The notes under the pieces were generated by a model. That model worked only from the letters and a program-made list of their open reading frames with translations, was not told the DNA's origin and did not search any database. A stretch of DNA of 64,000 nt from a virus. Lineage: Duplodnaviria > Caudoviricetes. Positions within the stretch are counted from its first letter, which is position 1. Each line of letters begins with the position of its first letter. Of the stretch, positions 1-64,000 are shown piece after piece. Where the stretch lies: positions 1 to 64,000 of the IMG/VR virus record IMGVR_UViG_3300020050_009836; one strand, written 5' to 3'. The position numbers were made by a program, and so were the translations under genes.

Positions 1-55
1 CCCTCCCACCCCCATAAACCCTAACCGTCCGATAACTCCAATCAAAAACGTGGGC

Positions 56-442
56 TTACCTTCCCTTTCTGTCTCTAACTCGTATTTTCATATAGTACAG
101 TTGACATTTTCCCTTTAACATCTCATGTAGATTGTTTTCTTCGATATCCCTAATGGTAACCCTATGTGTCTCGCATTTCTGCTTGTTACTTGGATAAAGC
201 CTAATTCTTATGCAACCCTTCTTAGTTGTTCGTGTTTCACCATCATTAAAAGGCTCTTCTTCGGCGGCTAAATACCCATAGTAAGCAACAGTGTTGAGTA
301 AGTCTTCTTGTTCATCTTCTGTCACCTTTGAGATGTCGTAGGTGATGGTGTATCCAGAGGTCATGTGAACATCATTGCCTTCCATATCAGCAATGGTCAG
401 TACCGGTTTAAGTGTCGTGTTCAATCCTAGCGTCCGTTCCAT
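56..442 (-). CDS. hypothetical protein (128 aa)
   Basis: ORF directly downstream of and slightly overlapping the nuclease-like gene; no recognisable motif. Confidence 0.55.
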   Translation of the reverse strand: MERTLGLNTTLKPVLTIADMEGNDVHMTSGYTITYDISKVTEDEQEDLLNTVAYYGYLAAEEEPFNDGETRTTKKGCIRIRLYPSNKQKCETHRVTIRDIEENNLHEMLKGKCQLYYMKIRVRDRKGR

Positions 443-903
443 AGATAGTCGATGGCTTCTTTAGGCAAGTCAAACTTCTTGAGCTGCTCTATAGGGAAGT
501 ATACGCATTGCTCACCTTTGGCATCATATTCATCCCTAGGCTGTGCTGAACGTGCACCATGCTGCGTCTTGAAGACTTGCTTAGGTTGCACCATAACCCT
601 TACCAGACAATCAGTAAAGAGAACAAATAGGAAACCTATCTTGCCGGTGTTGGCGAGTTCATTCAGTTTAGATACACCGACCATATAAGTAGGGAAAGTA
701 TCGTGTCGATTATTCCTTACCTTCAACTCTCCCCAAGCGACAACGGCATCTTCACTATCTTGGAAGTAGAAGTCCAAAGGGTGATACTGAGGCGTGGCAT
801 GTGCAGACCATTTCTTGCCTTGTTGACCTAACAAGTAAGTAACAGTTTCAGCAACACGCTCTTGCCGACCCCTATCTACATCAGTCTCAAATGTTTCTCT
901 CAT
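427..903 (-). CDS. PD-(D/E)XK-family nuclease, putative
   Basis: HPLDFY...WGELKVR matches D...ExK spacing; start moved to ATG 903 (MRETF) from the track's 1008. Confidence 0.55.
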   Translation of the reverse strand: MRETFETDVDRGRQERVAETVTYLLGQQGKKWSAHATPQYHPLDFYFQDSEDAVVAWGELKVRNNRHDTFPTYMVGVSKLNELANTGKIGFLFVLFTDCLVRVMVQPKQVFKTQHGARSAQPRDEYDAKGEQCVYFPIEQLKKFDLPKEAIDYLWNGR

Positions 904-972
904 GCCTATAAAGGTACCATCAGTAAATGGGTTTATCAAGGTTACAATATTAAATATATAGGATACGTAAAC

Positions 973-1000
973 TTGACAAAGTAGATATATATGATAGAGT
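973..1000 (+). promoter_or_regulatory. sigma70-like promoter
   Basis: TTGACA(973-978)-16 nt-TAGAGT(995-1000) with TGn extension, upstream of ORF 1011. Confidence 0.5.
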
Positions 1001-1010
1001 ACGGACAACT

Positions 1011-1457
1011 ATGAACATCGAACTACAAATACTACAAGACAACTTCGCTGACCTAAACTTTAGTCGTCCATCAATGGAGACTCTTGTTGACGCTGAAGAA
1101 CTCCTTACCGCCGAGTTCCTACACTACTCCGAACTCACCATTGAAGAACAGTTTGAGACCTACATGAAGGAAGTCATCAAACTAATCTCCTACTACACGG
1201 GTTTCCAACTCAAACCAATGCTAAGCGTTGATGACGTCCGTCAAGTAGAAGTAAACCTACACGCTCCACTCTACACATACATGGACCACTACATGTTCTT
1301 TGACCGACTCGTTATGTGGAGAAACCAACTGACTGAGTACAAGTGCGAACTCTCAAAAGACGAACCAATAGAACGCTCTATCCGATTTAGAGTGTCTATA
1401 GACGAGCGGAACCATGAAGCGTTGTTCTATGCCGAGTACCTACATGAACTTGACTAA
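1011..1457 (+). CDS. hypothetical protein (148 aa, acidic)
   Basis: ORF follows promoter; phage-like codon usage. Confidence 0.7.
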   Translation: MNIELQILQDNFADLNFSRPSMETLVDAEELLTAEFLHYSELTIEEQFETYMKEVIKLISYYTGFQLKPMLSVDDVRQVEVNLHAPLYTYMDHYMFFDRLVMWRNQLTEYKCELSKDEPIERSIRFRVSIDERNHEALFYAEYLHELD

Positions 1458-1601
1458 GCAAGCCTTACGGATGCTGAAACTCATCAGAGTACGCCCACAA
1501 GCCTCTACAAGCCCCAAACAGACGACCAAAACCCCTATTAGGCAGCAAAGTCCGCAAACTGGTTCTATACTGACTCTAATCGAAAAGTTCAAGGATAGTC
1601 A

Positions 1602-3206
1602 ATGAGATACCTTTCTGTTTTCAGTGGCATCGAAGCCGCGACCGTTGCTTGGAAAGACTTAGGCTGGGAACTCGCCGGTGTCTCTGAAATAGAACCGTTC
1701 CCATGCTCTGCCCTAAACCATCACTACCCAGACGTCAAGAACTACGGTGACATCAACAACTACAAGGAGTGGGATATTGAGAGAGATTCAATTAACCTTA
1801 TTGTCGGAGGAAGCCCTTGCCAAGCCTTCTCTACCGCTGGACTCAGAAAAGGACTTGAAGACCCAAGGGGAAACTTGGCTCTCGTTTATCTCGGACTCAT
1901 TGACCATCTCCGCCCAGAGTGGATTGTTTGGGAAAACGTGCCCGGTGTCTTGTCATCGAACAGAGGAAGGGATTTTGGTACCTTCCTTGGGGCGCTTTCA
2001 GAACTCCGGTATGGGTGGAGCTACCGAATTCTTAACGCTGAGTACTCCGGAACACCCCAAAGACGTCGTCGAGTCTACCTTGTCGGACATTCTTCTGGAG
2101 ATTGGCGACGTGCCGCAGAAGTATTATTTGAGCCAGAGAGCATGTCAGGGAATCCTAAGAAGAGCAGAACAAAGAGGAAGAGAATTACCGCTTCTGTTGA
2201 AGGAGGCACTATTGTCAGTGATTGCGAAGGACGAATCGGAAACCCAACCCTAACTTGCTCCAACCTAGCCAACATCAACAACCAATCCTACCTAGTAGGC
2301 GAGAAGGTCTTCCCGTTCCGTAAATCATCCAGAGCACAAACAAAAGATGGTCTGGAAACATGGGTCGAAGATGAAGTATCAAATACCGTCAACTGTTTCG
2401 ACGTTGGTGACGTACGCTCCACAAACCTATCTGTCCACCTCTACGAAAACCACCCAAACGATTCACGTGTCAAAGAACTATTCGACGTGTGCTCTACCGT
2501 GACTAGTCGATGGGGAACGGGTGGTGGGAATGTCCCACTTGTCGGGCATGAAGAGAAAACCGTCTACTCTATCCGAGAAGATGCAAAGGCAAACAACTTC
2601 AGCGTCAACGAACGAACAGTCATGAACGCACTACAAGCCATGCGACCAGCCGTATCTTCACACCATGCTCAGAACTTCATCGTTCATCGTCCAACAGACA
2701 ACGTAGCCAACACCATTGGATGCGGAAACCATCTAACACCAGAGGATGTGGTCATCGTTGAGCCGTTAGCATTTGAACCCGGTTCAGTTGCACGAAATGC
2801 GGGTCCAGCCGGTTTGTCTGAGCAATGCCCAACCCTACGTGCAAATATGGGAGACAACCAACCAGCAGTTGTATATACAATGCCTATACAAGACACCAGA
2901 GACGTTCAGAAGAGCCAGAATGGACTAGGAGTTGGTGATGATGGTTCACCAGCCTATACAGTCGATACACACGCTACTCAAGGTGTCGCACAAGTGAGCA
3001 AATACAACATGGTTGTTCGTAGATTGACACCAGTTGAATCACTCAGACTTCAAGGATTTCCAGACGACTACTTGGATGTGCTACACAACGGCAGAGTGCC
3101 GGGAGACAACGCCGTGTTCAAAGCAATCGGCAATAGTATGGCAACGCCCGTAATGTCTTGGATTGGCAAACGTATCAAGTCAGTCATGGAACGACATCCT
3201 AACTAA
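1602..3206 (+). CDS. dcm: DNA (cytosine-5) methyltransferase with expanded variable region
   Basis: Motif I FSGIEA, IV GGSPCQAFS, VI WENVPG, VIII QRRRRVY, IX RRLTPVESLRLQGFP, X GNSM. Confidence 0.95.
   Translation: MRYLSVFSGIEAATVAWKDLGWELAGVSEIEPFPCSALNHHYPDVKNYGDINNYKEWDIERDSINLIVGGSPCQAFSTAGLRKGLEDPRGNLALVYLGLIDHLRPEWIVWENVPGVLSSNRGRDFGTFLGALSELRYGWSYRILNAEYSGTPQRRRRVYLVGHSSGDWRRAAEVLFEPESMSGNPKKSRTKRKRITASVEGGTIVSDCEGRIGNPTLTCSNLANINNQSYLVGEKVFPFRKSSRAQTKDGLETWVEDEVSNTVNCFDVGDVRSTNLSVHLYENHPNDSRVKELFDVCSTVTSRWGTGGGNVPLVGHEEKTVYSIREDAKANNFSVNERTVMNALQAMRPAVSSHHAQNFIVHRPTDNVANTIGCGNHLTPEDVVIVEPLAFEPGSVARNAGPAGLSEQCPTLRANMGDNQPAVVYTMPIQDTRDVQKSQNGLGVGDDGSPAYTVDTHATQGVAQVSKYNMVVRRLTPVESLRLQGFPDDYLDVLHNGRVPGDNAVFKAIGNSMATPVMSWIGKRIKSVMERHPN
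1747..2253 (+). CDS. overprinted +1-frame ORF inside the MTase, M.EcoHK31I beta-subunit-like
   Basis: 168 open codons from GTG in the alternative frame; LSDILLEIGDVPQKYYLSQRACQGILRRAEQRGRELP resembles, from memory, the beta polypeptide of two-chain C5 MTases. Confidence 0.65.
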   Translation: MTSTTTRSGILREIQLTLLSEEALAKPSLPLDSEKDLKTQGETWLSFISDSLTISAQSGLFGKTCPVSCHRTEEGILVPSLGRFQNSGMGGATEFLTLSTPEHPKDVVESTLSDILLEIGDVPQKYYLSQRACQGILRRAEQRGRELPLLLKEALLSVIAKDESETQP

Positions 3207-6200
3207 ACGTTAGTCCACCATCAGTACTCGTGACAACTACTACGGTTCCGCCGGTGTTTCTGTAAAATAGATAAACCGTTGTATCTTTGACAAACGCAGC
3301 AAGTGAGTCATCGGCAACACTAGACCCAACAACATTATGACTTGCTTGTATGATGTTGCCTTGTGGGTCACGAACAACGCAGTCTATTCCTCCAGAGCCA
3401 CCACCATGGTGACCGTTGCGAGCAAAGATAAATTGCAAACCACTTGAACTCACACAAGCCGTCGGCTTATGTCCGGTCATAATTGTTACGGGCACTGAGA
3501 ATGTATTCCCTTCATCAGTAGAATAGACACTGTATGTTACTCCAGCATTAGCATACATGACATCTATTCGTTGTTCTTCATCAGTGATTGTCCACCTGAT
3601 TTCAAAAATATCGTCAGTCGCAATCCCAGTATCTTTGTCAAGCCACGTGCCATTGTTGTGGTCGTTGCAAATGTGTAGGTGTATAGTCCCGTTGATGACA
3701 TCAGCGTAAAACTTACGTAACGACGAGTGTACATCCGCTGACATACCAACGCTTAATGACGCAACCCTAAATACATTCCGATTACGCTTGCCTGAGTAAT
3801 AAGTAGTTGTTAGATTTAACGTGCCGATAGTTGCTATATTTACGGTGTTGTTTCGTGCATATGCAAGACCAGTTTCAAATTCACCGTATGTGCCAGTAGT
3901 CGCAGTCCCTCTCGGTAAAGTTGGTGAAGTTGTATTTAATGAAACTGGCTGACTAATATTTGGGGCAAGGGTTGTCATGTAAGCAATGCCGTGCACTGGA
4001 CCCCTAAACGAATTTCCACCAACCAATACTAGACCTTCAAATATTGGACCACCAGAGTCACTTGTTGGAGTACTGATGCCAAATGGGTCGTCAATATCTG
4101 GAATGAAATCTCCATTGATAGAGTCAAACAGAGTTTGTGCTACATGTGTGCCGGGTGCAACATCAAAGCCATACGTATAGGTTGTGCCAGTTCCGGGAGC
4201 TGAGGCTGCTGCTGCAAGCATGCCTCCGCCGAATACCCACGTAGCCAAACCAGTATCTCCATTGAGATAACAATCACGAAGTGGAGGCTGGGCGACAGTA
4301 CACGTAGTTCCACCGGGTTGTGCGACTGATTTGGTTGCCGTCCATCCGTCATGTCGTATTACATTGCCACCGTAAATGCCACCTAAGGCATCTACCTTAT
4401 TGATGTCGTCAACAAGATTGGCTATCGTGCGACCCAAGATAGTGGTTGTCGTTACACCGGTAGCACCACCCACAGTGACTTGCCAATGTACGTCCGCTTC
4501 TTCTTCTGTTCTATCGACTGTATCTTGTTGCCAATATCGACGTGAGTAGAACGTTGTCGTAGTGCCACTTTCGGATACTACGGCTTTAGTCATTCTTTCT
4601 ACGCTGTATTCTTTTGCTGGATAGATAAAGTTTTGCGTCGTGGCTGGATATCCAGTAGTCGATAGCGTCAGCGAGTTCAAGATTGGAACATGACCAGAAG
4701 GAGTTATGACAATCTTACTAACTTGGGTAACACCCCAATATGGACCATCTATACTCCATGAAGCAAGGTAAGTTGCATTTACCAATGGGTCTGGGTTCAT
4801 ACGTGGATAAGGAGTATCTTGAATGTCTTGTGTAGCCGTCGCTGAATTAGGAGCACAAAGGTCAATAACTCCTTGATGTGTTCCAGACCCAGTCCAAGAA
4901 ATGTTCCAGCTTTTATCCCTAAATCCCGGTTGAGTTGTGATTACAACAGTCGCTGTACCACTACCAGTAGCATTGATATTCCACACAAGATATCTGTATG
5001 CAGAGAAATTAAGATGAGTGGTGTATGTGTTACTTAGACCAGACACGGTAATCGAACGTGTAGCAGCATGAGACGTTGTCATCCCATTGAATCTCCATCC
5101 CCTAAAAAGGAATCTTGATTCAGTGGCTTTCTCACCGTTTGCTACAAGGTCGGTAGTATTTGTCTCAGCATAAATTGATGTCGGAACTTGATTTAGCGCT
5201 GTGGTTAAAGTGTTACTTGTACCAGCAAACAAGGTTGTTGTAGTTGAGAAGTGGTCAAAAGAATCACTTCCAGAAACCACTCCAGAAGATGATGTCAACG
5301 CACGGTAACTAGGGAATACCTCATAGTCAAACCCATATACATTCAGTCGCAGAACATCTGGATAAGCACTTTTCCAAGCACGATAATTTCCACGAAGGTT
5401 TACATATCTAGTGAGTCGTGTTGTTGTTGCAATTGTTCCAGTTGCTGAAAAGATGCTTCCGGCAATTGCCTGAAGTGTCATCGAAAACATGTTGGCTGTC
5501 TGAGATGAATGCGTATGGTTGTGCGTGTAAGTCTTTACATTCTTTCCATTGACAAGAACATTAGACACAGCAAGCGTAGTTGTAGTAGAAGTAGGTGAAC
5601 TAAGTGAGCTTGATGAAGCAATCGTGGCGTTGTATGCGGCAGTCGGACGACTTGACGAAACAGTTCCGGTTGCTGTGTGGGAACCACTTCCACCTCCACC
5701 GTATGTAGAGTTCACAGTAAGAGTTGTTACGGCAGTGCTTCCAACTGTTGACCTCTCATACCATCGATATGCAGTTGTCGGAGGCCACGTCACAGTCGTA
5801 ATCGGTGGCGGCTCACTTTGTGAGGTGACGTTTACATCCCATAAAACATCCGTACCAACACTACAACTTAGGCTTCCAGTAATAGTGCTTGCGTAATCAA
5901 TAAAGTGAGTGGTTACTGGAACAGCGGTGCCGGTATATAAGTCAACGTTGACAGAGGTATTTACGCCATGACCATTATTACAATTTATGGTTGCATAAAT
6001 TTTCCAGTTCCATGGTAAGTCGAAATTGTAGCCGCCGGGATATGGAGGGTCAGTTGAGTTTGGAACTGGTGCTGCAGTAACTGTAATGGTTGCAGAAAAC
6101 CCAAGATGCCCACTCATTGTAAGGGTATGAGTCTTTTGTGTGTACTCTGCCTCTGGTGGCTGTGGAAAATTCGGTTGCCATATTCTGTTGGCAACGCTGA

Positions 6201-6252
6201 ATGAATAATCCATCGTCAACGTACTTGTACGTGTCGTGTCTAAAAATGGCAT
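3199..6252 (-). CDS. large virion/tail-associated protein with C-terminal Asp-box (BNR) repeats
   Basis: 1017 aa, T/S/G-rich beta-strand composition; STDEGNTFS and STDGGLTFS match SxDxGxTW/F. Confidence 0.65.
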   Translation of the reverse strand: MPFLDTTRTSTLTMDYSFSVANRIWQPNFPQPPEAEYTQKTHTLTMSGHLGFSATITVTAAPVPNSTDPPYPGGYNFDLPWNWKIYATINCNNGHGVNTSVNVDLYTGTAVPVTTHFIDYASTITGSLSCSVGTDVLWDVNVTSQSEPPPITTVTWPPTTAYRWYERSTVGSTAVTTLTVNSTYGGGGSGSHTATGTVSSSRPTAAYNATIASSSSLSSPTSTTTTLAVSNVLVNGKNVKTYTHNHTHSSQTANMFSMTLQAIAGSIFSATGTIATTTRLTRYVNLRGNYRAWKSAYPDVLRLNVYGFDYEVFPSYRALTSSSGVVSGSDSFDHFSTTTTLFAGTSNTLTTALNQVPTSIYAETNTTDLVANGEKATESRFLFRGWRFNGMTTSHAATRSITVSGLSNTYTTHLNFSAYRYLVWNINATGSGTATVVITTQPGFRDKSWNISWTGSGTHQGVIDLCAPNSATATQDIQDTPYPRMNPDPLVNATYLASWSIDGPYWGVTQVSKIVITPSGHVPILNSLTLSTTGYPATTQNFIYPAKEYSVERMTKAVVSESGTTTTFYSRRYWQQDTVDRTEEEADVHWQVTVGGATGVTTTTILGRTIANLVDDINKVDALGGIYGGNVIRHDGWTATKSVAQPGGTTCTVAQPPLRDCYLNGDTGLATWVFGGGMLAAAASAPGTGTTYTYGFDVAPGTHVAQTLFDSINGDFIPDIDDPFGISTPTSDSGGPIFEGLVLVGGNSFRGPVHGIAYMTTLAPNISQPVSLNTTSPTLPRGTATTGTYGEFETGLAYARNNTVNIATIGTLNLTTTYYSGKRNRNVFRVASLSVGMSADVHSSLRKFYADVINGTIHLHICNDHNNGTWLDKDTGIATDDIFEIRWTITDEEQRIDVMYANAGVTYSVYSTDEGNTFSVPVTIMTGHKPTACVSSSGLQFIFARNGHHGGGSGGIDCVVRDPQGNIIQASHNVVGSSVADDSLAAFVKDTTVYLFYRNTGGTVVVVTSTDGGLTFS

Positions 6253-6449
6253 GTTATTTCATTATATTGACATACAGCCAATACGCGCCATACGTGACCA
6301 GAAAGACCGTAACAAATGCGACCGACATCGCAACTACACTTACGATTAATGGCAACACACCAAAACGTAATACTCGGCTGATTATTCCCTTTTCCATAGG
6401 GTGACTATACGGTAATAAATGCTGGTTGACAAATAATATGTTTGTAAGA

Positions 6450-6478
6450 TTGACAAAGATAATCTAAGTTGATATCAT
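6450..6478 (+). promoter_or_regulatory. sigma70-like promoter
   Basis: TTGACA(6450)-17-TATCAT(6473-6478) with TGn. Confidence 0.7.
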
Positions 6479-6495
6479 AAACACACCACAAAAGT

Positions 6496-6792
6496 ATGGG
6501 GGAAGAGTCAATGGTAGAAGTTGGAATCGTTATCAAATGGAGCACCGGCACACTTGCTGGCAAGCATTCATTTCCTTACATCGATGTTGTTAGTGCTGAA
6601 GAGATGTATATCGATGCTGAGTTAGGCGAGATTATTCCCGGTAAGCAAAACGTTGACTGGGAAGTTGTTGAAGTAGACGTACTGCGTCAAAATGCTTTTC
6701 GGAACTCCGGTGAATACACTCAAGAGTATCTTTCTGATAGGGCATACGCTCGTCAAGCATGGCAGATTGCACAAGAGGAGAAGTACAAGTGA
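6496..6792 (+). CDS. hypothetical protein (98 aa)
   Basis: First ORF after promoter; stop overlaps next start (GTGA). Confidence 0.7.
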   Translation: MGEESMVEVGIVIKWSTGTLAGKHSFPYIDVVSAEEMYIDAELGEIIPGKQNVDWEVVEVDVLRQNAFRNSGEYTQEYLSDRAYARQAWQIAQEEKYK

Positions 6793-7373
6793 GTACAACG
6801 AATGAAGTGCTTGGTTACGAGCAAGAACCATTTATCGTAGATGTTGAAACTGGGGAAGTTGTCAGCATTCGACCAAACTGGTTACCTGAAATTCTTACAA
6901 CAACAACTGACATCGAAATGTTCATGGATAAGGTGTCTATCGAAGAAGCAAAGGTCGAAGCACTCATTGCACGACGCAAACAGATTCTTGAAAACCTAGA
7001 CACGATGATTACACGTCACACAAATAAGCGTGACTACCTTATGTCTCGTTACGGGAGTCAACTTCGTGATGTTGCACTGCGGAATCTTCCACGTGACCGT
7101 AAGACATATGAGACCCCATTTGGCTCAGTCACCTTCCGTAAGACTCAAGCCAAGATTGTTGTCACTGATACGGAACGAGCCATTGATAATATTTCTGTGA
7201 TTTGTCCAGAAGCAGTCAAGACGGAACGGTCTATCCTTTTGTCTAAACTACCAGACGAAATCAAAGCGTCAATCCTAAACGATGAAGCAAAGCGAGAAGA
7301 ACTTGGCTTTCGAGTAGAGCCAGAAAAAGACTGCATCAAACTAAACATCATGCAGTGGAAAGTAGAACTATGA
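6789..7373 (+). CDS. gam: Mu Gam-like host-nuclease inhibitor
   Basis: Coiled-coil N-half followed by KTYETPFGSVTFRKTQAKIVVTD; GTG 6789 with GAGGAG RBS. Confidence 0.65.
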   Translation: MSTTNEVLGYEQEPFIVDVETGEVVSIRPNWLPEILTTTTDIEMFMDKVSIEEAKVEALIARRKQILENLDTMITRHTNKRDYLMSRYGSQLRDVALRNLPRDRKTYETPFGSVTFRKTQAKIVVTDTERAIDNISVICPEAVKTERSILLSKLPDEIKASILNDEAKREELGFRVEPEKDCIKLNIMQWKVEL

Positions 7374-7894
7374 GTACAGACGAATCACTACATAACTTGA
7401 AATTTCAAAAAGTAGTAAAGAAGCAACCAGTGAAACCAGAGCCAGTCAAGGCAGTATTGCCCGGTGCTCTACCAGTCGAGATTGAACTTAGTGCAGAAGC
7501 ATCGATGCCTACAAAGGCAACCGTTGGCTCTGCTGGTTTTGATATCAAGGCGGCTGAGACCAAGGTGATTCATGCTGGCGTTGCAAAGCTCGTCAAAACT
7601 GGAATCAAGTTGGTCATTCCATCTGGGTATGAAGCACAAGTCCGTTCACGTAGCGGCATGTCGCTCAAGCACAGTGTAATCGTCTTGAATGCACCCGGCA
7701 CGATTGACTCTGACTATCGTGGTGAAGTAGGCGTCATTCTGATGAACGTCGGCAAGCAAGACTACCAAGTTGAAGCCGGTGAGAAGATTGCTCAACTAGT
7801 CTTTTCCAAAGTAGAAGACATCGAGTTCAAAGAATCAGTCATCACATCTGATACAGACCGTGGTGAAGGTGGTTTCGGTAGTACTGGAGCATAG
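7370..7894 (+). CDS. dut: trimeric dUTPase
   Basis: AGFDI, RSG, GTIDSDYRGEV, RGEGGFGSTG motifs; ATGA coupling. Confidence 0.95.
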   Translation: MSTDESLHNLKFQKVVKKQPVKPEPVKAVLPGALPVEIELSAEASMPTKATVGSAGFDIKAAETKVIHAGVAKLVKTGIKLVIPSGYEAQVRSRSGMSLKHSVIVLNAPGTIDSDYRGEVGVILMNVGKQDYQVEAGEKIAQLVFSKVEDIEFKESVITSDTDRGEGGFGSTGA

Positions 7895-7897
7895 TTA

Positions 7898-9037
7898 ATG
7901 CCAAGCGTCTTGAATGTCGGTACGGATGACGTACTCATCAGTCAACTCAAACATCACCCACGAAATGCCAATGTAGGCAACGTTGATGCCATCAAGGAAT
8001 CACTTGCCACAAACGGGTTTTTTGGGCGTGTACTGGTCAACAAGAGAACCATGCATATACTTGCTGGTAATCACCGTGTAAAAGCGGCGAAAGAACTCGG
8101 TTGGAAGAAAGTACCCGTAGAGTTTGTTGATGTCGATGATGAAGCAGAACTTCGTATTTTGCTTGTGGACAACAAGACGGCACGAATGGGTGTTGATGAC
8201 GACGAGAAACTCTTGGAGATTCTGGAAGAACTCAACACCTATGAAGGTGGTTTATCTGGAACTGGATACAACGACGATGACATGTCTTTCCTACAAGAAA
8301 TCATCAACGGTGAAGATGAACCCCTAGAACGAAACTCACGTGTATCAGAAGATGAAGAAGAAGAGTACGATGCCCGTGAAACACCATGGCATTACATGCA
8401 TACAAAGTTTCCATCTGACAACGATTGGGGCATCCCAGTACTTGACCTGAACCAACAAGCACGGTCAGTCATGACACCAATCATCACTTGGGGTGCTATC
8501 AGCCGTAAGAAACAGTTCGGTGGAACATACAACATGTATACCGAAGACAGACGGTGGGAGAACCTTTGGAAAGACCCTACTCCTATCGTGAAGTCTGGCT
8601 GTACAGCACTAACTGAGTTGAATTATTCAACAAACAACGACTACGCTGATATCCAAGTTCTTTACGACATCTACCGTAAACGCTGGCTGTCACGTTATTG
8701 GCAGTCATATGGAATCCAAATTTACGTTGACTTGAACTTGGCTACTGACCACTTTGACAAAGCACTTATCGGTGTCCCGCAAGGTTGGGGTGCATATGCA
8801 AGCCGCTTCAACGTTATGTTTGACCGTGGCACTGAAGTCATGGAATATCAGTTAGCCGTTGCAAAAGAACGAGCCGGTTCTACACCACTGCTAGTCATGC
8901 TTATTGGTGGTGGCGGCAAGGCTAAGGATTACTGCCGCAAGAACGGCTACATCTGGGTACCAGAACAGATTGAAGTCAACACCGGCAAGACTAAGAACGC
9001 CATCATGATTGGGGAAGAGGAACGAGAGAATGTTTGA
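7898..9037 (+). CDS. ParB/sulfiredoxin N-domain fused to DUF4417-like domain
   Basis: HPRNAN...ILAGNHRVKAA...ILLVDNK (ParB-N), acidic linker, then DNDWGIP...YRKRWLSRYWQSYGIQIY (DUF4417-like). Confidence 0.75.
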   Translation: MPSVLNVGTDDVLISQLKHHPRNANVGNVDAIKESLATNGFFGRVLVNKRTMHILAGNHRVKAAKELGWKKVPVEFVDVDDEAELRILLVDNKTARMGVDDDEKLLEILEELNTYEGGLSGTGYNDDDMSFLQEIINGEDEPLERNSRVSEDEEEEYDARETPWHYMHTKFPSDNDWGIPVLDLNQQARSVMTPIITWGAISRKKQFGGTYNMYTEDRRWENLWKDPTPIVKSGCTALTELNYSTNNDYADIQVLYDIYRKRWLSRYWQSYGIQIYVDLNLATDHFDKALIGVPQGWGAYASRFNVMFDRGTEVMEYQLAVAKERAGSTPLLVMLIGGGGKAKDYCRKNGYIWVPEQIEVNTGKTKNAIMIGEEERENV

Positions 9038-9326
9038 CGAATCAAAGGTAATCCCTAAACACTACAACGATGTAAGCTCAAACATATCTGCACGTTCTGT
9101 CTACACGAACTGGGGATTGAATGGTGACCTATCAATGGTCGTCAAGTACATCAAGCGAGCCGGTAAGAAGCCGGGTGAAGATGCATCGAGTGACTTGTAT
9201 AAGTGCCTCTGGTATCTAACGGCAACACTGACAAATGATGAAGAGATTGCTGCGAAGGTTGTTAAGTACTGCGGTGAATTACAGTCTACTTCTCAAAAGC
9301 AGACTTCCGACGGACAGAGCGAATAG
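9030..9326 (+). CDS. DUF3310-like protein
   Basis: PKHY...VKYIKRAGKK...DLYKCLWYL signature. Confidence 0.75.
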   Translation: MFDESKVIPKHYNDVSSNISARSVYTNWGLNGDLSMVVKYIKRAGKKPGEDASSDLYKCLWYLTATLTNDEEIAAKVVKYCGELQSTSQKQTSDGQSE

Positions 9327-9624
9327 CACTATCGCAGTGCATCTCATAAGTAACAGCCCATGTACGTACAACGTGGGCTACTAACTCAGTCTGGTAATCA
9401 TTCACAAACATCGAGTAAATCATTTCCTCTTGGTTGTTTTGTTTAATGATTATTTTCACTTCTGCTCGGACTCCAAGTGGAATCCAAGTAACAAGAACAA
9501 CAAAATCTTTTACTTCTCGTTTGTTTACACATGCAGTACCACGAAAGGCACTAGCCATAATGCTGTCTTTCAAGCAAGGTGCTACGACCTCCTTGAACTC
9601 TTCTAATAGTCCTATGGTCAACAT
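9286..9624 (-). CDS. hypothetical protein
   Basis: ORF fills the gap at the end of the minus-strand block; start uncertain. Confidence 0.45.
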   Translation of the reverse strand: MLTIGLLEEFKEVVAPCLKDSIMASAFRGTACVNKREVKDFVVLVTWIPLGVRAEVKIIIKQNNQEEMIYSMFVNDYQTELVAHVVRTWAVTYEMHCDSAIRSVRRKSAFEK

Positions 9625-9640
9625 ATTGGCATTCTAACAT

Positions 9641-9823
9641 CTAAGCACTCACTGAGTGCGCATCCCAATATGCCATACAAGCCTCCACAGCGTCCTCTAG
9701 AGCCTTTGTTTCCACAGAACGGAACGATGGTCGCCTTGACGCCATTTCACTCCAGAATCCGAATTGTTCTACTGCAACGTCAACTTGACGACGCAAAGAA
9801 AAAAGTAGGTCCATTCTTCCCAT
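9641..9823 (-). CDS. hypothetical protein (60 aa), probably leaderless
   Basis: ATG lies exactly 6 nt after the -10 box of a canonical promoter. Confidence 0.6.
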   Translation of the reverse strand: MGRMDLLFSLRRQVDVAVEQFGFWSEMASRRPSFRSVETKALEDAVEACMAYWDAHSVSA

Positions 9824-9829
9824 GAACCT

Positions 9830-9858
9830 ACTCTACTTCATAACTGCCAGATTGTCAA
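9830..9858 (-). promoter_or_regulatory. sigma70-like promoter
   Basis: Minus strand TTGACA(9858-9853)-17-TAGAGT(9835-9830). Confidence 0.65.
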
Positions 9859-10194
9859 CTACTTCTTCAGTTTATCTTGAGTCCTAAGGTCAATCTCATT
9901 GTTCAACCGGCGGAGAGTATCACTACGAGAATTTTCATTCTCTAGCTTTTTTGCTAACTTACCCGTATTGCCACCACGACGTTGAAGCCGACGAACAACA
10001 AGTTGGTCTTGTGGGCGAAAAGTACCAGCCGCTAGACGAGTAGTGATGTCACGTGCTTTCAGTAAATCAGATGTACTAACCTTACTAAACATCTGGCGTT
10101 GCTTTGGGATAAGTGGCTCTGGCTTTGGAGCACGTACTGCAAGGTTAGCCTCAGCACGTGTCCTAGACCCTCCAGAAGTAGGTGTTCCACCCAT
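9859..10194 (-). CDS. small basic protein (111 aa)
   Basis: R/K-rich, starts MGGTPTSGGS; 4 nt from upstream gene. Confidence 0.7.
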   Translation of the reverse strand: MGGTPTSGGSRTRAEANLAVRAPKPEPLIPKQRQMFSKVSTSDLLKARDITTRLAAGTFRPQDQLVVRRLQRRGGNTGKLAKKLENENSRSDTLRRLNNEIDLRTQDKLKK

Positions 10195-10198
10195 GGCT

Positions 10199-10567
10199 TT
10201 AGTTGGTTATCCCACGAGCGCGGTTACTTGCTGCATTCCCACCCGGAACCAACTTACCGTAAACATCCGGATTTGCTTTAGCCCTACGTCTAATTTCACC
10301 AAGTTCACGACGGATACCACCAGAACGTGTAGGAGACAACGCTGCGGTTAGGGCACTACCATATGATGTGCCAGAAACCCTCTTTTTCAATTTAGAAACT
10401 TCAGCATCACGTTGACTGGTTAGACTAGCGACACGTTCGTCGTTGCCACGTTTTCGTGCTGCACCAATCTGGCCGGTTAGACTAGCAACTTTGTATATTC
10501 TCTCTCGGTCTGCTTGTCGGAGATTTCCAGACTCAGTACGCAGTGGACCAATCATACTTCTACCCAT
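10199..10567 (-). CDS. small basic protein (122 aa)
   Basis: R/K/G-rich; in operon after endolysin. Confidence 0.7.
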   Translation of the reverse strand: MGRSMIGPLRTESGNLRQADRERIYKVASLTGQIGAARKRGNDERVASLTSQRDAEVSKLKKRVSGTSYGSALTAALSPTRSGGIRRELGEIRRRAKANPDVYGKLVPGGNAASNRARGITN

Positions 10568-10578
10568 GATGACACCTC

Positions 10579-11142
10579 TTAAAAGTTAACCGTAAGCACT
10601 CCACCATAAGTGCCTAGTTCCGACCAGTTTCGCTTCTTACGGAAATATCCGTCACCGTCACGCTCAACAGCATATGCATCAGAAGGCTCAGGTGAAGTGT
10701 TACCTTCTACTGTCCATACACCCCAAGAGTGAACAGACTGAATAACCCCAATGTGACCGATGCGACCAAGTGGCTTGATGTAAAACAACACCAAGTCTCC
10801 CGGCAACACACGACCAGCCTTATTCGCAACGCTTGCCTTAGCATCAGCAACTGATATCCAACAACCGTTTTCCTTAGCCCAATTCGACCAGTCTGGCGTG
10901 TATCCACTACGTGGAAAAGTCGTGTCGTAGGTTGTACCAAGAGCCGTAGCCGCTTGCTTCATCCTAAAACGAACAACCGCTGCACACCATGGACTACCCG
11001 CTGGGATTGGTGGCTTACATGATGCTTGATAGGCTTCAACAGCCACACCACGATTGACACCAAGCTCTGTAACACCTATGTTAGCAATAGCCAACTCAAG
11101 TGCTTTTATCGCTATAGGACGATTAGTAGGTCGCATATACAA
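10579..11142 (-). CDS. CHAP-domain endolysin
   Basis: PWCAA catalytic Cys, PGDLVLF, GHIGVI catalytic His, TVEGNT. Confidence 0.9.
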   Translation of the reverse strand: MYMRPTNRPIAIKALELAIANIGVTELGVNRGVAVEAYQASCKPPIPAGSPWCAAVVRFRMKQAATALGTTYDTTFPRSGYTPDWSNWAKENGCWISVADAKASVANKAGRVLPGDLVLFYIKPLGRIGHIGVIQSVHSWGVWTVEGNTSPEPSDAYAVERDGDGYFRKKRNWSELGTYGGVLTVNF

Positions 11143-11172
11143 ACCTTACTGGATTACGGAACACTTGCCCAA

Positions 11173-11436
11173 TTACTTCTTGGGCAGATTCTTGATTACT
11201 TCGACAACAAGGAACTCAAGGATTTCATTATCTGAAGGGGTGCCCTTCTCTTTGTCTTTGATGCGCTTGACAATAGTCTTTGTCAGCGTAGAACCTAACT
11301 GTGGCTCTAGGGCTTTCATCGCACTCGCCATCGCCATGTCTTCAGCCAAAGATACAAGAACCTTATCAACACCCTTGATGAGGTTGCGTTCTTCAATGCC
11401 GAACCATCGTTTCAATTTTGAACTAAACCAACTCAT
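11173..11436 (-). CDS. hypothetical protein with amphipathic N-terminus
   Basis: GGAGG RBS; MSWFSSKLKRWFG; lies between tail hub and endolysin. Confidence 0.7.
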   Translation of the reverse strand: MSWFSSKLKRWFGIEERNLIKGVDKVLVSLAEDMAMASAMKALEPQLGSTLTKTIVKRIKDKEKGTPSDNEILEFLVVEVIKNLPKK

Positions 11437-11438
11437 GA

Positions 11439-13703
11439 CTAGCCTCCTATAACTACGGCTGGACCTATTCTCACACCCCTATATCTTGCCTCACGAACCT
11501 TAGGTCGTGCTGTTGGCTCAAACGTAAAATTTATGCTTGGTATTGCTATGATTCTGTAGTCAGAATATGCAGTCTCGTACTCATATGTTGAAGCGTTTAT
11601 GTTATGTATTCGAACAACATCGCCAATCCAAAGTGGTCTGTCATCAGTGTTCCTAACAAGAAAATCTGAAGTCCACTCCACTAAGTCACGACCCGGTGTA
11701 AGTCTATCAACAAGAACGTCAAGTGCTCTTTGAGCCGCATCATCAGTCGTTATGGACTCATTAATATGAACAACACTACAAGTACGACCACGCCAGTTTC
11801 TTGGACGTGACGCCGGTGCAGTTGCTGGATTCTGACTAGCCGCATCGTTATAACTTCTAAATATAAGTCTATCTGTCCGTGGGTCACGACCAATTACTTG
11901 TATGTGATTGGCTTCAGCTGCCTCATAATGACGTGATAGTTGACGTATCGTCCTTTTACTGTTTAGTGTTTTTGGCACTGATGCATTACTAGCCTCAACA
12001 TCTCTCTCATACAAGTTCATCATTACAGTATTCGATAAGACTGATGGACTTATAAAACAGTATCTATATCCAGTGCTGGTTGGCATCCAGCCACGAGTGT
12101 ATGTTTGTGCGTAGTCATTCCATAATTGGTTTAACCACTTTGCAACAGTATCTCCACGTTCAGGAGCAAGACTCCATTTACCCGTCGAAATGATAGGGGA
12201 GTATGGAAGTTGAAATGCTGGGATATTGATATAGTAGTCACCAGAACCATACCCACAAATAGCCAATAGGTCTTTAACTGCATAATCCAACTCTGTTCCA
12301 TCGTACGGGACTGAGTCAATAAGCATCATCAGTTCAAATTCACGTGACCTATCTTTTCCTTCAAATGACATAGAAGGGTAAAGCATTGAGTAGTCACCCG
12401 GCTCGTAAGTTATCTCAGGAGAATCAAATGTCCCACGGCATATATCTAAGTATGTGTTATCGCCCTTTTTTATGGCAATTCTAAATGGTCTATCTGATTG
12501 ATACAAACTATTGTCAACAGCGGCATCATCGTAAAGTAATCCATACCGAGTCTGCATCTTGACTGTTTGAGTGCCGTCTTCATCAACAGAGCACTCTAGA
12601 CTTTGAATATAGTTTGTAATATCGATAGAGCCGTTATACGTATTTACTGTTGTTGGTGTTGAAAATAAGTCAATTGCATATACACCCCAAGTAGCATTTC
12701 CATCTCCAGTTAGTACTGCTGATGCTGCTACATCAGCAACCGGTACGGATGGATTCCATGCTGTTAAATCGGCTTTCACGACACCAAGTGTTGATGTAAT
12801 AGTTGCTGAGTTTGGACCTATCCGGTCAGCACCAGCCGCCCATCCTGAAAATGTAGTACCTACCGGTGGAATTGCACGTAGTGTTGTATTCCCGCCATAA
12901 ACTGTTCCAGATGTTTCAAACTTACACTTAGCAACTTGAACCATCGGATGAAATGGTGCTGGAACATACCAGTAAAACTTAGAACTTGGTGTAATGTCGT
13001 TTGTATTTGGGTCACCAACATCTGGGTCTAAGTCTTCAAATGTATGGCAGAAGTTTGTTCCGTAATTGCTGATTACAAGAAGTTCACGTTTTCGACAAGG
13101 CATCAAGACAAGGTTTACATAAGTATTTGCGGGAGACATTGAATACAACTTCATGCCACCGGGACGCATACCACCCTTTGTAGAGTCGTACTTCTCTAGT
13201 TTTTGTGCGCCTTTATAAACAACAATTGCACCACCAGCCATGACGTCAAGTCGTACTTCATTGGCCTGACCATAATTCCACCCACATCTAAAAGCAACAG
13301 TCTCGTTCGCTTTTTTAGTTCCAGACATAAAGAATGAAACATACATAGGTTGATTAGACGGAAGAACTTCACTCAACACCGCAACAGTGTTTACTCCCTC
13401 AGATGTTATGTAATAGTCTGTGGAGTGTAGTAATTTAACTTCCTTCCATTTAGTTGGTTCAGTTAATGTGTCATAGTCGGTAAGGCGTTTCCGCGCGTAG
13501 TTACCAGCACCACTAGTCGTCCACGTAGGAGTCAGTGGCAAAGGAGAAAGCATTGCAGTACCGGTAACAGCATCTACAAAGATAGTGCTTGTAGTGTTCC
13601 GCATATTCCATGTAGAGCCTTCACCAGCAACGCAATACCTAGGTACAGATACACGCTTCTCTGGTACATCTAACTCTATTTTTACTGGCCAATCTGTAGC
13701 CAT
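11439..13703 (-). CDS. tail tip/baseplate hub-like protein
   Basis: 754 aa immediately after tape measure; C-terminal ...SITTDDAAQRALDVLVDRL...LWIGDVVRI resembles hub proteins. Confidence 0.65.
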   Translation of the reverse strand: MATDWPVKIELDVPEKRVSVPRYCVAGEGSTWNMRNTTSTIFVDAVTGTAMLSPLPLTPTWTTSGAGNYARKRLTDYDTLTEPTKWKEVKLLHSTDYYITSEGVNTVAVLSEVLPSNQPMYVSFFMSGTKKANETVAFRCGWNYGQANEVRLDVMAGGAIVVYKGAQKLEKYDSTKGGMRPGGMKLYSMSPANTYVNLVLMPCRKRELLVISNYGTNFCHTFEDLDPDVGDPNTNDITPSSKFYWYVPAPFHPMVQVAKCKFETSGTVYGGNTTLRAIPPVGTTFSGWAAGADRIGPNSATITSTLGVVKADLTAWNPSVPVADVAASAVLTGDGNATWGVYAIDLFSTPTTVNTYNGSIDITNYIQSLECSVDEDGTQTVKMQTRYGLLYDDAAVDNSLYQSDRPFRIAIKKGDNTYLDICRGTFDSPEITYEPGDYSMLYPSMSFEGKDRSREFELMMLIDSVPYDGTELDYAVKDLLAICGYGSGDYYINIPAFQLPYSPIISTGKWSLAPERGDTVAKWLNQLWNDYAQTYTRGWMPTSTGYRYCFISPSVLSNTVMMNLYERDVEASNASVPKTLNSKRTIRQLSRHYEAAEANHIQVIGRDPRTDRLIFRSYNDAASQNPATAPASRPRNWRGRTCSVVHINESITTDDAAQRALDVLVDRLTPGRDLVEWTSDFLVRNTDDRPLWIGDVVRIHNINASTYEYETAYSDYRIIAIPSINFTFEPTARPKVREARYRGVRIGPAVVIGG

Positions 13704-16007
13704 TTAACTTCTCCGGAACGGGTTGTTTACATCACCTTTGCGTGATTGCTCATTCATGAAAGCACGTAAACCTTGTTCTATCAAACTTGGGGCAGTTCTT
13801 AGACCCGGTGAGTTAACACGTGCTCCACCTCTAAGTTCAGTTGGCGTAACTCCTAACTTAGCGAGTTCACCACCACCGAGAGTCTGAGTACGCAATGAAA
13901 GTCTATCAGCCGTCTTGCCGGTATTTGTAGCAATCTCTTTGAGCGTATCAAGTGATTTATTTCCACCACCTATTGCACCAGTTGGCTGAACTGGTCGATT
14001 GCCGTAGTTTAGACCATCTGGTAAGTTTGGCATGCCTTGCATGTTTTTTGCAATGCGACCATAGATATCATCTGCTTTAGTGCCAACACTGCCAAATGCT
14101 TTTCCAATATTTGCTAGTTCAGGTACGCTATTGAAGGCATTTTTGATATCACCAAATAAGTTAGGGACGAGAGTTCCAGCGGCTCGTTTCCTATCTAGCT
14201 CTGCAATTTTCGTGTTACGGGCTGCTGCTGAATCATCCATAACTCCTCCGGCAATACCTAAGCCAATGGTTGGAGCAACAAAAGATGTTAGGGCGGAGCC
14301 AATCATTTCAGCGACCCCACCTCCGTAGTAACCAATTGCGTCTACTATATTTCCTTCTTTAAGTGCTTGTGTTCCCGTAGCAAACTGCTTTAATGAACCC
14401 ATCGCCATTTTCATTGCTAATAAGAATGGTTGAAGGTAACCAACGATAGCATCGAAAACGTCCTTGAAGTAAAGTCCAACATATTGAACCCAGTAAACAA
14501 TGTCGTTTGCCCATTGTGGACCTACGGTGCCTAAGTAGTTAAATAAAGCAACTGCACCTTCTTTTAGAGCAGTGTATATAACTGGAATTTGTTGCACAGC
14601 CGCAATAATATAACTTCCAATACGTGCGGCTGCTTCCCTGAAGTTATCAACAAGGGATTTTGTATCTACAAAACCAAATAGACTTGCAAGTGCTTCTTGA
14701 ATTACACCGCTAGTACCAATGGAGTAAAAAACTTCTCCAATTGCAGTAGATATTTGACTAATGTTTTCAATTAGACTCTGCATGCCCGGTTGAGAAGCCG
14801 TAAACATAGCCGCAAGCCCTTGACCAACTGGACGTGTGGCTTCAGCCAAGTCATCCATTACGTTTTCAAGGTTTGTACTTACGCCACCAGAGACACTTGG
14901 CAACTTCAGCATTTCAGTATTAATCATGTCAACGACATCAAAAACTGACTTACCAGTTTGCTCCATAATCTTGGAGATTTCTTCGCCCTTAGCACTGCCA
15001 AATGCTTTCAACAACACCATACGAATCTGAGGAACACGTTCAGATAACTGTCTGATTTCATCGCCTTCCAACTTACCGGCGGTAACGATTTGTTGAAGTG
15101 CAAGCATTGCTCCCTTAAAGTCTGCTTTACCCTTACCAACGGCGGCAAGAGCACGTGCAAATCCCATGATGGAACGTTCTGCGTTTTCAGCATCCATACC
15201 GGCTGCACGGAGACCAACTGTGGCTTGAATAACTTCAGGTAAGGCTAGACCGGGAAGTTTGGCAAGTTGTCTCAAGCGACCCAATGTTTCCGTCAGGGAC
15301 TGTGCATTATTTTCATATGCCGCAAGTCCACGTATCTGCTGTTCATAAGATACATACTGTGCAAACTGCTGTTGAAGGAACATGGCAGATAGGCTTACGG
15401 CTGCTTTAGTTGCTTCTACCCCAACACTTATAATGCCACCAGCAACATTAGCAAGGACACCTATAAGTTGACTAGCAATATTAGCAACAGTTCCAAGCAC
15501 ACCAGAGAACATCTGCAATGCGCCACCAGACACAGAGCCAATAGCACCAACTACTGCACCTATGCCAGCAACAACCATTCCTATAGGACCACCGGCACCA
15601 CCTAAGCTTGATATAGCAGTTCCCATGGCACTAAATGCACTAGTTCCAAGTTGACTGACTGTACTTATCGTCTGGCCAAATTTACCAATTAATGAAATAG
15701 GTGAGGCTGAGATGCGACCCATATTTGCCATCGCACCAGAGACTTTATTGATACCATTTGACATCCCATCAAATGTGCCGCCGCCGCCACCACCACCGCC
15801 ACCACCAGAGCCACCACGTCCACCACCACCACCTACACGCCCAGTTATCGAGAGTTTAGGCATAGCCGCGGCACTACTAAATGTCTTTTGTAGGTTTTGA
15901 ATAGCCGCCGCGGCTTTGTTGGCTTGCGTTTCGAGCTTGGCAAGGTCGGCTTCGGTACGACGAATGTTCGTACCTTTGACTTTAATCTCAAGCTCACGTA
16001 ATGTCAT
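13704..16007 (-). CDS. tail tape measure protein
   Basis: A/G-rich helical 767 aa; ALQQIVTAGKLEGDEIRQLSERVP tape-measure motif; position after chaperone. Confidence 0.9.
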   Translation of the reverse strand: MTLRELEIKVKGTNIRRTEADLAKLETQANKAAAAIQNLQKTFSSAAAMPKLSITGRVGGGGGRGGSGGGGGGGGGGTFDGMSNGINKVSGAMANMGRISASPISLIGKFGQTISTVSQLGTSAFSAMGTAISSLGGAGGPIGMVVAGIGAVVGAIGSVSGGALQMFSGVLGTVANIASQLIGVLANVAGGIISVGVEATKAAVSLSAMFLQQQFAQYVSYEQQIRGLAAYENNAQSLTETLGRLRQLAKLPGLALPEVIQATVGLRAAGMDAENAERSIMGFARALAAVGKGKADFKGAMLALQQIVTAGKLEGDEIRQLSERVPQIRMVLLKAFGSAKGEEISKIMEQTGKSVFDVVDMINTEMLKLPSVSGGVSTNLENVMDDLAEATRPVGQGLAAMFTASQPGMQSLIENISQISTAIGEVFYSIGTSGVIQEALASLFGFVDTKSLVDNFREAAARIGSYIIAAVQQIPVIYTALKEGAVALFNYLGTVGPQWANDIVYWVQYVGLYFKDVFDAIVGYLQPFLLAMKMAMGSLKQFATGTQALKEGNIVDAIGYYGGGVAEMIGSALTSFVAPTIGLGIAGGVMDDSAAARNTKIAELDRKRAAGTLVPNLFGDIKNAFNSVPELANIGKAFGSVGTKADDIYGRIAKNMQGMPNLPDGLNYGNRPVQPTGAIGGGNKSLDTLKEIATNTGKTADRLSLRTQTLGGGELAKLGVTPTELRGGARVNSPGLRTAPSLIEQGLRAFMNEQSRKGDVNNPFRRS

Positions 16008-16189
16008 TTTGCACCCAACGCCCTTGCTGTTATCATTGCTAGTTCTTCTTCACGTTTATCTAGCATTTGACCTATATAGACTAACTCGCTTAATCTATCA
16101 AAGTCTAGGTCAGTCTCCGCCGGGTGCCTATGCAAATACTTTACGGAGTAGTACAAAGCAAGTTGCGCTACTCCGCTGAGTCGTTTCCC
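16004..16189 (-). other. programmed -1 frameshift site and gpT-like extension (fusion about 184 aa)
   Basis: GGGAAAC at 16189-16183; -1 frame open for 59 codons (RLSGVAQLALYYSVKYLHRHPAETDLDFDRL...GAK), its TGA overlapping the TMP ATG. Confidence 0.85.
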
Positions 16190-16557
16190 ACTTCTTTCCT
16201 ACCAGTAATGTCATCTTGTGGAAAGGCAGTTCCGTACTGAGCCAACATATAGAAGAACAAGTCACTGTTCTCACGACCAATGATTGCGATAGAACGCCAA
16301 GGTGTAATCGCTTGACCGTTGTCAGTTTCATCTGGAACATATGTGCGTCCCATCACAAGAATCGACTGGAGCATAGCTTCCTTGAACTCAGGAAACTGTA
16401 TCTTTGCATCCCGCAACTCATTTGCATCAGGAAAGATGTCGGCTGCTTTTGGAGCACGGAATGTAAGAGTTCCCTCTCCAGCAAATTCGGCTAGGTCGAT
16501 AACCAAGTTAGGTTGAGTAGCCTTTGGTTTAACTGTTTTTAAACTTTGTAATCCCAT
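16168..16557 (-). CDS. tail assembly chaperone (gpG-like)
   Basis: Between tail tube and TMP; slippery heptamer G GGA AAC in frame near the 3' end. Confidence 0.8.
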   Translation of the reverse strand: MGLQSLKTVKPKATQPNLVIDLAEFAGEGTLTFRAPKAADIFPDANELRDAKIQFPEFKEAMLQSILVMGRTYVPDETDNGQAITPWRSIAIIGRENSDLFFYMLAQYGTAFPQDDITGRKEVGNDSAE

Positions 16558-16578
16558 AGTAATCCTTAAATACGGTAA

Positions 16579-17031
16579 CTATCCACCGACACCATACGTG
16601 CCAATTGTAATTGTTACCTTCTCAGTAAGGATACCATCTAAGTCCATTGACAGTGATACATCACTAATAACACCCTCATCTATCACTGAAGTGGAGCCAT
16701 AAAGTATCCATGGCATCTCTGCCTGAACCTTACAGTAGTGGTTTAAATAAGGGTGAAATAGTAATGCATTGTCCTGAAAACTTTGTATAGAAGTAGTGTC
16801 TACATAAACTTCAAGTTCTACAGTGCCACTGCCACGTGTAAAATATAATTTATCACTAGTGTCTGCTATTGACGACAAGTCAATTGATGCTAATTTACCT
16901 TGCCTACTGTAAGACCTCACTAGGCAACTAATGTTGTCCATTGTAAAGAATGTATACAATGGATTACCATCTTGAGTACCATTAGAAATCTCTACTGATA
17001 CAACAATGTTGTTAGCCGTGATAGCAGCCAT
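16579..17031 (-). CDS. tail tube-like protein, paralog 3 (divergent)
   Basis: 150 aa; CLVRSYSR...RGSGTVELEV...DGILTEKVTITIG shared with neighbours. Confidence 0.65.
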   Translation of the reverse strand: MAAITANNIVVSVEISNGTQDGNPLYTFFTMDNISCLVRSYSRQGKLASIDLSSIADTSDKLYFTRGSGTVELEVYVDTTSIQSFQDNALLFHPYLNHYCKVQAEMPWILYGSTSVIDEGVISDVSLSMDLDGILTEKVTITIGTYGVGG

Positions 17032-17483
17032 TAGACGCCGCCAAAACTTGTTATTCCGTTGACGCCAAGCACGATTGTAAGCGTTTCTGAAATGTAGCCG
17101 TCAACCTCAGCGCTGATACCAGTTGAGGTAATAAGTCCAAAGTCCGTGTATGTAGTAGGTCCAATCGTGGCAGTGACCTTGATATAGAATCCTTCTTTGT
17201 CAAGGAATAATGCTGCTGTACCAGTCGGCAACAGCAACTCCATTTCAATCGTTCCAGATTTACGGGTTGGGCTAACCTTTGTTTCAGTGTCGCAAAATGC
17301 TCCAGCCTCTACGGTTCCTATTTCCAAAGAACGGCTATAACTTCTTGCTAGACAACGTCTCTCAACAACAGTACCTACTGCTGAACTTGGAGCTCCGGGA
17401 GTAAGTCCACTACCTTGTGAGTTACCACCAAGAAATATACCTACGCTGATATTTTGTGCTGTTTGAATTTGTGCTGATGGCAT
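17031..17483 (-). CDS. tail tube-like protein, paralog 2
   Basis: 150 aa; CLARSYSRSLEIGTVEAGAFCDTE...RKSGTIEME. Confidence 0.7.
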   Translation of the reverse strand: MPSAQIQTAQNISVGIFLGGNSQGSGLTPGAPSSAVGTVVERRCLARSYSRSLEIGTVEAGAFCDTETKVSPTRKSGTIEMELLLPTGTAALFLDKEGFYIKVTATIGPTTYTDFGLITSTGISAEVDGYISETLTIVLGVNGITSFGGV

Positions 17484-17496
17484 TTATATTCTCCTA

Positions 17497-17949
17497 TTAC
17501 GCTGCCGAGTGGAAGGACTCAACACCACTTACACCAAGTGTGATAGTCACATTCTCAGTTATGATTCCATCGACTTCGGCACTGACGGATACGGCAGTTA
17601 TTAACCCAAAGTCCAATACGGTTGTAGAGGAGTTTATGACCGCTTGAACTGATACGTAGTATCCGACTGACCCTTGGAATATAGGATATGTACCAGTCGT
17701 CGGTACAAGTACTTCCATTTCAATAGTGCCAGATTTGCGAGTACTCGCCATCTTCATTTCAGTATCACAGAACGCACCGGCTTCAACAGTACCAATTTCC
17801 GTGGAACGAGTATATGAACGGGCTAAGCAGTTCAACTGCGTTACAGGAGTATTAGCAGTTGTGCCGATAGGCGTACCAGCTTGTGCGTCTGCTCCTATTT
17901 TGTAAACAATGCTAATATTATTAGCACGTGTAACTTGTGCTGAAGGCAT
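17497..17949 (-). CDS. tail tube-like protein, paralog 1
   Basis: 150 aa; CLARSYTRSTEIGTVEAGAFCDTE...RKSGTIEME; follows tail terminator. Confidence 0.7.
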   Translation of the reverse strand: MPSAQVTRANNISIVYKIGADAQAGTPIGTTANTPVTQLNCLARSYTRSTEIGTVEAGAFCDTEMKMASTRKSGTIEMEVLVPTTGTYPIFQGSVGYYVSVQAVINSSTTVLDFGLITAVSVSAEVDGIITENVTITLGVSGVESFHSAA

Positions 17950-17950
17950 C

Positions 17951-18436
17951 CTAGACTCCTATTTCAACCGTAACCATTGCTTGGTAAGTTGCCGTAATTC
18001 CGTAATCAGTAATACCACTTGACGGGTCAGGAAAGATAACATCGCTACTATCTCTCCGAATCCAAAAGCGTGGAGTTGTGTATGACTCTTTGTTGTCTAT
18101 GAGTTCATCCACTCTATCCATTATTGGTTTTATCCGAGCGTATGACACACTTCCACTTTGTCTATCCCACGTGGTAATGCGTAGTGTTGGATTAGCCAAA
18201 AACCGTGAGCCACATAGTGACCGTTCATCAACTCCACCATCCGCTAAGGCAACTATGACAAATGGGGCTAGTGGGCTTTGCCCACTTATTGGGTCAACTT
18301 GTGGTGCCATATCTGTGTACACGGCTTGTTGAAATCCCTTTACCTTTGACGTACCGGCAAGCAATTCAGCCAGAACATCATCTTCAGATAAAGTCTTGTA
18401 TATCCACGATATGACATCAACCCATTCAATAGCCAT
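17951..18436 (-). CDS. tail terminator/completion protein (DUF3168-like)
   Basis: IYKTLSEDDVLAELL...VYTDMAP...PFVIV; canonical position. Confidence 0.7.
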   Translation of the reverse strand: MAIEWVDVISWIYKTLSEDDVLAELLAGTSKVKGFQQAVYTDMAPQVDPISGQSPLAPFVIVALADGGVDERSLCGSRFLANPTLRITTWDRQSGSVSYARIKPIMDRVDELIDNKESYTTPRFWIRRDSSDVIFPDPSSGITDYGITATYQAMVTVEIGV

Positions 18437-18747
18437 TAGAGTTTATTTAGAGTCCTAGTTACGTGGTAAGACATACGTGTAAATGCCGGAGCCATAAATG
18501 GTTGTGCCGGTTGTGTTGGACTACCCAGTTCAACTATCGGTGCGTATGGACGACGTGTATACAAAACTGCTTCAATGGCGTTAGGGTTAGCAACTGACGA
18601 ACTCACTTTGATGGAGTCACGTAGTTTTCCAGATGCAACTGGAGCCTTCTGCTGTGCAACAGATTGACCTATTTTGCATGCTTCAAAAGGCAGACGCTCC
18701 AATGTACGGAACATAGCCTTTAGTTTTCTATCTTTTACTCTTGACAT
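18436..18747 (-). CDS. HK97 gp10-like neck protein
   Basis: KAPVASGKLRDSI...YAPIVELGS..QPAQPFMAPA. Confidence 0.85.
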   Translation of the reverse strand: MSRVKDRKLKAMFRTLERLPFEACKIGQSVAQQKAPVASGKLRDSIKVSSSVANPNAIEAVLYTRRPYAPIVELGSPTQPAQPFMAPAFTRMSYHVTRTLNKL

Positions 18748-18786
18748 AGTGAAATCATACGTCTTTTGTTGTCAGTATATAAACAA

Positions 18787-19026
18787 CTAAGGAGTGTCGG
18801 CTTCAATCTTAGCCTTAAGCATACCTACACAGTACTGAGCATCACTTACATGAGCCATAGCCTGAAGCAAGTCTTGATACAAATCTTCGACATCTTGATT
18901 GACGTATTCGAACTCACGGCGACTAGAAAGTTTCTGCATATTACGCATAGTCAAAGTTAGGCTTGTGTCAGCCGCAGACATGACCAATAGCATAGCCGTC
19001 TGTATGTCGCTCAAACCCTCTTTCAT
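18787..19026 (-). CDS. hypothetical protein (79 aa)
   Basis: ATGA-coupled to last array gene. Confidence 0.6.
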   Translation of the reverse strand: MKEGLSDIQTAMLLVMSAADTSLTLTMRNMQKLSSRREFEYVNQDVEDLYQDLLQAMAHVSDAQYCVGMLKAKIEADTP

Positions 19027-20942
19027 AGGTTGCTTACCGTCAACTTCATTGGACCGTAGACGACTGTGTCAGAACCACCGTTATTGCGGTTTACGTAGAT
19101 GTTGTATGAGCCGGGAGCAGTAGTCACTGCCGTGTCAAGCACGAACGTCATTTCACCGTTTGACTGATACTGGATTATTGTAGGATACGTAGCCACTAAG
19201 TTGTTGAGTGAGTAGACTTGAACAGTACACGTAGCAGAGCCGATAGGTACTGGCTTTTGATTTACGTCAGTTATCTGTAGTTTAACTGTAATCGACGAAC
19301 CCTTGATAACATCTAACGCACCGTTAGCACCTAACTGGTCACTGATTAACTTGTAGCCGGTTGTGCTGATAAGCGTTGTTGATTGTTCAAGTTCCGCTGT
19401 GATGTATGCACCGTTAGTACCGACTGCACCCTTGATAGCAATGCCTAACGATGTTGTGTAGTTATCTATGGCTTGATTCGGTAAGTCGAATCGATAGAAG
19501 CCGGGAAGGTTGACTGGGTCGATTTCACAGAAACCACCAGCGACCCATGCTCCACCAACTGTTTGTGCAACTAGAGGTACAGCAACTGACGTAGCATTAT
19601 TGCGTGTATATCTAGCGTTTAAGTTTGGTGTAGTTGATGTAAGTCCGGTAACACCAAGGAATACTGTGATTGCGTTGCTGGTTGAGCCGGGTGTTAGCCG
19701 TACAGCCATCGTTTGTTTATCTTGCGGTATGTACTGACCAACATTTGTTTGTGCTTTTAAAGCAATTGCACCTAAAGTAGATGCACTACTTGGCGTATAT
19801 GGTGTACCAAACATGTCAACGTCGTTACGATACCTTCTGTGATTTGTTGTGCCGCTTGCAGTAGGAGTTAGTCCAGTACAAGTAAAAGAAGTGGTGCTTG
19901 TTACTGTTGCCACAACGTACATACTGTAAGCAACAACGTTACCTACGGTAGATGTGAATTGGACTCTGTCACCGACAGAATACGTATTACCACCTGACGG
20001 TATTTCTGCTGTTCCACTAGTTATTGACACAGTAGCAGACGTTGGCTGACCAGCGGAAATTATCGTGCTACCAAGACGTGGTCCATATGGGTCGTATGGA
20101 GTCAACCCAACTAACTTTTCACTAAACAGTGATGACATATTTGGAGTTGAAATAATTAAACCATCATATTGACGTATAGGAAATGATGATGATGTTGTAC
20201 TTGTTGCAATACCAATAGACTGTGCATTTCCCAATGTATTGTTTATAAAATAAGAATAGCCTTGAGTATAGCCATTTACCTGTACATTACTGTTTCTTTG
20301 GTCACTATTAACATTACCACCACCAAGAATAATGTTATTGGCAACAAATACATTTGCGTCGTAATCTGCTGTACCTGTAAGCGTTATTAAAATGGCGTTT
20401 GAGTGAACAACCATTGCCGCTTCTCTATAAAAAACATTATTTGTTAACGTTAAATTTGCAACCGTATTACTAGTAGTTGAGAAGAATAATAAGTTAGCGG
20501 CTACCGTAGAACCTAAGAATACGCATTTATCTATTTTAATATCCCTGCACGTATTTAGTTCTAGTCCCCTATTTGATGGTGCCTCAAATCGTATATTTTG
20601 AAAAGTTAGGTAATTCTTTGATGTTCCAGTACATAATATTGAACCTGTACCGGATGTTCCAATAGTGTCATTAATGTATCCAGTCCACCTAACAAGACCG
20701 GGAGTTAAATCTGCAAATTGTGCTGCTGTTGGGTCACCGATAATACGTGTTTCGGATGTAGCACTTGTCATACCAATGGTTACGAACTCATAGTAACGAC
20801 CCGGCGCAATGTAAAGAGTGTCTCCTGAAGAAATACCGGATGCCCCTAACGCCTTTGCTAGAGTCTGCCACGCTTGTGATGGAGTTGGACCCAATCCAGT
20901 ATTTGCGTTGTTTCCATCATTACGGACGTAGTAAGTAGCCAT
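19023..20942 (-). CDS. beta-helix (pectin-lyase-like) virion protein + conserved C-terminal module, copy 6
   Basis: MATYYV..G...AW.T..KAL...GDT.YIAPG.Y cap, solenoid repeats, shared C-domain. Confidence 0.8.
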   Translation of the reverse strand: MATYYVRNDGNNANTGLGPTPSQAWQTLAKALGASGISSGDTLYIAPGRYYEFVTIGMTSATSETRIIGDPTAAQFADLTPGLVRWTGYINDTIGTSGTGSILCTGTSKNYLTFQNIRFEAPSNRGLELNTCRDIKIDKCVFLGSTVAANLLFFSTTSNTVANLTLTNNVFYREAAMVVHSNAILITLTGTADYDANVFVANNIILGGGNVNSDQRNSNVQVNGYTQGYSYFINNTLGNAQSIGIATSTTSSSFPIRQYDGLIISTPNMSSLFSEKLVGLTPYDPYGPRLGSTIISAGQPTSATVSITSGTAEIPSGGNTYSVGDRVQFTSTVGNVVAYSMYVVATVTSTTSFTCTGLTPTASGTTNHRRYRNDVDMFGTPYTPSSASTLGAIALKAQTNVGQYIPQDKQTMAVRLTPGSTSNAITVFLGVTGLTSTTPNLNARYTRNNATSVAVPLVAQTVGGAWVAGGFCEIDPVNLPGFYRFDLPNQAIDNYTTSLGIAIKGAVGTNGAYITAELEQSTTLISTTGYKLISDQLGANGALDVIKGSSITVKLQITDVNQKPVPIGSATCTVQVYSLNNLVATYPTIIQYQSNGEMTFVLDTAVTTAPGSYNIYVNRNNGGSDTVVYGPMKLTVSNL

Positions 20943-22963
20943 TACTTCCTCTTCACTCTAACAATCATCGGACCGTGTATTGTTGTATCGGAACCACCAT
21001 TGTTGCGCCTCACATACAACTTATACTCAGCCGGATTAGCAGTCACAACACTATCAAGCACAAACGTCATTTCACCGTTAGCATCGTACTGAATAGTAGG
21101 CGTATAAGTACTTATCAGGTTTCCGGCTGAATACGCCTCTACGGTACACGTAGCAGCTCCTACGGGCACTGCTGTGTTATACGTATCGACTATCTGCAAC
21201 TTGACTGTTGTTTGTGTTCCTTGAACAATATCTAGTTCATCGTTTGCACCGAGTTGGTCGCTTATCAACTTGTAGCCGGGAGTACTAATCAACATCGATG
21301 CTTGGTCAAACTCTACGGTCACATACGCACCGTTAGAACCAGATGCACCCTTGATAGCAAACGAAGCCGATGTCGTACCGGTTGCTATCATTGCGTTAGG
21401 GATATCGAACCTATACAAGCCCGGTAGTTTGATTGAGTCTACTTCACAGAATCCACCAGATACCCACGCACCAGTTGGTGTCTGAATAACAAGCGGTACG
21501 GTTACTGTAGCACTGTTGTTTCTTACATAGTAGCAAACAAGGTTAGGCGTGTTGAACGAGATGCCGGTAACACCTAGGAATACATAGGTAGTCTGACTTT
21601 GTGAGCCGGGTGTAGTTCTATAAGTAGTTACTTGCTTTTCAGTTGGTATGTACTGACCGATAGTGCTAAGGTCTACACGGTTAGCCATGCCGATGGTTGG
21701 TTGACTAGATGAAGGATATGCAGTTCCAAACGCATCTGTTGTTAGTATGTATCGTCTATGTACGATTGTTCCAGCAGTAGATGGAGTCAATCCCGTACAA
21801 GTGAAGGATGTCGTAGAAGTAACTGTTGCGACAGTATAAATCTGATTAGCCGTGATGTTTCCAAGAGTGGTTAGGAAGACTACTTTGTCACCAACAACAT
21901 ATGCGTTTCCACCTAATGGTATTTCGGCTGATGAAGCAGTTATACCAACTGAAGGCGAGTTAGGCGTACCAGATGAGATAAGGTTACTTCCTAGGCGTGG
22001 TGCATACCAGTCGTTTACGCCAAGACCAAACAGTCGTTCCATTCCGTGAGACAGTGATGGATTTACGGTCAAGTTGTTTGAACCATTGACTACGTTTACA
22101 GAAACATTAAAGAAACTAGTTGTGCCACACGCAAACCTGTTGTAGTCAGCGTAAATTGCGTTTGATATATTTGCATTCGCATAGTAATAACTACATTGTT
22201 GTGTGTAATTGTTATAGAATTTTGCCTGTAGTGTTGCGTCAGTAACACCAGATACTTCTAAGCATCTGTGAACCTGATGAAATGTATTGTTGAACACGAG
22301 TGAGTTAGCCGGTGTATAACCTGACATAAAAATAGCACTGTTACCAGAACCATTAGCAACATTTCCACCAGTGAAGTAATTGTTTGCAATAATTGTATTT
22401 GATTCTATAGCCGACGAACCAGCATGTGTAACTGCTAAGACAACAGAACCTAAAGCCGTTCTACATAAAACTATATTGTCAGTAAAAATAAAATTCAATG
22501 CCACATTGTTTGGACTGCCGATAGTGCCAGCATTACTCCAACAAATAAAAGCACATTGGTCTATAGTCCAGTTTGTACATGTCGTTGCACTAAAGCCAGT
22601 ATTCCAGTTATCAAACAACAGTTTACGGAATGTCAGGAAGTTCTTTGAAGTTGCTGTTATAGCAGTACCTGAAAAGTTAGAGCCTGTGTCTGCCGCTGTA
22701 CTAGTCAACCTAACTACACCCGGCGTGATGTCATTAAACTGAGTACACGTTGGGTCACCAAGTACACGAGTTTCAACCGTAGCAGAAATCATGTTGATGG
22801 TCAACGTTTCGTTGTACCGACCCGGTGCAATATAAACCGTATCACCAGACGAAATACCAGCCGCACCTAACGCCTTCTGTATCGTCTGCCACGCTTGCAA
22901 CCGACCGGGTCCAAGACCAGTATTGGCATCCGCACCATCGTTCCTGACGTAATAAGTTGCCAC
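20942..22963 (-). CDS. beta-helix virion protein + conserved C-terminal module, copy 5
   Basis: Same architecture; stop/start overlap. Confidence 0.8.
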   Translation of the reverse strand: MATYYVRNDGADANTGLGPGRLQAWQTIQKALGAAGISSGDTVYIAPGRYNETLTINMISATVETRVLGDPTCTQFNDITPGVVRLTSTAADTGSNFSGTAITATSKNFLTFRKLLFDNWNTGFSATTCTNWTIDQCAFICWSNAGTIGSPNNVALNFIFTDNIVLCRTALGSVVLAVTHAGSSAIESNTIIANNYFTGGNVANGSGNSAIFMSGYTPANSLVFNNTFHQVHRCLEVSGVTDATLQAKFYNNYTQQCSYYYANANISNAIYADYNRFACGTTSFFNVSVNVVNGSNNLTVNPSLSHGMERLFGLGVNDWYAPRLGSNLISSGTPNSPSVGITASSAEIPLGGNAYVVGDKVVFLTTLGNITANQIYTVATVTSTTSFTCTGLTPSTAGTIVHRRYILTTDAFGTAYPSSSQPTIGMANRVDLSTIGQYIPTEKQVTTYRTTPGSQSQTTYVFLGVTGISFNTPNLVCYYVRNNSATVTVPLVIQTPTGAWVSGGFCEVDSIKLPGLYRFDIPNAMIATGTTSASFAIKGASGSNGAYVTVEFDQASMLISTPGYKLISDQLGANDELDIVQGTQTTVKLQIVDTYNTAVPVGAATCTVEAYSAGNLISTYTPTIQYDANGEMTFVLDSVVTANPAEYKLYVRRNNGGSDTTIHGPMIVRVKRK

Positions 22964-24828
22964 TACAGTCTCCTAATCCTAAGCGACAGCGGTCCATAAA
23001 CAACAGAATCAGTTGAGCCGCTAGTCTTTGTACAATACACGTTATAGTCACCGTACGTAGCACTTACGTTAGTAGATAGTACGAAGGTTATCTCGCCGTT
23101 TCCTGCATATCTTACAGTTGGCGTATACGAAGCGACTAAGTTGTTTGTACTGTTATAAACTTCAACTGACAACGTAGCACCAGCAATATTAGAAGGTGCT
23201 TGATACATATCCAACAACTGCAACTTCACGGTAGTCGCCGTGTTAGCGTTCAACTCTAGTACATTGTTGTAGCCAGCGTCTTCAGATGCAAGCCTAAACT
23301 CGTTAGTGGACACGTAGTTCGGTTGCGGTTCACCTTCTATGTTGATGTTGATGAATGCACCGTTGAAAGCGTTAGCACCACGGAGCATGATTGACGCTGA
23401 CTTAGCACCAGCCTGTATCACAGCGTTAGGGATGTCGAATTTGTAAACACCGGGCATTGTTGTTGATGAAACTTCAAACAGTCCACCTGATATCCAAGTA
23501 GATGCGTTGCCTTGGACGAGTGGTATCTGTACAGATGCACCGTTGTCACGAGCGTAGTAGCACGTTAGGTTAGGTGTTTGGTATGTCACGCCTGTAGAGC
23601 CTAGGTAGATGTGAATTGATACGCCGGTAGAACCTGCTGTTGTGGTGATGGTTTGTACAGCACGGTCAAGTGGTACGTAGCCAGCGGTTGATGGAACAGT
23701 CGATATTTGTCTGTTGTCCATATACCCAATGGTTGGGTTTGCTTGGTTCCAAGCGTTGCCTGAAAAGTCTACTGATGGAGTTTGTTCTCCACCGTCAGTT
23801 TGATACGCACCAGCACCGATAAGGACACTTGCAGGAATTGGTGTATACGGCAAGTAGTTAAATACTCCTTGCATATATCCATCGTTGTAGTCAACTGGTA
23901 CAGTTTTTAATACCACCATATTTGATGTAATACCGTTTGATTGAGTTAGGTTATAGCCCGCTGAGTAAGTCACAAATAATGAATTACCTCTGTCTGCCTT
24001 GAACGTGTTCACTAGTCCATTACATAAAATTAAACAATTTCTTATGCCGAGTTGATAGACTTCATTCCATGAATGGATAGCAAAAATATAATTTGGTAAT
24101 TTAGCACCAGCAAGAACAGTGCAATTATGAAGCGCTACTGTGTCGGTCGATGATGCCGCATTCACCAAGAACCAGAATGACGAGATAGTTCCTGCTGGTC
24201 CAGTAGTACTTGCGGTTGTTAGATTTTCCGTAGCGTACATTAAACAATTTTTAAATATTAATTTATGTGACCTTGGAGTGTATTGGTCACCGAACGTTCT
24301 TATTGAGACATCTACTAGGACACATGAGTCGAAATATACAATTCCCTGCTGCGGACCCGCTTTGTAAATTGTCATTTCAAGACCATTTGAGTTGAAATTA
24401 CAATTGTAAAAAGTAAGCGTTGTTATAGTGGAAGTTAATCCGAAAAGATATAAATATACTTGACCATCAAATCGTAGGTCTTGAAATGTGAAGTTTGCCC
24501 TCACACCATTTATATTTAAAACTAACCCAGTTGGAGTACCCACGTCGTTAGTTAAGTTGTTAGAAATACGTACAAGACCTGCCGTTAATCCAATCCCCCA
24601 CGCAACTTGAGTAAGCGTTGCGTCACCACGGACTGTTACGTTTGTAGCCTTATCTGATAAAGACACGTTTTCACGATATACACCCGGTGCAATCCAAATA
24701 GTATCTCCACCAGATGATGTAGTGATGGCTTTTTGAACAGTCCTCCAAGCACCAGTACCAGCAGCACTTGTAGGAGCAAGCCCAGTGTTAGTATCGTTAC
24801 CGTCAGGACGCACATAGTAAGTAGCCAT
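22963..24828 (-). CDS. beta-helix virion protein + conserved C-terminal module, copy 4
   Basis: Same architecture; stop/start overlap. Confidence 0.8.
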   Translation of the reverse strand: MATYYVRPDGNDTNTGLAPTSAAGTGAWRTVQKAITTSSGGDTIWIAPGVYRENVSLSDKATNVTVRGDATLTQVAWGIGLTAGLVRISNNLTNDVGTPTGLVLNINGVRANFTFQDLRFDGQVYLYLFGLTSTITTLTFYNCNFNSNGLEMTIYKAGPQQGIVYFDSCVLVDVSIRTFGDQYTPRSHKLIFKNCLMYATENLTTASTTGPAGTISSFWFLVNAASSTDTVALHNCTVLAGAKLPNYIFAIHSWNEVYQLGIRNCLILCNGLVNTFKADRGNSLFVTYSAGYNLTQSNGITSNMVVLKTVPVDYNDGYMQGVFNYLPYTPIPASVLIGAGAYQTDGGEQTPSVDFSGNAWNQANPTIGYMDNRQISTVPSTAGYVPLDRAVQTITTTAGSTGVSIHIYLGSTGVTYQTPNLTCYYARDNGASVQIPLVQGNASTWISGGLFEVSSTTMPGVYKFDIPNAVIQAGAKSASIMLRGANAFNGAFININIEGEPQPNYVSTNEFRLASEDAGYNNVLELNANTATTVKLQLLDMYQAPSNIAGATLSVEVYNSTNNLVASYTPTVRYAGNGEITFVLSTNVSATYGDYNVYCTKTSGSTDSVVYGPLSLRIRRL

Positions 24829-26690
24829 TACAGTTCATTTACCTTTATCTGCAACGGTCCAAACACCGCTCTATCAGTCGTAGAAGCAGAACGTATCGCA
24901 TAAGCGTTGTACGTACCTGCCGTACCAGTAATCTGTGTATCAAGCACAAACGTCAGATGACCGTTACCCGCATACTGAATAGTAGGCGTGTATGACGCAA
25001 GCAACACATTAGAGCCTGTGTAGACCTCTACAGTCATCGTAGACGAGCCTATTGCAACAGCAGTGCCGTTTGTATCCGCTATCTGACATTTGACCGTGGT
25101 GACCGTTCGCTTGTTTACAGTCAGTACACCATCAGAGCCAGCGTACTCGGACAAGAACTTATAACCAAGCGTGGATAGATAAGCCGACTGAGCCGGTTGT
25201 TCGATATTGATATTTACAAAAGCACCATTGAATGCATTAGCACCACGTAACATAATTGATGCAGTAGTTGCTCCAGCTTCTATTACAGCGTTAGGTACAT
25301 CAAACTTATATACACCCGGCATAGTCACGGCAGATACTTCGAATAGGCTACCAGAGACCCATGTAGAAGCATTACCAGCCACTAGCGGTATGTTGACTGA
25401 TGTACCGTTGTTACGTGCGTAGTAGCAAGTAAGGTTAGGTGTTTGGAATGTTACTCCGGTAGAGCCTAAGTAGACGTGTACTGACTTGCCTGTTTCACCA
25501 GCGGTTACTGTGAGCGTTTGGATTGAACGGTCAAGTGGTACGTAACCAGCCGTTGCCGGAACAGTTGAAACTTGCCTGTTGTCCATATAGCCAATCGTTG
25601 GATTGGTTTGATTCCATGCATTGCCTGAAAAGTCAACGGTAGGAACGGTTACAGTCGCAGCTGTAGCGGTTGTTCCAGCACCTATAATACGACTACCAAC
25701 ATATGGTGTATATGGCAGGTAACCAGCAAATGCCTGTAGATATGACTCATTGACATCAATTGGGTATGTTGTCACACTGAATGAATTAGCACCACTACTT
25801 ACACCTGACCGAGTCAAATTCAATCCAGCGTTGTAGTTTTCTATTACTTGACCTCTGTCTGAACCAAATACAGCCGTGGTTGCATTACATAAAAACAAAC
25901 AGTTTGTTACGTATGGGGACGGACTTGCGCCCCAACCAAAGTTTGTAAGAATATATCCGGGTTGATTTTTCCCAGCAGTAAAAGTGTTATTTATGTAAAC
26001 AGAAGCAGGTCCAACGCCGTCTGAACTAGAACTATATGAGTGCCAAAATGAAGAGAATGTTCCACCGGGACTTACTATCGTTGCTCTATCGGCATTTGTA
26101 CATACATAGTGCAAACAGTTCGTAAACACAACTCTATGTGCTGTTGTGGTGTTATTGAAACCAACAGTAAAGTTAACGGGAAAGTCTACTGTTATGCATC
26201 TATCGAATGTTAATCTATCTACTGCTGGTGCTGTATTCGTGCGAAAGGCTATACTACTTTCAGAACCATTGCCTATAAAAACACAATCAGTAAAAGATGT
26301 AGTTAGATATGTACCTACGCTTATTTTTCCTTCAAACCGCAAGTCTGAAAAACTGTACTGATTTTGTATTGACAGTGTAGTGCCACTTGCTGAACCAGAG
26401 TCGTTGGTCTGAATATTAGTTATGCGGACAAGCCCGACTGTAAGACCAGAACCCCAAGCTACCTGTGTAAGAGTTGCATCACCACGAAAAGTAATCACCG
26501 TTGCTTGAGCCGCTACTGCCGATGTAAGATTCTCCCTATACGTACCCGGTGCTATCCATACAGTGTCACCACCAACTGCAACAGACAACGCCTTATTGAC
26601 AGTCCTATACGAACCAGTACCAGCAGCATTGGTAGGAGTCAGGCCAGTGTTATTATCATTGCCGTCAGGACGTACATAATACGTAGGCAT
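24828..26690 (-). CDS. beta-helix virion protein + conserved C-terminal module, copy 3
   Basis: Same architecture. Confidence 0.8.
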   Translation of the reverse strand: MPTYYVRPDGNDNNTGLTPTNAAGTGSYRTVNKALSVAVGGDTVWIAPGTYRENLTSAVAAQATVITFRGDATLTQVAWGSGLTVGLVRITNIQTNDSGSASGTTLSIQNQYSFSDLRFEGKISVGTYLTTSFTDCVFIGNGSESSIAFRTNTAPAVDRLTFDRCITVDFPVNFTVGFNNTTTAHRVVFTNCLHYVCTNADRATIVSPGGTFSSFWHSYSSSSDGVGPASVYINNTFTAGKNQPGYILTNFGWGASPSPYVTNCLFLCNATTAVFGSDRGQVIENYNAGLNLTRSGVSSGANSFSVTTYPIDVNESYLQAFAGYLPYTPYVGSRIIGAGTTATAATVTVPTVDFSGNAWNQTNPTIGYMDNRQVSTVPATAGYVPLDRSIQTLTVTAGETGKSVHVYLGSTGVTFQTPNLTCYYARNNGTSVNIPLVAGNASTWVSGSLFEVSAVTMPGVYKFDVPNAVIEAGATTASIMLRGANAFNGAFVNINIEQPAQSAYLSTLGYKFLSEYAGSDGVLTVNKRTVTTVKCQIADTNGTAVAIGSSTMTVEVYTGSNVLLASYTPTIQYAGNGHLTFVLDTQITGTAGTYNAYAIRSASTTDRAVFGPLQIKVNEL

Positions 26691-26691
26691 C

Positions 26692-26991
26692 TTATTCGCC
26701 TGTACCGTTGACTATATGCCAAGCCATACGCTGTAGGAACTCGTCTACCCAGCCTTCTTGCAACTGTAAACTTGAAGTCGTAAAAAAACCAAACAACGAA
26801 GTACCTTGTGGAACACCATCAACATCAGGATTATCGAAACTTCCAATAACTGTGGATGGGTCAACAGGCTGAGTTGGGTCGTTAGGGTCAGGCTGATACC
26901 ACTGATTGACTATCTGACCAAATACACGCCAGTCGTTCGTTAGAGCGTCATGTTCTTTACGGATATTAGCAAAACTGTACTGGTCGTTCAT
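26692..26991 (-). CDS. small array-partner protein (99 aa), paralog C
   Basis: DWRVFGQI...G-F...MAWHIVNGTGE resembles the two 75-aa paralogs. Confidence 0.65.
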   Translation of the reverse strand: MNDQYSFANIRKEHDALTNDWRVFGQIVNQWYQPDPNDPTQPVDPSTVIGSFDNPDVDGVPQGTSLFGFFTTSSLQLQEGWVDEFLQRMAWHIVNGTGE

Positions 26992-27006
26992 ATGTTTAGT
27001 CTAGCC

Positions 27007-28782
27007 TTACGGTGATAGCACTTCAAGTTTCATTCTGCCGAATACGTTTGTCTCCGTGCCAATCTGCCGGTAGATGTTGATGGTATACATACCTACGTTG
27101 TCTGTGACAGTTGAGTCAATGGCGAATGAGTAGCGTCCGTCTAGTGCGTACATTGCTGTACAAGTGTATGTGTCGATAAGGAAGCCAGCGGCGTTGTAGA
27201 CCTTTGCAGTAACAACAGTGCCTGTGCCGTCAACTCCTGTGCCGTACGCATCAACCATCTTGAAGTCAATGGAGTGTACAGAGCCTTGGATAAGTTTGAG
27301 TCTGTCGTCTGTTAGGATTCCGTCTGCTTGTACGGTGAATGGACCCATACGTAGTTGAGTGCCTACGGCTTGTGGTTCTTGAATAGTTACCACTGCACCG
27401 TTTGTGCCAGATGCACCACGAACAACAATTGTTGTGTTGACGTATCCAGTAGCGATTGCTTCGTTAGGTATGTCTAAACGATAAACACCGGGCATTGTCA
27501 CTGGGTTGACTTCAGCAAAACCACCTGCTATCCAAGGTTGAGCGATGGTTCTGGCAACTAAAGGTATAGCAACGTCAGACGTACGATTTTTGTTGTATCT
27601 TGCAGTTAGTCCACTTGTTGTTACGGTTATGCCTGTAGAGCCAAGATATATTTCAACTGATTGAGATGTGCTACCAGAAGCAAGTGTTATTGTTGTTTGA
27701 TTTCTTTCTGTTGGTATGTATGCACTAACTGTATTGAAAGACTTAAATTCACAAGCACCTACAGATGGTGGATTAGCCCACGCATTACCATAAAAGTCCG
27801 TACCAAATGAATATGCCGGTTGTCCTGCGCCTATAAGGACATCACCATTAAGCGGCGTATATGACATTATTTCAGCGTCGATAGGGTTGATGTATACAGG
27901 ACTACCAACAAAAGCACGATGGTACAACTGCTTTGAATTTGCTCCTGAATTAACTCCACCACCTCTTGAAATGTAACCAACGTTTGCGTCTTCGATAATG
28001 CAGTCGGTTACCCCACACCCAAATGTTGGTGACGTATAACTTGGAATGATTAAACAGTTGTAAACAAATAGCGAGTTCACTGGAGGGGAATAACCACGAA
28101 AGATTTGTTGAGCCGCAGCACCGAAAATAGTACAGTTCGACATAATTATCCTAGGTGAACCAGAATTCGCTAATTCAAATGCCCCACTTGAATATGTTCC
28201 GGCTTCCCATAAACAAGCATTAAATCGAGTATTTGTAGAATTTCCTGAACCGCTAGTATAAATAGACCCCTGCATATAACATTTGTCAAACAATATATTC
28301 AATTGCCCGGTTGTCCGTATTTCAACAGTGGCTAGATTCGGTGCGCCCGGAGTTGGTTGATGAGGAGTTGTTATCTGACAACGAATAAATGTGACGTTGG
28401 TTGTGTTATTTGAAAGAATAATCCTATGTTCAAACCAGATAGATTCAAACGTAAGATAAGACTTTCCATTTGTGTCGAAACTGCCTAGGTATGTTGATGT
28501 GTTTAATGCATCGGTAACCAATCCTGTTATACGTATATAACCTGAGTTGATTCCAGTAAATTGAGATGCCCTCCTATCGCCAATAATGTTTACATTACTT
28601 GCGTATGTTCCACCAACAGTAACCGTTTCTCTATATGTACCCGGAGCAATGTATATGGTGTCTCCAGAAGTAACACCAGTAGCACCTAACGCTTTTTGAA
28701 CGGTTCTCCACGCTGTTCCACTAGAGGGTCCAAGACCCGTATTGGAATCAGCACCATTTGGTTGCACATAATATGTAGCCAT
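27007..28782 (-). CDS. beta-helix virion protein + conserved C-terminal module, copy 2
   Basis: Same architecture. Confidence 0.8.
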   Translation of the reverse strand: MATYYVQPNGADSNTGLGPSSGTAWRTVQKALGATGVTSGDTIYIAPGTYRETVTVGGTYASNVNIIGDRRASQFTGINSGYIRITGLVTDALNTSTYLGSFDTNGKSYLTFESIWFEHRIILSNNTTNVTFIRCQITTPHQPTPGAPNLATVEIRTTGQLNILFDKCYMQGSIYTSGSGNSTNTRFNACLWEAGTYSSGAFELANSGSPRIIMSNCTIFGAAAQQIFRGYSPPVNSLFVYNCLIIPSYTSPTFGCGVTDCIIEDANVGYISRGGGVNSGANSKQLYHRAFVGSPVYINPIDAEIMSYTPLNGDVLIGAGQPAYSFGTDFYGNAWANPPSVGACEFKSFNTVSAYIPTERNQTTITLASGSTSQSVEIYLGSTGITVTTSGLTARYNKNRTSDVAIPLVARTIAQPWIAGGFAEVNPVTMPGVYRLDIPNEAIATGYVNTTIVVRGASGTNGAVVTIQEPQAVGTQLRMGPFTVQADGILTDDRLKLIQGSVHSIDFKMVDAYGTGVDGTGTVVTAKVYNAAGFLIDTYTCTAMYALDGRYSFAIDSTVTDNVGMYTINIYRQIGTETNVFGRMKLEVLSP

Positions 28783-29009
28783 TATTCAGACGTTCCAGAC
28801 ATAATCTCTCTAGCCATTACCCACATAAACTGCATAACTACATTCTGTTGAAACTCAACATCCTGTGCAACCCACCACGTAAAAACATCGATGCCATCCG
28901 GACCAAATGTGCCTATAACTTCGTTTTGGTCGTTGGTCATATCAGCCTTAACGTTATAGTCTGCTGGGTTGGTTGGATTAGGTGTAAGTACGATGTTTGT
29001 GATGTTCAT
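28782..29009 (-). CDS. small array-partner protein (75 aa), paralog B
   Basis: IGTFGPDG..V..WWVAQD.EFQ.N.V.QF...MA..I..GTSE. Confidence 0.75.
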   Translation of the reverse strand: MNITNIVLTPNPTNPADYNVKADMTNDQNEVIGTFGPDGIDVFTWWVAQDVEFQQNVVMQFMWVMAREIMSGTSE

Positions 29010-29746
29010 TAGTTAGCCCTTACCATAACCTTCAACGGTCCAAACACAACAACATTCCCACCAACAGCCCGTGTAATCGTAATACTGTAAACACCAGCAA
29101 CGTTAGTCACAGCAGTTGTCAGTAAGAACGTACATCTACCATCAGCGGCGTATGTTGGCGTACACGTATACGTTCCAACAAGCGTACCAGCAGAGTTATA
29201 AGCCTTAGCCTGTACAGTAGCCCCGGTAATATCAATACCGTTCTCATTGACATCAACGACTTGTACACTTACAGGAGCCTGTACACCTTGCATGATATCA
29301 AGAGGCTGGTCAGCACCAAGTCCGTCGGCTATGACTTTGTATGGACCCATTGCTAAAATTAGACCAGAATCCAATGTTGGGTCGTATCCAACAAGTTGAT
29401 ACTCCAAAGACACAGGAGCCATACCAGATGCGCCCTTTAGCATCACGACAGCGTGGTCTACACCTGTGGCAAATACAGCATTAGGGATATCAAATCGATA
29501 TATTCCCGGCAGGTTTGTTGCGTCTACCTCAACCCATCCACCAGATGACCAAGCACCAGTCACAGTCTGTGTTGCAAGTGTAATTGCTGTTGCGCTTCCA
29601 CCGGGCCTGAGATAATAAGCAGTGAAGCCGATAGCGTTATATGTAATGCCAGTTTTACCACCACCTGTCGTGCTTGTGCTATCCTGCACAAAAACGTACT
29701 CAGAGCGGCTGGATGTGGATTGCGCCTTTACGAATAACTTAGCCAC
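29009..29746 (-). CDS. stand-alone copy of the array's C-terminal module (245 aa)
   Basis: GAWSSGGWVEVDATNLPGIYRFDIPNA and VVFGPLKVMV match C-termini of the fused copies. Confidence 0.8.
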   Translation of the reverse strand: MAKLFVKAQSTSSRSEYVFVQDSTSTTGGGKTGITYNAIGFTAYYLRPGGSATAITLATQTVTGAWSSGGWVEVDATNLPGIYRFDIPNAVFATGVDHAVVMLKGASGMAPVSLEYQLVGYDPTLDSGLILAMGPYKVIADGLGADQPLDIMQGVQAPVSVQVVDVNENGIDITGATVQAKAYNSAGTLVGTYTCTPTYAADGRCTFLLTTAVTNVAGVYSITITRAVGGNVVVFGPLKVMVRAN

Positions 29747-30887
29747 GAATGCCTCCTGTCATGCCCGGATGCATCAGTAGTCCACCACTAGGTGCAAGTT
29801 TTTGCACTGCACCAGCGTCTGGATTTCCCGCCCACGTTGCGTTATATAGGTCAACAGTAGGCGCACCAGTGCTGTTTCCAAATCCAATATTTGGACTGTT
29901 TGGATACGGCGCAAAAGTATCATTACCAGTTAGACCATTGATGCGTTCATAGGCTAACGACACGCCAGCACTACCAGCGGTAACACTTGTCACGCTGGTT
30001 GCCGTATTTTGTAGCGTTACCATAATCAGACGATTGTACGTTTGTACAACTGCACCAGATGTAGCACCAAAGATGTTGCCACGAATCAAGACGCAGTTTT
30101 TGACTATGCTTGGATGTGTCGTATTAGTGCTTGAGATATAGATAGTTTGACTGTCAAATCCTTGGAAGTGACAGTTATGTATTTTTACGCCATTACCATC
30201 TGAACCGGTTCCGGATTGTGTAAAAACCATGGCTTGACCAGTAGGAGGACATCCTAAGAATATACAGTCCTTGATGTTTATATTCACATCGTAGGTGCTT
30301 GTGTGACGTTCGGCTGTAACACTAAAACATTGAGCACTTAAAAGTACACACCGGTCAAGCGTAAAGTCATAAGGAGTTCCAGCCGTATTTGTCATCTGGA
30401 ATATCTGATTATTTAATTGCACTACACTAAAAACGCATTTAGTAAAAGTCCAACCACGACAGGTCGTAAGTGCAATCGTATAACCACTAGTCCAAGTATC
30501 AAAATATAACGATTCCCAGTTGATGTAGTTTTTGCTTGTTGCTTGCAGTTGTCTGTAACCTGCTGATGTAGGGTTAGTAATATCAGTAGGAAAAACAGTC
30601 CAACGCACAACACCTGCGGTTGTGGCTGTCCACGCTTGGGTAGCGAGTGGGTCACCCTTGATGTTGATTTTATTACCGACTGTACCGCTACCACCGTCAT
30701 AGGGTAGAGCGGCACTCAGAGTTTCACGATACACGCCCGGTGCAATCCAGACTGTGTCACCAGCGATTAGCCCCGGATTAGTACCAGTCGCAGCACCGAT
30801 GGCAAAAGATATCTTAAGCCAAGGCGTGGTTGGGCTTGTGCCATTATTGGAGTCTGACCCATAAGTGGCTACATAGTAAGTCGCCAT
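29739..30887 (-). CDS. beta-helix virion protein without C-module, copy 1 (382 aa)
   Basis: MATYYV cap, solenoid, ends PDAGAVQ...GGLLMHPGMTGGIRG. Confidence 0.8.
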   Translation of the reverse strand: MATYYVATYGSDSNNGTSPTTPWLKISFAIGAATGTNPGLIAGDTVWIAPGVYRETLSAALPYDGGSGTVGNKINIKGDPLATQAWTATTAGVVRWTVFPTDITNPTSAGYRQLQATSKNYINWESLYFDTWTSGYTIALTTCRGWTFTKCVFSVVQLNNQIFQMTNTAGTPYDFTLDRCVLLSAQCFSVTAERHTSTYDVNINIKDCIFLGCPPTGQAMVFTQSGTGSDGNGVKIHNCHFQGFDSQTIYISSTNTTHPSIVKNCVLIRGNIFGATSGAVVQTYNRLIMVTLQNTATSVTSVTAGSAGVSLAYERINGLTGNDTFAPYPNSPNIGFGNSTGAPTVDLYNATWAGNPDAGAVQKLAPSGGLLMHPGMTGGIRG

Positions 30888-31114
30888 TATTCGGCAGTTC
30901 CTTGTGTTATCTGTTGAGCCATAATCACCGCAAACTGACTAACAATATTGAACTGAAAGTCTGCATCCTGTGAAACCCACCAAATATTGATGCTAGTTCC
31001 ATCAGGACCAAACGTGCCAATTTGCGTTCCCGAATCATCAAAAATATTGCCGTAAACACGCCAATCAGTGCTTGGAGCAGGTTCTTTTTCAATCCGAAAG
31101 TTCTGTAAGTTCAT
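30887..31114 (-). CDS. small array-partner protein (75 aa), paralog A
   Basis: IGTFGPDG..I..WWVSQD.DFQ.N.V.QF...MA..I..GTAE. Confidence 0.75.
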   Translation of the reverse strand: MNLQNFRIEKEPAPSTDWRVYGNIFDDSGTQIGTFGPDGTSINIWWVSQDADFQFNIVSQFAVIMAQQITQGTAE

Positions 31115-31407
31115 CTACATTCACCTTTGGCTATCGTTTTCCATCTCATTCTATGCCAAACGAATGCCCATGAAAACAATCCAGCAAGTCCTACATTTAA
31201 CACTATCTCAGAAACAGGTGGAGTTGACAGCGACAACACGTTCATCAATGCACCAGCGGCAATCATTGCAAGAGACAACTTTATCAACAACCGCATGTGT
31301 AAAGCCATACTTGACAGAGGGCTGTGGTCTGCTTGAAGCATAGCAATAAATCCAGTTATTGATACTGCAATAATGCCTGACGATATGGCATTAATCAGCG
31401 TTGCCAT
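31111..31407 (-). CDS. membrane protein (about 3 TM), holin/antiholin candidate
   Basis: Three hydrophobic stretches, basic C-terminus. Confidence 0.6.
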   Translation of the reverse strand: MATLINAISSGIIAVSITGFIAMLQADHSPLSSMALHMRLLIKLSLAMIAAGALMNVLSLSTPPVSEIVLNVGLAGLFSWAFVWHRMRWKTIAKGECR

Positions 31408-31708
31408 TCTTCTTTACCTCTGTTGTTGTTTTTGTTATTTGCAACTTTTCAGTAATGAACTCAACACCACGTAAACCAAGCGTCCCCATCAAAAAACTCA
31501 AACCAAGCATATACTTAGGGTCATTGATTTTTAGTAGGTCAGCAATTATCGGAGTCAGATATGTTGCACTTGCTGTGCCAGACAGAACAGCAATTACCAG
31601 ACCACCGATGTTCTTATGACTTTGCCGTGATACCCCAACAAGGCTGCCGAAAAAACCAGCAACAATCTGTTGTATCTCTTCCGAGCTCAGACCTCTATCA
31701 AATGACAT
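31391..31708 (-). CDS. holin-like membrane protein
   Basis: AGFFGSLVG...AVLSGTASATYLTP...GLSFLMGTLG pattern, charged tail. Confidence 0.65.
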   Translation of the reverse strand: MSFDRGLSSEEIQQIVAGFFGSLVGVSRQSHKNIGGLVIAVLSGTASATYLTPIIADLLKINDPKYMLGLSFLMGTLGLRGVEFITEKLQITKTTTEVKKNGNAD

Positions 31709-32054
31709 CTTCTGTCTCCCGTGTCGCTTTATTACGGCTGAGCACCGTTCCGACAGTTGTTATTTTCATCTCTTCTTCAAGTTGCTGGATAGCCGCCTGT
31801 TTGGCACTTTGAAGTTGAAACGTTGGTACGTCTTTATCCTGACGTATAAAGAAGGCGATACAGGCACTAACTGCTGCTGGTACACCGCCTTGAAGTCCTT
31901 CAATACAGGAGATAGTAAATGCCTTCATGACTAAGCCAAAAGATGCAGTGTCTGGTATATGTTGTGTCTTCCAACTAGAGTCGAACTCAGGTCCGAAGCC
32001 AACCATAAAAGCACCTAGGGCTATCAAGAATAAACGTCCGTAAGCAATGTTCAT
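31698..32054 (-). CDS. membrane protein, holin candidate
   Basis: Hydrophobic N-terminal and central segments. Confidence 0.55.
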   Translation of the reverse strand: MNIAYGRLFLIALGAFMVGFGPEFDSSWKTQHIPDTASFGLVMKAFTISCIEGLQGGVPAAVSACIAFFIRQDKDVPTFQLQSAKQAAIQQLEEEMKITTVGTVLSRNKATRETEDVI

Positions 32055-32464
32055 AGGGCATCTACTCCAGTATCAGAAACAACGTCAGCATTAGCGATAA
32101 GCAATAAAGCATCTGAACGACCGTAGTCCACAGACTTGATATTAAACACTCTTTGCCTCATCGTCCCACTTACAACTTTAACTCTGTCCTTGGGCATCAG
32201 GGAGGTTCCTGTGGGCATATAAATCTGCCAGTTGCTTCTAGCCTGTAGCACTCCACCTTCAAGGGATTCTTTACCGTCACTGAAAACTATTCTTGCTTTG
32301 ACTGCCTTGACGAGTCGCCAATCAGATGTGATTCCACCCATGCCGTCAGACTGGGGTAAGTCACGAAGTACTTGTACCTCCGTACTGCATGCACGGCGTA
32401 CCATCTCAGCACGAATTGGTGATAGAGCATCTTGATTAAACATAGACAAGATAAATGTACACAA
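32051..32464 (-). CDS. head-closure/head-tail adaptor (SPP1 gp16-like)
   Basis: SDGMGG....W..V..V.ARI...WQIYMP...PKDRVKV...RVFNIKSV; start may be MFNQ at 32443. Confidence 0.75.
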   Translation of the reverse strand: MCTFILSMFNQDALSPIRAEMVRRACSTEVQVLRDLPQSDGMGGITSDWRLVKAVKARIVFSDGKESLEGGVLQARSNWQIYMPTGTSLMPKDRVKVVSGTMRQRVFNIKSVDYGRSDALLLIANADVVSDTGVDAL

Positions 32465-32543
32465 AGTCTGAACACATATCTATGGAATCTGCGTTGACAG
32501 TGGTCTACATGGGGTGTAGTATCTCTACGGTGTGTTTCGCATG

Positions 32544-32576
32544 AAAAAAAGACCTACCTTCCGGTAGGTCTTTTTT
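32544..32576. terminator. bidirectional intrinsic terminator
   Basis: A7-GACCTACC-TTCC-GGTAGGTC-T6. Confidence 0.85.
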
Positions 32577-33051
32577 AGTAGATGTTGTATGGACGGTATC
32601 TTTCAGCCGTCTTTAAACAGTTTTCATACAACTGATTCATCTTGATGTCAACAGACTCATCTTTAGAATCAGCAAACTCGGTACAGCGTTGTGCTTTTAG
32701 TAGCCATCCACGCCAAGCGGCTCGCTTGACATCGTAACGTTCAGTCCAAGCACTTCCATCATCAGCCCACTCACATGTGCCATCTGTTTGGAGTTTGCCC
32801 TTGTATGGGTTAGTTGTCCAAGACGGCTCGGTCTCACCTGTTGTACCGGCTCCGATACAAACGTAGATACGACCATTGCGTGTAGCCGGAAAAACTATGT
32901 CGTCAACTTGATATGCGGTTTCTGGTTCCCAAAGGTAGCCACGTTGGCTTTCATCCACTAGAGTCAACAAATCATCTGACGACAAAACAGGTTGCCTATC
33001 AGCACTGCACATACGTGCTAAATCTAAAGCGATTTGTTCTCTTGTTTTCAT
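32575..33051 (-). CDS. head-tail connector (gp6-like) with inserted carbohydrate-binding-like segment
   Basis: Position after capsid genes; YDVKRAAWRGWLLKA C-part; internal WEPETAYQVDDIV...YVCIGAGTTGETEPSW. Confidence 0.7.
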   Translation of the reverse strand: MKTREQIALDLARMCSADRQPVLSSDDLLTLVDESQRGYLWEPETAYQVDDIVFPATRNGRIYVCIGAGTTGETEPSWTTNPYKGKLQTDGTCEWADDGSAWTERYDVKRAAWRGWLLKAQRCTEFADSKDESVDIKMNQLYENCLKTAERYRPYNIY

Positions 33052-33065
33052 ATGTTAGAGACCAA

Positions 33066-33096
33066 GTGGGCAGGTGGGATTTTCCCACCTGCCCAC
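33066..33096. other. strong intergenic hairpin
   Basis: GTGGGCAGGTGGGA-TTT-TCCCACCTGCCCAC between decoration and connector genes, no clear U-tract. Confidence 0.7.
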
Positions 33097-33103
33097 TTAT
33101 GGA

Positions 33104-33538
33104 TTACAGAATAATTTCTGTTCCGGTTACGCCACGGGTTGCAGCCGTAGAAGGTGCTTCCTTCTGGCGGGACAACTCACCCCAAGCAGCAGCGAGAGTT
33201 GGACCAGCACCAGCCGTGAGAGCCAGTTTGATGTAACGTCGTCGCTTGCGGGTGTCAAGTTGGAATGCCCAAATCTTGCCGTTGTCGGTTGTAGCCGTAA
33301 CGGTAAGAGTCGTGGTACCAGCGACATCAACAAAGGTGCTGTTGTCGTCGGACTCAGTCAACTTAAAGTTACCAGATGTGACGTTTGCTCCAACGCTACC
33401 AAAGTAGACGTAGACAGTAGCCCAGTCTGCCTTGACGCCCTGTTGAACAGTGTCAAGAGTAGTCGTTGTGAATGCAGCACCGTTTGCGGAAACGGGTGCA
33501 AGCATCGTCATGATTTTGCTATCTTGCGAACTAACCAT
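33104..33538 (-). CDS. capsid-associated/decoration protein
   Basis: Directly after MCP; LTESDDNSTFVDV...RRRYIKLALT beta-rich pattern. Confidence 0.65.
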   Translation of the reverse strand: MVSSQDSKIMTMLAPVSANGAAFTTTTLDTVQQGVKADWATVYVYFGSVGANVTSGNFKLTESDDNSTFVDVAGTTTLTVTATTDNGKIWAFQLDTRKRRRYIKLALTAGAGPTLAAAWGELSRQKEAPSTAATRGVTGTEIIL

Positions 33539-33550
33539 AGTTTTATCCTC

Positions 33551-33575
33551 AGCCTAGGGGACTAACCCCTAGGCT
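33551..33575. other. intergenic hairpin after MCP
   Basis: AGCCTAGGGG-ACTAA-CCCCTAGGCT. Confidence 0.65.
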
Positions 33576-33588
33576 AATTTCAAAGTGA

Positions 33589-34950
33589 TTACGAAGCAGC
33601 CGTAATCAGACCAACGATAGGACCCGGCTGGCGAAGAGCCGCAGTTGACGAAGCGTTTCCAACGTCATGGACGTTGATATCGTAACGCTGTGTACCACGG
33701 AGGGTCAGTTCGTCGGTCGTGAAGGCAGCATGCTCGGAAAGAGCAAGCGTAACGTCACGGCGGTCACCAAGCATGGAACCAAGGCGAAGGTCGCCAAGGA
33801 GACAACATACCTGTGAGTTAGCCTCATCCTTAGGCATGACCTGTGCAAACTCCACTGGATAACCCATGAAGTATTGGCGTGGGATGCCGTTGATGATTTC
33901 GGTCGAAGTAACACCACCGGTTGCTTCAGCCAACTTACACATGACCTCATGGTAGAAGGAGCGGTGAACAATCCACCGTGCACCAGCACCGTCAGCGTAC
34001 TGTGGAAGACGACCGATAACCTTGCGGAAGTCGGACAGAATCAACTCGGAGTAAGCGTTTCCGGTTCCAACTACGAGACCAGCGATATTAGCGATGGTTC
34101 CGTCAAGACCCTTGATTTTCTCACGGACACCGACGATACCGCCGTATGTGGAGGTGCCGTCGCCGTTGAAACCAGCGTTGTCTTCAGCGTTTGCAAATGC
34201 ATATGCGATTTCGTCGGAAACCGTGTTTGCAATTTCAATCGTGGAGTCTTCGTTGAGTTCAGCAGTCAACTTAGCAATAACGCCAAGCTTCTTGGTTACC
34301 AAGCGAACACGGTCCCAGTTGAGTTCGGACTCGTTGATGGTTGCGCCTTCTCCAACGTAGAACGCTGTCAAGCCACCCTTACGGCGTGGACGGGACTGCG
34401 TGTCAGAGGTCATTGGGACAACACGGGTCAGACGGCGGAACACACCATACTGCTCACGGAGGTCGATGAGGTCGTTGAGGAACTCTTCAGGAACAAGGAA
34501 TCCACCGACTTCGTTCTCGAACTCGTTGTGACCCTTGATTTCAATTCCACGCTCACGGCACCATGTTGCTGCCTTAGCATTTCCAGCAGGTCCACCAAGG
34601 AACCACTGTCCAAAGCGGTAAGCCTTGAGTGCGCGCTCCTGTTGCGTAGCACCAGCAAAGTTGGTAACACGGTTGCCAGCAGGGAGGCGGAGTGCCTTCA
34701 TTGCATCAACTTCAGCACGGTCAGCAGCAGACTTTACTGCTGGTTCTGGCTTAGGTGCTTCGTATGGAAGTGCATTTGTCTCGGAGATGGAGCGCAGGGA
34801 CTTGATACGGAGGGAAATGCCTTCATTCTCTTCAATCAAAGTTGCGGCATCTGCCGGGTCAAGGTTCATGTCTGCGAGAATAGCCTGAGCGGTAGCCTTG
34901 TTGGCTTCCATCTTGGACTCAAGCGAGTTGATACGGGAAATAATATCCAT
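33589..34950 (-). CDS. major capsid protein, HK97 fold with N-terminal delta domain
   Basis: GGFLVPEEF, FYVGEG, KKLGVIAKLTAELNEDS, strong codon bias, follows protease. Confidence 0.92.
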   Translation of the reverse strand: MDIISRINSLESKMEANKATAQAILADMNLDPADAATLIEENEGISLRIKSLRSISETNALPYEAPKPEPAVKSAADRAEVDAMKALRLPAGNRVTNFAGATQQERALKAYRFGQWFLGGPAGNAKAATWCRERGIEIKGHNEFENEVGGFLVPEEFLNDLIDLREQYGVFRRLTRVVPMTSDTQSRPRRKGGLTAFYVGEGATINESELNWDRVRLVTKKLGVIAKLTAELNEDSTIEIANTVSDEIAYAFANAEDNAGFNGDGTSTYGGIVGVREKIKGLDGTIANIAGLVVGTGNAYSELILSDFRKVIGRLPQYADGAGARWIVHRSFYHEVMCKLAEATGGVTSTEIINGIPRQYFMGYPVEFAQVMPKDEANSQVCCLLGDLRLGSMLGDRRDVTLALSEHAAFTTDELTLRGTQRYDINVHDVGNASSTAALRQPGPIVGLITAAS

Positions 34951-34962
34951 ATCTATACCTTT

Positions 34963-36675
34963 CTAGTTTTGCATTCTCTGTGCGAGAAGTTTGCGGGTCA
35001 GTTCATCTCGCATGCGACGAGCTTGCTCATCATCATACGATTTGACATCTTCCTGAACTGGTTCTTCAGTCTCTTCTGTTGCTTCCACAACTTCAGTTTC
35101 TACTACTACCAATTCTTCAGCGGTTTCAGTAACAACTTCATCAGTCACTACTGGCTCAGCGTCTTCTGTTGTTTGTTCAACAACTTCTTCCACTGGTTGA
35201 ACATCTGCTGACTTAAAGTCAACTTCGTCCACTTCGGCTTCTTCCACTGCATCGCACAGTGCCTTCCACCCATGAGAAGCAAGCATTTTTGCTTCCCGGC
35301 GAGAAAGACTGAGTACCTCACGCACCCGTCGCTCGAATTCCGTAACGCTAGTCGGCTTGGACTTAGCGAAAATACATTTCAGGTCAACCGCTTCCTTCAT
35401 AGGACGCTTACGGTTGTACATATAACTACGTAACATCGTACCGAAGGTATCAACATTGTTCATGAGGGTTGAATGGTACTCATCCATATCCTCTTCTTCA
35501 ACTTCACCTTCATTGAGTGCTGTTAGCATCTCTTGGTAAGCCATCATCAAGTGGGAGAGGATGCTTGAAAGACCTTGTGCGTCTACGCCTTCCATCTCTC
35601 GCTCTGAGTACATAGGAGGCATACCGCCACCACCCATCATCTCGTCAGGCTCACCACGGTATGGACGCTTCTTGCCGGGTCCACACATATCCATTGCATC
35701 TTCTTCTTCAATGAGTCCGTAACCCATGCCGTAACCAGCCATTTCATCGGCTGATGGACGGTTGGACATAACACGCTTTTTGCGTGGGTACATCCAAGAA
35801 TATGTATTTACTTCAGGCATTCGCATCTTAGGTTTCACCGCTGGCATAGGCATCATCTGAGGTTTAGGGTAACCACCGCCACATTTCATAGGATTTTCTA
35901 TCTTCGTCAATGTACCTGCTCGATGAACAGTAAGCACATCCGACAACTCTTCGTCACCATCGTTGTTAGTTGCAAAGACACGCACCTGATAAGCAGGTTG
36001 TGCTTCTGTGCCAATCATTGGCTTTCCGGCTGGTTTAGGAGATAGTTGACCATTCGTGGATACGGCAGTAATACGTCCTTGTGCCATGCCACCAGATGAC
36101 TGCCAACGAACATTGTCTCCGACCTTCAAGTCACCGACTTCAGCCTTGAACTCATCAGTGCTTACAAGACTCGCAAAGTTAGATAAAGACTTAGCAAAAG
36201 CAAGGTTACGTGGTTCGGCAGGACGTGGTGTAAGGCTTGCTTCAGCAAGAGGCCATACTGTCAATAGATTTGAGTCACCATCAAAAGACTTCTCACGAAC
36301 AACGAGATGACCAGCCGCTCCACTTGAAAAGCCTAAGCGACCTTCAACGGCAAGCCTCTTAATCATTTCTCGATACTGGTCAGACATTTGAATCTGACCT
36401 TCGTACCAAAGTCCTGCTTCTTTGACAACTATTCGACCTGCGCCGACAGCCTTCTTACCAACGACCGGGTCCATACCGTGAGCATAGTAGAGATTCATTG
36501 GCATAGAATCACCTATCTTCAACGGTCGCCCAAAGTCACACTGAGGTGAAAAGACATCGCCTTCAAGGTCTTTGCCACCAAAGCGTATAAGGTAACCACG
36601 GACTTTACCGTCTGTGGTGGCTTTTACTTCATCGCCAAAGCGAATCACAATTTCGTTGTCGTAATCTACTGACAT
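34963..36675 (-). CDS. prohead protease fused to Tudor-like domain and acidic scaffold tail
   Basis: GYLIRFG..DLEGD, YYAHG, LGFSSGA, WPLAEASLTPRPAEPR; LKVGDNVRWQSSGGMAQGRI; E/D/V-rich C-terminus. Confidence 0.85.
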   Translation of the reverse strand: MSVDYDNEIVIRFGDEVKATTDGKVRGYLIRFGGKDLEGDVFSPQCDFGRPLKIGDSMPMNLYYAHGMDPVVGKKAVGAGRIVVKEAGLWYEGQIQMSDQYREMIKRLAVEGRLGFSSGAAGHLVVREKSFDGDSNLLTVWPLAEASLTPRPAEPRNLAFAKSLSNFASLVSTDEFKAEVGDLKVGDNVRWQSSGGMAQGRITAVSTNGQLSPKPAGKPMIGTEAQPAYQVRVFATNNDGDEELSDVLTVHRAGTLTKIENPMKCGGGYPKPQMMPMPAVKPKMRMPEVNTYSWMYPRKKRVMSNRPSADEMAGYGMGYGLIEEEDAMDMCGPGKKRPYRGEPDEMMGGGGMPPMYSEREMEGVDAQGLSSILSHLMMAYQEMLTALNEGEVEEEDMDEYHSTLMNNVDTFGTMLRSYMYNRKRPMKEAVDLKCIFAKSKPTSVTEFERRVREVLSLSRREAKMLASHGWKALCDAVEEAEVDEVDFKSADVQPVEEVVEQTTEDAEPVVTDEVVTETAEELVVVETEVVEATEETEEPVQEDVKSYDDEQARRMRDELTRKLLAQRMQN

Positions 36676-36700
36676 AGTTCTTTCATATCCTCTGCAAACG

Positions 36701-37597
36701 TCACGCTTGTTCAGAATTGTCTTCGTCTACAGTTAGTAATACATTTAGTGAATCACCTTTCAACCACTTTGCGTACCTGCCGTCACCAAGGACGGACTTC
36801 GCTTCGTAGGTTGGCAGTAATTCGAAGGCTTCATCCGCTGATTTAATGGACTTCACTTCTTCTGCAACATCATTTAAATAAAACAACGGAACACACTTGC
36901 AACCACTTCCGTGAGTCGTAAACGAACTAGTTAAATTAATATCTGTTCCGTGTACAAACCAGCATTCTGCTTTTGTCGTCACGTCGCAAGGGGTAACCGT
37001 CACACATTTGACGTTCTTGTCCCTTATAGTCAAGCGGACTACATCAGTAAAGATGTTTTTTGCAGCTTCAGTAAACACAGAAATTATATTGGATACAAAG
37101 TCTTCATCTGCATCAGCAATAGCCGACATAATTAATTCATGTGGTTGACTAAATGAAATATTGTTTGCTGCCCTAGCATTGTCAACTATAGTTTCTATTT
37201 CACATTCCATCTGATAGTCAAGTTCAGGCGTAAATAGTTGCTTCAGGAAGTCACTTGCTTCTTCTTCACTGATTAACTGCTTGCCATTAAGCACTTCAGA
37301 ACTTTCATTTAGTTCTTCAATAATCAGAGTCGCAAGAGATGACTTCGTTTCATCAAACTTATCAAGCATCAGACTAGCGGTCGTGACAACTATGGTTTGC
37401 AGTCTACGCAAAAGTATTGCTGATGTCTGGGCATCAAGACCACTCATTTTAACCATAGTGCCGATGGCGTCAATAGACTCTCGTTGTTTTTTAAATTTAT
37501 CTTTGAGTTGTTTGACTGTGCGGTTTACGCTCTGGTCGTACTCATCACTCAAACTTCTCATGATGAGTAGTGCTTCATCTACACGTTCCGTGCTCAT
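36701..37597 (-). CDS. MuF/SPP1 gp7-like minor head protein (divergent)
   Basis: Between portal and protease; C.F.HG....THGSGCKCVPL and VLGDGRYAKW. Confidence 0.55.
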   Translation of the reverse strand: MSTERVDEALLIMRSLSDEYDQSVNRTVKQLKDKFKKQRESIDAIGTMVKMSGLDAQTSAILLRRLQTIVVTTASLMLDKFDETKSSLATLIIEELNESSEVLNGKQLISEEEASDFLKQLFTPELDYQMECEIETIVDNARAANNISFSQPHELIMSAIADADEDFVSNIISVFTEAAKNIFTDVVRLTIRDKNVKCVTVTPCDVTTKAECWFVHGTDINLTSSFTTHGSGCKCVPLFYLNDVAEEVKSIKSADEAFELLPTYEAKSVLGDGRYAKWLKGDSLNVLLTVDEDNSEQA

Positions 37598-39363
37598 TTA
37601 CCTTCACGCTCTTTCATGATGCGGTCACGAATCTTTTTACTCCAAGATGCGCCAGCGTCACCGCCCCACAAGTCCCATGCAACCCGTCCCTTGCTCGGAA
37701 AGCCATCTTGACCACTATTGAATCCAGTAGCCTGTTTATCAACTTCGTGTCGTGAGAAGAATGAATACATGCGAAGGACAGTGCTCTCGGACAGACTCTC
37801 GCCATTCACTAACTGGTTGGCACGTGTCAAACCAATTATTGTCCCACCGGACTTGCCTTCTTTTTTCCACTGAAGTGCACGTCTGGCAGCGGATTGCATG
37901 CCAGACGTTGGCTTATAACCTTCAGCCTTTACTTCTTCTAGTTCAACTTCTGTTGCTTTTTGTTCTGGCTGGGGCGTTGGAGGTGTGGTTGGCGGCTCCG
38001 GCTGTACCGGTGGTTCTGTTGGTGTTTCGGGTGGCGTTGCGTTTGCTTCGACGCCCACTCCAGTCTGAGAGTTGATGCCTTCATCTTCACTTCTTGCTAC
38101 CTCTCCAATCATCTTTCTGGCTTCAGCCTTATCGATGATTCCAGCAGCATACAGTGTTGTTGCTCTTGATACACGAAGCGATTCATCCTCTTGGAGTGCT
38201 GGTACTTCAGTATTGTCAAAAGCTACGATGTCATCTTCCTGCAAGTCAGTGTACTCAGGAATCATCGCCATGGTGATTTGAGCACATAGTTGTTCTTGCA
38301 GAGGAATCATTCCATCTTCCCATGCAGCACGACGTGCTTCAGCATAGTTAGAGTAAGTATTCCTCTCAAGTCCTGCACCAAGCCCCAGAACCATACAGTT
38401 CAATCCTAAGGCTGATGCAATTCTTTCTTCTGGTTTACGTCGTAGTTCATCAAGGCTTAATTCAGCCGGTGACATCGACATCCTACTGATGGAGTAAGGC
38501 GCAGTAGATACTGCAATACCACCTGCATTGTCTCCGCAGAAATCTTCTTGTAAACGCTTTTTGAGGACTCGTGCATCCTCTTCCATGATTTCAACCATCA
38601 TGTCACCAGAAGCTGGACCCACCATCAAGGACGGCATTGCGTTGTTCTTGAGAAGTGAATAACTGACAGTGGAACTCTGGTTGTCTGCGGCAACTTCTTT
38701 TAGGACGGATGCTATCGTTGAGCGACCAACACGGATATCCATCGGGTCACGTAAATACCGCCAATGAATGATGTCTTCAGATGCTATGTCGTACTGGACT
38801 CCATCCACCATGTAGATGTACTCTTTTACGATAAGTTCAGGCTCACCCTTTGGGGTAACCATGTCACACGGCAAGAACTGTAAGTAAACAACTTCACTAC
38901 GGCGACCACCCTTGCGAACTTTTCGTGCATAGGCATTGCCTTGCAATTTCAAGTCCTGCGTAATCCATCCATAGAATGTGTTCGCCGGTACTCCCGGTGA
39001 CGGATTTCTAAGAAGAGTCAGTAGTGGGTGTGTGTCGATAAGTTCAAACTTGTCAGATTTTGTATCCTGAACATTACGTTGAATTACCAACTTGCCTACA
39101 TTTAGATTTCGGATATACCAATCAAGCCCGATGGCAATAATAGAGTTGAGACCAAGGTCACCAGCCTCTTTTGCCCAATCAAGTTTGCTCGATGGTAGTT
39201 TGGTTGTGATGATGCTTTCAAGCCCACCGTTACCTGCACGTGCAACGGCACGGGTACGGTTTCGCGGCTGTGGAGCCTCAGCACTTGGGCGTAGAGTGAC
39301 TTTTACTTCATCTTTACCCGTTAGGGCTAACCAAGCGTCAGAGAACCTGCTTAACAAGCCCAT
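37594..39363 (-). CDS. portal protein with Pro-rich linker and C-terminal extra domain
   Basis: LLTLLRNP, LKLQGNAY, DIIHWRY.DP, G.STI, IASALGL, YSNYAEA; then PPETPTEPP linker and RMYSFFSRHE...AWDLWGG domain. Confidence 0.9.
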   Translation of the reverse strand: MGLLSRFSDAWLALTGKDEVKVTLRPSAEAPQPRNRTRAVARAGNGGLESIITTKLPSSKLDWAKEAGDLGLNSIIAIGLDWYIRNLNVGKLVIQRNVQDTKSDKFELIDTHPLLTLLRNPSPGVPANTFYGWITQDLKLQGNAYARKVRKGGRRSEVVYLQFLPCDMVTPKGEPELIVKEYIYMVDGVQYDIASEDIIHWRYLRDPMDIRVGRSTIASVLKEVAADNQSSTVSYSLLKNNAMPSLMVGPASGDMMVEIMEEDARVLKKRLQEDFCGDNAGGIAVSTAPYSISRMSMSPAELSLDELRRKPEERIASALGLNCMVLGLGAGLERNTYSNYAEARRAAWEDGMIPLQEQLCAQITMAMIPEYTDLQEDDIVAFDNTEVPALQEDESLRVSRATTLYAAGIIDKAEARKMIGEVARSEDEGINSQTGVGVEANATPPETPTEPPVQPEPPTTPPTPQPEQKATEVELEEVKAEGYKPTSGMQSAARRALQWKKEGKSGGTIIGLTRANQLVNGESLSESTVLRMYSFFSRHEVDKQATGFNSGQDGFPSKGRVAWDLWGGDAGASWSKKIRDRIMKEREGK

Positions 39364-39647
39364 CTATTGAATTCCTTCCGCATGAGTTCATCAGTCTTCA
39401 CCGAATTGAATTTGATACGACGAGAAGCATCACGCATTTTAACTATAATGGATTTCGCATCATCATCTGTCAACTCTACACAGTAACCACGATTACAGAA
39501 AAAAGCAAAGCGGACAAAAGTGACTTCCTTATCGTCCACTATGGCTCTTAGGTCATATCCAACTAAGGATTCATCACTAGACGTCATATTTTTGTTTTTA
39601 TCATTAGTGTCAACAGTACAGTTATTTAGATTGTACAATGCCATCAT
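39351..39647 (-). CDS. hypothetical protein
   Basis: ORF upstream of portal; likely start MTSSD at 39587. Confidence 0.5.
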   Translation of the reverse strand: MMALYNLNNCTVDTNDKNKNMTSSDESLVGYDLRAIVDDKEVTFVRFAFFCNRGYCVELTDDDAKSIIVKMRDASRRIKFNSVKTDELMRKEFNRWAC

Positions 39648-39921
39648 GCTCTATCAGACGTACCGAAGAAATATGCGTGGTCAAGGCTTCCATAAAATGC
39701 TTTATCACAAAGCCGACATATGCCACTACATGTGCATGTGTATCAACTGTGGAAAGACTGTCACCATAACTGTCAACGGCTTTGATGAAGTCTACGATGA
39801 CCCAAAGGTACTCAATGTACTCAAAGAAGTATGCCCTAAGACAAAAATTAAGGGTTGGACTCGAACACAACTAAAAGAAAAAGTAGAGTTGACAAAGTCC
39901 GTAGAATCAAGTAACATGTAG
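39520..39921 (+). CDS. hypothetical protein, Cys-containing (true start probably after 39640)
   Basis: CMCINCG motif; ends just before ORF 39924. Confidence 0.45.
   Translation: MTSLSSTMALRSYPTKDSSLDVIFLFLSLVSTVQLFRLYNAIMLYQTYRRNMRGQGFHKMLYHKADICHYMCMCINCGKTVTITVNGFDEVYDDPKVLNVLKEVCPKTKIKGWTRTQLKEKVELTKSVESSNM
39889..39917 (+). promoter_or_regulatory. sigma70-like promoter, leaderless start
   Basis: TTGACA-17-TAACAT-6 nt-ATG(39924). Confidence 0.7.
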
Positions 39922-39923
39922 TT

Positions 39924-40688
39924 ATGAACCCACGAGAAATGTCCGTCGCAATGTGGAAGGAAGTAATGTCTGACCTTTCACGCCTATCTGGTATCGAAAT
40001 GGATGAAATGGATGCAAAGGAATATACAAATGCCTTACGTCCATTACAGCAAGCAATTGTAAACCAAAAGCCTAGTGAACTGAAGCAGCCTATGACCAAC
40101 GAAAGTCCTGAGGTGTGGCGTTTACGATATTGGATACGCAACCAGAAGTTTCGCCCTAACTACGAAGAAGTAGCGAACAAGGTGCTTGATGTACTTGGGA
40201 TGCCACGTATCCACGGCGTACCGGGGCACATAATCGAAGCACAGAAGGTCTACAAGGCTGAACCCGTGCCTGTGTCGCATCAGTTAGGCGATAAGCAGTA
40301 CGACCTTTTTAGTTGGACTAACGAACTCAAGCCAAGTGGCGATGAGAACCGTGACGAAATAATTGCAAAGATGTTGACAACCGTTGAAGGTATCTATGGT
40401 TCCGGTGAAGCAGTAAATGTTGCCAAGTCGATTAATGCTAACAACATGCTAATCAAAGCCGAAGAGACTGAAATGCTTGAAAACATTGTCAACAAGATAC
40501 CGCAAGAAGAGCGTACAACTTGGATTAGACGTGCCGGTGGCATAGAAGGCAAGAAGCACTTTGTTGCTATCGGCGTTGCTAGGGAAGCGGTTTCCCTTTA
40601 TACAAAGTCAAAGCGTACTGCTAATGCGGAGCGTGGAATGCAAGTCTGGCGGGAGCGTTGGAATAAGCCAACAAAGGGAGGTTCATAA
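39924..40688 (+). CDS. hypothetical protein (254 aa, helical)
   Basis: Long ORF after promoter; TAATG coupling to next gene. Confidence 0.75.
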   Translation: MNPREMSVAMWKEVMSDLSRLSGIEMDEMDAKEYTNALRPLQQAIVNQKPSELKQPMTNESPEVWRLRYWIRNQKFRPNYEEVANKVLDVLGMPRIHGVPGHIIEAQKVYKAEPVPVSHQLGDKQYDLFSWTNELKPSGDENRDEIIAKMLTTVEGIYGSGEAVNVAKSINANNMLIKAEETEMLENIVNKIPQEERTTWIRRAGGIEGKKHFVAIGVAREAVSLYTKSKRTANAERGMQVWRERWNKPTKGGS

Positions 40689-41044
40689 TGTTTGAAAACG
40701 TAACACTTATCACATACGGATTAACAACCATCTCGGCAATCTTTGTCGGGATGGTTCTCGGCTATCAACTCAGATACATGGGTGAGCGTAAGTCAGATGA
40801 CATCGTGCCAGCGGGTACTAAGGTTCGATTCAAGACTAAACTCGGTCATTGGTCGTACGGCATCGTGCTTGAAGATTTCGTTGAAGAGAAGAATCAGTTC
40901 ATCGTTGTACGTGCTATTGAGTGGAAGATGAGCGAGACAAGTATGGAAGCCCATGAAGGTTACCGGGTCTTTCCTATCAAGTTGAAGGAAGGCGTGTATC
41001 TGCTTGGTACAGGTCCGTGGGTTGCAGACGATTACATTGATTAA
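40688..41044 (+). CDS. membrane-anchored protein with small beta-barrel-like domain
   Basis: N-terminal TM segment, then VPAGTKVRFKT..GHWSYGIV. Confidence 0.65.
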   Translation: MFENVTLITYGLTTISAIFVGMVLGYQLRYMGERKSDDIVPAGTKVRFKTKLGHWSYGIVLEDFVEEKNQFIVVRAIEWKMSETSMEAHEGYRVFPIKLKEGVYLLGTGPWVADDYID

Positions 41045-41633
41045 AAGGCTGACAGTTGCTTCTGAGGAAGTTGACGTACATTTACTTAAACAGCACCCAA
41101 GGAACGTCAATCAAGGCGACTTGGGTGCTGTCATTTCGTCCATAGAAACAAATGGCTTCTACGGTCGCCTGATAGTCAACAAGAGGAACAACTACGTCCT
41201 TGCTGGAAATCACCGGCTGATGGCTGCTAAGGCTCTCAAAATGGACACAGTGCCTGTTGAGTGGGTCGATGTAGATGAAGACTCGGAAGTCAGAATCCTA
41301 CTTGCTGACAATAGAACAACACGCCTTGGTCTGGACGACAACACGGCATTGACTGTACTGCTGGCTGAGTTGGCTAATACTGAAAAACAACTGGCCGGTA
41401 CTGGATATGACTACGAAGACTTGAACAACTTCATCAGTGACATCGCAAATGAAGAACTCAAACTAACTACTGACTCATATGAAAAGTTAGTTCCAAGGCT
41501 TGCCAATCAAGGCGAAACGTGGGAGTTAGGCGATTCACTGTTAGTTGTTGGTGAGAACGAAGAAGACTGTGACAAGTTGATTGTGACTTGGGAAAAACAA
41601 ACCAGAGGAAAGGCAGTTCTAAGAAATGGATGA
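41037..41633 (+). CDS. ParB-N protein with vestigial methyltransferase ends
   Basis: HPRNVN...VLAGNHRLMAA...LLADNRT; WELGDSLLVVG joined directly to CDKLIVTWEKQTRGKAVL. Confidence 0.75.
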   Translation: MIKRLTVASEEVDVHLLKQHPRNVNQGDLGAVISSIETNGFYGRLIVNKRNNYVLAGNHRLMAAKALKMDTVPVEWVDVDEDSEVRILLADNRTTRLGLDDNTALTVLLAELANTEKQLAGTGYDYEDLNNFISDIANEELKLTTDSYEKLVPRLANQGETWELGDSLLVVGENEEDCDKLIVTWEKQTRGKAVLRNG

Positions 41634-42204
41634 TGATGAACTAGTACCGATTGATTTATCGGTTCCTGAATCAAGAGACTCTATCAAGGAAGAATTATCT
41701 GCTCCACTTTTTGATGAGTACCACGCACGACGTCAAGCAGTGATGAGTTCGAAACGACCTGACGGCAAAGCCTATGGCGGAACTCCTCTATCAATTGACG
41801 ATACCAAGATGAAAGTTATCTTGGATGCAATCCTTGCCGGAGCATCGCACTCTGTAGCGGCTCAAGTCGCTGGTGTGCCTGTCAGGAGGCTCAAGGACTG
41901 GATAGTACGTGGTGAGAGTGGTGACATGGATGTCCCTACAGAACTCGTCGAATTTGCACGTCGTGTACGCATGGCTGAAAGCCGTGGTGAGTTAGGACTT
42001 ATTGTCCGTATACGTCGTGCTGCGGAAGAAAACTGGGGTGCCGCCGCTTGGCTACTAGAAAGACGACATAGCAAGCGTTGGGGCAAAAAAACTACTGTTG
42101 ATGTGAGGCAAATGACAGATGAGCAAATTACAAGACTCCTTACGGCAGAAGCTGATGGAGGAAGCGATACGGCGGGGATTGAGGATTCCGGGGACGACGA
42201 GTGA
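41626..42204 (+). CDS. terS: terminase small subunit-like HTH protein
   Basis: AAQVAGV..RRLKDWI HTH, AAAWLLERR...WGKK; directly upstream of terL. Confidence 0.7.
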   Translation: MDDDELVPIDLSVPESRDSIKEELSAPLFDEYHARRQAVMSSKRPDGKAYGGTPLSIDDTKMKVILDAILAGASHSVAAQVAGVPVRRLKDWIVRGESGDMDVPTELVEFARRVRMAESRGELGLIVRIRRAAEENWGAAAWLLERRHSKRWGKKTTVDVRQMTDEQITRLLTAEADGGSDTAGIEDSGDDE

Positions 42205-43570
42205 TATCTACAACCCTTATAGGGATGGTATTGAGAAAGGCTCGATGGAGTCTTTTCATGAGTATCTAAAACTTACACTCCCAAAGGGATGGACTGCTGA
42301 CCCAGCGCATATCAAGTTAATTGCTGAACACCTTGATGCAGTTGACCGTGGACAGATTGACCGACTGGCAATCTCAATGCCCCCTAGACATGGCAAAACC
42401 GAAACTACTACAGTTCGTTACGGGGCATATGCGTTTGAAAAGAATCCTAGGGACAACGTCCTTGTAACTGCATATAACGAACGTATCGCACGTAGGTTTA
42501 GTCGTAAGGCAAGAGTAATCGTTGAATCACGTCGCCAACTCATGACCAGTAGTCGTGCTGCTGATGAATGGGGAATGCCTGAAGGCGGCACCTTTATGAG
42601 TCGTGGTGTTGGTTCTCCACCTACCGGTGTAGGTTTCAAGAGAATCATCATCGATGACCCTATCAGGCGACGTGAAGACGCTGAAAGCATCAACCTGCGT
42701 GAAAAGGCTTGGGACTGGTTTACTGACGATATCTACACTCGTCTTGAACCCGGTGGAGCCATGATTATCGTTGCTACACGTTGGCATCATGATGACATCA
42801 CAAGCCGTGCCATTGAGTCCGAGCCAAACAAATGGGTTGTCCTAAAACTTCCGGCTATTGCGGAAGAGGCTGACCAACTAGGACGGCAACCGGGTGAGTC
42901 TCTGTGGCCTGAGCGTTATTCAGTTGAAGACTTGATGCGTATCAAAGCGGTCATGCTTCAAAACGAAGGAGAGTACGGCTGGCAAGCACTGTATCAGCAA
43001 TCTCCAACACAACGTTCGGGTGCGATGATTCGTCAAGACCGTATCTCTACTTTCCAAGAACTGCCTCTGTCAGTTGGAAGATTCCGCAGAGTTATCAGGG
43101 CTTGGGACTTGGCATCGACACGTGGTGCAGGTGACTATACGGTTGGAGTTAAGGGTGCTCTCGATAACATCGGACGCTTCTGGATACTCGATGTAGTCAT
43201 TGGTCAGTTCGATGTGGATGAGCGTGACAACATCATTTACAGGACTGCCGAGATGGATGGTAAAGATGTCACCATACGGCTCCCACAAGACCCAGCACAG
43301 GCAGGAAAGAGTCAGGCTAGATACTTACTCAGAATGCTTCACGGGTACCGTGTGAGCATCCAAAGTCCAACAGGCAATAAGACGTTGAGGGCTGAGCCAT
43401 TTGCGGCACAGGTAAACAACTTCAACGTCAATATGATAGCCGCCGCATGGAATCAACCTATGCTCGATGAGTTCAGGCAATTTCCTATGGGGCGGCATGA
43501 TGACATCGTTGATGCAACCGTAGATTGCTATGACGAATGTACGAAGAAGAGGACTATGTCTTTCGCCTAG
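42119..43570 (+). CDS. terL: terminase large subunit
   Basis: Walker A MPPRHGKT, Walker B IIIDDP, nuclease RAWDLA, QDPAQAGK, HDDIVDA. Confidence 0.95.
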   Translation: MSKLQDSLRQKLMEEAIRRGLRIPGTTSDIYNPYRDGIEKGSMESFHEYLKLTLPKGWTADPAHIKLIAEHLDAVDRGQIDRLAISMPPRHGKTETTTVRYGAYAFEKNPRDNVLVTAYNERIARRFSRKARVIVESRRQLMTSSRAADEWGMPEGGTFMSRGVGSPPTGVGFKRIIIDDPIRRREDAESINLREKAWDWFTDDIYTRLEPGGAMIIVATRWHHDDITSRAIESEPNKWVVLKLPAIAEEADQLGRQPGESLWPERYSVEDLMRIKAVMLQNEGEYGWQALYQQSPTQRSGAMIRQDRISTFQELPLSVGRFRRVIRAWDLASTRGAGDYTVGVKGALDNIGRFWILDVVIGQFDVDERDNIIYRTAEMDGKDVTIRLPQDPAQAGKSQARYLLRMLHGYRVSIQSPTGNKTLRAEPFAAQVNNFNVNMIAAAWNQPMLDEFRQFPMGRHDDIVDATVDCYDECTKKRTMSFA

Positions 43571-43776
43571 TAGGCGTTATTGGCTAGATACTGTCGCAAA
43601 GCATCTGCGCATGATTCTGCACCAATTACGGTGTCACGATTTGTGCGCAGGTTTGTGATTGTGACACTTTGACCTTTTTGATTCCAAGCCAGTCGTGCCT
43701 TCGCTGCGTAACCGTAAATCCCCTTGTCATCCAAATGACCCAACAGATTCATCTCTGTTATGTTTCCGATTTTCAT
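43567..43776 (-). CDS. hypothetical protein (69 aa)
   Basis: ATGA-coupled, last gene of minus-strand operon. Confidence 0.55.
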   Translation of the reverse strand: MKIGNITEMNLLGHLDDKGIYGYAAKARLAWNQKGQSVTITNLRTNRDTVIGAESCADALRQYLANNAY

Positions 43777-44348
43777 TCAATCTCCAAAAGTTGTCGTTCA
43801 CCTGAAGATGCGACATTTTCTTTTGGTGCATCAGCGGCTTGTTCCATCATATATTTTGCCATTGCGTCAATCTTGGCAATTGTGTTTGCATGTGCCTGAA
43901 TACGCTTGTTTTCGTGCTTCTTTGGAGTACTTATGCCACTTAGCCATTTGTTGAGCACAGCGAGTCTCCACGAGCCTACGTTGATAGGTTTTGACTTCTC
44001 TTCCTGTGCTTGCAGGTGACTACGCCAATGAGACCGTAAGGGGTTGGCATCACACTCGCTCAAGATAGACTCAACAGTTCCCAAGCACCGTTCTTGAGTA
44101 TCAAACGTAAGTCCAACTATCGTGAAGTAACCTTCTTCAAAATAGACTAGTCCAGCATCTATCAACTCATAGGAGTGCTCTTTTGAAACAACACATGTTT
44201 CTATTATCTGCACCATTCGTTGTTTAGATATCTTGCCGTTTGTTCGATTTGAACGTGACCAAGACTCAGAAGCAAGCAGTAGGTATCTTGCTTGCGGACT
44301 TAGTGTTTTCAGCCTGTCATCAGTGAACCAAGAATATTGCAATCTCAA
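43773..44348 (-). CDS. replication initiator/organiser-like protein
   Basis: WFTDDRLKTLSPQARYLLL...TNGKI...ELIDAGLV resembles N-termini of phage replication organisers. Confidence 0.5.
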   Translation of the reverse strand: MRLQYSWFTDDRLKTLSPQARYLLLASESWSRSNRTNGKISKQRMVQIIETCVVSKEHSYELIDAGLVYFEEGYFTIVGLTFDTQERCLGTVESILSECDANPLRSHWRSHLQAQEEKSKPINVGSWRLAVLNKWLSGISTPKKHENKRIQAHANTIAKIDAMAKYMMEQAADAPKENVASSGERQLLEIE

Positions 44349-44731
44349 TTTCGCTTCCCGCCATCATAAGACTTCGCCATACCGGTTTCCACCAAGTACT
44401 CGTTCAGCGTAGTCCCATCCTTCCCAATTACTTTTGCTAGGATACGCCCGTACTTATCAGGCTTATCGCTTATAGATTGGAATGTAACATAGGTGGTCGA
44501 TATTGTCAACTGCTTTTTTATTGTTGTGTTTTCTTTGAGCCAATTTTCAGTGGCATCTTTAGCAATTACTCCTTCAGGAGTTTTTATCTCAGGTGAGTCA
44601 AGTCCGTCTAGTCTGAGTTTTCTTTTTGCTAAAACAACACCAAAACCAAGGTCAATATCAACTTCCATTGTGTCGGCGTCAAGGATGCGTATCAGTTTTG
44701 CTTGATACGTGTACAGCGTCAAGTTGTCCAT
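44345..44731 (-). CDS. thermonuclease (SNase) family protein
   Basis: RILDADT..VDIDLGF, RLDGLDSPE, DKYGRILA, LVETGMA. Confidence 0.9.
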   Translation of the reverse strand: MDNLTLYTYQAKLIRILDADTMEVDIDLGFGVVLAKRKLRLDGLDSPEIKTPEGVIAKDATENWLKENTTIKKQLTISTTYVTFQSISDKPDKYGRILAKVIGKDGTTLNEYLVETGMAKSYDGGKRN

Positions 44732-45351
44732 TCAAGCGCCTTTGCAGTGACTGGGAAATGCTTTATGAAGATATCTTTGACTTGATGTGCAAGTTGTTCG
44801 TGTTCTCCTTGTGCATCTTTTCCACCACGTGCTTCTATGTAATGTATCCAAGAGCGGATGTTCCCATTTGCATAGATGTGTGTAGGTGAGCACATAGGTA
44901 AGACAGAGCGAGCACATTCCTTTGCTATGTTCTGGCTAAGCAACCATTCATAAACTTCCATCTGTTGCTTGAAGAGGTCTTCTATCTTCGCTTGTGCAAC
45001 TGCCTTTGCTTCTTCGTCTTCCCACGTGTTGCTTGCCTGACGGTTCTTCTCGTCTTGAAGCCGGAGGTCAGGAATCTCAATCTTTTCAGTGACTTGTGCG
45101 TAGCGTTGACTAAACTCTTGAATGCGTATCGAACTATGTCTTGCAAACTGTGCAGAGATATCTCGCCTTGTATGAATATCAAGGCACATATTACACATCT
45201 CAAAAATTGACCAATGCTTCTTTCGTATGCAGTAAGCAATAAGCTTGTCAGGAGGTGCGTTCTGGTTCTGCGGATTTGACACTCGTGCCATTTTTGCAAT
45301 CTTGAACTCAGCATCTGGTGTTATCCAGACAAGGCTTACGGTTGAACTCAT
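44719..45351 (-). CDS. thyX: flavin-dependent thymidylate synthase
   Basis: HWSIFE, RHSSIRIQEFSQRY, KECARSVLP, RSWIHYIEAR, AQGEH. Confidence 0.9.
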   Translation of the reverse strand: MSSTVSLVWITPDAEFKIAKMARVSNPQNQNAPPDKLIAYCIRKKHWSIFEMCNMCLDIHTRRDISAQFARHSSIRIQEFSQRYAQVTEKIEIPDLRLQDEKNRQASNTWEDEEAKAVAQAKIEDLFKQQMEVYEWLLSQNIAKECARSVLPMCSPTHIYANGNIRSWIHYIEARGGKDAQGEHEQLAHQVKDIFIKHFPVTAKALEWTT

Positions 45352-45572
45352 GTTGAAAGTAATTTCCTATAAACGTTTGTAACTACAGCCTCTTTTTGTT
45401 GTGGGCATAATTCAACCCACTCGACGCCATACATTACAAAAGCTTCTCTCCAGCACAAGATGAACTCTCGTTCTTCTGCTGTAATTTGAGTAGTGACTAT
45501 ATCGTAATCACTCTTCTTGTCTTCAATGCGTGTTGTCCAAAGTGCATTGAATTCTAGTTCTGTGAGAATCAT
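45348..45572 (-). CDS. hypothetical protein (74 aa)
   Basis: Coupled on both sides within operon. Confidence 0.6.
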   Translation of the reverse strand: MILTELEFNALWTTRIEDKKSDYDIVTTQITAEEREFILCWREAFVMYGVEWVELCPQQKEAVVTNVYRKLLST

Positions 45573-46051
45573 TATTCCTCTGCTTCAAATGGCGAGATAT
45601 TCAAGTCCAGATAATCACAAATACGCTTGGCTGCGTCATGCCACGAGTAGCAGACAGCCCAAGCGTATTCGGCTCCCTCATAAGAGAGTGTTTCTTTGAA
45701 TTCTTTTTGATGTGGTGTTAGCCGATTCTTATCAGCCTTCATCTCTATCCACATGCCAAGGTAGACAAGTTCTCCGTCTACAAACTTTGGACACGCAATA
45801 AAGATATCCCAGACACCTGCCTTTTGACCTTCCCTCTTCATATTGACAGCAGTAGTTTTAGTGCGGTAACCGCCATTCGGTATAGCAAAGATACACCTTA
45901 ACTTTGAATGGCGGTATTCATTTACCTTTATCCAGTTGAACAGATTAACCTGTTCCTGATGCTCAGGATTCTGTCGTTTGGATTTTACGGGGACGACCCC
46001 TAGGTCGCCCAGTAGGGATGTAAGCCGCTTTCTTCTCAGGTCGCTCATTGA
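45572..46051 (-). CDS. VRR-NUC nuclease (Holliday junction resolvase-like)
   Basis: EHQEQ..LFNW, FAIPNGG, GQKAGVWDI, WIEMK, LTPHQ; start moved to MSDLRR. Confidence 0.85.
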   Translation of the reverse strand, partial: SMSDLRRKRLTSLLGDLGVVPVKSKRQNPEHQEQVNLFNWIKVNEYRHSKLRCIFAIPNGGYRTKTTAVNMKREGQKAGVWDIFIACPKFVDGELVYLGMWIEMKADKNRLTPHQKEFKETLSYEGAEYAWAVCYSWHDAAKRICDYLDLNISPFEAEE

Positions 46052-46340
46052 CAGCCTCTTGCCACATGTTACGTTCACTCATGAATCGCTGTAGCGACTC
46101 AGTTGTCACATAAGTGTATCTGTCTTTTCCCTCTGACTTTACAAACTCAAGGCGACCTTTTCCGTTTAGCACATAGATTCGTGCACGGCTAATTCCAAGG
46201 ATTTCTTCGGCAAGAGGCATAGGGACTCCACCAAGAGCACGTCCCTGTTCAATGCGAGTGTCACCCTGCAACTTCATACGTGTCAAGGCAGTTTCGATAG
46301 CCTGTTCCACGAGTTCATCTGTAAAAATATTACTTGGCAT
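45963..46340 (-). CDS. HTH DNA-binding protein (excisionase-like) with C-terminal AT-hook
   Basis: AEEILGISRARIYVL...GRL HTH; GRPRGRPRK. Confidence 0.7.
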   Translation of the reverse strand: MPSNIFTDELVEQAIETALTRMKLQGDTRIEQGRALGGVPMPLAEEILGISRARIYVLNGKGRLEFVKSEGKDRYTYVTTESLQRFMSERNMWQEAVNERPEKKAAYIPTGRPRGRPRKIQTTES

Positions 46341-46920
46341 TTACTGCTTCCTTTCGGTCAATCAACATCGCTTCTAATCCAATAATGGCTGTCTGCCATC
46401 CATTTGGACTTACGTCTTTTGAGCCGACAATCTTCTCGTACAACTCAGCACGTTCTTTTGTTGAGTGATTTACCCCTAGGTACTCTCTAGCCAAGTCACC
46501 AAAAACCTTTGAAGGTGTCGGAGCAGAAGAGTCTTGTACCTTCGGCTTAGGCTGGTTGATAGGTGCATCAACGATACGTGGATTTGGCGAGTTGGAGTCA
46601 ACTTCATCAAATTCCGGTGCAAATTGCGTCCCGTATCCCAAGATTCCCAAAGCTCGACCAATAGAACCAGTCTCTGCTTTTTCCATAAAGTCAGCAAAGC
46701 CACGAGCGTCTTCCATCTTAGTGCCTTCGGCAACGATTACACCATTCTCGTTGGAGATGATTGCTTTGAAAACAGCATACTTCTGCTCTAAGTTCAAGTC
46801 TACAATCTGTGTACGGATGCTCCAATCTGGATGCTCCTGACGAAACCAAACTAAACGCCACTTGACTTCTAAGTAAGCCTTACCCTTCAGGTTCATTAGG
46901 TGGTCATTTGGATTAAACAT
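46330..46920 (-). CDS. single-strand annealing protein (Rad52/Sak-like)
   Basis: KGKAYLEVKWRLVWFR..HP...AVFKAII...EKAETGSIGRALGILG; GAGGGGGAG RBS. Confidence 0.7.
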   Translation of the reverse strand: MFNPNDHLMNLKGKAYLEVKWRLVWFRQEHPDWSIRTQIVDLNLEQKYAVFKAIISNENGVIVAEGTKMEDARGFADFMEKAETGSIGRALGILGYGTQFAPEFDEVDSNSPNPRIVDAPINQPKPKVQDSSAPTPSKVFGDLAREYLGVNHSTKERAELYEKIVGSKDVSPNGWQTAIIGLEAMLIDRKEAVNAK

Positions 46921-46948
46921 ATCTTCTCCCCCTCATTTGAGTTGACGT

Positions 46949-46977
46949 ATGGTATCTGGTATACGCCCGTTTGTCAA
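46949..46977 (-). promoter_or_regulatory. sigma70-like promoter
   Basis: Minus strand TTGACA(46977-46972)-17-TACCAT. Confidence 0.65.
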
Positions 46978-47080
46978 GTGTACAAACATTTTGTTTTTTA
47001 TCAAGAGAAGAACAACAAAATGGCTATGATTCCCAAAAACCTGTGGTATACGCACGTACCCGTACGCATGCGCCTACGGA

Positions 47081-47239
47081 CGCGCACGGTAAGTTAACTT
47101 AGTAACATTACTACGTTAATTAGGTAATTGACTTAAGCATTACGTTAGTAGTAGATATACGTATTTTGTTGTTTGTATTAATATAAACAACTACTAGGTA
47201 ATGATGTTACTTAGTTATGCTAAGTAGTAGCAGTGCGCG
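47081..47239. repeat. AT-rich nested inverted repeat, candidate origin/regulatory site
   Basis: CGCGCAC/GTGCGCG, AACTTAGTAACAT/ATGTTACTTAGTT (12/13) and 24-bp near-palindrome 47168-47191. Confidence 0.55.
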
Positions 47240-47249
47240 CGACCTTCAC

Positions 47250-47278
47250 TTGACATGCTGGCAAACAGGTTGTAACAT
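47250..47278 (+). promoter_or_regulatory. sigma70-like promoter
   Basis: TTGACA-17-TAACAT upstream of ssb. Confidence 0.7.
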
Positions 47279-47297
47279 AGCGACCTGAGGTAAGAAA

Positions 47298-47732
47298 ATG
47301 AATGTTGTATGTTTAGTCGGTCGCTTGACTTCCGACCCTGAAGTAAAGGTTCTTGCATCTGGCACACAGGTTGCTTCGATGCGTATTGCGGTAGACCGTC
47401 CAGTTTCGAAAGAGTCAGAAGTAACTGCTGATTTCATCAACCTGACTAGTTTTGGGAAAACCGCTGAGTTCTGCGGAAAGTACCTGACAAAGGGTCAGAA
47501 GATTTCTGTCAATGGACGACTTCAAATCCGTGACTATAACGACAAAGATGGCAACAAGCGCACAGCCGCAGAAGTCATCGCAAATGAAGTTCGTGGCGTA
47601 GAGCGTCCAAATGGTGGCGGAGGGGAAAACTCCCAACCTGCTCCTCAAAAGGCTCAGGATAGACCGTATGGTGGCTCACAGCGTAACGCTCGCCCGTTTG
47701 ATGAACCAATCACTGACCCGTTTGCGGAGTAG
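47298..47732 (+). CDS. ssb: single-stranded DNA-binding protein
   Basis: MNVVCLVGRLTSDPE, DFIN...FGKTAE, KGQKISVNGRLQIRDY, acidic DPF tail. Confidence 0.97.
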   Translation: MNVVCLVGRLTSDPEVKVLASGTQVASMRIAVDRPVSKESEVTADFINLTSFGKTAEFCGKYLTKGQKISVNGRLQIRDYNDKDGNKRTAAEVIANEVRGVERPNGGGGENSQPAPQKAQDRPYGGSQRNARPFDEPITDPFAE

Positions 47733-47738
47733 TCACAA

Positions 47739-48005
47739 ATGAATCCATTTCGCAAAATGTATATGGATGCGGCTAAGGCAAAGGGGGCATCACACAGTGA
47801 TGTTCTCTTCGTCCTTCAGCGGTCTGGTTATGACTCTATGACCTACCACGCATTCATGATGAGACTGAATAGGGGCACGATTGATGAGCCGTTCATCAAC
47901 ACACTTGCCCTCATTGTTGACGTAGATGCTGCATTGCTTTATGAAAAAGCACTTGCACGTTTTGAGTATTACAAAAACCGCCATGCCTCTAACGATAATA
48001 ATTAA
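47739..48005 (+). CDS. hypothetical protein, possible HTH
   Basis: Helical 88 aa in ssb operon. Confidence 0.6.
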   Translation: MNPFRKMYMDAAKAKGASHSDVLFVLQRSGYDSMTYHAFMMRLNRGTIDEPFINTLALIVDVDAALLYEKALARFEYYKNRHASNDNN

Positions 48006-48954
48006 CAACCAATCAATCGGTCGAAATCGACCTGAGATAGCCGCCGTAAGAAGCGGTGAAGTTCAATCAAATAGTGTCGGTGAAGCATGGATTGTTCCTA
48101 CTGAATATCTTGCAGAAGTCTGGAGACCAGAAGCCGATATATGGGAAGTTGCCATCCAAGGTGAAGGCACTTACGCTGGCTCACATAAGGTCAAGTATCT
48201 GAGACTTGCTAGTGATGTAGAACTCAATCAGATGGGCATCTACACTTCAGGGTTTACTGGTTCTGACAACAACGGAACAAAAGTAGTCAAGGATACTGGG
48301 TACGTAGTGACTGGAAGCACTTACGTAAACATAACTGCTGAGAATGCATCCATCACTTGCGACAAGCACAGTACGGGTGTAATCACAGCAGTGCGTTCAA
48401 AGATAACCGTATCTGAAGAATCTAACATCACGGTCAATGCAGATGACTGCGTAGTGACTGCATCCAGTGGCAAAATCATTGCAACAAAAAGCAAGGTTTA
48501 CGCAACAGGAAACACTATTGTTGTAGCAAACAACTGCACGGTTGAAGCATCAGACAGTGTCTCTGTGACTTCCGTTGACTCAAGGGTCACTGTTGATGGA
48601 AATGCTTTCCTGACAACGACTGGATGTACGGTCATAGCAAAAGGTCAGTCAATCGTAAGATGCCATGACAACAAGGTGAAGGTTACAGCCTACGACCATG
48701 TTGTTTGTATTGTTGATGATATTGAAGATTCACATGCAATTCCTTCTTTTTCAGACTCTACTGCCAAACAGAGGTTCATCCTAAACGACCATTCAGTCGT
48801 CATATCAAAGGTAGTTGGTGACTACGTTTGGACGGCAAATGGCAAGTACTGCCCTATGGAAGCAAAGGCCTTCAAAGAAATATCAACACCAACACCCAAA
48901 CGTGGTCGTCCAAGGTCGTCTGGTGTAGGTGATGAGGGGGTTGCCGTTGACTAG
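47983..48954 (+). CDS. beta-solenoid repeat protein with C-terminal AT-hook
   Basis: Short V/I-x-A/V-x-D/N/S repeats (VTASSGKIIATKSKVYATGNTIVVANNC); KRGRPR near C-terminus; start moved to MPLTI. Confidence 0.65.
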   Translation: MPLTIIINNQSIGRNRPEIAAVRSGEVQSNSVGEAWIVPTEYLAEVWRPEADIWEVAIQGEGTYAGSHKVKYLRLASDVELNQMGIYTSGFTGSDNNGTKVVKDTGYVVTGSTYVNITAENASITCDKHSTGVITAVRSKITVSEESNITVNADDCVVTASSGKIIATKSKVYATGNTIVVANNCTVEASDSVSVTSVDSRVTVDGNAFLTTTGCTVIAKGQSIVRCHDNKVKVTAYDHVVCIVDDIEDSHAIPSFSDSTAKQRFILNDHSVVISKVVGDYVWTANGKYCPMEAKAFKEISTPTPKRGRPRSSGVGDEGVAVD

Positions 48955-49387
48955 TGATACACGCAGGAGCATGTATATCGTTGTCACAACGGACGGCTCA
49001 GCGCCCAATAAGGCATACTCCCGCCTAGAGAATGCCAACAGAATAAATTACAACAATGACGCCGTTGAAATCTATCGTCACAAAAAACGATATGACGATG
49101 ATTATAGTTGTGTGCCTGATGAAACAAGTGTGTTGTGCGCCAAACGGGAAATATCACCAGATGATGCCAAGAAACGTGCAACACATATGAAGAATCACTT
49201 TGAAAAGTACATCTACATAGCACACAATCCAGAAACCAGTGAGTATCGTCAGTTCACAAGGACTACAAACATGGAGATATTCCTTAGGTCTAACGCAGGA
49301 TTTAATGGATATAAGATGCTCCGTGATGATTGGAACACACACGGCGTTCTGTATAACGAAAGTCAAGTACCACAAACTTCACAATGA
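48929..49387 (+). CDS. hypothetical protein
   Basis: GAGGGG RBS suggests TTG start at 48947. Confidence 0.65.
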   Translation: MMRGLPLTSDTRRSMYIVVTTDGSAPNKAYSRLENANRINYNNDAVEIYRHKKRYDDDYSCVPDETSVLCAKREISPDDAKKRATHMKNHFEKYIYIAHNPETSEYRQFTRTTNMEIFLRSNAGFNGYKMLRDDWNTHGVLYNESQVPQTSQ

Positions 49388-49444
49388 GCCAGATATTCTG
49401 GCTCATTTCTTCATGAACCACGCTGATATACTTCAGCCATTGAC

Positions 49445-50017
49445 ATGAATCTTCCAGACAAAAAATACGACATCGTACTGATGGACCCGCCTTGGTACTA
49501 CGGCAACAAGACAGGTATGGGTGCTGCGGAAAACCATTACAGGACAATGAAAGATGCCGATTTGATGGCTCTTGATGTCCCGTCTTTACTAAAGCCTACT
49601 TCTGTAGTATTTTGCTGGGCTACAGGTCCACGCTTAGATTTTGCAATGCAGTTGATGGCTCATTGGGGACTTTATTATCGTGGCATGTCTTTCGTCTGGG
49701 TAAAAACAACCAAAGCTGGTGTGCCGATAGGTGCAAAAGGAATTTCCCCAACAATCGTAAAGTCTAACTGTGAATTTGTGCTGGGATGCTCTTTGACAAA
49801 AAAGGGGAGACCTATGCCAATAGCAGACATGAAAGTCCCGCAGGTTGTCATGTGGGCGCCACAAGAGCACAGTAAGAAGCCAGAAGAGATACACCAACGT
49901 ATTGAACGCCTGTATCCAGATGCGACAAAGTTAGAGATGTTTGCTCGTCGCCCATACAAGGACTGGGATGTTTGGGGAAACGAAGTTGGATACATAACAG
50001 AAGAGGCTCCTGAATAG
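49445..50017 (+). CDS. MT-A70 family adenine methyltransferase
   Basis: YDIVLMDPPW, FCWAT, FVWVK, HSKKPE, LEMFAR, WDVWGNE. Confidence 0.92.
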   Translation: MNLPDKKYDIVLMDPPWYYGNKTGMGAAENHYRTMKDADLMALDVPSLLKPTSVVFCWATGPRLDFAMQLMAHWGLYYRGMSFVWVKTTKAGVPIGAKGISPTIVKSNCEFVLGCSLTKKGRPMPIADMKVPQVVMWAPQEHSKKPEEIHQRIERLYPDATKLEMFARRPYKDWDVWGNEVGYITEEAPE

Positions 50018-50029
50018 GAGCCTCTTTTT
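50001..50029. terminator. intrinsic terminator between convergent operons
   Basis: AAGAGGCTCCT-GAAT-AGGAGCCTCTTTTT. Confidence 0.8.
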
Positions 50030-50429
50030 ACTTCGTGTATGGTTTATCCCATTCAGGGTCTAGGAAGTAGTGTCTTCGACCGACATAGAACAGTTGACCG
50101 GTTGGACCGCAACCCTCTGCTCTCCAAGTGCCGTCTGAATATCGTTCAATCGTAAGACTGATTCCTTTAGTGTCACGAACCATTGTCGCCACACCGTTTT
50201 TCATAACAACCTTATCTGACTGAATTACGAGTTTGGCATATCCAGTTTTCAGATTGATAGGGAAAGTCTTTACAATCGTATAAGGATATAAGTCGGTATA
50301 AAGAACTTCGGTTACACCAGTAAACCTATCTGCCTTCAATGGACCACACTCTTTTGCTAAAGTAATGTTCCGTGCAGAACCATAGTACGAGTCAACCCAC
50401 TCAAAAATTGGTTCGACATTATTTGTCAT
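50028..50429 (-). CDS. hypothetical protein (133 aa)
   Basis: TAATG-coupled to exonuclease. Confidence 0.65.
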   Translation of the reverse strand: MTNNVEPIFEWVDSYYGSARNITLAKECGPLKADRFTGVTEVLYTDLYPYTIVKTFPINLKTGYAKLVIQSDKVVMKNGVATMVRDTKGISLTIERYSDGTWRAEGCGPTGQLFYVGRRHYFLDPEWDKPYTK

Positions 50430-51076
50430 TATTCACTAAAACCTTTTTCAACCACATCACACCATGTCTTATCAGCAGCATCTGCCAATGCTTTTTGAGT
50501 TGGTTCGTGTGCGGCAATCTTTACTAGAAACGGACCGCCACCCCATTCTGCGACATGAATGTTCTTTACAGCCAGTTCATTTGAGAAATCATTTGTACCA
50601 ACATTGTCGTGGTACAAGATTAGGTGCATTTCATTGATACCTAATACCAACAACTGATACTGCATTTGATTGTAGACAGACTGTGAGATTGACTTACTGT
50701 TTTTGTAGTCAGATACATATCTGAATCCGCACTTGCACTCAAGGGCAAACACTTCTCCGGTATCGGATATATGTAAGCCGTCAAGTGATACACGGCGCCA
50801 AGGGTGCTCTATCGATTGTATGCATTCTGGCTCAAACTTACGTTCAAGCTTCTCTTCAGCAATAGCACGTGCATAAGGCTCAAGAATATGACCAAGTTGC
50901 ATTGCTTGCGTTGATGGACTACTAGCCGTATCAACAGCTTGCAGTTTTTCACTAATGAACCGAGCCTTACTACCGGGCGTCAGTAGACGCCCGGCTTCAG
51001 TGGCAGTTATCCCGCCTTTTCTCCAGTTCAACCACTCCTCTGTACCTTGTTCCATGGCTATCACCGTGAAATTCAT
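50429..51076 (-). CDS. YqaJ/lambda-exonuclease family protein
   Basis: QGTEEWLNWRKGGITAT, GHILEP.AR, SLDGL, ALECKC, YNQMQYQL. Confidence 0.9.
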   Translation of the reverse strand: MNFTVIAMEQGTEEWLNWRKGGITATEAGRLLTPGSKARFISEKLQAVDTASSPSTQAMQLGHILEPYARAIAEEKLERKFEPECIQSIEHPWRRVSLDGLHISDTGEVFALECKCGFRYVSDYKNSKSISQSVYNQMQYQLLVLGINEMHLILYHDNVGTNDFSNELAVKNIHVAEWGGGPFLVKIAAHEPTQKALADAADKTWCDVVEKGFSE

Positions 51077-51078
51077 TG

Positions 51079-51381
51079 TTAGATTAACTTTCGAATAGAT
51101 TCCAAAAGAGTTGGCTTTTGATTAGGGAAACGTTTTGACAAAAGAGTGATTATGTCAATTAGCGAGTTTGTAGCCTTGGCAAGGTCTGTGTCTGCACGTT
51201 CAATTAACGTCACGGTAACACGCATGTCGGTGTCATCGTCGATACTAGACTGCTCAAGTAGAGCAGTCCTCTCATTGATGAGTTGATAGCGAATAACATT
51301 AACGTCTGCTACGCAACCACGTAGCATCTGTACATCAGCCTTTGACAGGCGGCTTAGGTTCTTTGTCTGTGTTTGTCTCAA
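51079..51381 (-). CDS. hypothetical protein (100 aa)
   Basis: In operon with exonuclease. Confidence 0.6.
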   Translation of the reverse strand: MRQTQTKNLSRLSKADVQMLRGCVADVNVIRYQLINERTALLEQSSIDDDTDMRVTVTLIERADTDLAKATNSLIDIITLLSKRFPNQKPTLLESIRKLI

Positions 51382-51673
51382 TGCTTACTTCCCCTTGCAG
51401 TACCTCAGGAGCCTTATCCTTCCACTCTTTGTCAACAGTGGCGATAAAACCGCTTAGTTCTGGCCAGTCGGTGAATGACGCATCGACGATAAAGACCTCA
51501 GATGCCTTATCAGTGTTACGGTAACCATCACATGAAACATAGATGTCTGCATGAATCAACTTCGATTCTTGGACGTATCCAGAACGAATGCGGTCAAGCG
51601 TAAACACACATGAAGTCATATTTTGACTAACAGTAGCAACACGAAGTTCTTCTTGGAATTCATTGAATGTCAT
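51335..51673 (-). CDS. hypothetical protein (112 aa)
   Basis: First gene of minus-strand unit. Confidence 0.6.
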   Translation of the reverse strand: MTFNEFQEELRVATVSQNMTSCVFTLDRIRSGYVQESKLIHADIYVSCDGYRNTDKASEVFIVDASFTDWPELSGFIATVDKEWKDKAPEVLQGEVSIETNTDKEPKPPVKG

Positions 51674-51790
51674 AGCGTCATTCTATTACTCTTCAACACA
51701 CAGAGCAATACTCAATGTGTTGAAACTTTATACGGTAGATAAAGTACTTTGTCAATATAATAAGAAGAAAATAATATAATAAAAACAACT

Positions 51791-51819
51791 CTTGCAACAC
51801 ATAATTAGTAATGATATTG
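51791..51819 (+). promoter_or_regulatory. sigma70-like promoter
   Basis: TTGCAA-17-TATTGT with TGn. Confidence 0.5.
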
Positions 51820-51861
51820 TTTGCAACGGCGCAAGCCAACAATGACACAAGGGGTAATAAA

Positions 51862-52038
51862 GTGGCTAAAATTAAAACCACAGAACAAGATTCGGTTGCC
51901 ATCGTATTGACAGGCACCGCAGTAACATCGGCATTGAAGGCACGTGAAGCGTTAACAAAATCGCTTGGGTTTGAGCCAACTTGGCGTCAGACTGTTGCCC
52001 TTGCTCTTTCTCAGTTCAATAAAGCAAACGACGAATAG
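51862..52038 (+). CDS. small putative regulator (58 aa)
   Basis: AAGGGG RBS and GTG 51862 in the track's frame. Confidence 0.5.
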   Translation: MAKIKTTEQDSVAIVLTGTAVTSALKAREALTKSLGFEPTWRQTVALALSQFNKANDE

Positions 52039-52052
52039 TTAAAGGGGTCGGT

Positions 52053-52319
52053 ATGCAAGAACAGCCTACGTTCAGTCTTTGGCTAGTAGTGAAACGCTCT
52101 ATCGCCTTATTGATAGGTTTAGTTTTACTGCCGGTCATCATCGTGCTTGCAATATTGTCAGTAAGTTTGTCAATCATAGGTATAGTGATTGCAGAAACTG
52201 GAAAACTTCTGCTTGTGCCGGTAAATGACATTGCTTGTGCTATTTTTGCTCCGAATCAAAATACTATCTTCAGAGTCGATAGCGATAACGATATCAAAGA
52301 AGACGCAGAAGACGAGTAG
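52053..52319 (+). CDS. membrane protein
   Basis: Long hydrophobic stretch, acidic tail. Confidence 0.65.
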   Translation: MQEQPTFSLWLVVKRSIALLIGLVLLPVIIVLAILSVSLSIIGIVIAETGKLLLVPVNDIACAIFAPNQNTIFRVDSDNDIKEDAEDE

Positions 52320-52333
52320 TTCTATATATGAAT

Positions 52334-52377
52334 GCCCCGCACTATGTGGTTTATTGGCTGCAAGTGCGGGGTGTTTT
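52334..52377 (+). terminator. possible intrinsic terminator
   Basis: GCCCCGCAC...GTGCGGGGT-GTTTT (long loop). Confidence 0.45.
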
Positions 52378-52416
52378 CGTCTCTCTCTGTCATAGAATAG
52401 TCTTTGGAGAAATCAC

Positions 52417-52728
52417 ATGACATTCAGCGAAATTACTAAGTACGTAACTGAGGGCAGAACTGTATATAGAACGTCAACACCAGAAGAACTTTACTTCATA
52501 TTTTCTGGTCGCATAGCGAACGTTGTTCTGTTTACAGCAGAGACTGAGTATCTGCCTGAGCCGGGTCTTGGTTACTGTGCTTACACGCAAGACGCAGATG
52601 GGATGGAATACAAGATTCTCTCCGACTGGCAACTATCAGCGGAAATGCTCTTAGCCGAAGATTGGGAAATCGTGCCAGAGATGCTCCTTGAATGGGGTGG
52701 AGAAGACAAGTCAAAGCTTGAACAATGA
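52417..52728 (+). CDS. DUF2829/Tad2-like protein
   Basis: MTFSEI...EGRTVYR...SAEMLLAEDWEIV. Confidence 0.7.
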   Translation: MTFSEITKYVTEGRTVYRTSTPEELYFIFSGRIANVVLFTAETEYLPEPGLGYCAYTQDADGMEYKILSDWQLSAEMLLAEDWEIVPEMLLEWGGEDKSKLEQ

Positions 52729-53357
52729 CAATACACGACATATTGATTCCACTTGAGTTGGGATTGTTTTGTAGGCGTAAATCAGAGCCGGAATACTACT
52801 ACTTTGTATATGATGGCAAAAACTATAACCGTCAAGTCGGGCTTGCACCAGAAGATGGACGACCAGCACTAGGTAAGGGATATAAGATATCCGCATATCC
52901 AGTGTTGCTTGATGGCTACAACGGATACAGCCTTGAAGACTGGGAGCCATCGGAATATGACGCCATCCAGATAGATTGGGAAGTTCCAGCCATAGATATG
53001 GTTCTTCCTGATGCACCGGTTGAAACTCAAGTAGAAGAGAAAAAACAACTAAAGCGTTTAGACGTATCGAAGCCAATACTCAAACGACCAGAACGTCAAG
53101 TTGAGCCTGATTCAGGTATCGACTTTGACACTTCTCTGATACACATCAAGCATGGCGGGATAATTGAAGCACCAATTTATGGTGATGGTGATGTGCTGGC
53201 TAAGCAGTACTACCTCTTCAATTTGCAGACACTGATGACACGAGACCGCCTCTACGATAAGAAGTACACGCCTTGGGTTGCATACACATGGGTTGATTCA
53301 GATTTCACGTGTATGAACTATAGGCTACTTGCAGCAAAGGACAGAAATGACACCTAA
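52725..53357 (+). CDS. DUF2829/Tad2-like protein, possibly two tandem domains
   Basis: MTIHDI...ELGLFCRRKS...DAIQIDWEV; second start-like segment DFDTSLIHIKHGGII. Confidence 0.55.
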   Translation: MTIHDILIPLELGLFCRRKSEPEYYYFVYDGKNYNRQVGLAPEDGRPALGKGYKISAYPVLLDGYNGYSLEDWEPSEYDAIQIDWEVPAIDMVLPDAPVETQVEEKKQLKRLDVSKPILKRPERQVEPDSGIDFDTSLIHIKHGGIIEAPIYGDGDVLAKQYYLFNLQTLMTRDRLYDKKYTPWVAYTWVDSDFTCMNYRLLAAKDRNDT

Positions 53358-53580
53358 GAAACGTTACTACTATTTCATCAAAGCAACGGGCTACAATGAC
53401 GAAAAAGCGTACACGATGACCACGAAAGCCAAGTACCAGATATGCGAACTGATAAAAAAGGGCATCTCTCCGGTAACTGTGTACAGAGCTGATGTCACTG
53501 ACTTAGAGAATCTAGAGCAGGTTGCTGTTTGCGATGAGAAGTGGTGGGCTGATTACTTGCAAGGGAAACGTGGATGGTGA
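53347..53580 (+). CDS. hypothetical protein
   Basis: Coupled small ORF (MTPKK). Confidence 0.6.
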   Translation: MTPKKRYYYFIKATGYNDEKAYTMTTKAKYQICELIKKGISPVTVYRADVTDLENLEQVAVCDEKWWADYLQGKRGW

Positions 53581-53963
53581 TTACACTCCTAACAACTGGT
53601 CAAAAAGACGAGATGAAGACTGCCTTTACAGAGGAAGTCGTTGCAGTGCTGCATACAAATACAGAGACTACTGCTGAGCTTTACTTCGGTGACTACTCTT
53701 GTGTGGTCACTAAAGCATATGTCACAGACATTGAATCGGATGACCGGAACTGGGAAGAGGGAATCATCAAGTACAAACTTATCTATGACAATGGACATAT
53801 GGAGTCAGATATGTCTGGTCGGTTCGTAGGTAAGTATCTGGCGCACATGGCAAATCCGGAAGTCTACGTACAAGAGAAGTTTGACTGGATTTACACTAGG
53901 CTCATAAACAAGATTCTGACGAGTGCTGACTGTTGCCAGCATTACGACGAACTAGATTATTAA
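53574..53963 (+). CDS. hypothetical protein (129 aa)
   Basis: Coupled ORF. Confidence 0.65.
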   Translation: MVITLLTTGQKDEMKTAFTEEVVAVLHTNTETTAELYFGDYSCVVTKAYVTDIESDDRNWEEGIIKYKLIYDNGHMESDMSGRFVGKYLAHMANPEVYVQEKFDWIYTRLINKILTSADCCQHYDELDY

Positions 53964-53966
53964 TAG

Positions 53967-53995
53967 TTGACAAACTTCATGTAAAGTGGTAAAAC
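53967..53995 (+). promoter_or_regulatory. sigma70-like promoter, leaderless start
   Basis: TTGACA-17-TAAAAC (TGn)-6 nt-ATG(54002). Confidence 0.55.
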
Positions 53996-54001
53996 ACTTA
54001 C

Positions 54002-54274
54002 ATGCAACAAAACAACAACAACAATACACCGCTCTGGTTCATAGGTGGATTACTACTTGGTGGTACCAACCTTGCATCATCGGTGTTTTTGCTTTTCGGT
54101 CTTATCTGTGCCGTATTTGTATTCATGCTTGGCTCATTTCTGAGTGCCCTAACATTTGCCATCGTTACGCACTGGAAATCGCTTCTACTGTATGTTGTCA
54201 TTGGCCTTATCTTTACGTTCCTTGGTCACATCTACATGCTTGAGGAAAAGAAGAAATATGAAAATAAAGGCTAA
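54002..54274 (+). CDS. membrane protein (2-3 TM)
   Basis: Hydrophobic core, basic tail. Confidence 0.7.
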   Translation: MQQNNNNNTPLWFIGGLLLGGTNLASSVFLLFGLICAVFVFMLGSFLSALTFAIVTHWKSLLLYVVIGLIFTFLGHIYMLEEKKKYENKG

Positions 54275-54593
54275 TTACCTTGCGCTTGAGTGCGACCAAT
54301 ATACGGCTTGCCATGTGTTAGTCATGCTTTATCAAGGGAGCGTTGAGTCTGAGTATATTAGGCTGACTATCACTGACATCCTATCCAACGATGTCGGGTT
54401 GGCTCCACTTGAAATCTACCCAGTCATCGATGATGAAAAAGAACTGTACACAGTACGAATGAGACTGCGTGGAGTGGAAGAAATCAAGACCTATTCATAC
54501 ACGCAGATGAATAAGATGTTAAACAACAGACTTATCCCGTTCTGGATGACTGAGATTGACAAGTGCGTAGAGTCGATGAAGGGGCTAAACTGA
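54258..54593 (+). CDS. hypothetical protein
   Basis: Start moved to MKIKA. Confidence 0.6.
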   Translation: MKIKANYLALECDQYTACHVLVMLYQGSVESEYIRLTITDILSNDVGLAPLEIYPVIDDEKELYTVRMRLRGVEEIKTYSYTQMNKMLNNRLIPFWMTEIDKCVESMKGLN

Positions 54594-54832
54594 TGACTCT
54601 GGAAGAGGCGTTGTTTTGGTTGCGGGATGGAAAACTAGTTGTATCCAAAAAGATGATGATGCGGTTCCGTATGGAAAAGCGACCAGTATCACTTGGCGGA
54701 AGGCAGAAGCAGTACTGGTTTATTGACTTCCAGCATTGTGGGACGAAATTTCCAGAGGAGTGGATACGGTGGCACAGTGCCAACGATGACTTCTTTGATT
54801 TGATAAACGATGATACTTGGGAGTTGGAATGA
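54593..54832 (+). CDS. DUF2829/Tad2-like protein
   Basis: MTLEEALFWLRDGKLV...DLINDDTWELE. Confidence 0.6.
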   Translation: MTLEEALFWLRDGKLVVSKKMMMRFRMEKRPVSLGGRQKQYWFIDFQHCGTKFPEEWIRWHSANDDFFDLINDDTWELE

Positions 54833-55020
54833 CTATTGCAGAACTAATGCCACAACTAGAAGAAGGGCTTGTCATAAAGACAGCCACACATAGACTCAGA
54901 AAGGGAGTTGTTTCCTATGAGTGGACTAACGTTGGCTTGCCAGATATCTGGTGGCCATTCTTGTGTCCATTGTCAATGGTAGACATAACAACTGACTGGG
55001 AAGTAGAGGAAACAGTATGA
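54829..55020 (+). CDS. DUF2829/Tad2-like protein
   Basis: MTIAELMPQLEEGLVI...DITTDWEVE. Confidence 0.6.
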   Translation: MTIAELMPQLEEGLVIKTATHRLRKGVVSYEWTNVGLPDIWWPFLCPLSMVDITTDWEVEETV

Positions 55021-55292
55021 CGTTCACTGAATCTTTGGCTCACTTACTGAAAGGTGAAGTCATGAGGCGTTACGAAGATAACGTAGAGTATAGATTTTGG
55101 TTCAACAAGGAAACACGCACGGGTATGTGTGAGTACCACGCAGACAAATTTGCAAGCATGTGGTACATCAGCATCGAAGATATCCTTGATGAAAGTTGGG
55201 ACTTTGCTATCCCAGAAGACAAAGAACGCATCCTAAACAAGTACTCTGATGCATCAAAATACATCCTTGGCTCACGTATCACTAAACGATAG
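55017..55292 (+). CDS. DUF2829/Tad2-like protein
   Basis: MTFTESLAHLLKGEVMRR...EDILDESWDF. Confidence 0.65.
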   Translation: MTFTESLAHLLKGEVMRRYEDNVEYRFWFNKETRTGMCEYHADKFASMWYISIEDILDESWDFAIPEDKERILNKYSDASKYILGSRITKR

Positions 55293-55299
55293 TCATTCA

Positions 55300-55371
55300 G
55301 GCTCTATAAGTAAAAGGTCATACTAGGGGACTCATAATCCCTCTTTGATAGTTCGAGTCTATCTGGAGCCA
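55300..55371 (+). tRNA. tRNA with CAT anticodon (Ile2 or elongator Met), no encoded CCA
   Basis: Acceptor GGCTCTA/TGGAGCC+A, D-stem AGTA/TACT, GGGGA-CTCATAA-TCCCT, T-arm GATAG-TTCGAGT-CTATC. Confidence 0.9.
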
Positions 55372-55378
55372 CTAACAC

Positions 55379-55402
55379 AAAGCACCTCACTGGTGCTTTT
55401 TT
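55379..55402 (+). terminator. intrinsic terminator after tRNA
   Basis: AGCACC-TCACT-GGTGCT-TTTTT. Confidence 0.75.
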
Positions 55403-55412
55403 CTTTTTACTA

Positions 55413-55441
55413 TTGACAAACATTCAACCTTGATGTAAAGT
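55413..55441 (+). promoter_or_regulatory. sigma70-like promoter, leaderless start
   Basis: TTGACA-17-TAAAGT-6 nt-ATG(55448). Confidence 0.7.
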
Positions 55442-55447
55442 GAACAT

Positions 55448-55639
55448 ATGAAATTCACTGATGTAGTTAATGCATTGATAGCCGGAAAGCGGGTCAGGCG
55501 AACAGCTTGGCATCGAGTAGGCAGTTATATAACGTGTGATTTTGAGCAGATGACTATGTACGTCGGTGGAGTTGTTAGTGCATTTAGCCCAAACAAGGTT
55601 TCATTGATTGCTGATGATTGGGAGGTGCTAGATGACTAG
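55448..55639 (+). CDS. DUF2829/Tad2-like protein (closest to consensus)
   Basis: MKFTDVVNALIAGKRVRRTAW...SLIADDWEVL. Confidence 0.8.
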   Translation: MKFTDVVNALIAGKRVRRTAWHRVGSYITCDFEQMTMYVGGVVSAFSPNKVSLIADDWEVLDD

Positions 55640-55976
55640 TGAAGAGTTAGTTGATGCTTTACTTGACGGTAAAACTTTGACCCATAGTTTCTTTGGGAGA
55701 AACGGTCGTGTCCACGTACTGCATGATGCAGAAGAGGGTGGCAGACATCACCGGTTAGTTGTTGTTTATAAAGACAACGAACTAGGTTGGAGTAGAGAAA
55801 CCTATAAAGAGTCCATTGCTAGGTCAAAGCCAGAGAGTTTCTTGAAGCATATCTACATCGATACTCTAAACCTACACCGTGACAACGTCATGATGATACG
55901 TGAACAGTACTGGATGCTCAAGGATGCATATTGTGAGTCAGGTTGGTCAATCTGTGAGCCTACAGATGGAGTTTAG
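55632..55976 (+). CDS. DUF2829/Tad2-like protein (divergent)
   Basis: MTSEELVDALLDGKTL...YCESGWSI. Confidence 0.45.
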   Translation: MTSEELVDALLDGKTLTHSFFGRNGRVHVLHDAEEGGRHHRLVVVYKDNELGWSRETYKESIARSKPESFLKHIYIDTLNLHRDNVMMIREQYWMLKDAYCESGWSICEPTDGV

Positions 55977-56232
55977 AGCCAAGCCGTCTGGTTGCAAGTA
56001 CTTGTCAAAGAAAGACCAAGAAGCAATCAGGTTTGCTATGAACTACTTCAGGGAGAACCCAACGGAACTTTCTTGTACGTTGTACGAAGTGCTGCCTGAT
56101 GGAACTGAACAGATAGTTGGAAATATCCCAAATCCTAAGTTTGAGAAATTAGAAGAGAACGTTATGCGGCTCATGTCCATATACACGCACTTTAAGAAAA
56201 AGGGTGAACCAACACCAGAAGTGTGGCAATAA
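55966..56232 (+). CDS. hypothetical protein
   Basis: Start moved to MEFRA. Confidence 0.6.
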   Translation: MEFRAKPSGCKYLSKKDQEAIRFAMNYFRENPTELSCTLYEVLPDGTEQIVGNIPNPKFEKLEENVMRLMSIYTHFKKKGEPTPEVWQ

Positions 56233-56233
56233 A

Positions 56234-56464
56234 ATGACACTACATGAAATAACTCCATCTGTGACAAAAGGTTTGCCATTCCGGCGCACTGTTTGGGCTG
56301 AAGGAATCTACTACTACTACGACATCAATGAGTCGTGGTTCTTAAAGCAAAGGCTTGTTGATGGGGACGAATATGAACTCATCACGTATACACTTGACCT
56401 TACACTTGAAGACTTGATGGCTACTGACTGGGATGTTGATGACTGGGGCGATGAAAATGAATAG
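56234..56464 (+). CDS. DUF2829/Tad2-like protein
   Basis: MTLHEI...KGLPFRRTVW...LTLEDLMATDWDV. Confidence 0.75.
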   Translation: MTLHEITPSVTKGLPFRRTVWAEGIYYYYDINESWFLKQRLVDGDEYELITYTLDLTLEDLMATDWDVDDWGDENE

Positions 56465-56669
56465 TTTTGAAGCGATGGAAGCACTTCGTGAAGGACGCAA
56501 AGTCAGATTTATTTGGTGGCCTGACGAGAACTACATCATTAGGGTAAACGACGATATCAAGGGTTTTCCGGATACCTTTGATACATACATCCAAGAGAAT
56601 CCTTGGCGAGTCATATGGCTAGTCTTTGATACTGCTCACGACTCTAGCCTTTGGCAAGAAAAAGATTAA
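56457..56669 (+). CDS. DUF2829/Tad2-like protein
   Basis: MNSFEAMEALREGRKVRFIWW...DSSLWQE. Confidence 0.65.
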   Translation: MNSFEAMEALREGRKVRFIWWPDENYIIRVNDDIKGFPDTFDTYIQENPWRVIWLVFDTAHDSSLWQEKD

Positions 56670-56951
56670 ATGAAACTAATACTTACACACCGTGTATACA
56701 CTCACGACGACGGAACAATCACAGACAGATACGACGCTGTTGGTGACAGTAAAGATGCCGAGTTGGTCATCCATGGGTTCAAAATAGACTATGATGTGTG
56801 GCGTCCACTAGACTCTGAACTAGAGTTTTTTATCCGCCAGATTGTTACTGACCCAGAAAGACCAAATCGCACAATCGTTGATGAAACGGGTAAGTGCGCC
56901 ACAGTCAATGTACACAAAAAAGTCAAGTCAGTAACCATCGAGTGGGAGTAG
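56670..56951 (+). CDS. hypothetical protein (93 aa)
   Basis: Abuts previous stop. Confidence 0.65.
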   Translation: MKLILTHRVYTHDDGTITDRYDAVGDSKDAELVIHGFKIDYDVWRPLDSELEFFIRQIVTDPERPNRTIVDETGKCATVNVHKKVKSVTIEWE

Positions 56952-57211
56952 ATATTTATCCACTGAGTGGATAGAATCTATCCATAGAACCTATCAAGCC
57001 TCTACATATGCTCAAACCGATAGGTCCCTATGCCCGTATCTTATCTCCCAACCTACAAACCCGAATGGCTTGCTGTTCGGGTATTTTTTTCGTGGTAGTA
57101 TCAGGTTGCCACCGAAAGGTGAGCTTTGAAAGGCTAGAAAACTCCTCTTCTTGCCCGACAAATTCGGACTCTGCAAAACCGAAAGACCAGTTTCACAGAC
57201 TGGTCTTTTTT
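56943..57211. ncRNA. candidate structured RNA/attenuator region
   Basis: Several nested hairpins, a GAAA tetraloop hairpin and two terminator-like elements in a gene-free 290 bp. Confidence 0.3.
57182..57211 (+). terminator. intrinsic terminator
   Basis: AAAGACCAGT-TTCACAG-ACTGGTCTTTTTT. Confidence 0.8.
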
Positions 57212-57248
57212 GTTTGTATACCTATGATGAAAATATACTTTTATATCG

Positions 57249-57278
57249 TTGACAACGGAAAACCAATGGATGTATAAT
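57249..57278 (+). promoter_or_regulatory. sigma70-like promoter
   Basis: TTGACA-18-TATAAT. Confidence 0.75.
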
Positions 57279-57321
57279 TGTTATGTAAGGGAGATATCCA
57301 AGGACATCTTTAAGGGACTAC

Positions 57322-57561
57322 ATGATAGATATTGCATTCGACCCTATATGGGCACTAAAGCACGGATACACGATTGTTAGCGAGTATGAAAACGGTGCGA
57401 TAAACGAGTACAAGATTATTGAAGGGCAACTTATGTCCAAGTCTTCGTTTTTGTTATTTGATGGAGACCGCACTGGTGACGATTACTTTCGTCCATGCCT
57501 TCATCTCAAGCTTGGTGTAAACGCTAAGTATTCACTCGTACCAGCAGAGGCAGCATTTTGA
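57322..57561 (+). CDS. hypothetical protein, weak DUF2829-like N-terminus
   Basis: AAGGGA RBS; FDPIWALKHGYTIV. Confidence 0.55.
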   Translation: MIDIAFDPIWALKHGYTIVSEYENGAINEYKIIEGQLMSKSSFLLFDGDRTGDDYFRPCLHLKLGVNAKYSLVPAEAAF

Positions 57562-57779
57562 CGATAGACGCAGCAATCAAAAGCATACTTGAAGGTAACA
57601 AGGTCGCAAACGAAGCCGACTTGACTTTCAAGGAAGTCTACTTCGATAAAGAGTCAAGATACTTCATCTACTCTATCCAAGGAGTCGAGTCCATGAGGGA
57701 TAGGAATTTAGTACTGACGGTATCTGATTTGAAAAGCAAAGAGTGGAAAACTGTTGACATTCGGACAAGCACTACATAG
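57558..57779 (+). CDS. DUF2829/Tad2-like protein
   Basis: MTIDAAIKSILEGNKV...SDLKSKEWKTV. Confidence 0.65.
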   Translation: MTIDAAIKSILEGNKVANEADLTFKEVYFDKESRYFIYSIQGVESMRDRNLVLTVSDLKSKEWKTVDIRTSTT

Positions 57780-57969
57780 TTTAAAAAACGGTTTTACTGT
57801 GACTCGCACATACGTTGAGTCCGACGCTGTTGTTGTTGTATTTTGTAAATTGACAAACAACCAAAAACTGGTCAGAAAGAAAGTCACGACTAACTATCAG
57901 TCCGGCTGGAGGCATTCTGGCTGGTCACTGAAAGACTTGTCAGCAACCGACTGGATAGTCGCTGGTTGA
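57754..57969 (+). CDS. DUF2829/Tad2-like protein
   Basis: MTFGQALHSLKNGFTVTR...KDLSATDWIV. Confidence 0.75.
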   Translation: MTFGQALHSLKNGFTVTRTYVESDAVVVVFCKLTNNQKLVRKKVTTNYQSGWRHSGWSLKDLSATDWIVAG

Positions 57970-58148
57970 CGACTGTAGAGGCGTAGGAGTACATCAATGC
58001 TGGCGGTCAAGTAAGACATGCCACGTGGTCAATGGATGTTTACGCATTCATGAAAGATGATGTGCTCTACGTCACTAACGATGTCCACTCATGGAATTGT
58101 CCACCTCTAGAATTCTTCTCTAATAACTGGCAGATATATACAAAGTAA
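57966..58148 (+). pseudogene. DUF2829/Tad2-like gene interrupted by in-frame TAG at codon 7
   Basis: TTG ACG ACT GTA GAG GCG TAG(57984-86) GAG...: MTTVEA*EYINAGGQVRHATW...FFSNNWQI; not in ORF track. Confidence 0.65.
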
Positions 58149-58186
58149 GATACACTTGTCATGAAAAGGGAAAAGGGGGAAGTGGA

Positions 58187-58561
58187 ATGGATTTCATAAC
58201 TATCATCGGTTTGGTGTTTGGGCATTGGTTTGCCGACTTTGTACTACAGTCACGTAAGATAGCAGAGAGTAAGTCGAGTAGCCTACGGTCACTGTTTACA
58301 CATGTAGGCTTGTACACTACTGGTCTTGCTTGTGTGATGGGACCTATTCTCATCATGCATCATAGTTGGAGGTTAGTGTTATCCTTCATCTTACTCAATG
58401 GCTTCTGCCATCTAGTCACTGACTTTGCTACATCTAAGATGTCGGCGCATGCTTGGCAGTCAGAGGATAAGAGCCAGTTCTGGAATATCATCGGCTTTGA
58501 CCAGTCTATCCACTGGAGCCACTTGCTGATTACTTACTTCGGCTTCTTTGTGTGGGGTTAG
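58187..58561 (+). CDS. DUF3307-like membrane protein
   Basis: HWFADFVLQ, HVGLY, HLVTDF, IGFDQSIH. Confidence 0.8.
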   Translation: MDFITIIGLVFGHWFADFVLQSRKIAESKSSSLRSLFTHVGLYTTGLACVMGPILIMHHSWRLVLSFILLNGFCHLVTDFATSKMSAHAWQSEDKSQFWNIIGFDQSIHWSHLLITYFGFFVWG

Positions 58562-58562
58562 T

Positions 58563-59030
58563 ATGTGGCCAAGTAACAGCGGCATAAAGCCAAGACCAAG
58601 TGACGAAGATATCTATAAACAAACAACTAAGCAAGTACTTGATAAGTTGGTGGAACTGCGAGAGAATCGACGTTCATATGAGTGGATAGCATGCTACATG
58701 TTTACCAACAACTACCAGTCGCCATATAAGCGCTGGAACGTGAAGTTAGTCAAGTCACTTCTTTGGTCTCATGGGTTTAAACGGGAAACAATGTACAAGG
58801 CTCCGGACTACCGATACTTACTACTCATTGAATCCTTGAAGGCTGATGGCGTGAGTGTTGACGATATAGCCGAGCATCTAAACAGCCAAGGTAAGAAGAC
58901 AGTAAATGGTAATCCGTTTACTGGAAGCTTGGTAAAGCAGTACGTTAGTCGTTACAACGGACTCAAGGTCAAGTACGGTGACGATGTTGTTAGGTTTACG
59001 AAACCAGTGGAGGAAGACGATGACATTTGA
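58563..59030 (+). CDS. DNA-binding protein with two recombinase-type HTH repeats, no catalytic domain
   Basis: YEWIACYM...KRWN...VK and DDIAEHLNSQGKKT.NG.PF...VK. Confidence 0.55.
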   Translation: MWPSNSGIKPRPSDEDIYKQTTKQVLDKLVELRENRRSYEWIACYMFTNNYQSPYKRWNVKLVKSLLWSHGFKRETMYKAPDYRYLLLIESLKADGVSVDDIAEHLNSQGKKTVNGNPFTGSLVKQYVSRYNGLKVKYGDDVVRFTKPVEEDDDI

Positions 59031-59274
59031 AGAAGCAGTAAAGGCTATGGATAACGGTTCCTTTGTCCGTAGGTCTGGATGGTCAAAGAACATCAAGTTG
59101 TACGCAGCCTATCCGACAGACGAACAAGATAAACGAGAGTTAAACAACAAGCGGCATATCTTTGCACAGATTGACTCATACGAGCCAGAATACGCCATCT
59201 TCCGTATATCGGACATCTATGGTGACGACTGGTATGTCATTGATGAGGACAACATTACAGACAATGAGTTGTAA
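59020..59274 (+). CDS. DUF2829/Tad2-like protein
   Basis: MTFEEAVKAMDNGSFVRRSGWS...SDIYGDDWYVI. Confidence 0.8.
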   Translation: MTFEEAVKAMDNGSFVRRSGWSKNIKLYAAYPTDEQDKRELNNKRHIFAQIDSYEPEYAIFRISDIYGDDWYVIDEDNITDNEL

Positions 59275-59551
59275 GTACAACGACAAACAACTGCGAGCAA
59301 TGAGTCATGTATATAGTGCTCACCTAGTAAAAGGAAACGTCGGTGAAGGTGACTACTATCCATTGATGTATGGAGTGGAAAGCGTAGTCAACTTGGCTAT
59401 GACTGAGAAGGGTGCCGCCTTTACTTACAGTAGGGGTGATTGGCACGTGATTTACATCCGTGACAAGAGGAAGTGGAAGGAAGACGAAGACTTTCTACTT
59501 ACGGCTATCAAGGGTGATGCAGTGTTTTATCAAACGGAGGATGACAAATGA
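59264..59551 (+). CDS. hypothetical protein
   Basis: Start moved to MSCKY; ATGA-coupled downstream. Confidence 0.55.
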   Translation: MSCKYNDKQLRAMSHVYSAHLVKGNVGEGDYYPLMYGVESVVNLAMTEKGAAFTYSRGDWHVIYIRDKRKWKEDEDFLLTAIKGDAVFYQTEDDK

Positions 59552-59751
59552 CATTTGGACAGATTTACGGCGCACTGAAAAAGGGACGATGGGTTGGTCG
59601 CTCTAGCAAAGAGAGTGAACGGTTGTCGATTATGGATGGCAGAATCCTTACATCCGTTTGGGTTGATGAGAAGTTTGTTGTTTATGTCAATAGTGACGTA
59701 ATGCTGACAGCAGATGATTTACTAGCCGAAGACTGGGTTGTCTACAACTAA
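59548..59751 (+). CDS. DUF2829/Tad2-like protein
   Basis: MTFGQIYGALKKGRWVGRSS...TADDLLAEDWVVY. Confidence 0.8.
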   Translation: MTFGQIYGALKKGRWVGRSSKESERLSIMDGRILTSVWVDEKFVVYVNSDVMLTADDLLAEDWVVYN

Positions 59752-59986
59752 AGACCACGGCTTCTGCCGTGACATAACCCTTCTTTGCCGACGTGTAGAT
59801 AAGGGTTATGTTATTGAGTGTGCCTACGTTAGGGCATTAGGTGCAGCAATGGCATCTAGGCATAGGAACGCCGACTTACTCAAGAAGCATCAAAAAGAAT
59901 GCAACAGTAAAGGGCTTAACTGGGAGAAGTACTGGACGGGTGACCCGTACTTTACGAAGAAGGTTAAAGTCAGAGACTACGGCTAG
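59738..59986 (+). CDS. hypothetical protein (82 aa)
   Basis: Overlapping TTG start. Confidence 0.5.
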   Translation: MSTTKDHGFCRDITLLCRRVDKGYVIECAYVRALGAAMASRHRNADLLKKHQKECNSKGLNWEKYWTGDPYFTKKVKVRDYG

Positions 59987-60051
59987 TAGTTTATAATCTT
60001 TACGAAGTAATAGGTCAAGTCACCGGAAGTTTCAGTAGGGGAGAAGAGTGT

Positions 60052-60444
60052 ATGTTTGAAAGCGTAAGTGACCATCCGTCTAACTGGCAGTGTGTAGTTG
60101 ATTACGACCATGTAGTCAACGGTATCAAGGCTGTAGTCGGCGACGTAACTGACATCGGTGTATTTGCTGAGATATATCCGTGCATCTTTGAAATGGCTGA
60201 TAAAGATATCGTGGACGGCTGGTGTGCTATCGACAAGGTAGCCTTTGCCGCCGCCATAGGCTTCTACACGGCTACTGCTGTTCAGTCGCTATACAAGACG
60301 GTATCGCACCGGATGATATCAGCAATAACAGTTGCTCCCGTCATTGACTTGATGCAAGCTGGGCTATTACGGGTAGAGGCTAATGCTATCTATTTACGGC
60401 ATGTAGATGGTATGGAGTTGATACCAGAATCACCTTATGAGTAA
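60052..60444 (+). CDS. hypothetical protein (130 aa)
   Basis: AGGGGAG RBS. Confidence 0.65.
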   Translation: MFESVSDHPSNWQCVVDYDHVVNGIKAVVGDVTDIGVFAEIYPCIFEMADKDIVDGWCAIDKVAFAAAIGFYTATAVQSLYKTVSHRMISAITVAPVIDLMQAGLLRVEANAIYLRHVDGMELIPESPYE

Positions 60445-60862
60445 TGTTGACAAACAACCGGCTAGTGTTGTAAACCGTAAGACCCATGGAAGAATCGAAC
60501 TGCCTAGGCATGATGACTCATTACTACGTGAGTACTGCCGTAAGAAGCGGTTACTAAACGGCTGGACGTACGCTTACGTGGGTAGGCAAGTACTACAGCG
60601 AAACGGTAAGCCGTACTCAAAGATGAACATCTATAACTGGGTTACTGGACGTATACACTTCGGACCAGAGTACTCCTTCAAGATGGCTCAAGCATTTCGT
60701 GTACATCCAGTGTATGCAGCTTTCCTTATGCGTAGGATTCCAGAGTACGAGTTAGTAGATGATTATCCAGATGAGAGTGAGGTCGTTGACTACCTTATGA
60801 GCGGCATGCAACAGTTTGGATTTAAGATAAAAGCGGAAGATAAGAAGTATGAAATTATCTGA
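60437..60862 (+). CDS. XRE-like HTH protein
   Basis: LREYCRKKRLLNGWTYAYV...YSKMNIYNWVTG. Confidence 0.6.
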   Translation: MSNVDKQPASVVNRKTHGRIELPRHDDSLLREYCRKKRLLNGWTYAYVGRQVLQRNGKPYSKMNIYNWVTGRIHFGPEYSFKMAQAFRVHPVYAAFLMRRIPEYELVDDYPDESEVVDYLMSGMQQFGFKIKAEDKKYEII

Positions 60863-61142
60863 CTATGTGAAGAGACGACGTAAAGAACTAGGGCTAACAC
60901 AAAAAGAATTAGCTCGTGCCGCTGGTCAAGACTCTGGCTGGATATGCATGCTTGAGACCGGGTTACGTAACTGTGGTAACCAAACAGCAGAGCCACTAGC
61001 CAAGGCGTTAGGTGTACGAGCAGACGTACTACACTTGCTTAGTGGTCACTCACCAGTACTAGACTTCCGTGATGACATACCCATGGAAGACATAGAGGCT
61101 GCCATCGATGAGTTCAAAGCAAAGGTAGCAAACAACTATTAG
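60849..61142 (+). CDS. XRE/Cro-CI family HTH regulator
   Basis: VKRRRKELGLTQKELA..AG.DSGWICMLETG...LAKALGV. Confidence 0.9.
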   Translation: MKLSDYVKRRRKELGLTQKELARAAGQDSGWICMLETGLRNCGNQTAEPLAKALGVRADVLHLLSGHSPVLDFRDDIPMEDIEAAIDEFKAKVANNY

Positions 61143-61284
61143 CAGGACCAGACTGCCACCGTCATGCTGTTTGCTGGTAATAGCCTAACTCAGCAGTCCT
61201 GTGGTGGTGGGTGAGTAGTTGATTATGCAAAGATATGCTGCATATACAAATCTATATCTAGGGATGAATTAGGGAATGCCTCTG

Positions 61285-61324
61285 TAGGTTCAAATTTGGC
61301 GATTCTAGGCACTTTGTATACGTT
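61285..61324. repeat. 40-bp exact direct repeat, copy 1
   Basis: TAGGTTCAAATTTGGCGATTCTAGGCACTTTGTATACGTT. Confidence 0.9.
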
Positions 61325-61394
61325 GTGGATACTTTATCCAATATGTACCAAATGTAGCGTATTTAGGCAAAATAGATGCCATGTAGACAAAACA

Positions 61395-61420
61395 AAACCG
61401 GATGATTTCTCATCCGGTTT
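61395..61420 (-). terminator. cassette terminator 1
   Basis: AAACCGGATGA-TTTC-TCATCCGGTTT, U-tract on minus strand, 25 nt after ORF stop. Confidence 0.75.
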
Positions 61421-61444
61421 ATTACTACGTGGTGGTGGTAGGTT

Positions 61445-61822
61445 TTATCCTACCGGTACAAATGACCCGTGAAAGTCTAGGAAACTTTCAGTACCGTCAT
61501 CCAACTTGATTTCAAAACACATACTAACAGTGGTAGGTTCACCGGATTTACCAGCGGTTACCGTCATTTCGTGATGTGTGATGCATCCAGAGTATGCACA
61601 GCACATTAACCACGATGCCATGTCAGCGGATTTACCACTAGTGGTAGTAACGTTATCACCATAGATAACAGTGGATGAGTACTCATCCATTTCGACAACG
61701 TCAAAGTACTTGACAACTTCAGTACGATAGAAACGATGTTGGAATTTGCCATCCGTCCAATTGCCATTAGGGCGGATTTGAGTCATTGCGATTGCGTTCT
61801 GGATGAGTTGATTTGCTGTCAT
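61445..61822 (-). CDS. hypothetical cassette protein (125 aa)
   Basis: AAGGGAACC RBS, own promoter and terminator. Confidence 0.75.
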   Translation of the reverse strand: MTANQLIQNAIAMTQIRPNGNWTDGKFQHRFYRTEVVKYFDVVEMDEYSSTVIYGDNVTTTSGKSADMASWLMCCAYSGCITHHEMTVTAGKSGEPTTVSMCFEIKLDDGTESFLDFHGSFVPVG

Positions 61823-61845
61823 GATAGGTTCCCTTCAGAGTCAGT

Positions 61846-61895
61846 GTAGAACGATTTCTACATACCGATGTTACCACTTTGTATACGTACTGCAA
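61846..61895 (-). promoter_or_regulatory. cassette promoter + 5' hairpin
   Basis: TTGCAG-16-TAACAT (TGG)-6 nt-GTAGAA ATCG TTCTAC. Confidence 0.65.
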
Positions 61896-62102
61896 GAAAA
61901 TAAACCGACTATTTTCAAGCCGGTATACAATGTACAAATGTTACTGACAGTCACCATGGTGGTGACGTATAGTCACATAGGATTTTGGCAGGACGGTAGT
62001 TGCATAATCAACTGTTGCTAAATCAACTACTTTTGCAACCTACCTAAATATCCTGTGGTGGCAGCTCGGTGTGACTATTAGTCACATGCCAGTGATAAAG
62101 AA

Positions 62103-62128
62103 AAACCGGTTGGATGTCCAACCGGTTT
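62103..62128 (-). terminator. cassette terminator 2
   Basis: AAACCGGTTGGA-TG-TCCAACCGGTTT. Confidence 0.75.
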
Positions 62129-62145
62129 GGGTACTACGATGTGGA

Positions 62146-62385
62146 TTAGTCGGCGATGTAGTCCGTCTGGTTCCACACCTTCACACGATAGGTTTTATTG
62201 TTGAAGTCGGTCAATTCCCAGACTTCATTGAGTCCCCAGACTCGGATAAGTTTAGCGGAAATAAGGTTTGGATGGATTTCATCCAAAGCGAATTCACGGC
62301 TATAAAAGATTTCTATCCTTGCTTTGTTCAAGGATGCCTCACGGGTGAGGTTTTCGGCGATACTGATTTCCATTTGCTTTGTCAT
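62146..62385 (-). CDS. hypothetical cassette protein (79 aa)
   Basis: AGGGAACC RBS and leader hairpin upstream. Confidence 0.7.
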   Translation of the reverse strand: MTKQMEISIAENLTREASLNKARIEIFYSREFALDEIHPNLISAKLIRVWGLNEVWELTDFNNKTYRVKVWNQTDYIAD

Positions 62386-62426
62386 TGTTTTGGTTCCCTA
62401 TTGTTAGTGCAGAACGATTTCTGCGA

Positions 62427-62564
62427 TTATGCCCCGGTTGCGACCTTCACGATTAACATCATGAGTACAAAGATAATTCCACACATCGTAGCGATGTAGT
62501 GTGGAACCATTTCATTGAGGGTGTCTGCGTCCGGCTTCATGAGTATCTTGATGTGCTTTATCAT
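62427..62564 (-). CDS. small membrane peptide (45 aa), not in ORF track
   Basis: AAGGA RBS; MIKHIKILMKPDADTLNEMVPHYIATMCGIIFVLMMLIVKVATGA. Confidence 0.6.
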   Translation of the reverse strand: MIKHIKILMKPDADTLNEMVPHYIATMCGIIFVLMMLIVKVATGA

Positions 62565-62588
62565 TTTCGTTTTTCCTTTTGATTCAGT

Positions 62589-62638
62589 GCAGAACGATTT
62601 CTACACCGACAAGTTACCACATTGTCAATAGAGTGCAA
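62589..62638 (-). promoter_or_regulatory. cassette promoter + 5' hairpin
   Basis: TTGCAC-16-TAACTT (TGG)-6 nt-GTAGAA ATCG TTCTGC. Confidence 0.65.
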
Positions 62639-62727
62639 GTATTTACCTAAACTATTTTTTCCCTATCCTAAAACAGCAAAACGGCATCTGTTTACCTATA
62701 ACGTATAGCATTTGACAAATGCCCCTA

Positions 62728-62767
62728 TAGGTTCAAATTTGGCGATTCTAGGCACTTTGTATACGTT
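62728..62767. repeat. 40-bp exact direct repeat, copy 2
   Basis: Identical to 61285-61324. Confidence 0.9.
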
Positions 62768-62998
62768 ATGGCATAACTTATCGGTTTGGTGTAAAAACGG
62801 CTCCATTTAGGCGAATTTCAAGCGATAGCAAAAACGGGATGGCAAACGATTGTTCGTATGGTGACTATTCGTCACATGCCGGTTGACAGGAAAGTAGTTG
62901 CGGAATCAATAGTTGATTAATCAACTAATTTTGCAACTACCCAATTATCCTGTGGTGGTGGCTGGTAGTTGATTATGCAACGATGTCATGACAAAGAA

Positions 62999-63024
62999 AA
63001 ACCGGTTGGAAATCCAACCGGTTT
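62999..63024 (-). terminator. cassette terminator 3
   Basis: AAACCGGTTGGA-AA-TCCAACCGGTTT. Confidence 0.75.
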
Positions 63025-63043
63025 GATGCCTACGATGTATACA

Positions 63044-63364
63044 CTAGTGAAGGTGTATATAGGTACCAGTACCTTCACACGTAACACACTCAATACTTTG
63101 TATGCCATACTCAAATGAGTGCATCGTTATGTCGCTAGCGTTCATAATGATGTCAACGGCATTGCCTACTGTTATAGGCGTATATTCGCGATTTCTACCC
63201 GTTGATAGGTCGTAGGATTCACGAAGGTTCATAATCTCACGGATAACGTCACGTCCGGTAACGTCACGACGGGTCACCTCCCATTCAGAGTCAGTATCGG
63301 ATTGCACGATACGTGCACCGACTTCGATTGCCGTCATGAGTGTGTGGATGATGATTTGCTTCAT
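63044..63364 (-). CDS. hypothetical cassette protein with C-terminal CxxCxGxG
   Basis: GGGAACC RBS places start at MKQII; ends CVTCEGTG. Confidence 0.7.
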   Translation of the reverse strand: MKQIIIHTLMTAIEVGARIVQSDTDSEWEVTRRDVTGRDVIREIMNLRESYDLSTGRNREYTPITVGNAVDIIMNASDITMHSFEYGIQSIECVTCEGTGTYIHLH

Positions 63365-63391
63365 TGGTTTGGTTCCCATTTTCGTTACTGT

Positions 63392-63424
63392 GTAAGCACG
63401 ATTGCCTACGGTATTATTTTACCA
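63392..63424 (-). promoter_or_regulatory. cassette promoter + 5' hairpin
   Basis: TGG-TAAAAT-6 nt-GTAGGCA ATCG TGCTTAC; -35 poor. Confidence 0.55.
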
Positions 63425-63632
63425 GATTGTCAACGTATCGCTCATTCTTTTACGTAATATATTGTAAATAGTGCATAACATTTTCACCATGGTGACGTTT
63501 GGTCACATCCGCAGTTCACAGGAAAGTAGTTGCGAAATCAATAGTTGCATAATCAACTACATTTACACCAACGAAAAAGTCCTGCCATGTCGGTTGTTTG
63601 TTTGATTTTGCAACGATGTCATGACATAAGTA

Positions 63633-63658
63633 AACCGGTTGGATTTCTCCAACCGGTT
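63633..63658 (-). terminator. cassette terminator 4
   Basis: AACCGGTTGGA-TTTC-TCCAACCGGTT. Confidence 0.7.
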
Positions 63659-63679
63659 GGATGCAACCAAGGATATGGA

Positions 63680-63901
63680 TTAGAAATCCAAGTCTACATC
63701 CGTTTGTGCGATTACCTTGACGGTGCGTCCGCTTTGGAGCGTCACGCTCCATACTTCAGTACCACCCTTGGTACGGATGATTTTCGCATCCACCATACCG
63801 GTGAACGTGTCATACGTCATATCGGACGTACGTGACATAAGGATGTCAATGCGGATGGATGCCATGGCATCGGTGGTGGTGGTGGTGGTGGTGGTGTTCA
63901 T
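63680..63901 (-). CDS. hypothetical cassette protein (73 aa) with poly-Thr N-terminus
   Basis: AAGGGAACC RBS; 8 consecutive ACC codons. Confidence 0.7.
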   Translation of the reverse strand: MNTTTTTTTTDAMASIRIDILMSRTSDMTYDTFTGMVDAKIIRTKGGTEVWSVTLQSGRTVKVIAQTDVDLDF

Positions 63902-64000
63902 ATTGGTTCCCTTTACGATTACTTGACTAGATTGCCAAGGGTGACGATAACAGCGACGATGATTGCGAAGGCGAATACACTTGACACAATAAGGGCAAGG

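Follow-up and report, generated by a model that had tools for sequence, protein, structure and literature searches.

A tandem array of 14 diverged Tad2-like genes in an uncultured freshwater tailed phage

SPO1 Tad2 (Gp34.65; PDB 8SME/8SMF/8SMG, 8WJE), founding member of the Thoeris anti-defence 2 sponges, holds gcADPR through W25, N26, W73 and D79 (bioRxiv 10.1101/2023.05.01.538930). The ligands of Tad2 homologues include 3'cADPR, His-ADPR, N7-cADPR, cUMP/cCMP and cGAMP, some of them bound in a second pocket (bioRxiv 10.1101/2025.08.24.671296). One tetramer of Myroides odoratus Tad2 (MoTad2/ModTad2; PDB 9EIB, 8V3E) holds two ligands, His-ADPR and, in the second interface pocket, cUMP, and specificity has shifted between members of the family (bioRxiv 10.1101/2025.08.24.671296). 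The HgmTad2/AcrIIA7 scaffold (PDB 8KBI-8KBM, 8WJC) can bind cyclic dinucleotides in its second pocket, or RNA; AcrIIA7 blocks Cas9, with tracrRNA held in a basic groove of the tetramer (PMC13133391). When sponge-family homologues (Acb2, Tad1 and Tad2) were assayed, 19 of 84 failed to inhibit any of seven systems (bioRxiv 10.1101/2025.08.24.671296).

Positions 52417-59751 of the window (the whole 64,000-nt stretch analysed) form an accessory region with 14 old paralogues that encode minimal Tad2-fold proteins of about 20% mutual identity (Table 1). The window belongs to the 83.9-kb (83,860-bp) genome of an uncultured freshwater tailed phage, and a Pfam profile search of that entire genome places every PF11195 (Tad2-like) match within 52417-59742. 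We found no published description of such tandem Tad2-like arrays in the literature. Klebsiella phage KP8, taken as a spot check, has just one PF11195 gene and lacks an early array.

Table 1. Genes and elements of the Tad2-like array, in window positions.
Coordinates	Strand	Feature	Evidence
52417..52728	+	Tad2-like gene, long form, 103 aa	PF11195 33.8 bits, end-to-end; orthologues in L021, L022, L026; dN/dS 0.14
52725..53357	+	210-aa protein, Tad2-like domain at residues 1-88	PF11195 15.6 bits (residues 1-87); local profile 62.6 bits (1-88)
54593..54832	+	Probable Tad2-like gene, 79 aa	Local profile 12.5 bits (control maximum 6.4); hhalign 91.8%, 60 columns; G001 orthologue 85% identical
54829..55020	+	Probable Tad2-like gene, 63 aa	Local profile 9.3 bits; hhalign 92.0%, 57 columns; dN/dS 0.29
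55017..55292	+	Tad2-like gene, 91 aa, basic C-terminal tail	PF11195 15.4 bits, near full length; jackhmmer E 1.9e-16
55300..55372	+	tRNA-Met (CAT), within array	ARAGORN
55379..55441	+	Terminator-like hairpin 55379-55399, then promoter-like TTGACA-17-TAAAGT 55413-55441	Consensus scan, pattern matches only
55448..55639	+	Tad2-like gene, minimal form, 63 aa	PF11195 36.4 bits; AF2 pLDDT 92.3; Foldseek top 24 all Tad2/AcrIIA7
55632..55976	+	Possible Tad2-like gene, 114 aa	Local profile 10.1 bits; hhalign 58-73%, N-terminal part only
56234..56464	+	Tad2-like gene, 76 aa, very acidic (pI 4.1)	PF11195 21.1 bits, end-to-end; jackhmmer E 2.8e-16
56457..56669	+	Tad2-like gene, 70 aa, atypical C-terminus	jackhmmer E 1.2e-12; hhalign 97.8%
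57059..57278	+	Two terminator-like hairpins 57059-57082 and 57181-57209, then promoter-like TTGACA-18-TATAAT 57249-57278	Consensus scan, 12/12 matches; pattern matches only
57558..57779	+	Probable Tad2-like gene, 73 aa, TTG start	hhalign 91.8% (64 columns, local profile), 92.6% (external profile); dN/dS 0.12
57754..57969	+	Tad2-like gene, 71 aa, TTG start	PF11195 28.8 bits; G001 orthologue 87% identical
57966..58148	+	Tad2-like gene, 60 codons, TTG start	Sequence; intact orthologues in L021 (L021:9149-9331), L022, L026
59020..59274	+	Tad2-like gene, best family match, 84 aa	PF11195 39.5 bits; dN/dS 0.07
59548..59751	+	Tad2-like gene, 67 aa	PF11195 21.9 bits, end-to-end; jackhmmer E 1.8e-16

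Membership is graded. Genes 52417, 55448, 57754 and 59020 exceed the PF11195 gathering cut-off of 25 bits; 56234, 59548, 55017 and the N-terminal domain of 52725 fall below it, yet match the profile over all or nearly all of their length. All six close homologues of 59020 carry PF11195, and a local jackhmmer search seeded with this gene converged on nine window genes, gaining 56457 (E 1e-12). No Pfam match was found for 56457 or 54593. Four weak candidates score 9.3-12.5 bits with the local profile, against best scores of 6.4 among 977 shuffled and 5.6 among 977 reversed ORFs. In hhalign comparisons with an external profile built from 235 metagenomic domains, 54593 (91.8%), 54829 (92.0%) and 57558 (92.6%) each span 57-60 columns, and 55632 reaches 73% through its first 57 residues (47 columns); seven non-family neighbour genes reach 0.2-22%. 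The tally comprises nine robust members, 57966, three probable members (54593, 54829 and 57558) and one possible member (55632), the last with just three close homologues in 5.8 billion proteins and an unusable AF2 model (pLDDT 44.7).

The count agrees with the initial annotation, which had recognised about 14 diverged paralogues, assigned them to DUF2829/Tad2 by eye and proposed a PF11195 search; that search, a PDB profile match and Foldseek TM-scores of 0.83-0.87 show the assignment to be correct. It had also read 57966 as an interrupted copy. This is a real family gene whose in-frame TAG (57984-57986) occurs in this record only; position 57986 is T (codon TAT, Tyr) in contigs of three DNA runs (X1, X2 and X6) from three metagenome studies. 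Two of its suggestions fared less well. Gene 57322, listed as a weak member, is rejected, its hhalign value of 8.6% against the external profile lying within the range of non-family neighbours, and a second domain in 52725 is unsupported, the unassigned C-terminal extension (residues 89-210) giving 0.8% against the family. A single weak BLAST hint of such a domain was seen.

The likeness among copies lies at the protein level only, with no DNA-level repeats in the array apart from about 15-20 nt at the DW-motif codons. An alignment of 24 sequences (A1; window copies and orthologues) confirms the shared terminal signature and unrelated middles noticed at the outset: M1 and the C-terminal W never vary, G13 is conserved to at least 90%, and the consensus reads MTF.E....L..G..V.R ... 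DL...DWEV around unalignable middles. Paralogues have in common only alpha1, G13, V16, R18, the D at the Tad2 D79 place and the final D-W, and their mean identity is 0.21, versus 0.79 inside orthologous groups.

The array is syntenic in three relatives (L021, L022 and L026), which carry 16-17 copies each versus 13+1 here, and another relative, with a 52% identical terminase, has three tandem copies. In all, 19 orthologous groups make up a lineage pool that has been reshuffled mid-array by gain, loss and swapping of copies, with synteny kept in at least three relatives. At the position of 56457, for example, another Tad2-like gene (L021:6977-7201, with its orthologues) is found in G001, L022 and L026, and ortholog grouping finds an orthologue of 56457 only in L026. 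Amino-acid identity to G001 orthologues ranges from 42 to 90%, and dN/dS of the copies from 0.07 to 0.43; the array consists of real genes that evolve under purifying selection.

Searched against the PDB, the array profile matches Tad2/AcrIIA7 chains only (E 1.9e-8 to 1.9e-5). The AF2 model of 55448 runs alpha1, beta1-4, short helix, beta5, with a five-stranded antiparallel sheet whose last strand is preceded by the short helix. Its only significant Foldseek matches in the PDB are Tad2/AcrIIA7 structures, among them SPO1, Myroides, Hgm and Spt Tad2, and the next unrelated match has E 0.58. The pocket elements described for Tad2 (bioRxiv 10.1101/2023.05.01.538930) are all present in this minimal model, namely the beta1-beta2 loop, beta4, the loop before the short helix and the short helix itself. 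The beta2-beta3 loop bearing helix alpha2 is missing from it, the one short copy modelled, and because alpha2 forms the V-shaped Tad2 dimer, assembly may differ from that of Tad2.

The full SPO1 set of W25, N26, W73 and D79 occurs in none of the 14 copies, nor does the W25-N26 pair. W25 is kept in five (55448, 56234, 56457, 59020 and 57966), followed at the N26 place by H in 55448, A in 56234 and S in 59020; 52417 has T-P at these two places. W73 is kept in about three copies, and most have D at the D79 place: 52417 retains W-x-x-S at W73/S76, 52725 retains W-E-P-S and D at W73/S76/D79, and 55017 retains W, S and D there. W25 is present in 209 of 235 domains (89%) of the wider short-form family, so the array is unusually eroded at the sole pocket residue that the family conserves. 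The initial annotation had proposed a sponge arsenal whose variable middles tune each copy to a separate immune signal. Family and fold bear out part of this, but the incomplete ligand sets are a difficulty for such tuning and, with the alpha2 loop missing from the modelled copy, weaken the sponge claim.

Five groups of neighbouring genes are coupled through overlaps of 4, 8 or 26 nt: 52417/52725, 54593/54829/55017, 55448/55632, 56234/56457 and 57558/57754/57966. The starts of 52725 (ATGA), 54829 and 57966 overlap the stops of 52417, 54593 and 57754, respectively, and 55632 overlaps 55448 by 8 nt. TGGGAG, which encodes W-E in the C-terminal motif, doubles at several junctions as the next gene's ribosome-binding site. 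Among the top metagenomic relatives, 84 of 147 are two-domain proteins, with halves 26% identical (median) and a linker of about six residues; the short-form domains have a median length of 63 aa. Because stop/start overlaps imply translational coupling and unlike pairs are fused elsewhere, the working unit may often be a heteromer of adjacent copies. Promoter-like and terminator-like pattern matches to consensus divide the array into three putative units, the first and second probably meeting at 55379..55441 and the third probably starting at 57059..57278.

Our preferred reading, held tentatively at a probability of roughly 0.42, is that the minimal Tad2-fold copies are small, mostly acidic binders for counter-defence, acting early in infection through interface pockets on non-canonical ligands and often as heteromers. 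Promoter-like sites and gene content give the array the look of an early region. As in Tad2, protomer interfaces would provide the binding sites, and each copy or pair could present a different pocket. Since the W25/N26/W73 set is missing, the copies are probably not canonical gcADPR sponges; they might bind different small molecules, perhaps immune nucleotides. The working unit would often combine neighbouring copies.

The copies might instead bind macromolecules, either host RNAs, as AcrIIA7 binds tracrRNA, or host proteins, as a set of takeover or anti-defence inhibitors on a small stable scaffold. The array profile matches AcrIIA7, itself a PF11195 member (9kzr, E 1.9e-5), and surfaces that are paralogue-specific and orthologue-conserved suit a protein or RNA partner no less than a small ligand. 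The sole basic copy, 57754 (pI 9.8), fits RNA binding, but the acidic pI (4.1-5.8) of 12 of the 13 intact copies counts against it for most, and we regard this explanation as rather unlikely. A battery of classical Tad2 homotetramer sponges, holding known immune nucleotides (gcADPR, cyclic di-/trinucleotides, cCMP/cUMP and cyclic oligoadenylates) in Tad2 pockets, is the arsenal taken literally, and we consider it improbable. Proven Tad2 proteins do jointly cover several signals with two different pockets (bioRxiv 10.1101/2025.08.24.671296; 10.1101/2023.11.15.567273), and family, fold and the frequent D79 agree with such a role, but the G-W-N-G-K that follows alpha1 in Myroides, Hgm and SPO1 Tad2 (alignments shown) and in SptTad2 is found in no window copy, most copies have lost W73, the short-form model lacks the alpha2 dimer element, and a stoichiometric mechanism multiplied over 14-17 homotetramers would be a large expression burden.

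More doubtful still is the idea that the copies work for the phage itself, for instance by regulating transcription or as small proteins associated with the virion or its assembly. Genes 52417, 59020 and 59548 match PHROG 643, labelled 'transcriptional regulator' (E 5e-5 to 3e-3), but that label is a putative annotation and Pfam shows no DNA-binding motif in the copies. One short-form relative of 68 aa is flanked by baseplate genes in a Mu-like module, a location that speaks against an early or anti-defence setting. The array itself, however, lies outside the structural module (3-39 kb), and regulators or structural proteins are not normally 14-19 diverged, gained-and-lost paralogues. An origin of the motifs by chance, from a DNA cassette repeated at both ends of genes or from neutral duplicates in decay is already refuted, despite the double use of TGGGAG, by the lack of longer DNA repeats, full-length profile and fold matches, shuffled and reversed controls at or below 6.4 bits, orthologues in four genomes with dN/dS below 0.45, and a sole stop codon private to this record.

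The closest known counterparts resemble the array in some respects and differ from it in others. SPO1 Tad2 belongs to the same Pfam family (profile E 4.6e-7), shares the fold of the one modelled copy, and has equal spacing of the M1, G13 and W25 places and a D-L-x-A-x-D-W C-terminal motif that includes D79. However, it has 89 aa versus 60-84 aa for most window copies, its alpha2-containing beta2-beta3 loop is a dimer interface, and it is described as a single gene versus 14 in this phage. Myroides odoratus Tad2 is the array profile's best PDB match (E 1.9e-8), but keeps G-W-N-G-K and long loops and has known ligands, whereas no window copy has the pocket residues as a set. HgmTad2/AcrIIA7 and Phocaeicola dorei AcrIIA7 (PDB 9KZR) fall in the same family (E 2.9e-7 and 1.9e-5), but are longer at 104-158 aa and carry either a large central insert or an N-terminal head domain, and their basic RNA-binding groove contrasts with the mostly acidic window copies. 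Outside the phage clade, the sequences nearest to the array are short-form metagenomic Tad2-like proteins (for example P0014 and P0018, with P0010 and P0011 carrying four and five domains), none with a described function. They share with the array both the minimal architecture and the tandem multiplication of unlike domains, but mostly fuse two domains in one polypeptide and largely keep W25, whereas the array consists of separate, partly overlapping genes, most of them without W25.

The Tad2-like (DUF2829, PF11195) genes at 52417-59751 form an array of conserved, diverged Tad2-family members that is reshuffled among related phages, and the fold of one copy has been modelled. The source record, 83,860 bp and complete by CheckV, is a tailed phage. 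Close cultured phages were not found (best terminase identity ~41%), and among 50,697 phage records there was no match to the block by megablast or, by tblastn, to the copy 55448 (copies are named by start position) or to P0018, a metagenomic relative. Near-identical DNA occurs in runs of 12 studies, labelled mostly as freshwater or viral metagenomes. RNA-library contigs (run X20) carry small parts of the block only, mostly outside the Tad2-like genes; they are possibly DNA carry-over and are not evidence of transcription.

Features of the array and its surroundings. Residues 21/22 correspond to W25/N26 of SPO1 Tad2; promoter and terminator calls are consensus pattern matches only.
Feature	Position	Strand	Residues 21/22	Remark
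Tape-measure protein	13704-16007	minus		
Major head protein	33589-34950	minus		
Portal	37594-39363	minus		
Large terminase	42119-43570			
YqaJ-type exonuclease	50429-51076	minus		upstream of block
Tad2-like block	52417-59751	plus		
Copy 52417	52417-52728		T-P	
Copy 52725	52725		E-P	
Copy 54593	54593		M-M	
Copy 54829	54829		H-R	
Copy 55017	55017		D-N	
tRNA-Met (CAT)	55300-55372			mid-array, followed by terminator-like hairpin and promoter-like site
End of putative first unit	55379-55399			terminator-like hairpin just past tRNA-Met
Putative second unit	55413-55441 to 57059-57082, 57181-57209			promoter-like site to hairpins
Copy 55448	55448		W-H	
Copy 55632	55632		F-G	
Copy 56234	56234		W-A	
Copy 56457	56457		W-P	
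Putative third unit	57249-57278 onward			perfect TTGACA-18-TATAAT
Copy 57558	57558		D-L	
Copy 57754	57754		V-E	
Copy 57966	57966-58148		W-S	residues read directly from sequence
DUF3307 membrane protein	58187-58561			PHROG 2470, moron/host takeover; 82% identity in relatives
160-aa protein	58548-59030			weak recombinase-type HTH match; 43% identity in relatives
Copy 59020	59020-59274		W-S	
Copy 59548	59548-59751		K-E	
W-E codon junctions	54810-55020, 55610-55640, 57735-57760			predicted ribosome-binding sites
HTH_3 regulator	60849-61142			downstream of block

The initial annotation recognized about 14 paralogs by eye and proposed a sponge arsenal; PF11195, jackhmmer and profile-profile scores all bear out the shared Tad2-like signature. 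Four copies (52417, 55448, 57754 and 59020) exceed the PF11195 gathering score of 25 bits (28.8-39.5 bits), and four more match end to end below it (56234, 59548, 55017 and residues 1-87 of 52725; 15.4-21.9 bits). PF11195 did not match 54593, 54829, 55632, 56457 or 57558, nor those orthologues of 54593, 54829, 55632, 57558 and 57966 that were scanned, and the Pfam-negative copies are joined to the family by local and external profiles only. Searched in six frames, the complete genome has PF11195 matches only within 52417-59742. Started from 59020 and run over all ORFs of the genome and three related loci, jackhmmer converged on nine window genes, gaining 56457. Below these, and with no other sequence intervening, come 54593, 57558, 55632, 54829 and their orthologues (5.6-12.5 bits; 9.3-12.5 bits for the four window genes), against maxima of 6.4 bits for 977 shuffled and 5.6 bits for 977 reversed ORFs. 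In hhalign against the local family profile, 57558 scores 91.8% over its full length, while alignments through the N-terminal helix give 78-80% for 54593, 67-68% for 54829 and 58-62% for 55632. An external profile, built from 235 domains excised from metagenomic relatives, gives 91.8%, 92.0% and 92.6% for 54593, 54829 and 57558 (57-60 columns each) and 73% for 55632 (first 57 residues, 47 columns); seven unrelated neighbours score 0.2-22%.

Given these Pfam, jackhmmer, control and hhalign scores, the sequence comparisons point to nine robust, three probable and one possible member, with the interrupted copy 57966 besides, and the array is one of 14 genes at the population level. The listed copies are thus retained at graded strength except 57322, which had been entered as a weak member and is removed (hhalign 0.8-8.6%, the range of non-family neighbours). 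A second domain, suspected in 52725, is not supported: residues 96-210 score 0.8% in hhalign, residues 89-210 (the C-terminal 120 residues) have no family match, and the sole hint is a BLAST alignment, from a tiny database, that places 57754 on residues 139-199 in the orthologue from the related contig G001. The same protein carries I-D-F-D-x-x-L-x-H-x-K-x-G-G at about residue 132 and D-F-x-C-x-x-Y-R-L-L at about residue 193, which recall the Tad2 start and end motifs and are not significant by hhalign. For 55632, an AF2 model from five near-identical orthologues is unusable (pLDDT 44.7), and an ESM Atlas look-up returned weak leads (scores 0.80-0.82), among them a cluster in which 10% of members carry PF11195. 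The block contains no direct DNA repeats except 15-20 nt at the D-W codons; likeness among the copies is at the protein level only.

Two PHROG families touch the array. PHROG 643, named 'transcriptional regulator', matches 52417, 59020 and 59548 (E 5e-5 to 3e-3), and the name may be an untested label on the Tad2-like family. The first half of PHROG 6670 (120 positions) matches 55448, so that this family may be a two-domain relative.

The interrupted copy 57966 is a real gene. Its TTG start overlaps the stop of 57754, codon 7 is TAG (57984-57986) and the rest of the frame is open. Three relatives hold an intact orthologue, and in three DNA runs, each from a different study, contigs at least 99% alike over the surrounding stretch read T rather than G at 57986, giving TAT (Tyr). 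The TAG is therefore private to the source record, a rare variant or an error. Reassignment of TAG is rejected on its single occurrence, the lack of a suppressor tRNA in the window and the TAT of other populations.

Promoter-like and terminator-like patterns suggest that the array is divided into three transcription units. Overlaps of 4, 8 or 26 nt with the following gene are frequent among the copies. At several junctions the codons for a C-terminal W-E (TGGGAG or TGGGAA) lie 8-14 nt before the next start and resemble a Shine-Dalgarno site, so that protein motif and translational coupling share the same bases. Small non-family genes are interspersed among the copies, and apart from the DUF3307 protein and the 160-aa protein they have no family; a query of IMG/VR with 58548 found no relatives.

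The array is found in synteny in G001 (an 82.5 kb IMG/VR record with a 97% identical terminase) and in two ENA contigs, L022 (87.6-kb) and L026 (35-kb), each of the three with 16-17 copies. Across the G001 array region the DNA is ~65-82% identical and orthologous proteins are 42-90% identical. Single-linkage grouping yields 19 orthologous lineages, five of them missing from the source phage. Gain, loss and replacement are concentrated at ~56.2-57.3 kb: where the source phage has 56457, a different Tad2-like gene stands in G001, L022 and L026, and of these only L026 has an orthologue of 56457 as well. The ~370-bp stretch 56952-57322 has no convincing gene and contains a pair of terminator-like hairpins together with a perfect match to the sigma-70 consensus; it has the look of a site from which a copy was lost, since relatives have an extra Tad2-like gene at the matching place (L021:8245-8481, in a relative's array locus). 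Three tandem copies stand at the contig end of a more distant relative, whose terminase is 52% identical. Paralogues share ~15-28% identity, so the duplications or acquisitions are old. Values of dN/dS against G001 are 0.07-0.43, and are rough and unable to demonstrate positive selection because dS is saturated (> 1, or not computable for four array genes).

Beyond these phages, a profile searched exhaustively against 1.84 billion cluster representatives recovers 4,119 relatives at E 0.001 or better. Two-domain proteins are the commonest form by domain count (84 of the 147 top relatives), their halves a median 26% identical and joined by a linker of about six residues. The relatives P0010, P0011, P0012 and P0088 carry three to nine Tad2-like domains per chain, and HMMER matches four stretches of a 296-aa chain, five of a 711-aa chain and nine of a 1,674-aa chain; short Tad2-like domains that differ from one another are therefore commonly multiplied in tandem in nature. 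A gut contig holds two adjacent copies. The 68-aa relative P0136 (L027:6001-6207 and L028:2181-2387, both contigs) lies inside a Mu-like baseplate module, flanked on one side by a 166-aa gene after a Gp44/GpP-like gene and on the other by GP46, Baseplate_J and Gp48, a setting that seems unlike an early anti-defence locus. Klebsiella phage KP8 (MG922974.1) has one PF11195 match mid-genome (37219-37458, 84 bits, in a 178-aa open frame); none was found in its first 9 kb or among its early genes.

A 24-sequence array profile searched against all PDB sequences finds Tad2/AcrIIA7 chains only: Myroides Tad2 (8V3E, 9EIB; E 1.9e-8), HgmTad2/AcrIIA7 (8KBI; 2.9e-7), SPO1 Tad2 (8SME; 4.6e-7), SptTad2 (8WJD; 3.9e-6) and P. 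dorei AcrIIA7 (9KZR; 1.9e-5). The Tad2 fold starts with a helix, which is followed by an antiparallel sheet of five strands with a short helix inserted between beta4 and beta5, and the one copy tested for it, 55448 (63 aa), is predicted by AF2 to adopt this fold (45-sequence alignment, pLDDT 92.3; H3-11, E15-18, E27-30, E35-39, E42-46, H50-54, E58-61). The proposed structural match is upheld for this predicted model by Foldseek, whose top 24 PDB hits are all Tad2/AcrIIA7 (query-normalised TM 0.83-0.87; next hit E 0.58).

The ligand pocket is another matter. SPO1 Tad2 holds its ligand through W25 and N26 (the G-W-N motif), W73 and D79, and comparison with this pocket counts against the canonical sponge: in the alignment, the whole set is in no copy. 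Spacing from M1 through G13 to the W25 place is identical in every copy, which places W25/N26 at positions 21/22. W25 is present only in 55448, 56234, 56457, 57966 and 59020, and the W25-N26 pair in 0 of 14 copies, whereas the aligned Tad2 chains read G-W-N-G-K here. W73 in a W-x-P/x-S context occurs only in 52417, 52725 and 55017. D79, the first D of D-L-x-A-x-D-W, is present in most copies; its identity is 71% when paralogues are compared and 100% inside orthologous groups. Of the 235 domains in the external family of short forms (minimal Tad2-like domains), 209 have W25 and 29 have N26, so loss of N26 is general to the short form and loss of W25 a feature of the array. With the canonical pocket gone, gcADPR is not expected as a ligand.

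Tad2 proteins capture immune nucleotides stoichiometrically at the interfaces between protomers; the family has two distinct pockets, and specificity shifts from one homologue to another (bioRxiv 10.1101/2023.05.01.538930, 10.1101/2023.11.15.567273, 10.1101/2025.08.24.671296). One family member captures tracrRNA instead: in pdAcrIIA7, a basic groove in the tetramer core (K58, K66, K71, K93, R101) holds the RNA (PMC13133391). Judged by bulk charge only, most array copies do not look like basic RNA binders of the AcrIIA7 type; 12 of the 13 intact copies are acidic (pI 4.1-5.8, net charge -1 to -13), and 57754 is the only basic copy. Small-molecule capture is ranked above RNA binding because most copies are acidic.

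The array genes would be expressed early and in quantity, and the copies would bind something at paralogue-specific surfaces. Since unlike domains are fused in pairs elsewhere and neighbouring genes are coupled here, heteromeric assembly is a reasonable guess. On a speculative reading, to which we give just under a one-in-five chance, the array is a combinatorial sponge kit in which coupled neighbours form heteromers whose asymmetric interface pockets take up different host signals. Such signals would include undescribed messengers, and the pool of 19 lineages would be swapped between phages, tracking the defence repertoires of their hosts.

In the literature searched, no mention of Tad2 arrays was found and Tad2 is treated as a single-gene sponge. 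Sponges have served as messenger finders, Tad1 leading to cADPR isomers and MoTad2 to His-ADPR (bioRxiv 10.1101/2025.08.24.671296). Here a phage clade keeps 14-17 diverged sponge-fold members per genome, each retained among relatives and none with the known pocket. Either these copies are a bait panel, a ready-made set for unknown ligands, or the fold serves as a binder scaffold in general and the "sponge" label is too narrow for it. Fused two-domain relatives and coupled gene pairs raise the question of whether Tad2-like proteins work as heteromers.

In the known sponge assembly, V-shaped dimers formed through alpha2/beta2 join into a homotetramer by the interlocking of alpha1, and the pockets lie between protomers; complex prediction for four copies of 59020 with alignment A4 scores 0.36 against a mark of 0.42, a value that counts neither for nor against oligomerisation. 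In SPO1 Tad2, a long beta2-beta3 loop with helix alpha2 builds the V-shaped dimer (bioRxiv 10.1101/2023.05.01.538930). The 55448 model is without this loop and helix; in common with SPO1 Tad2 it has alpha1, the sheet and, ahead of beta5, the short helix.
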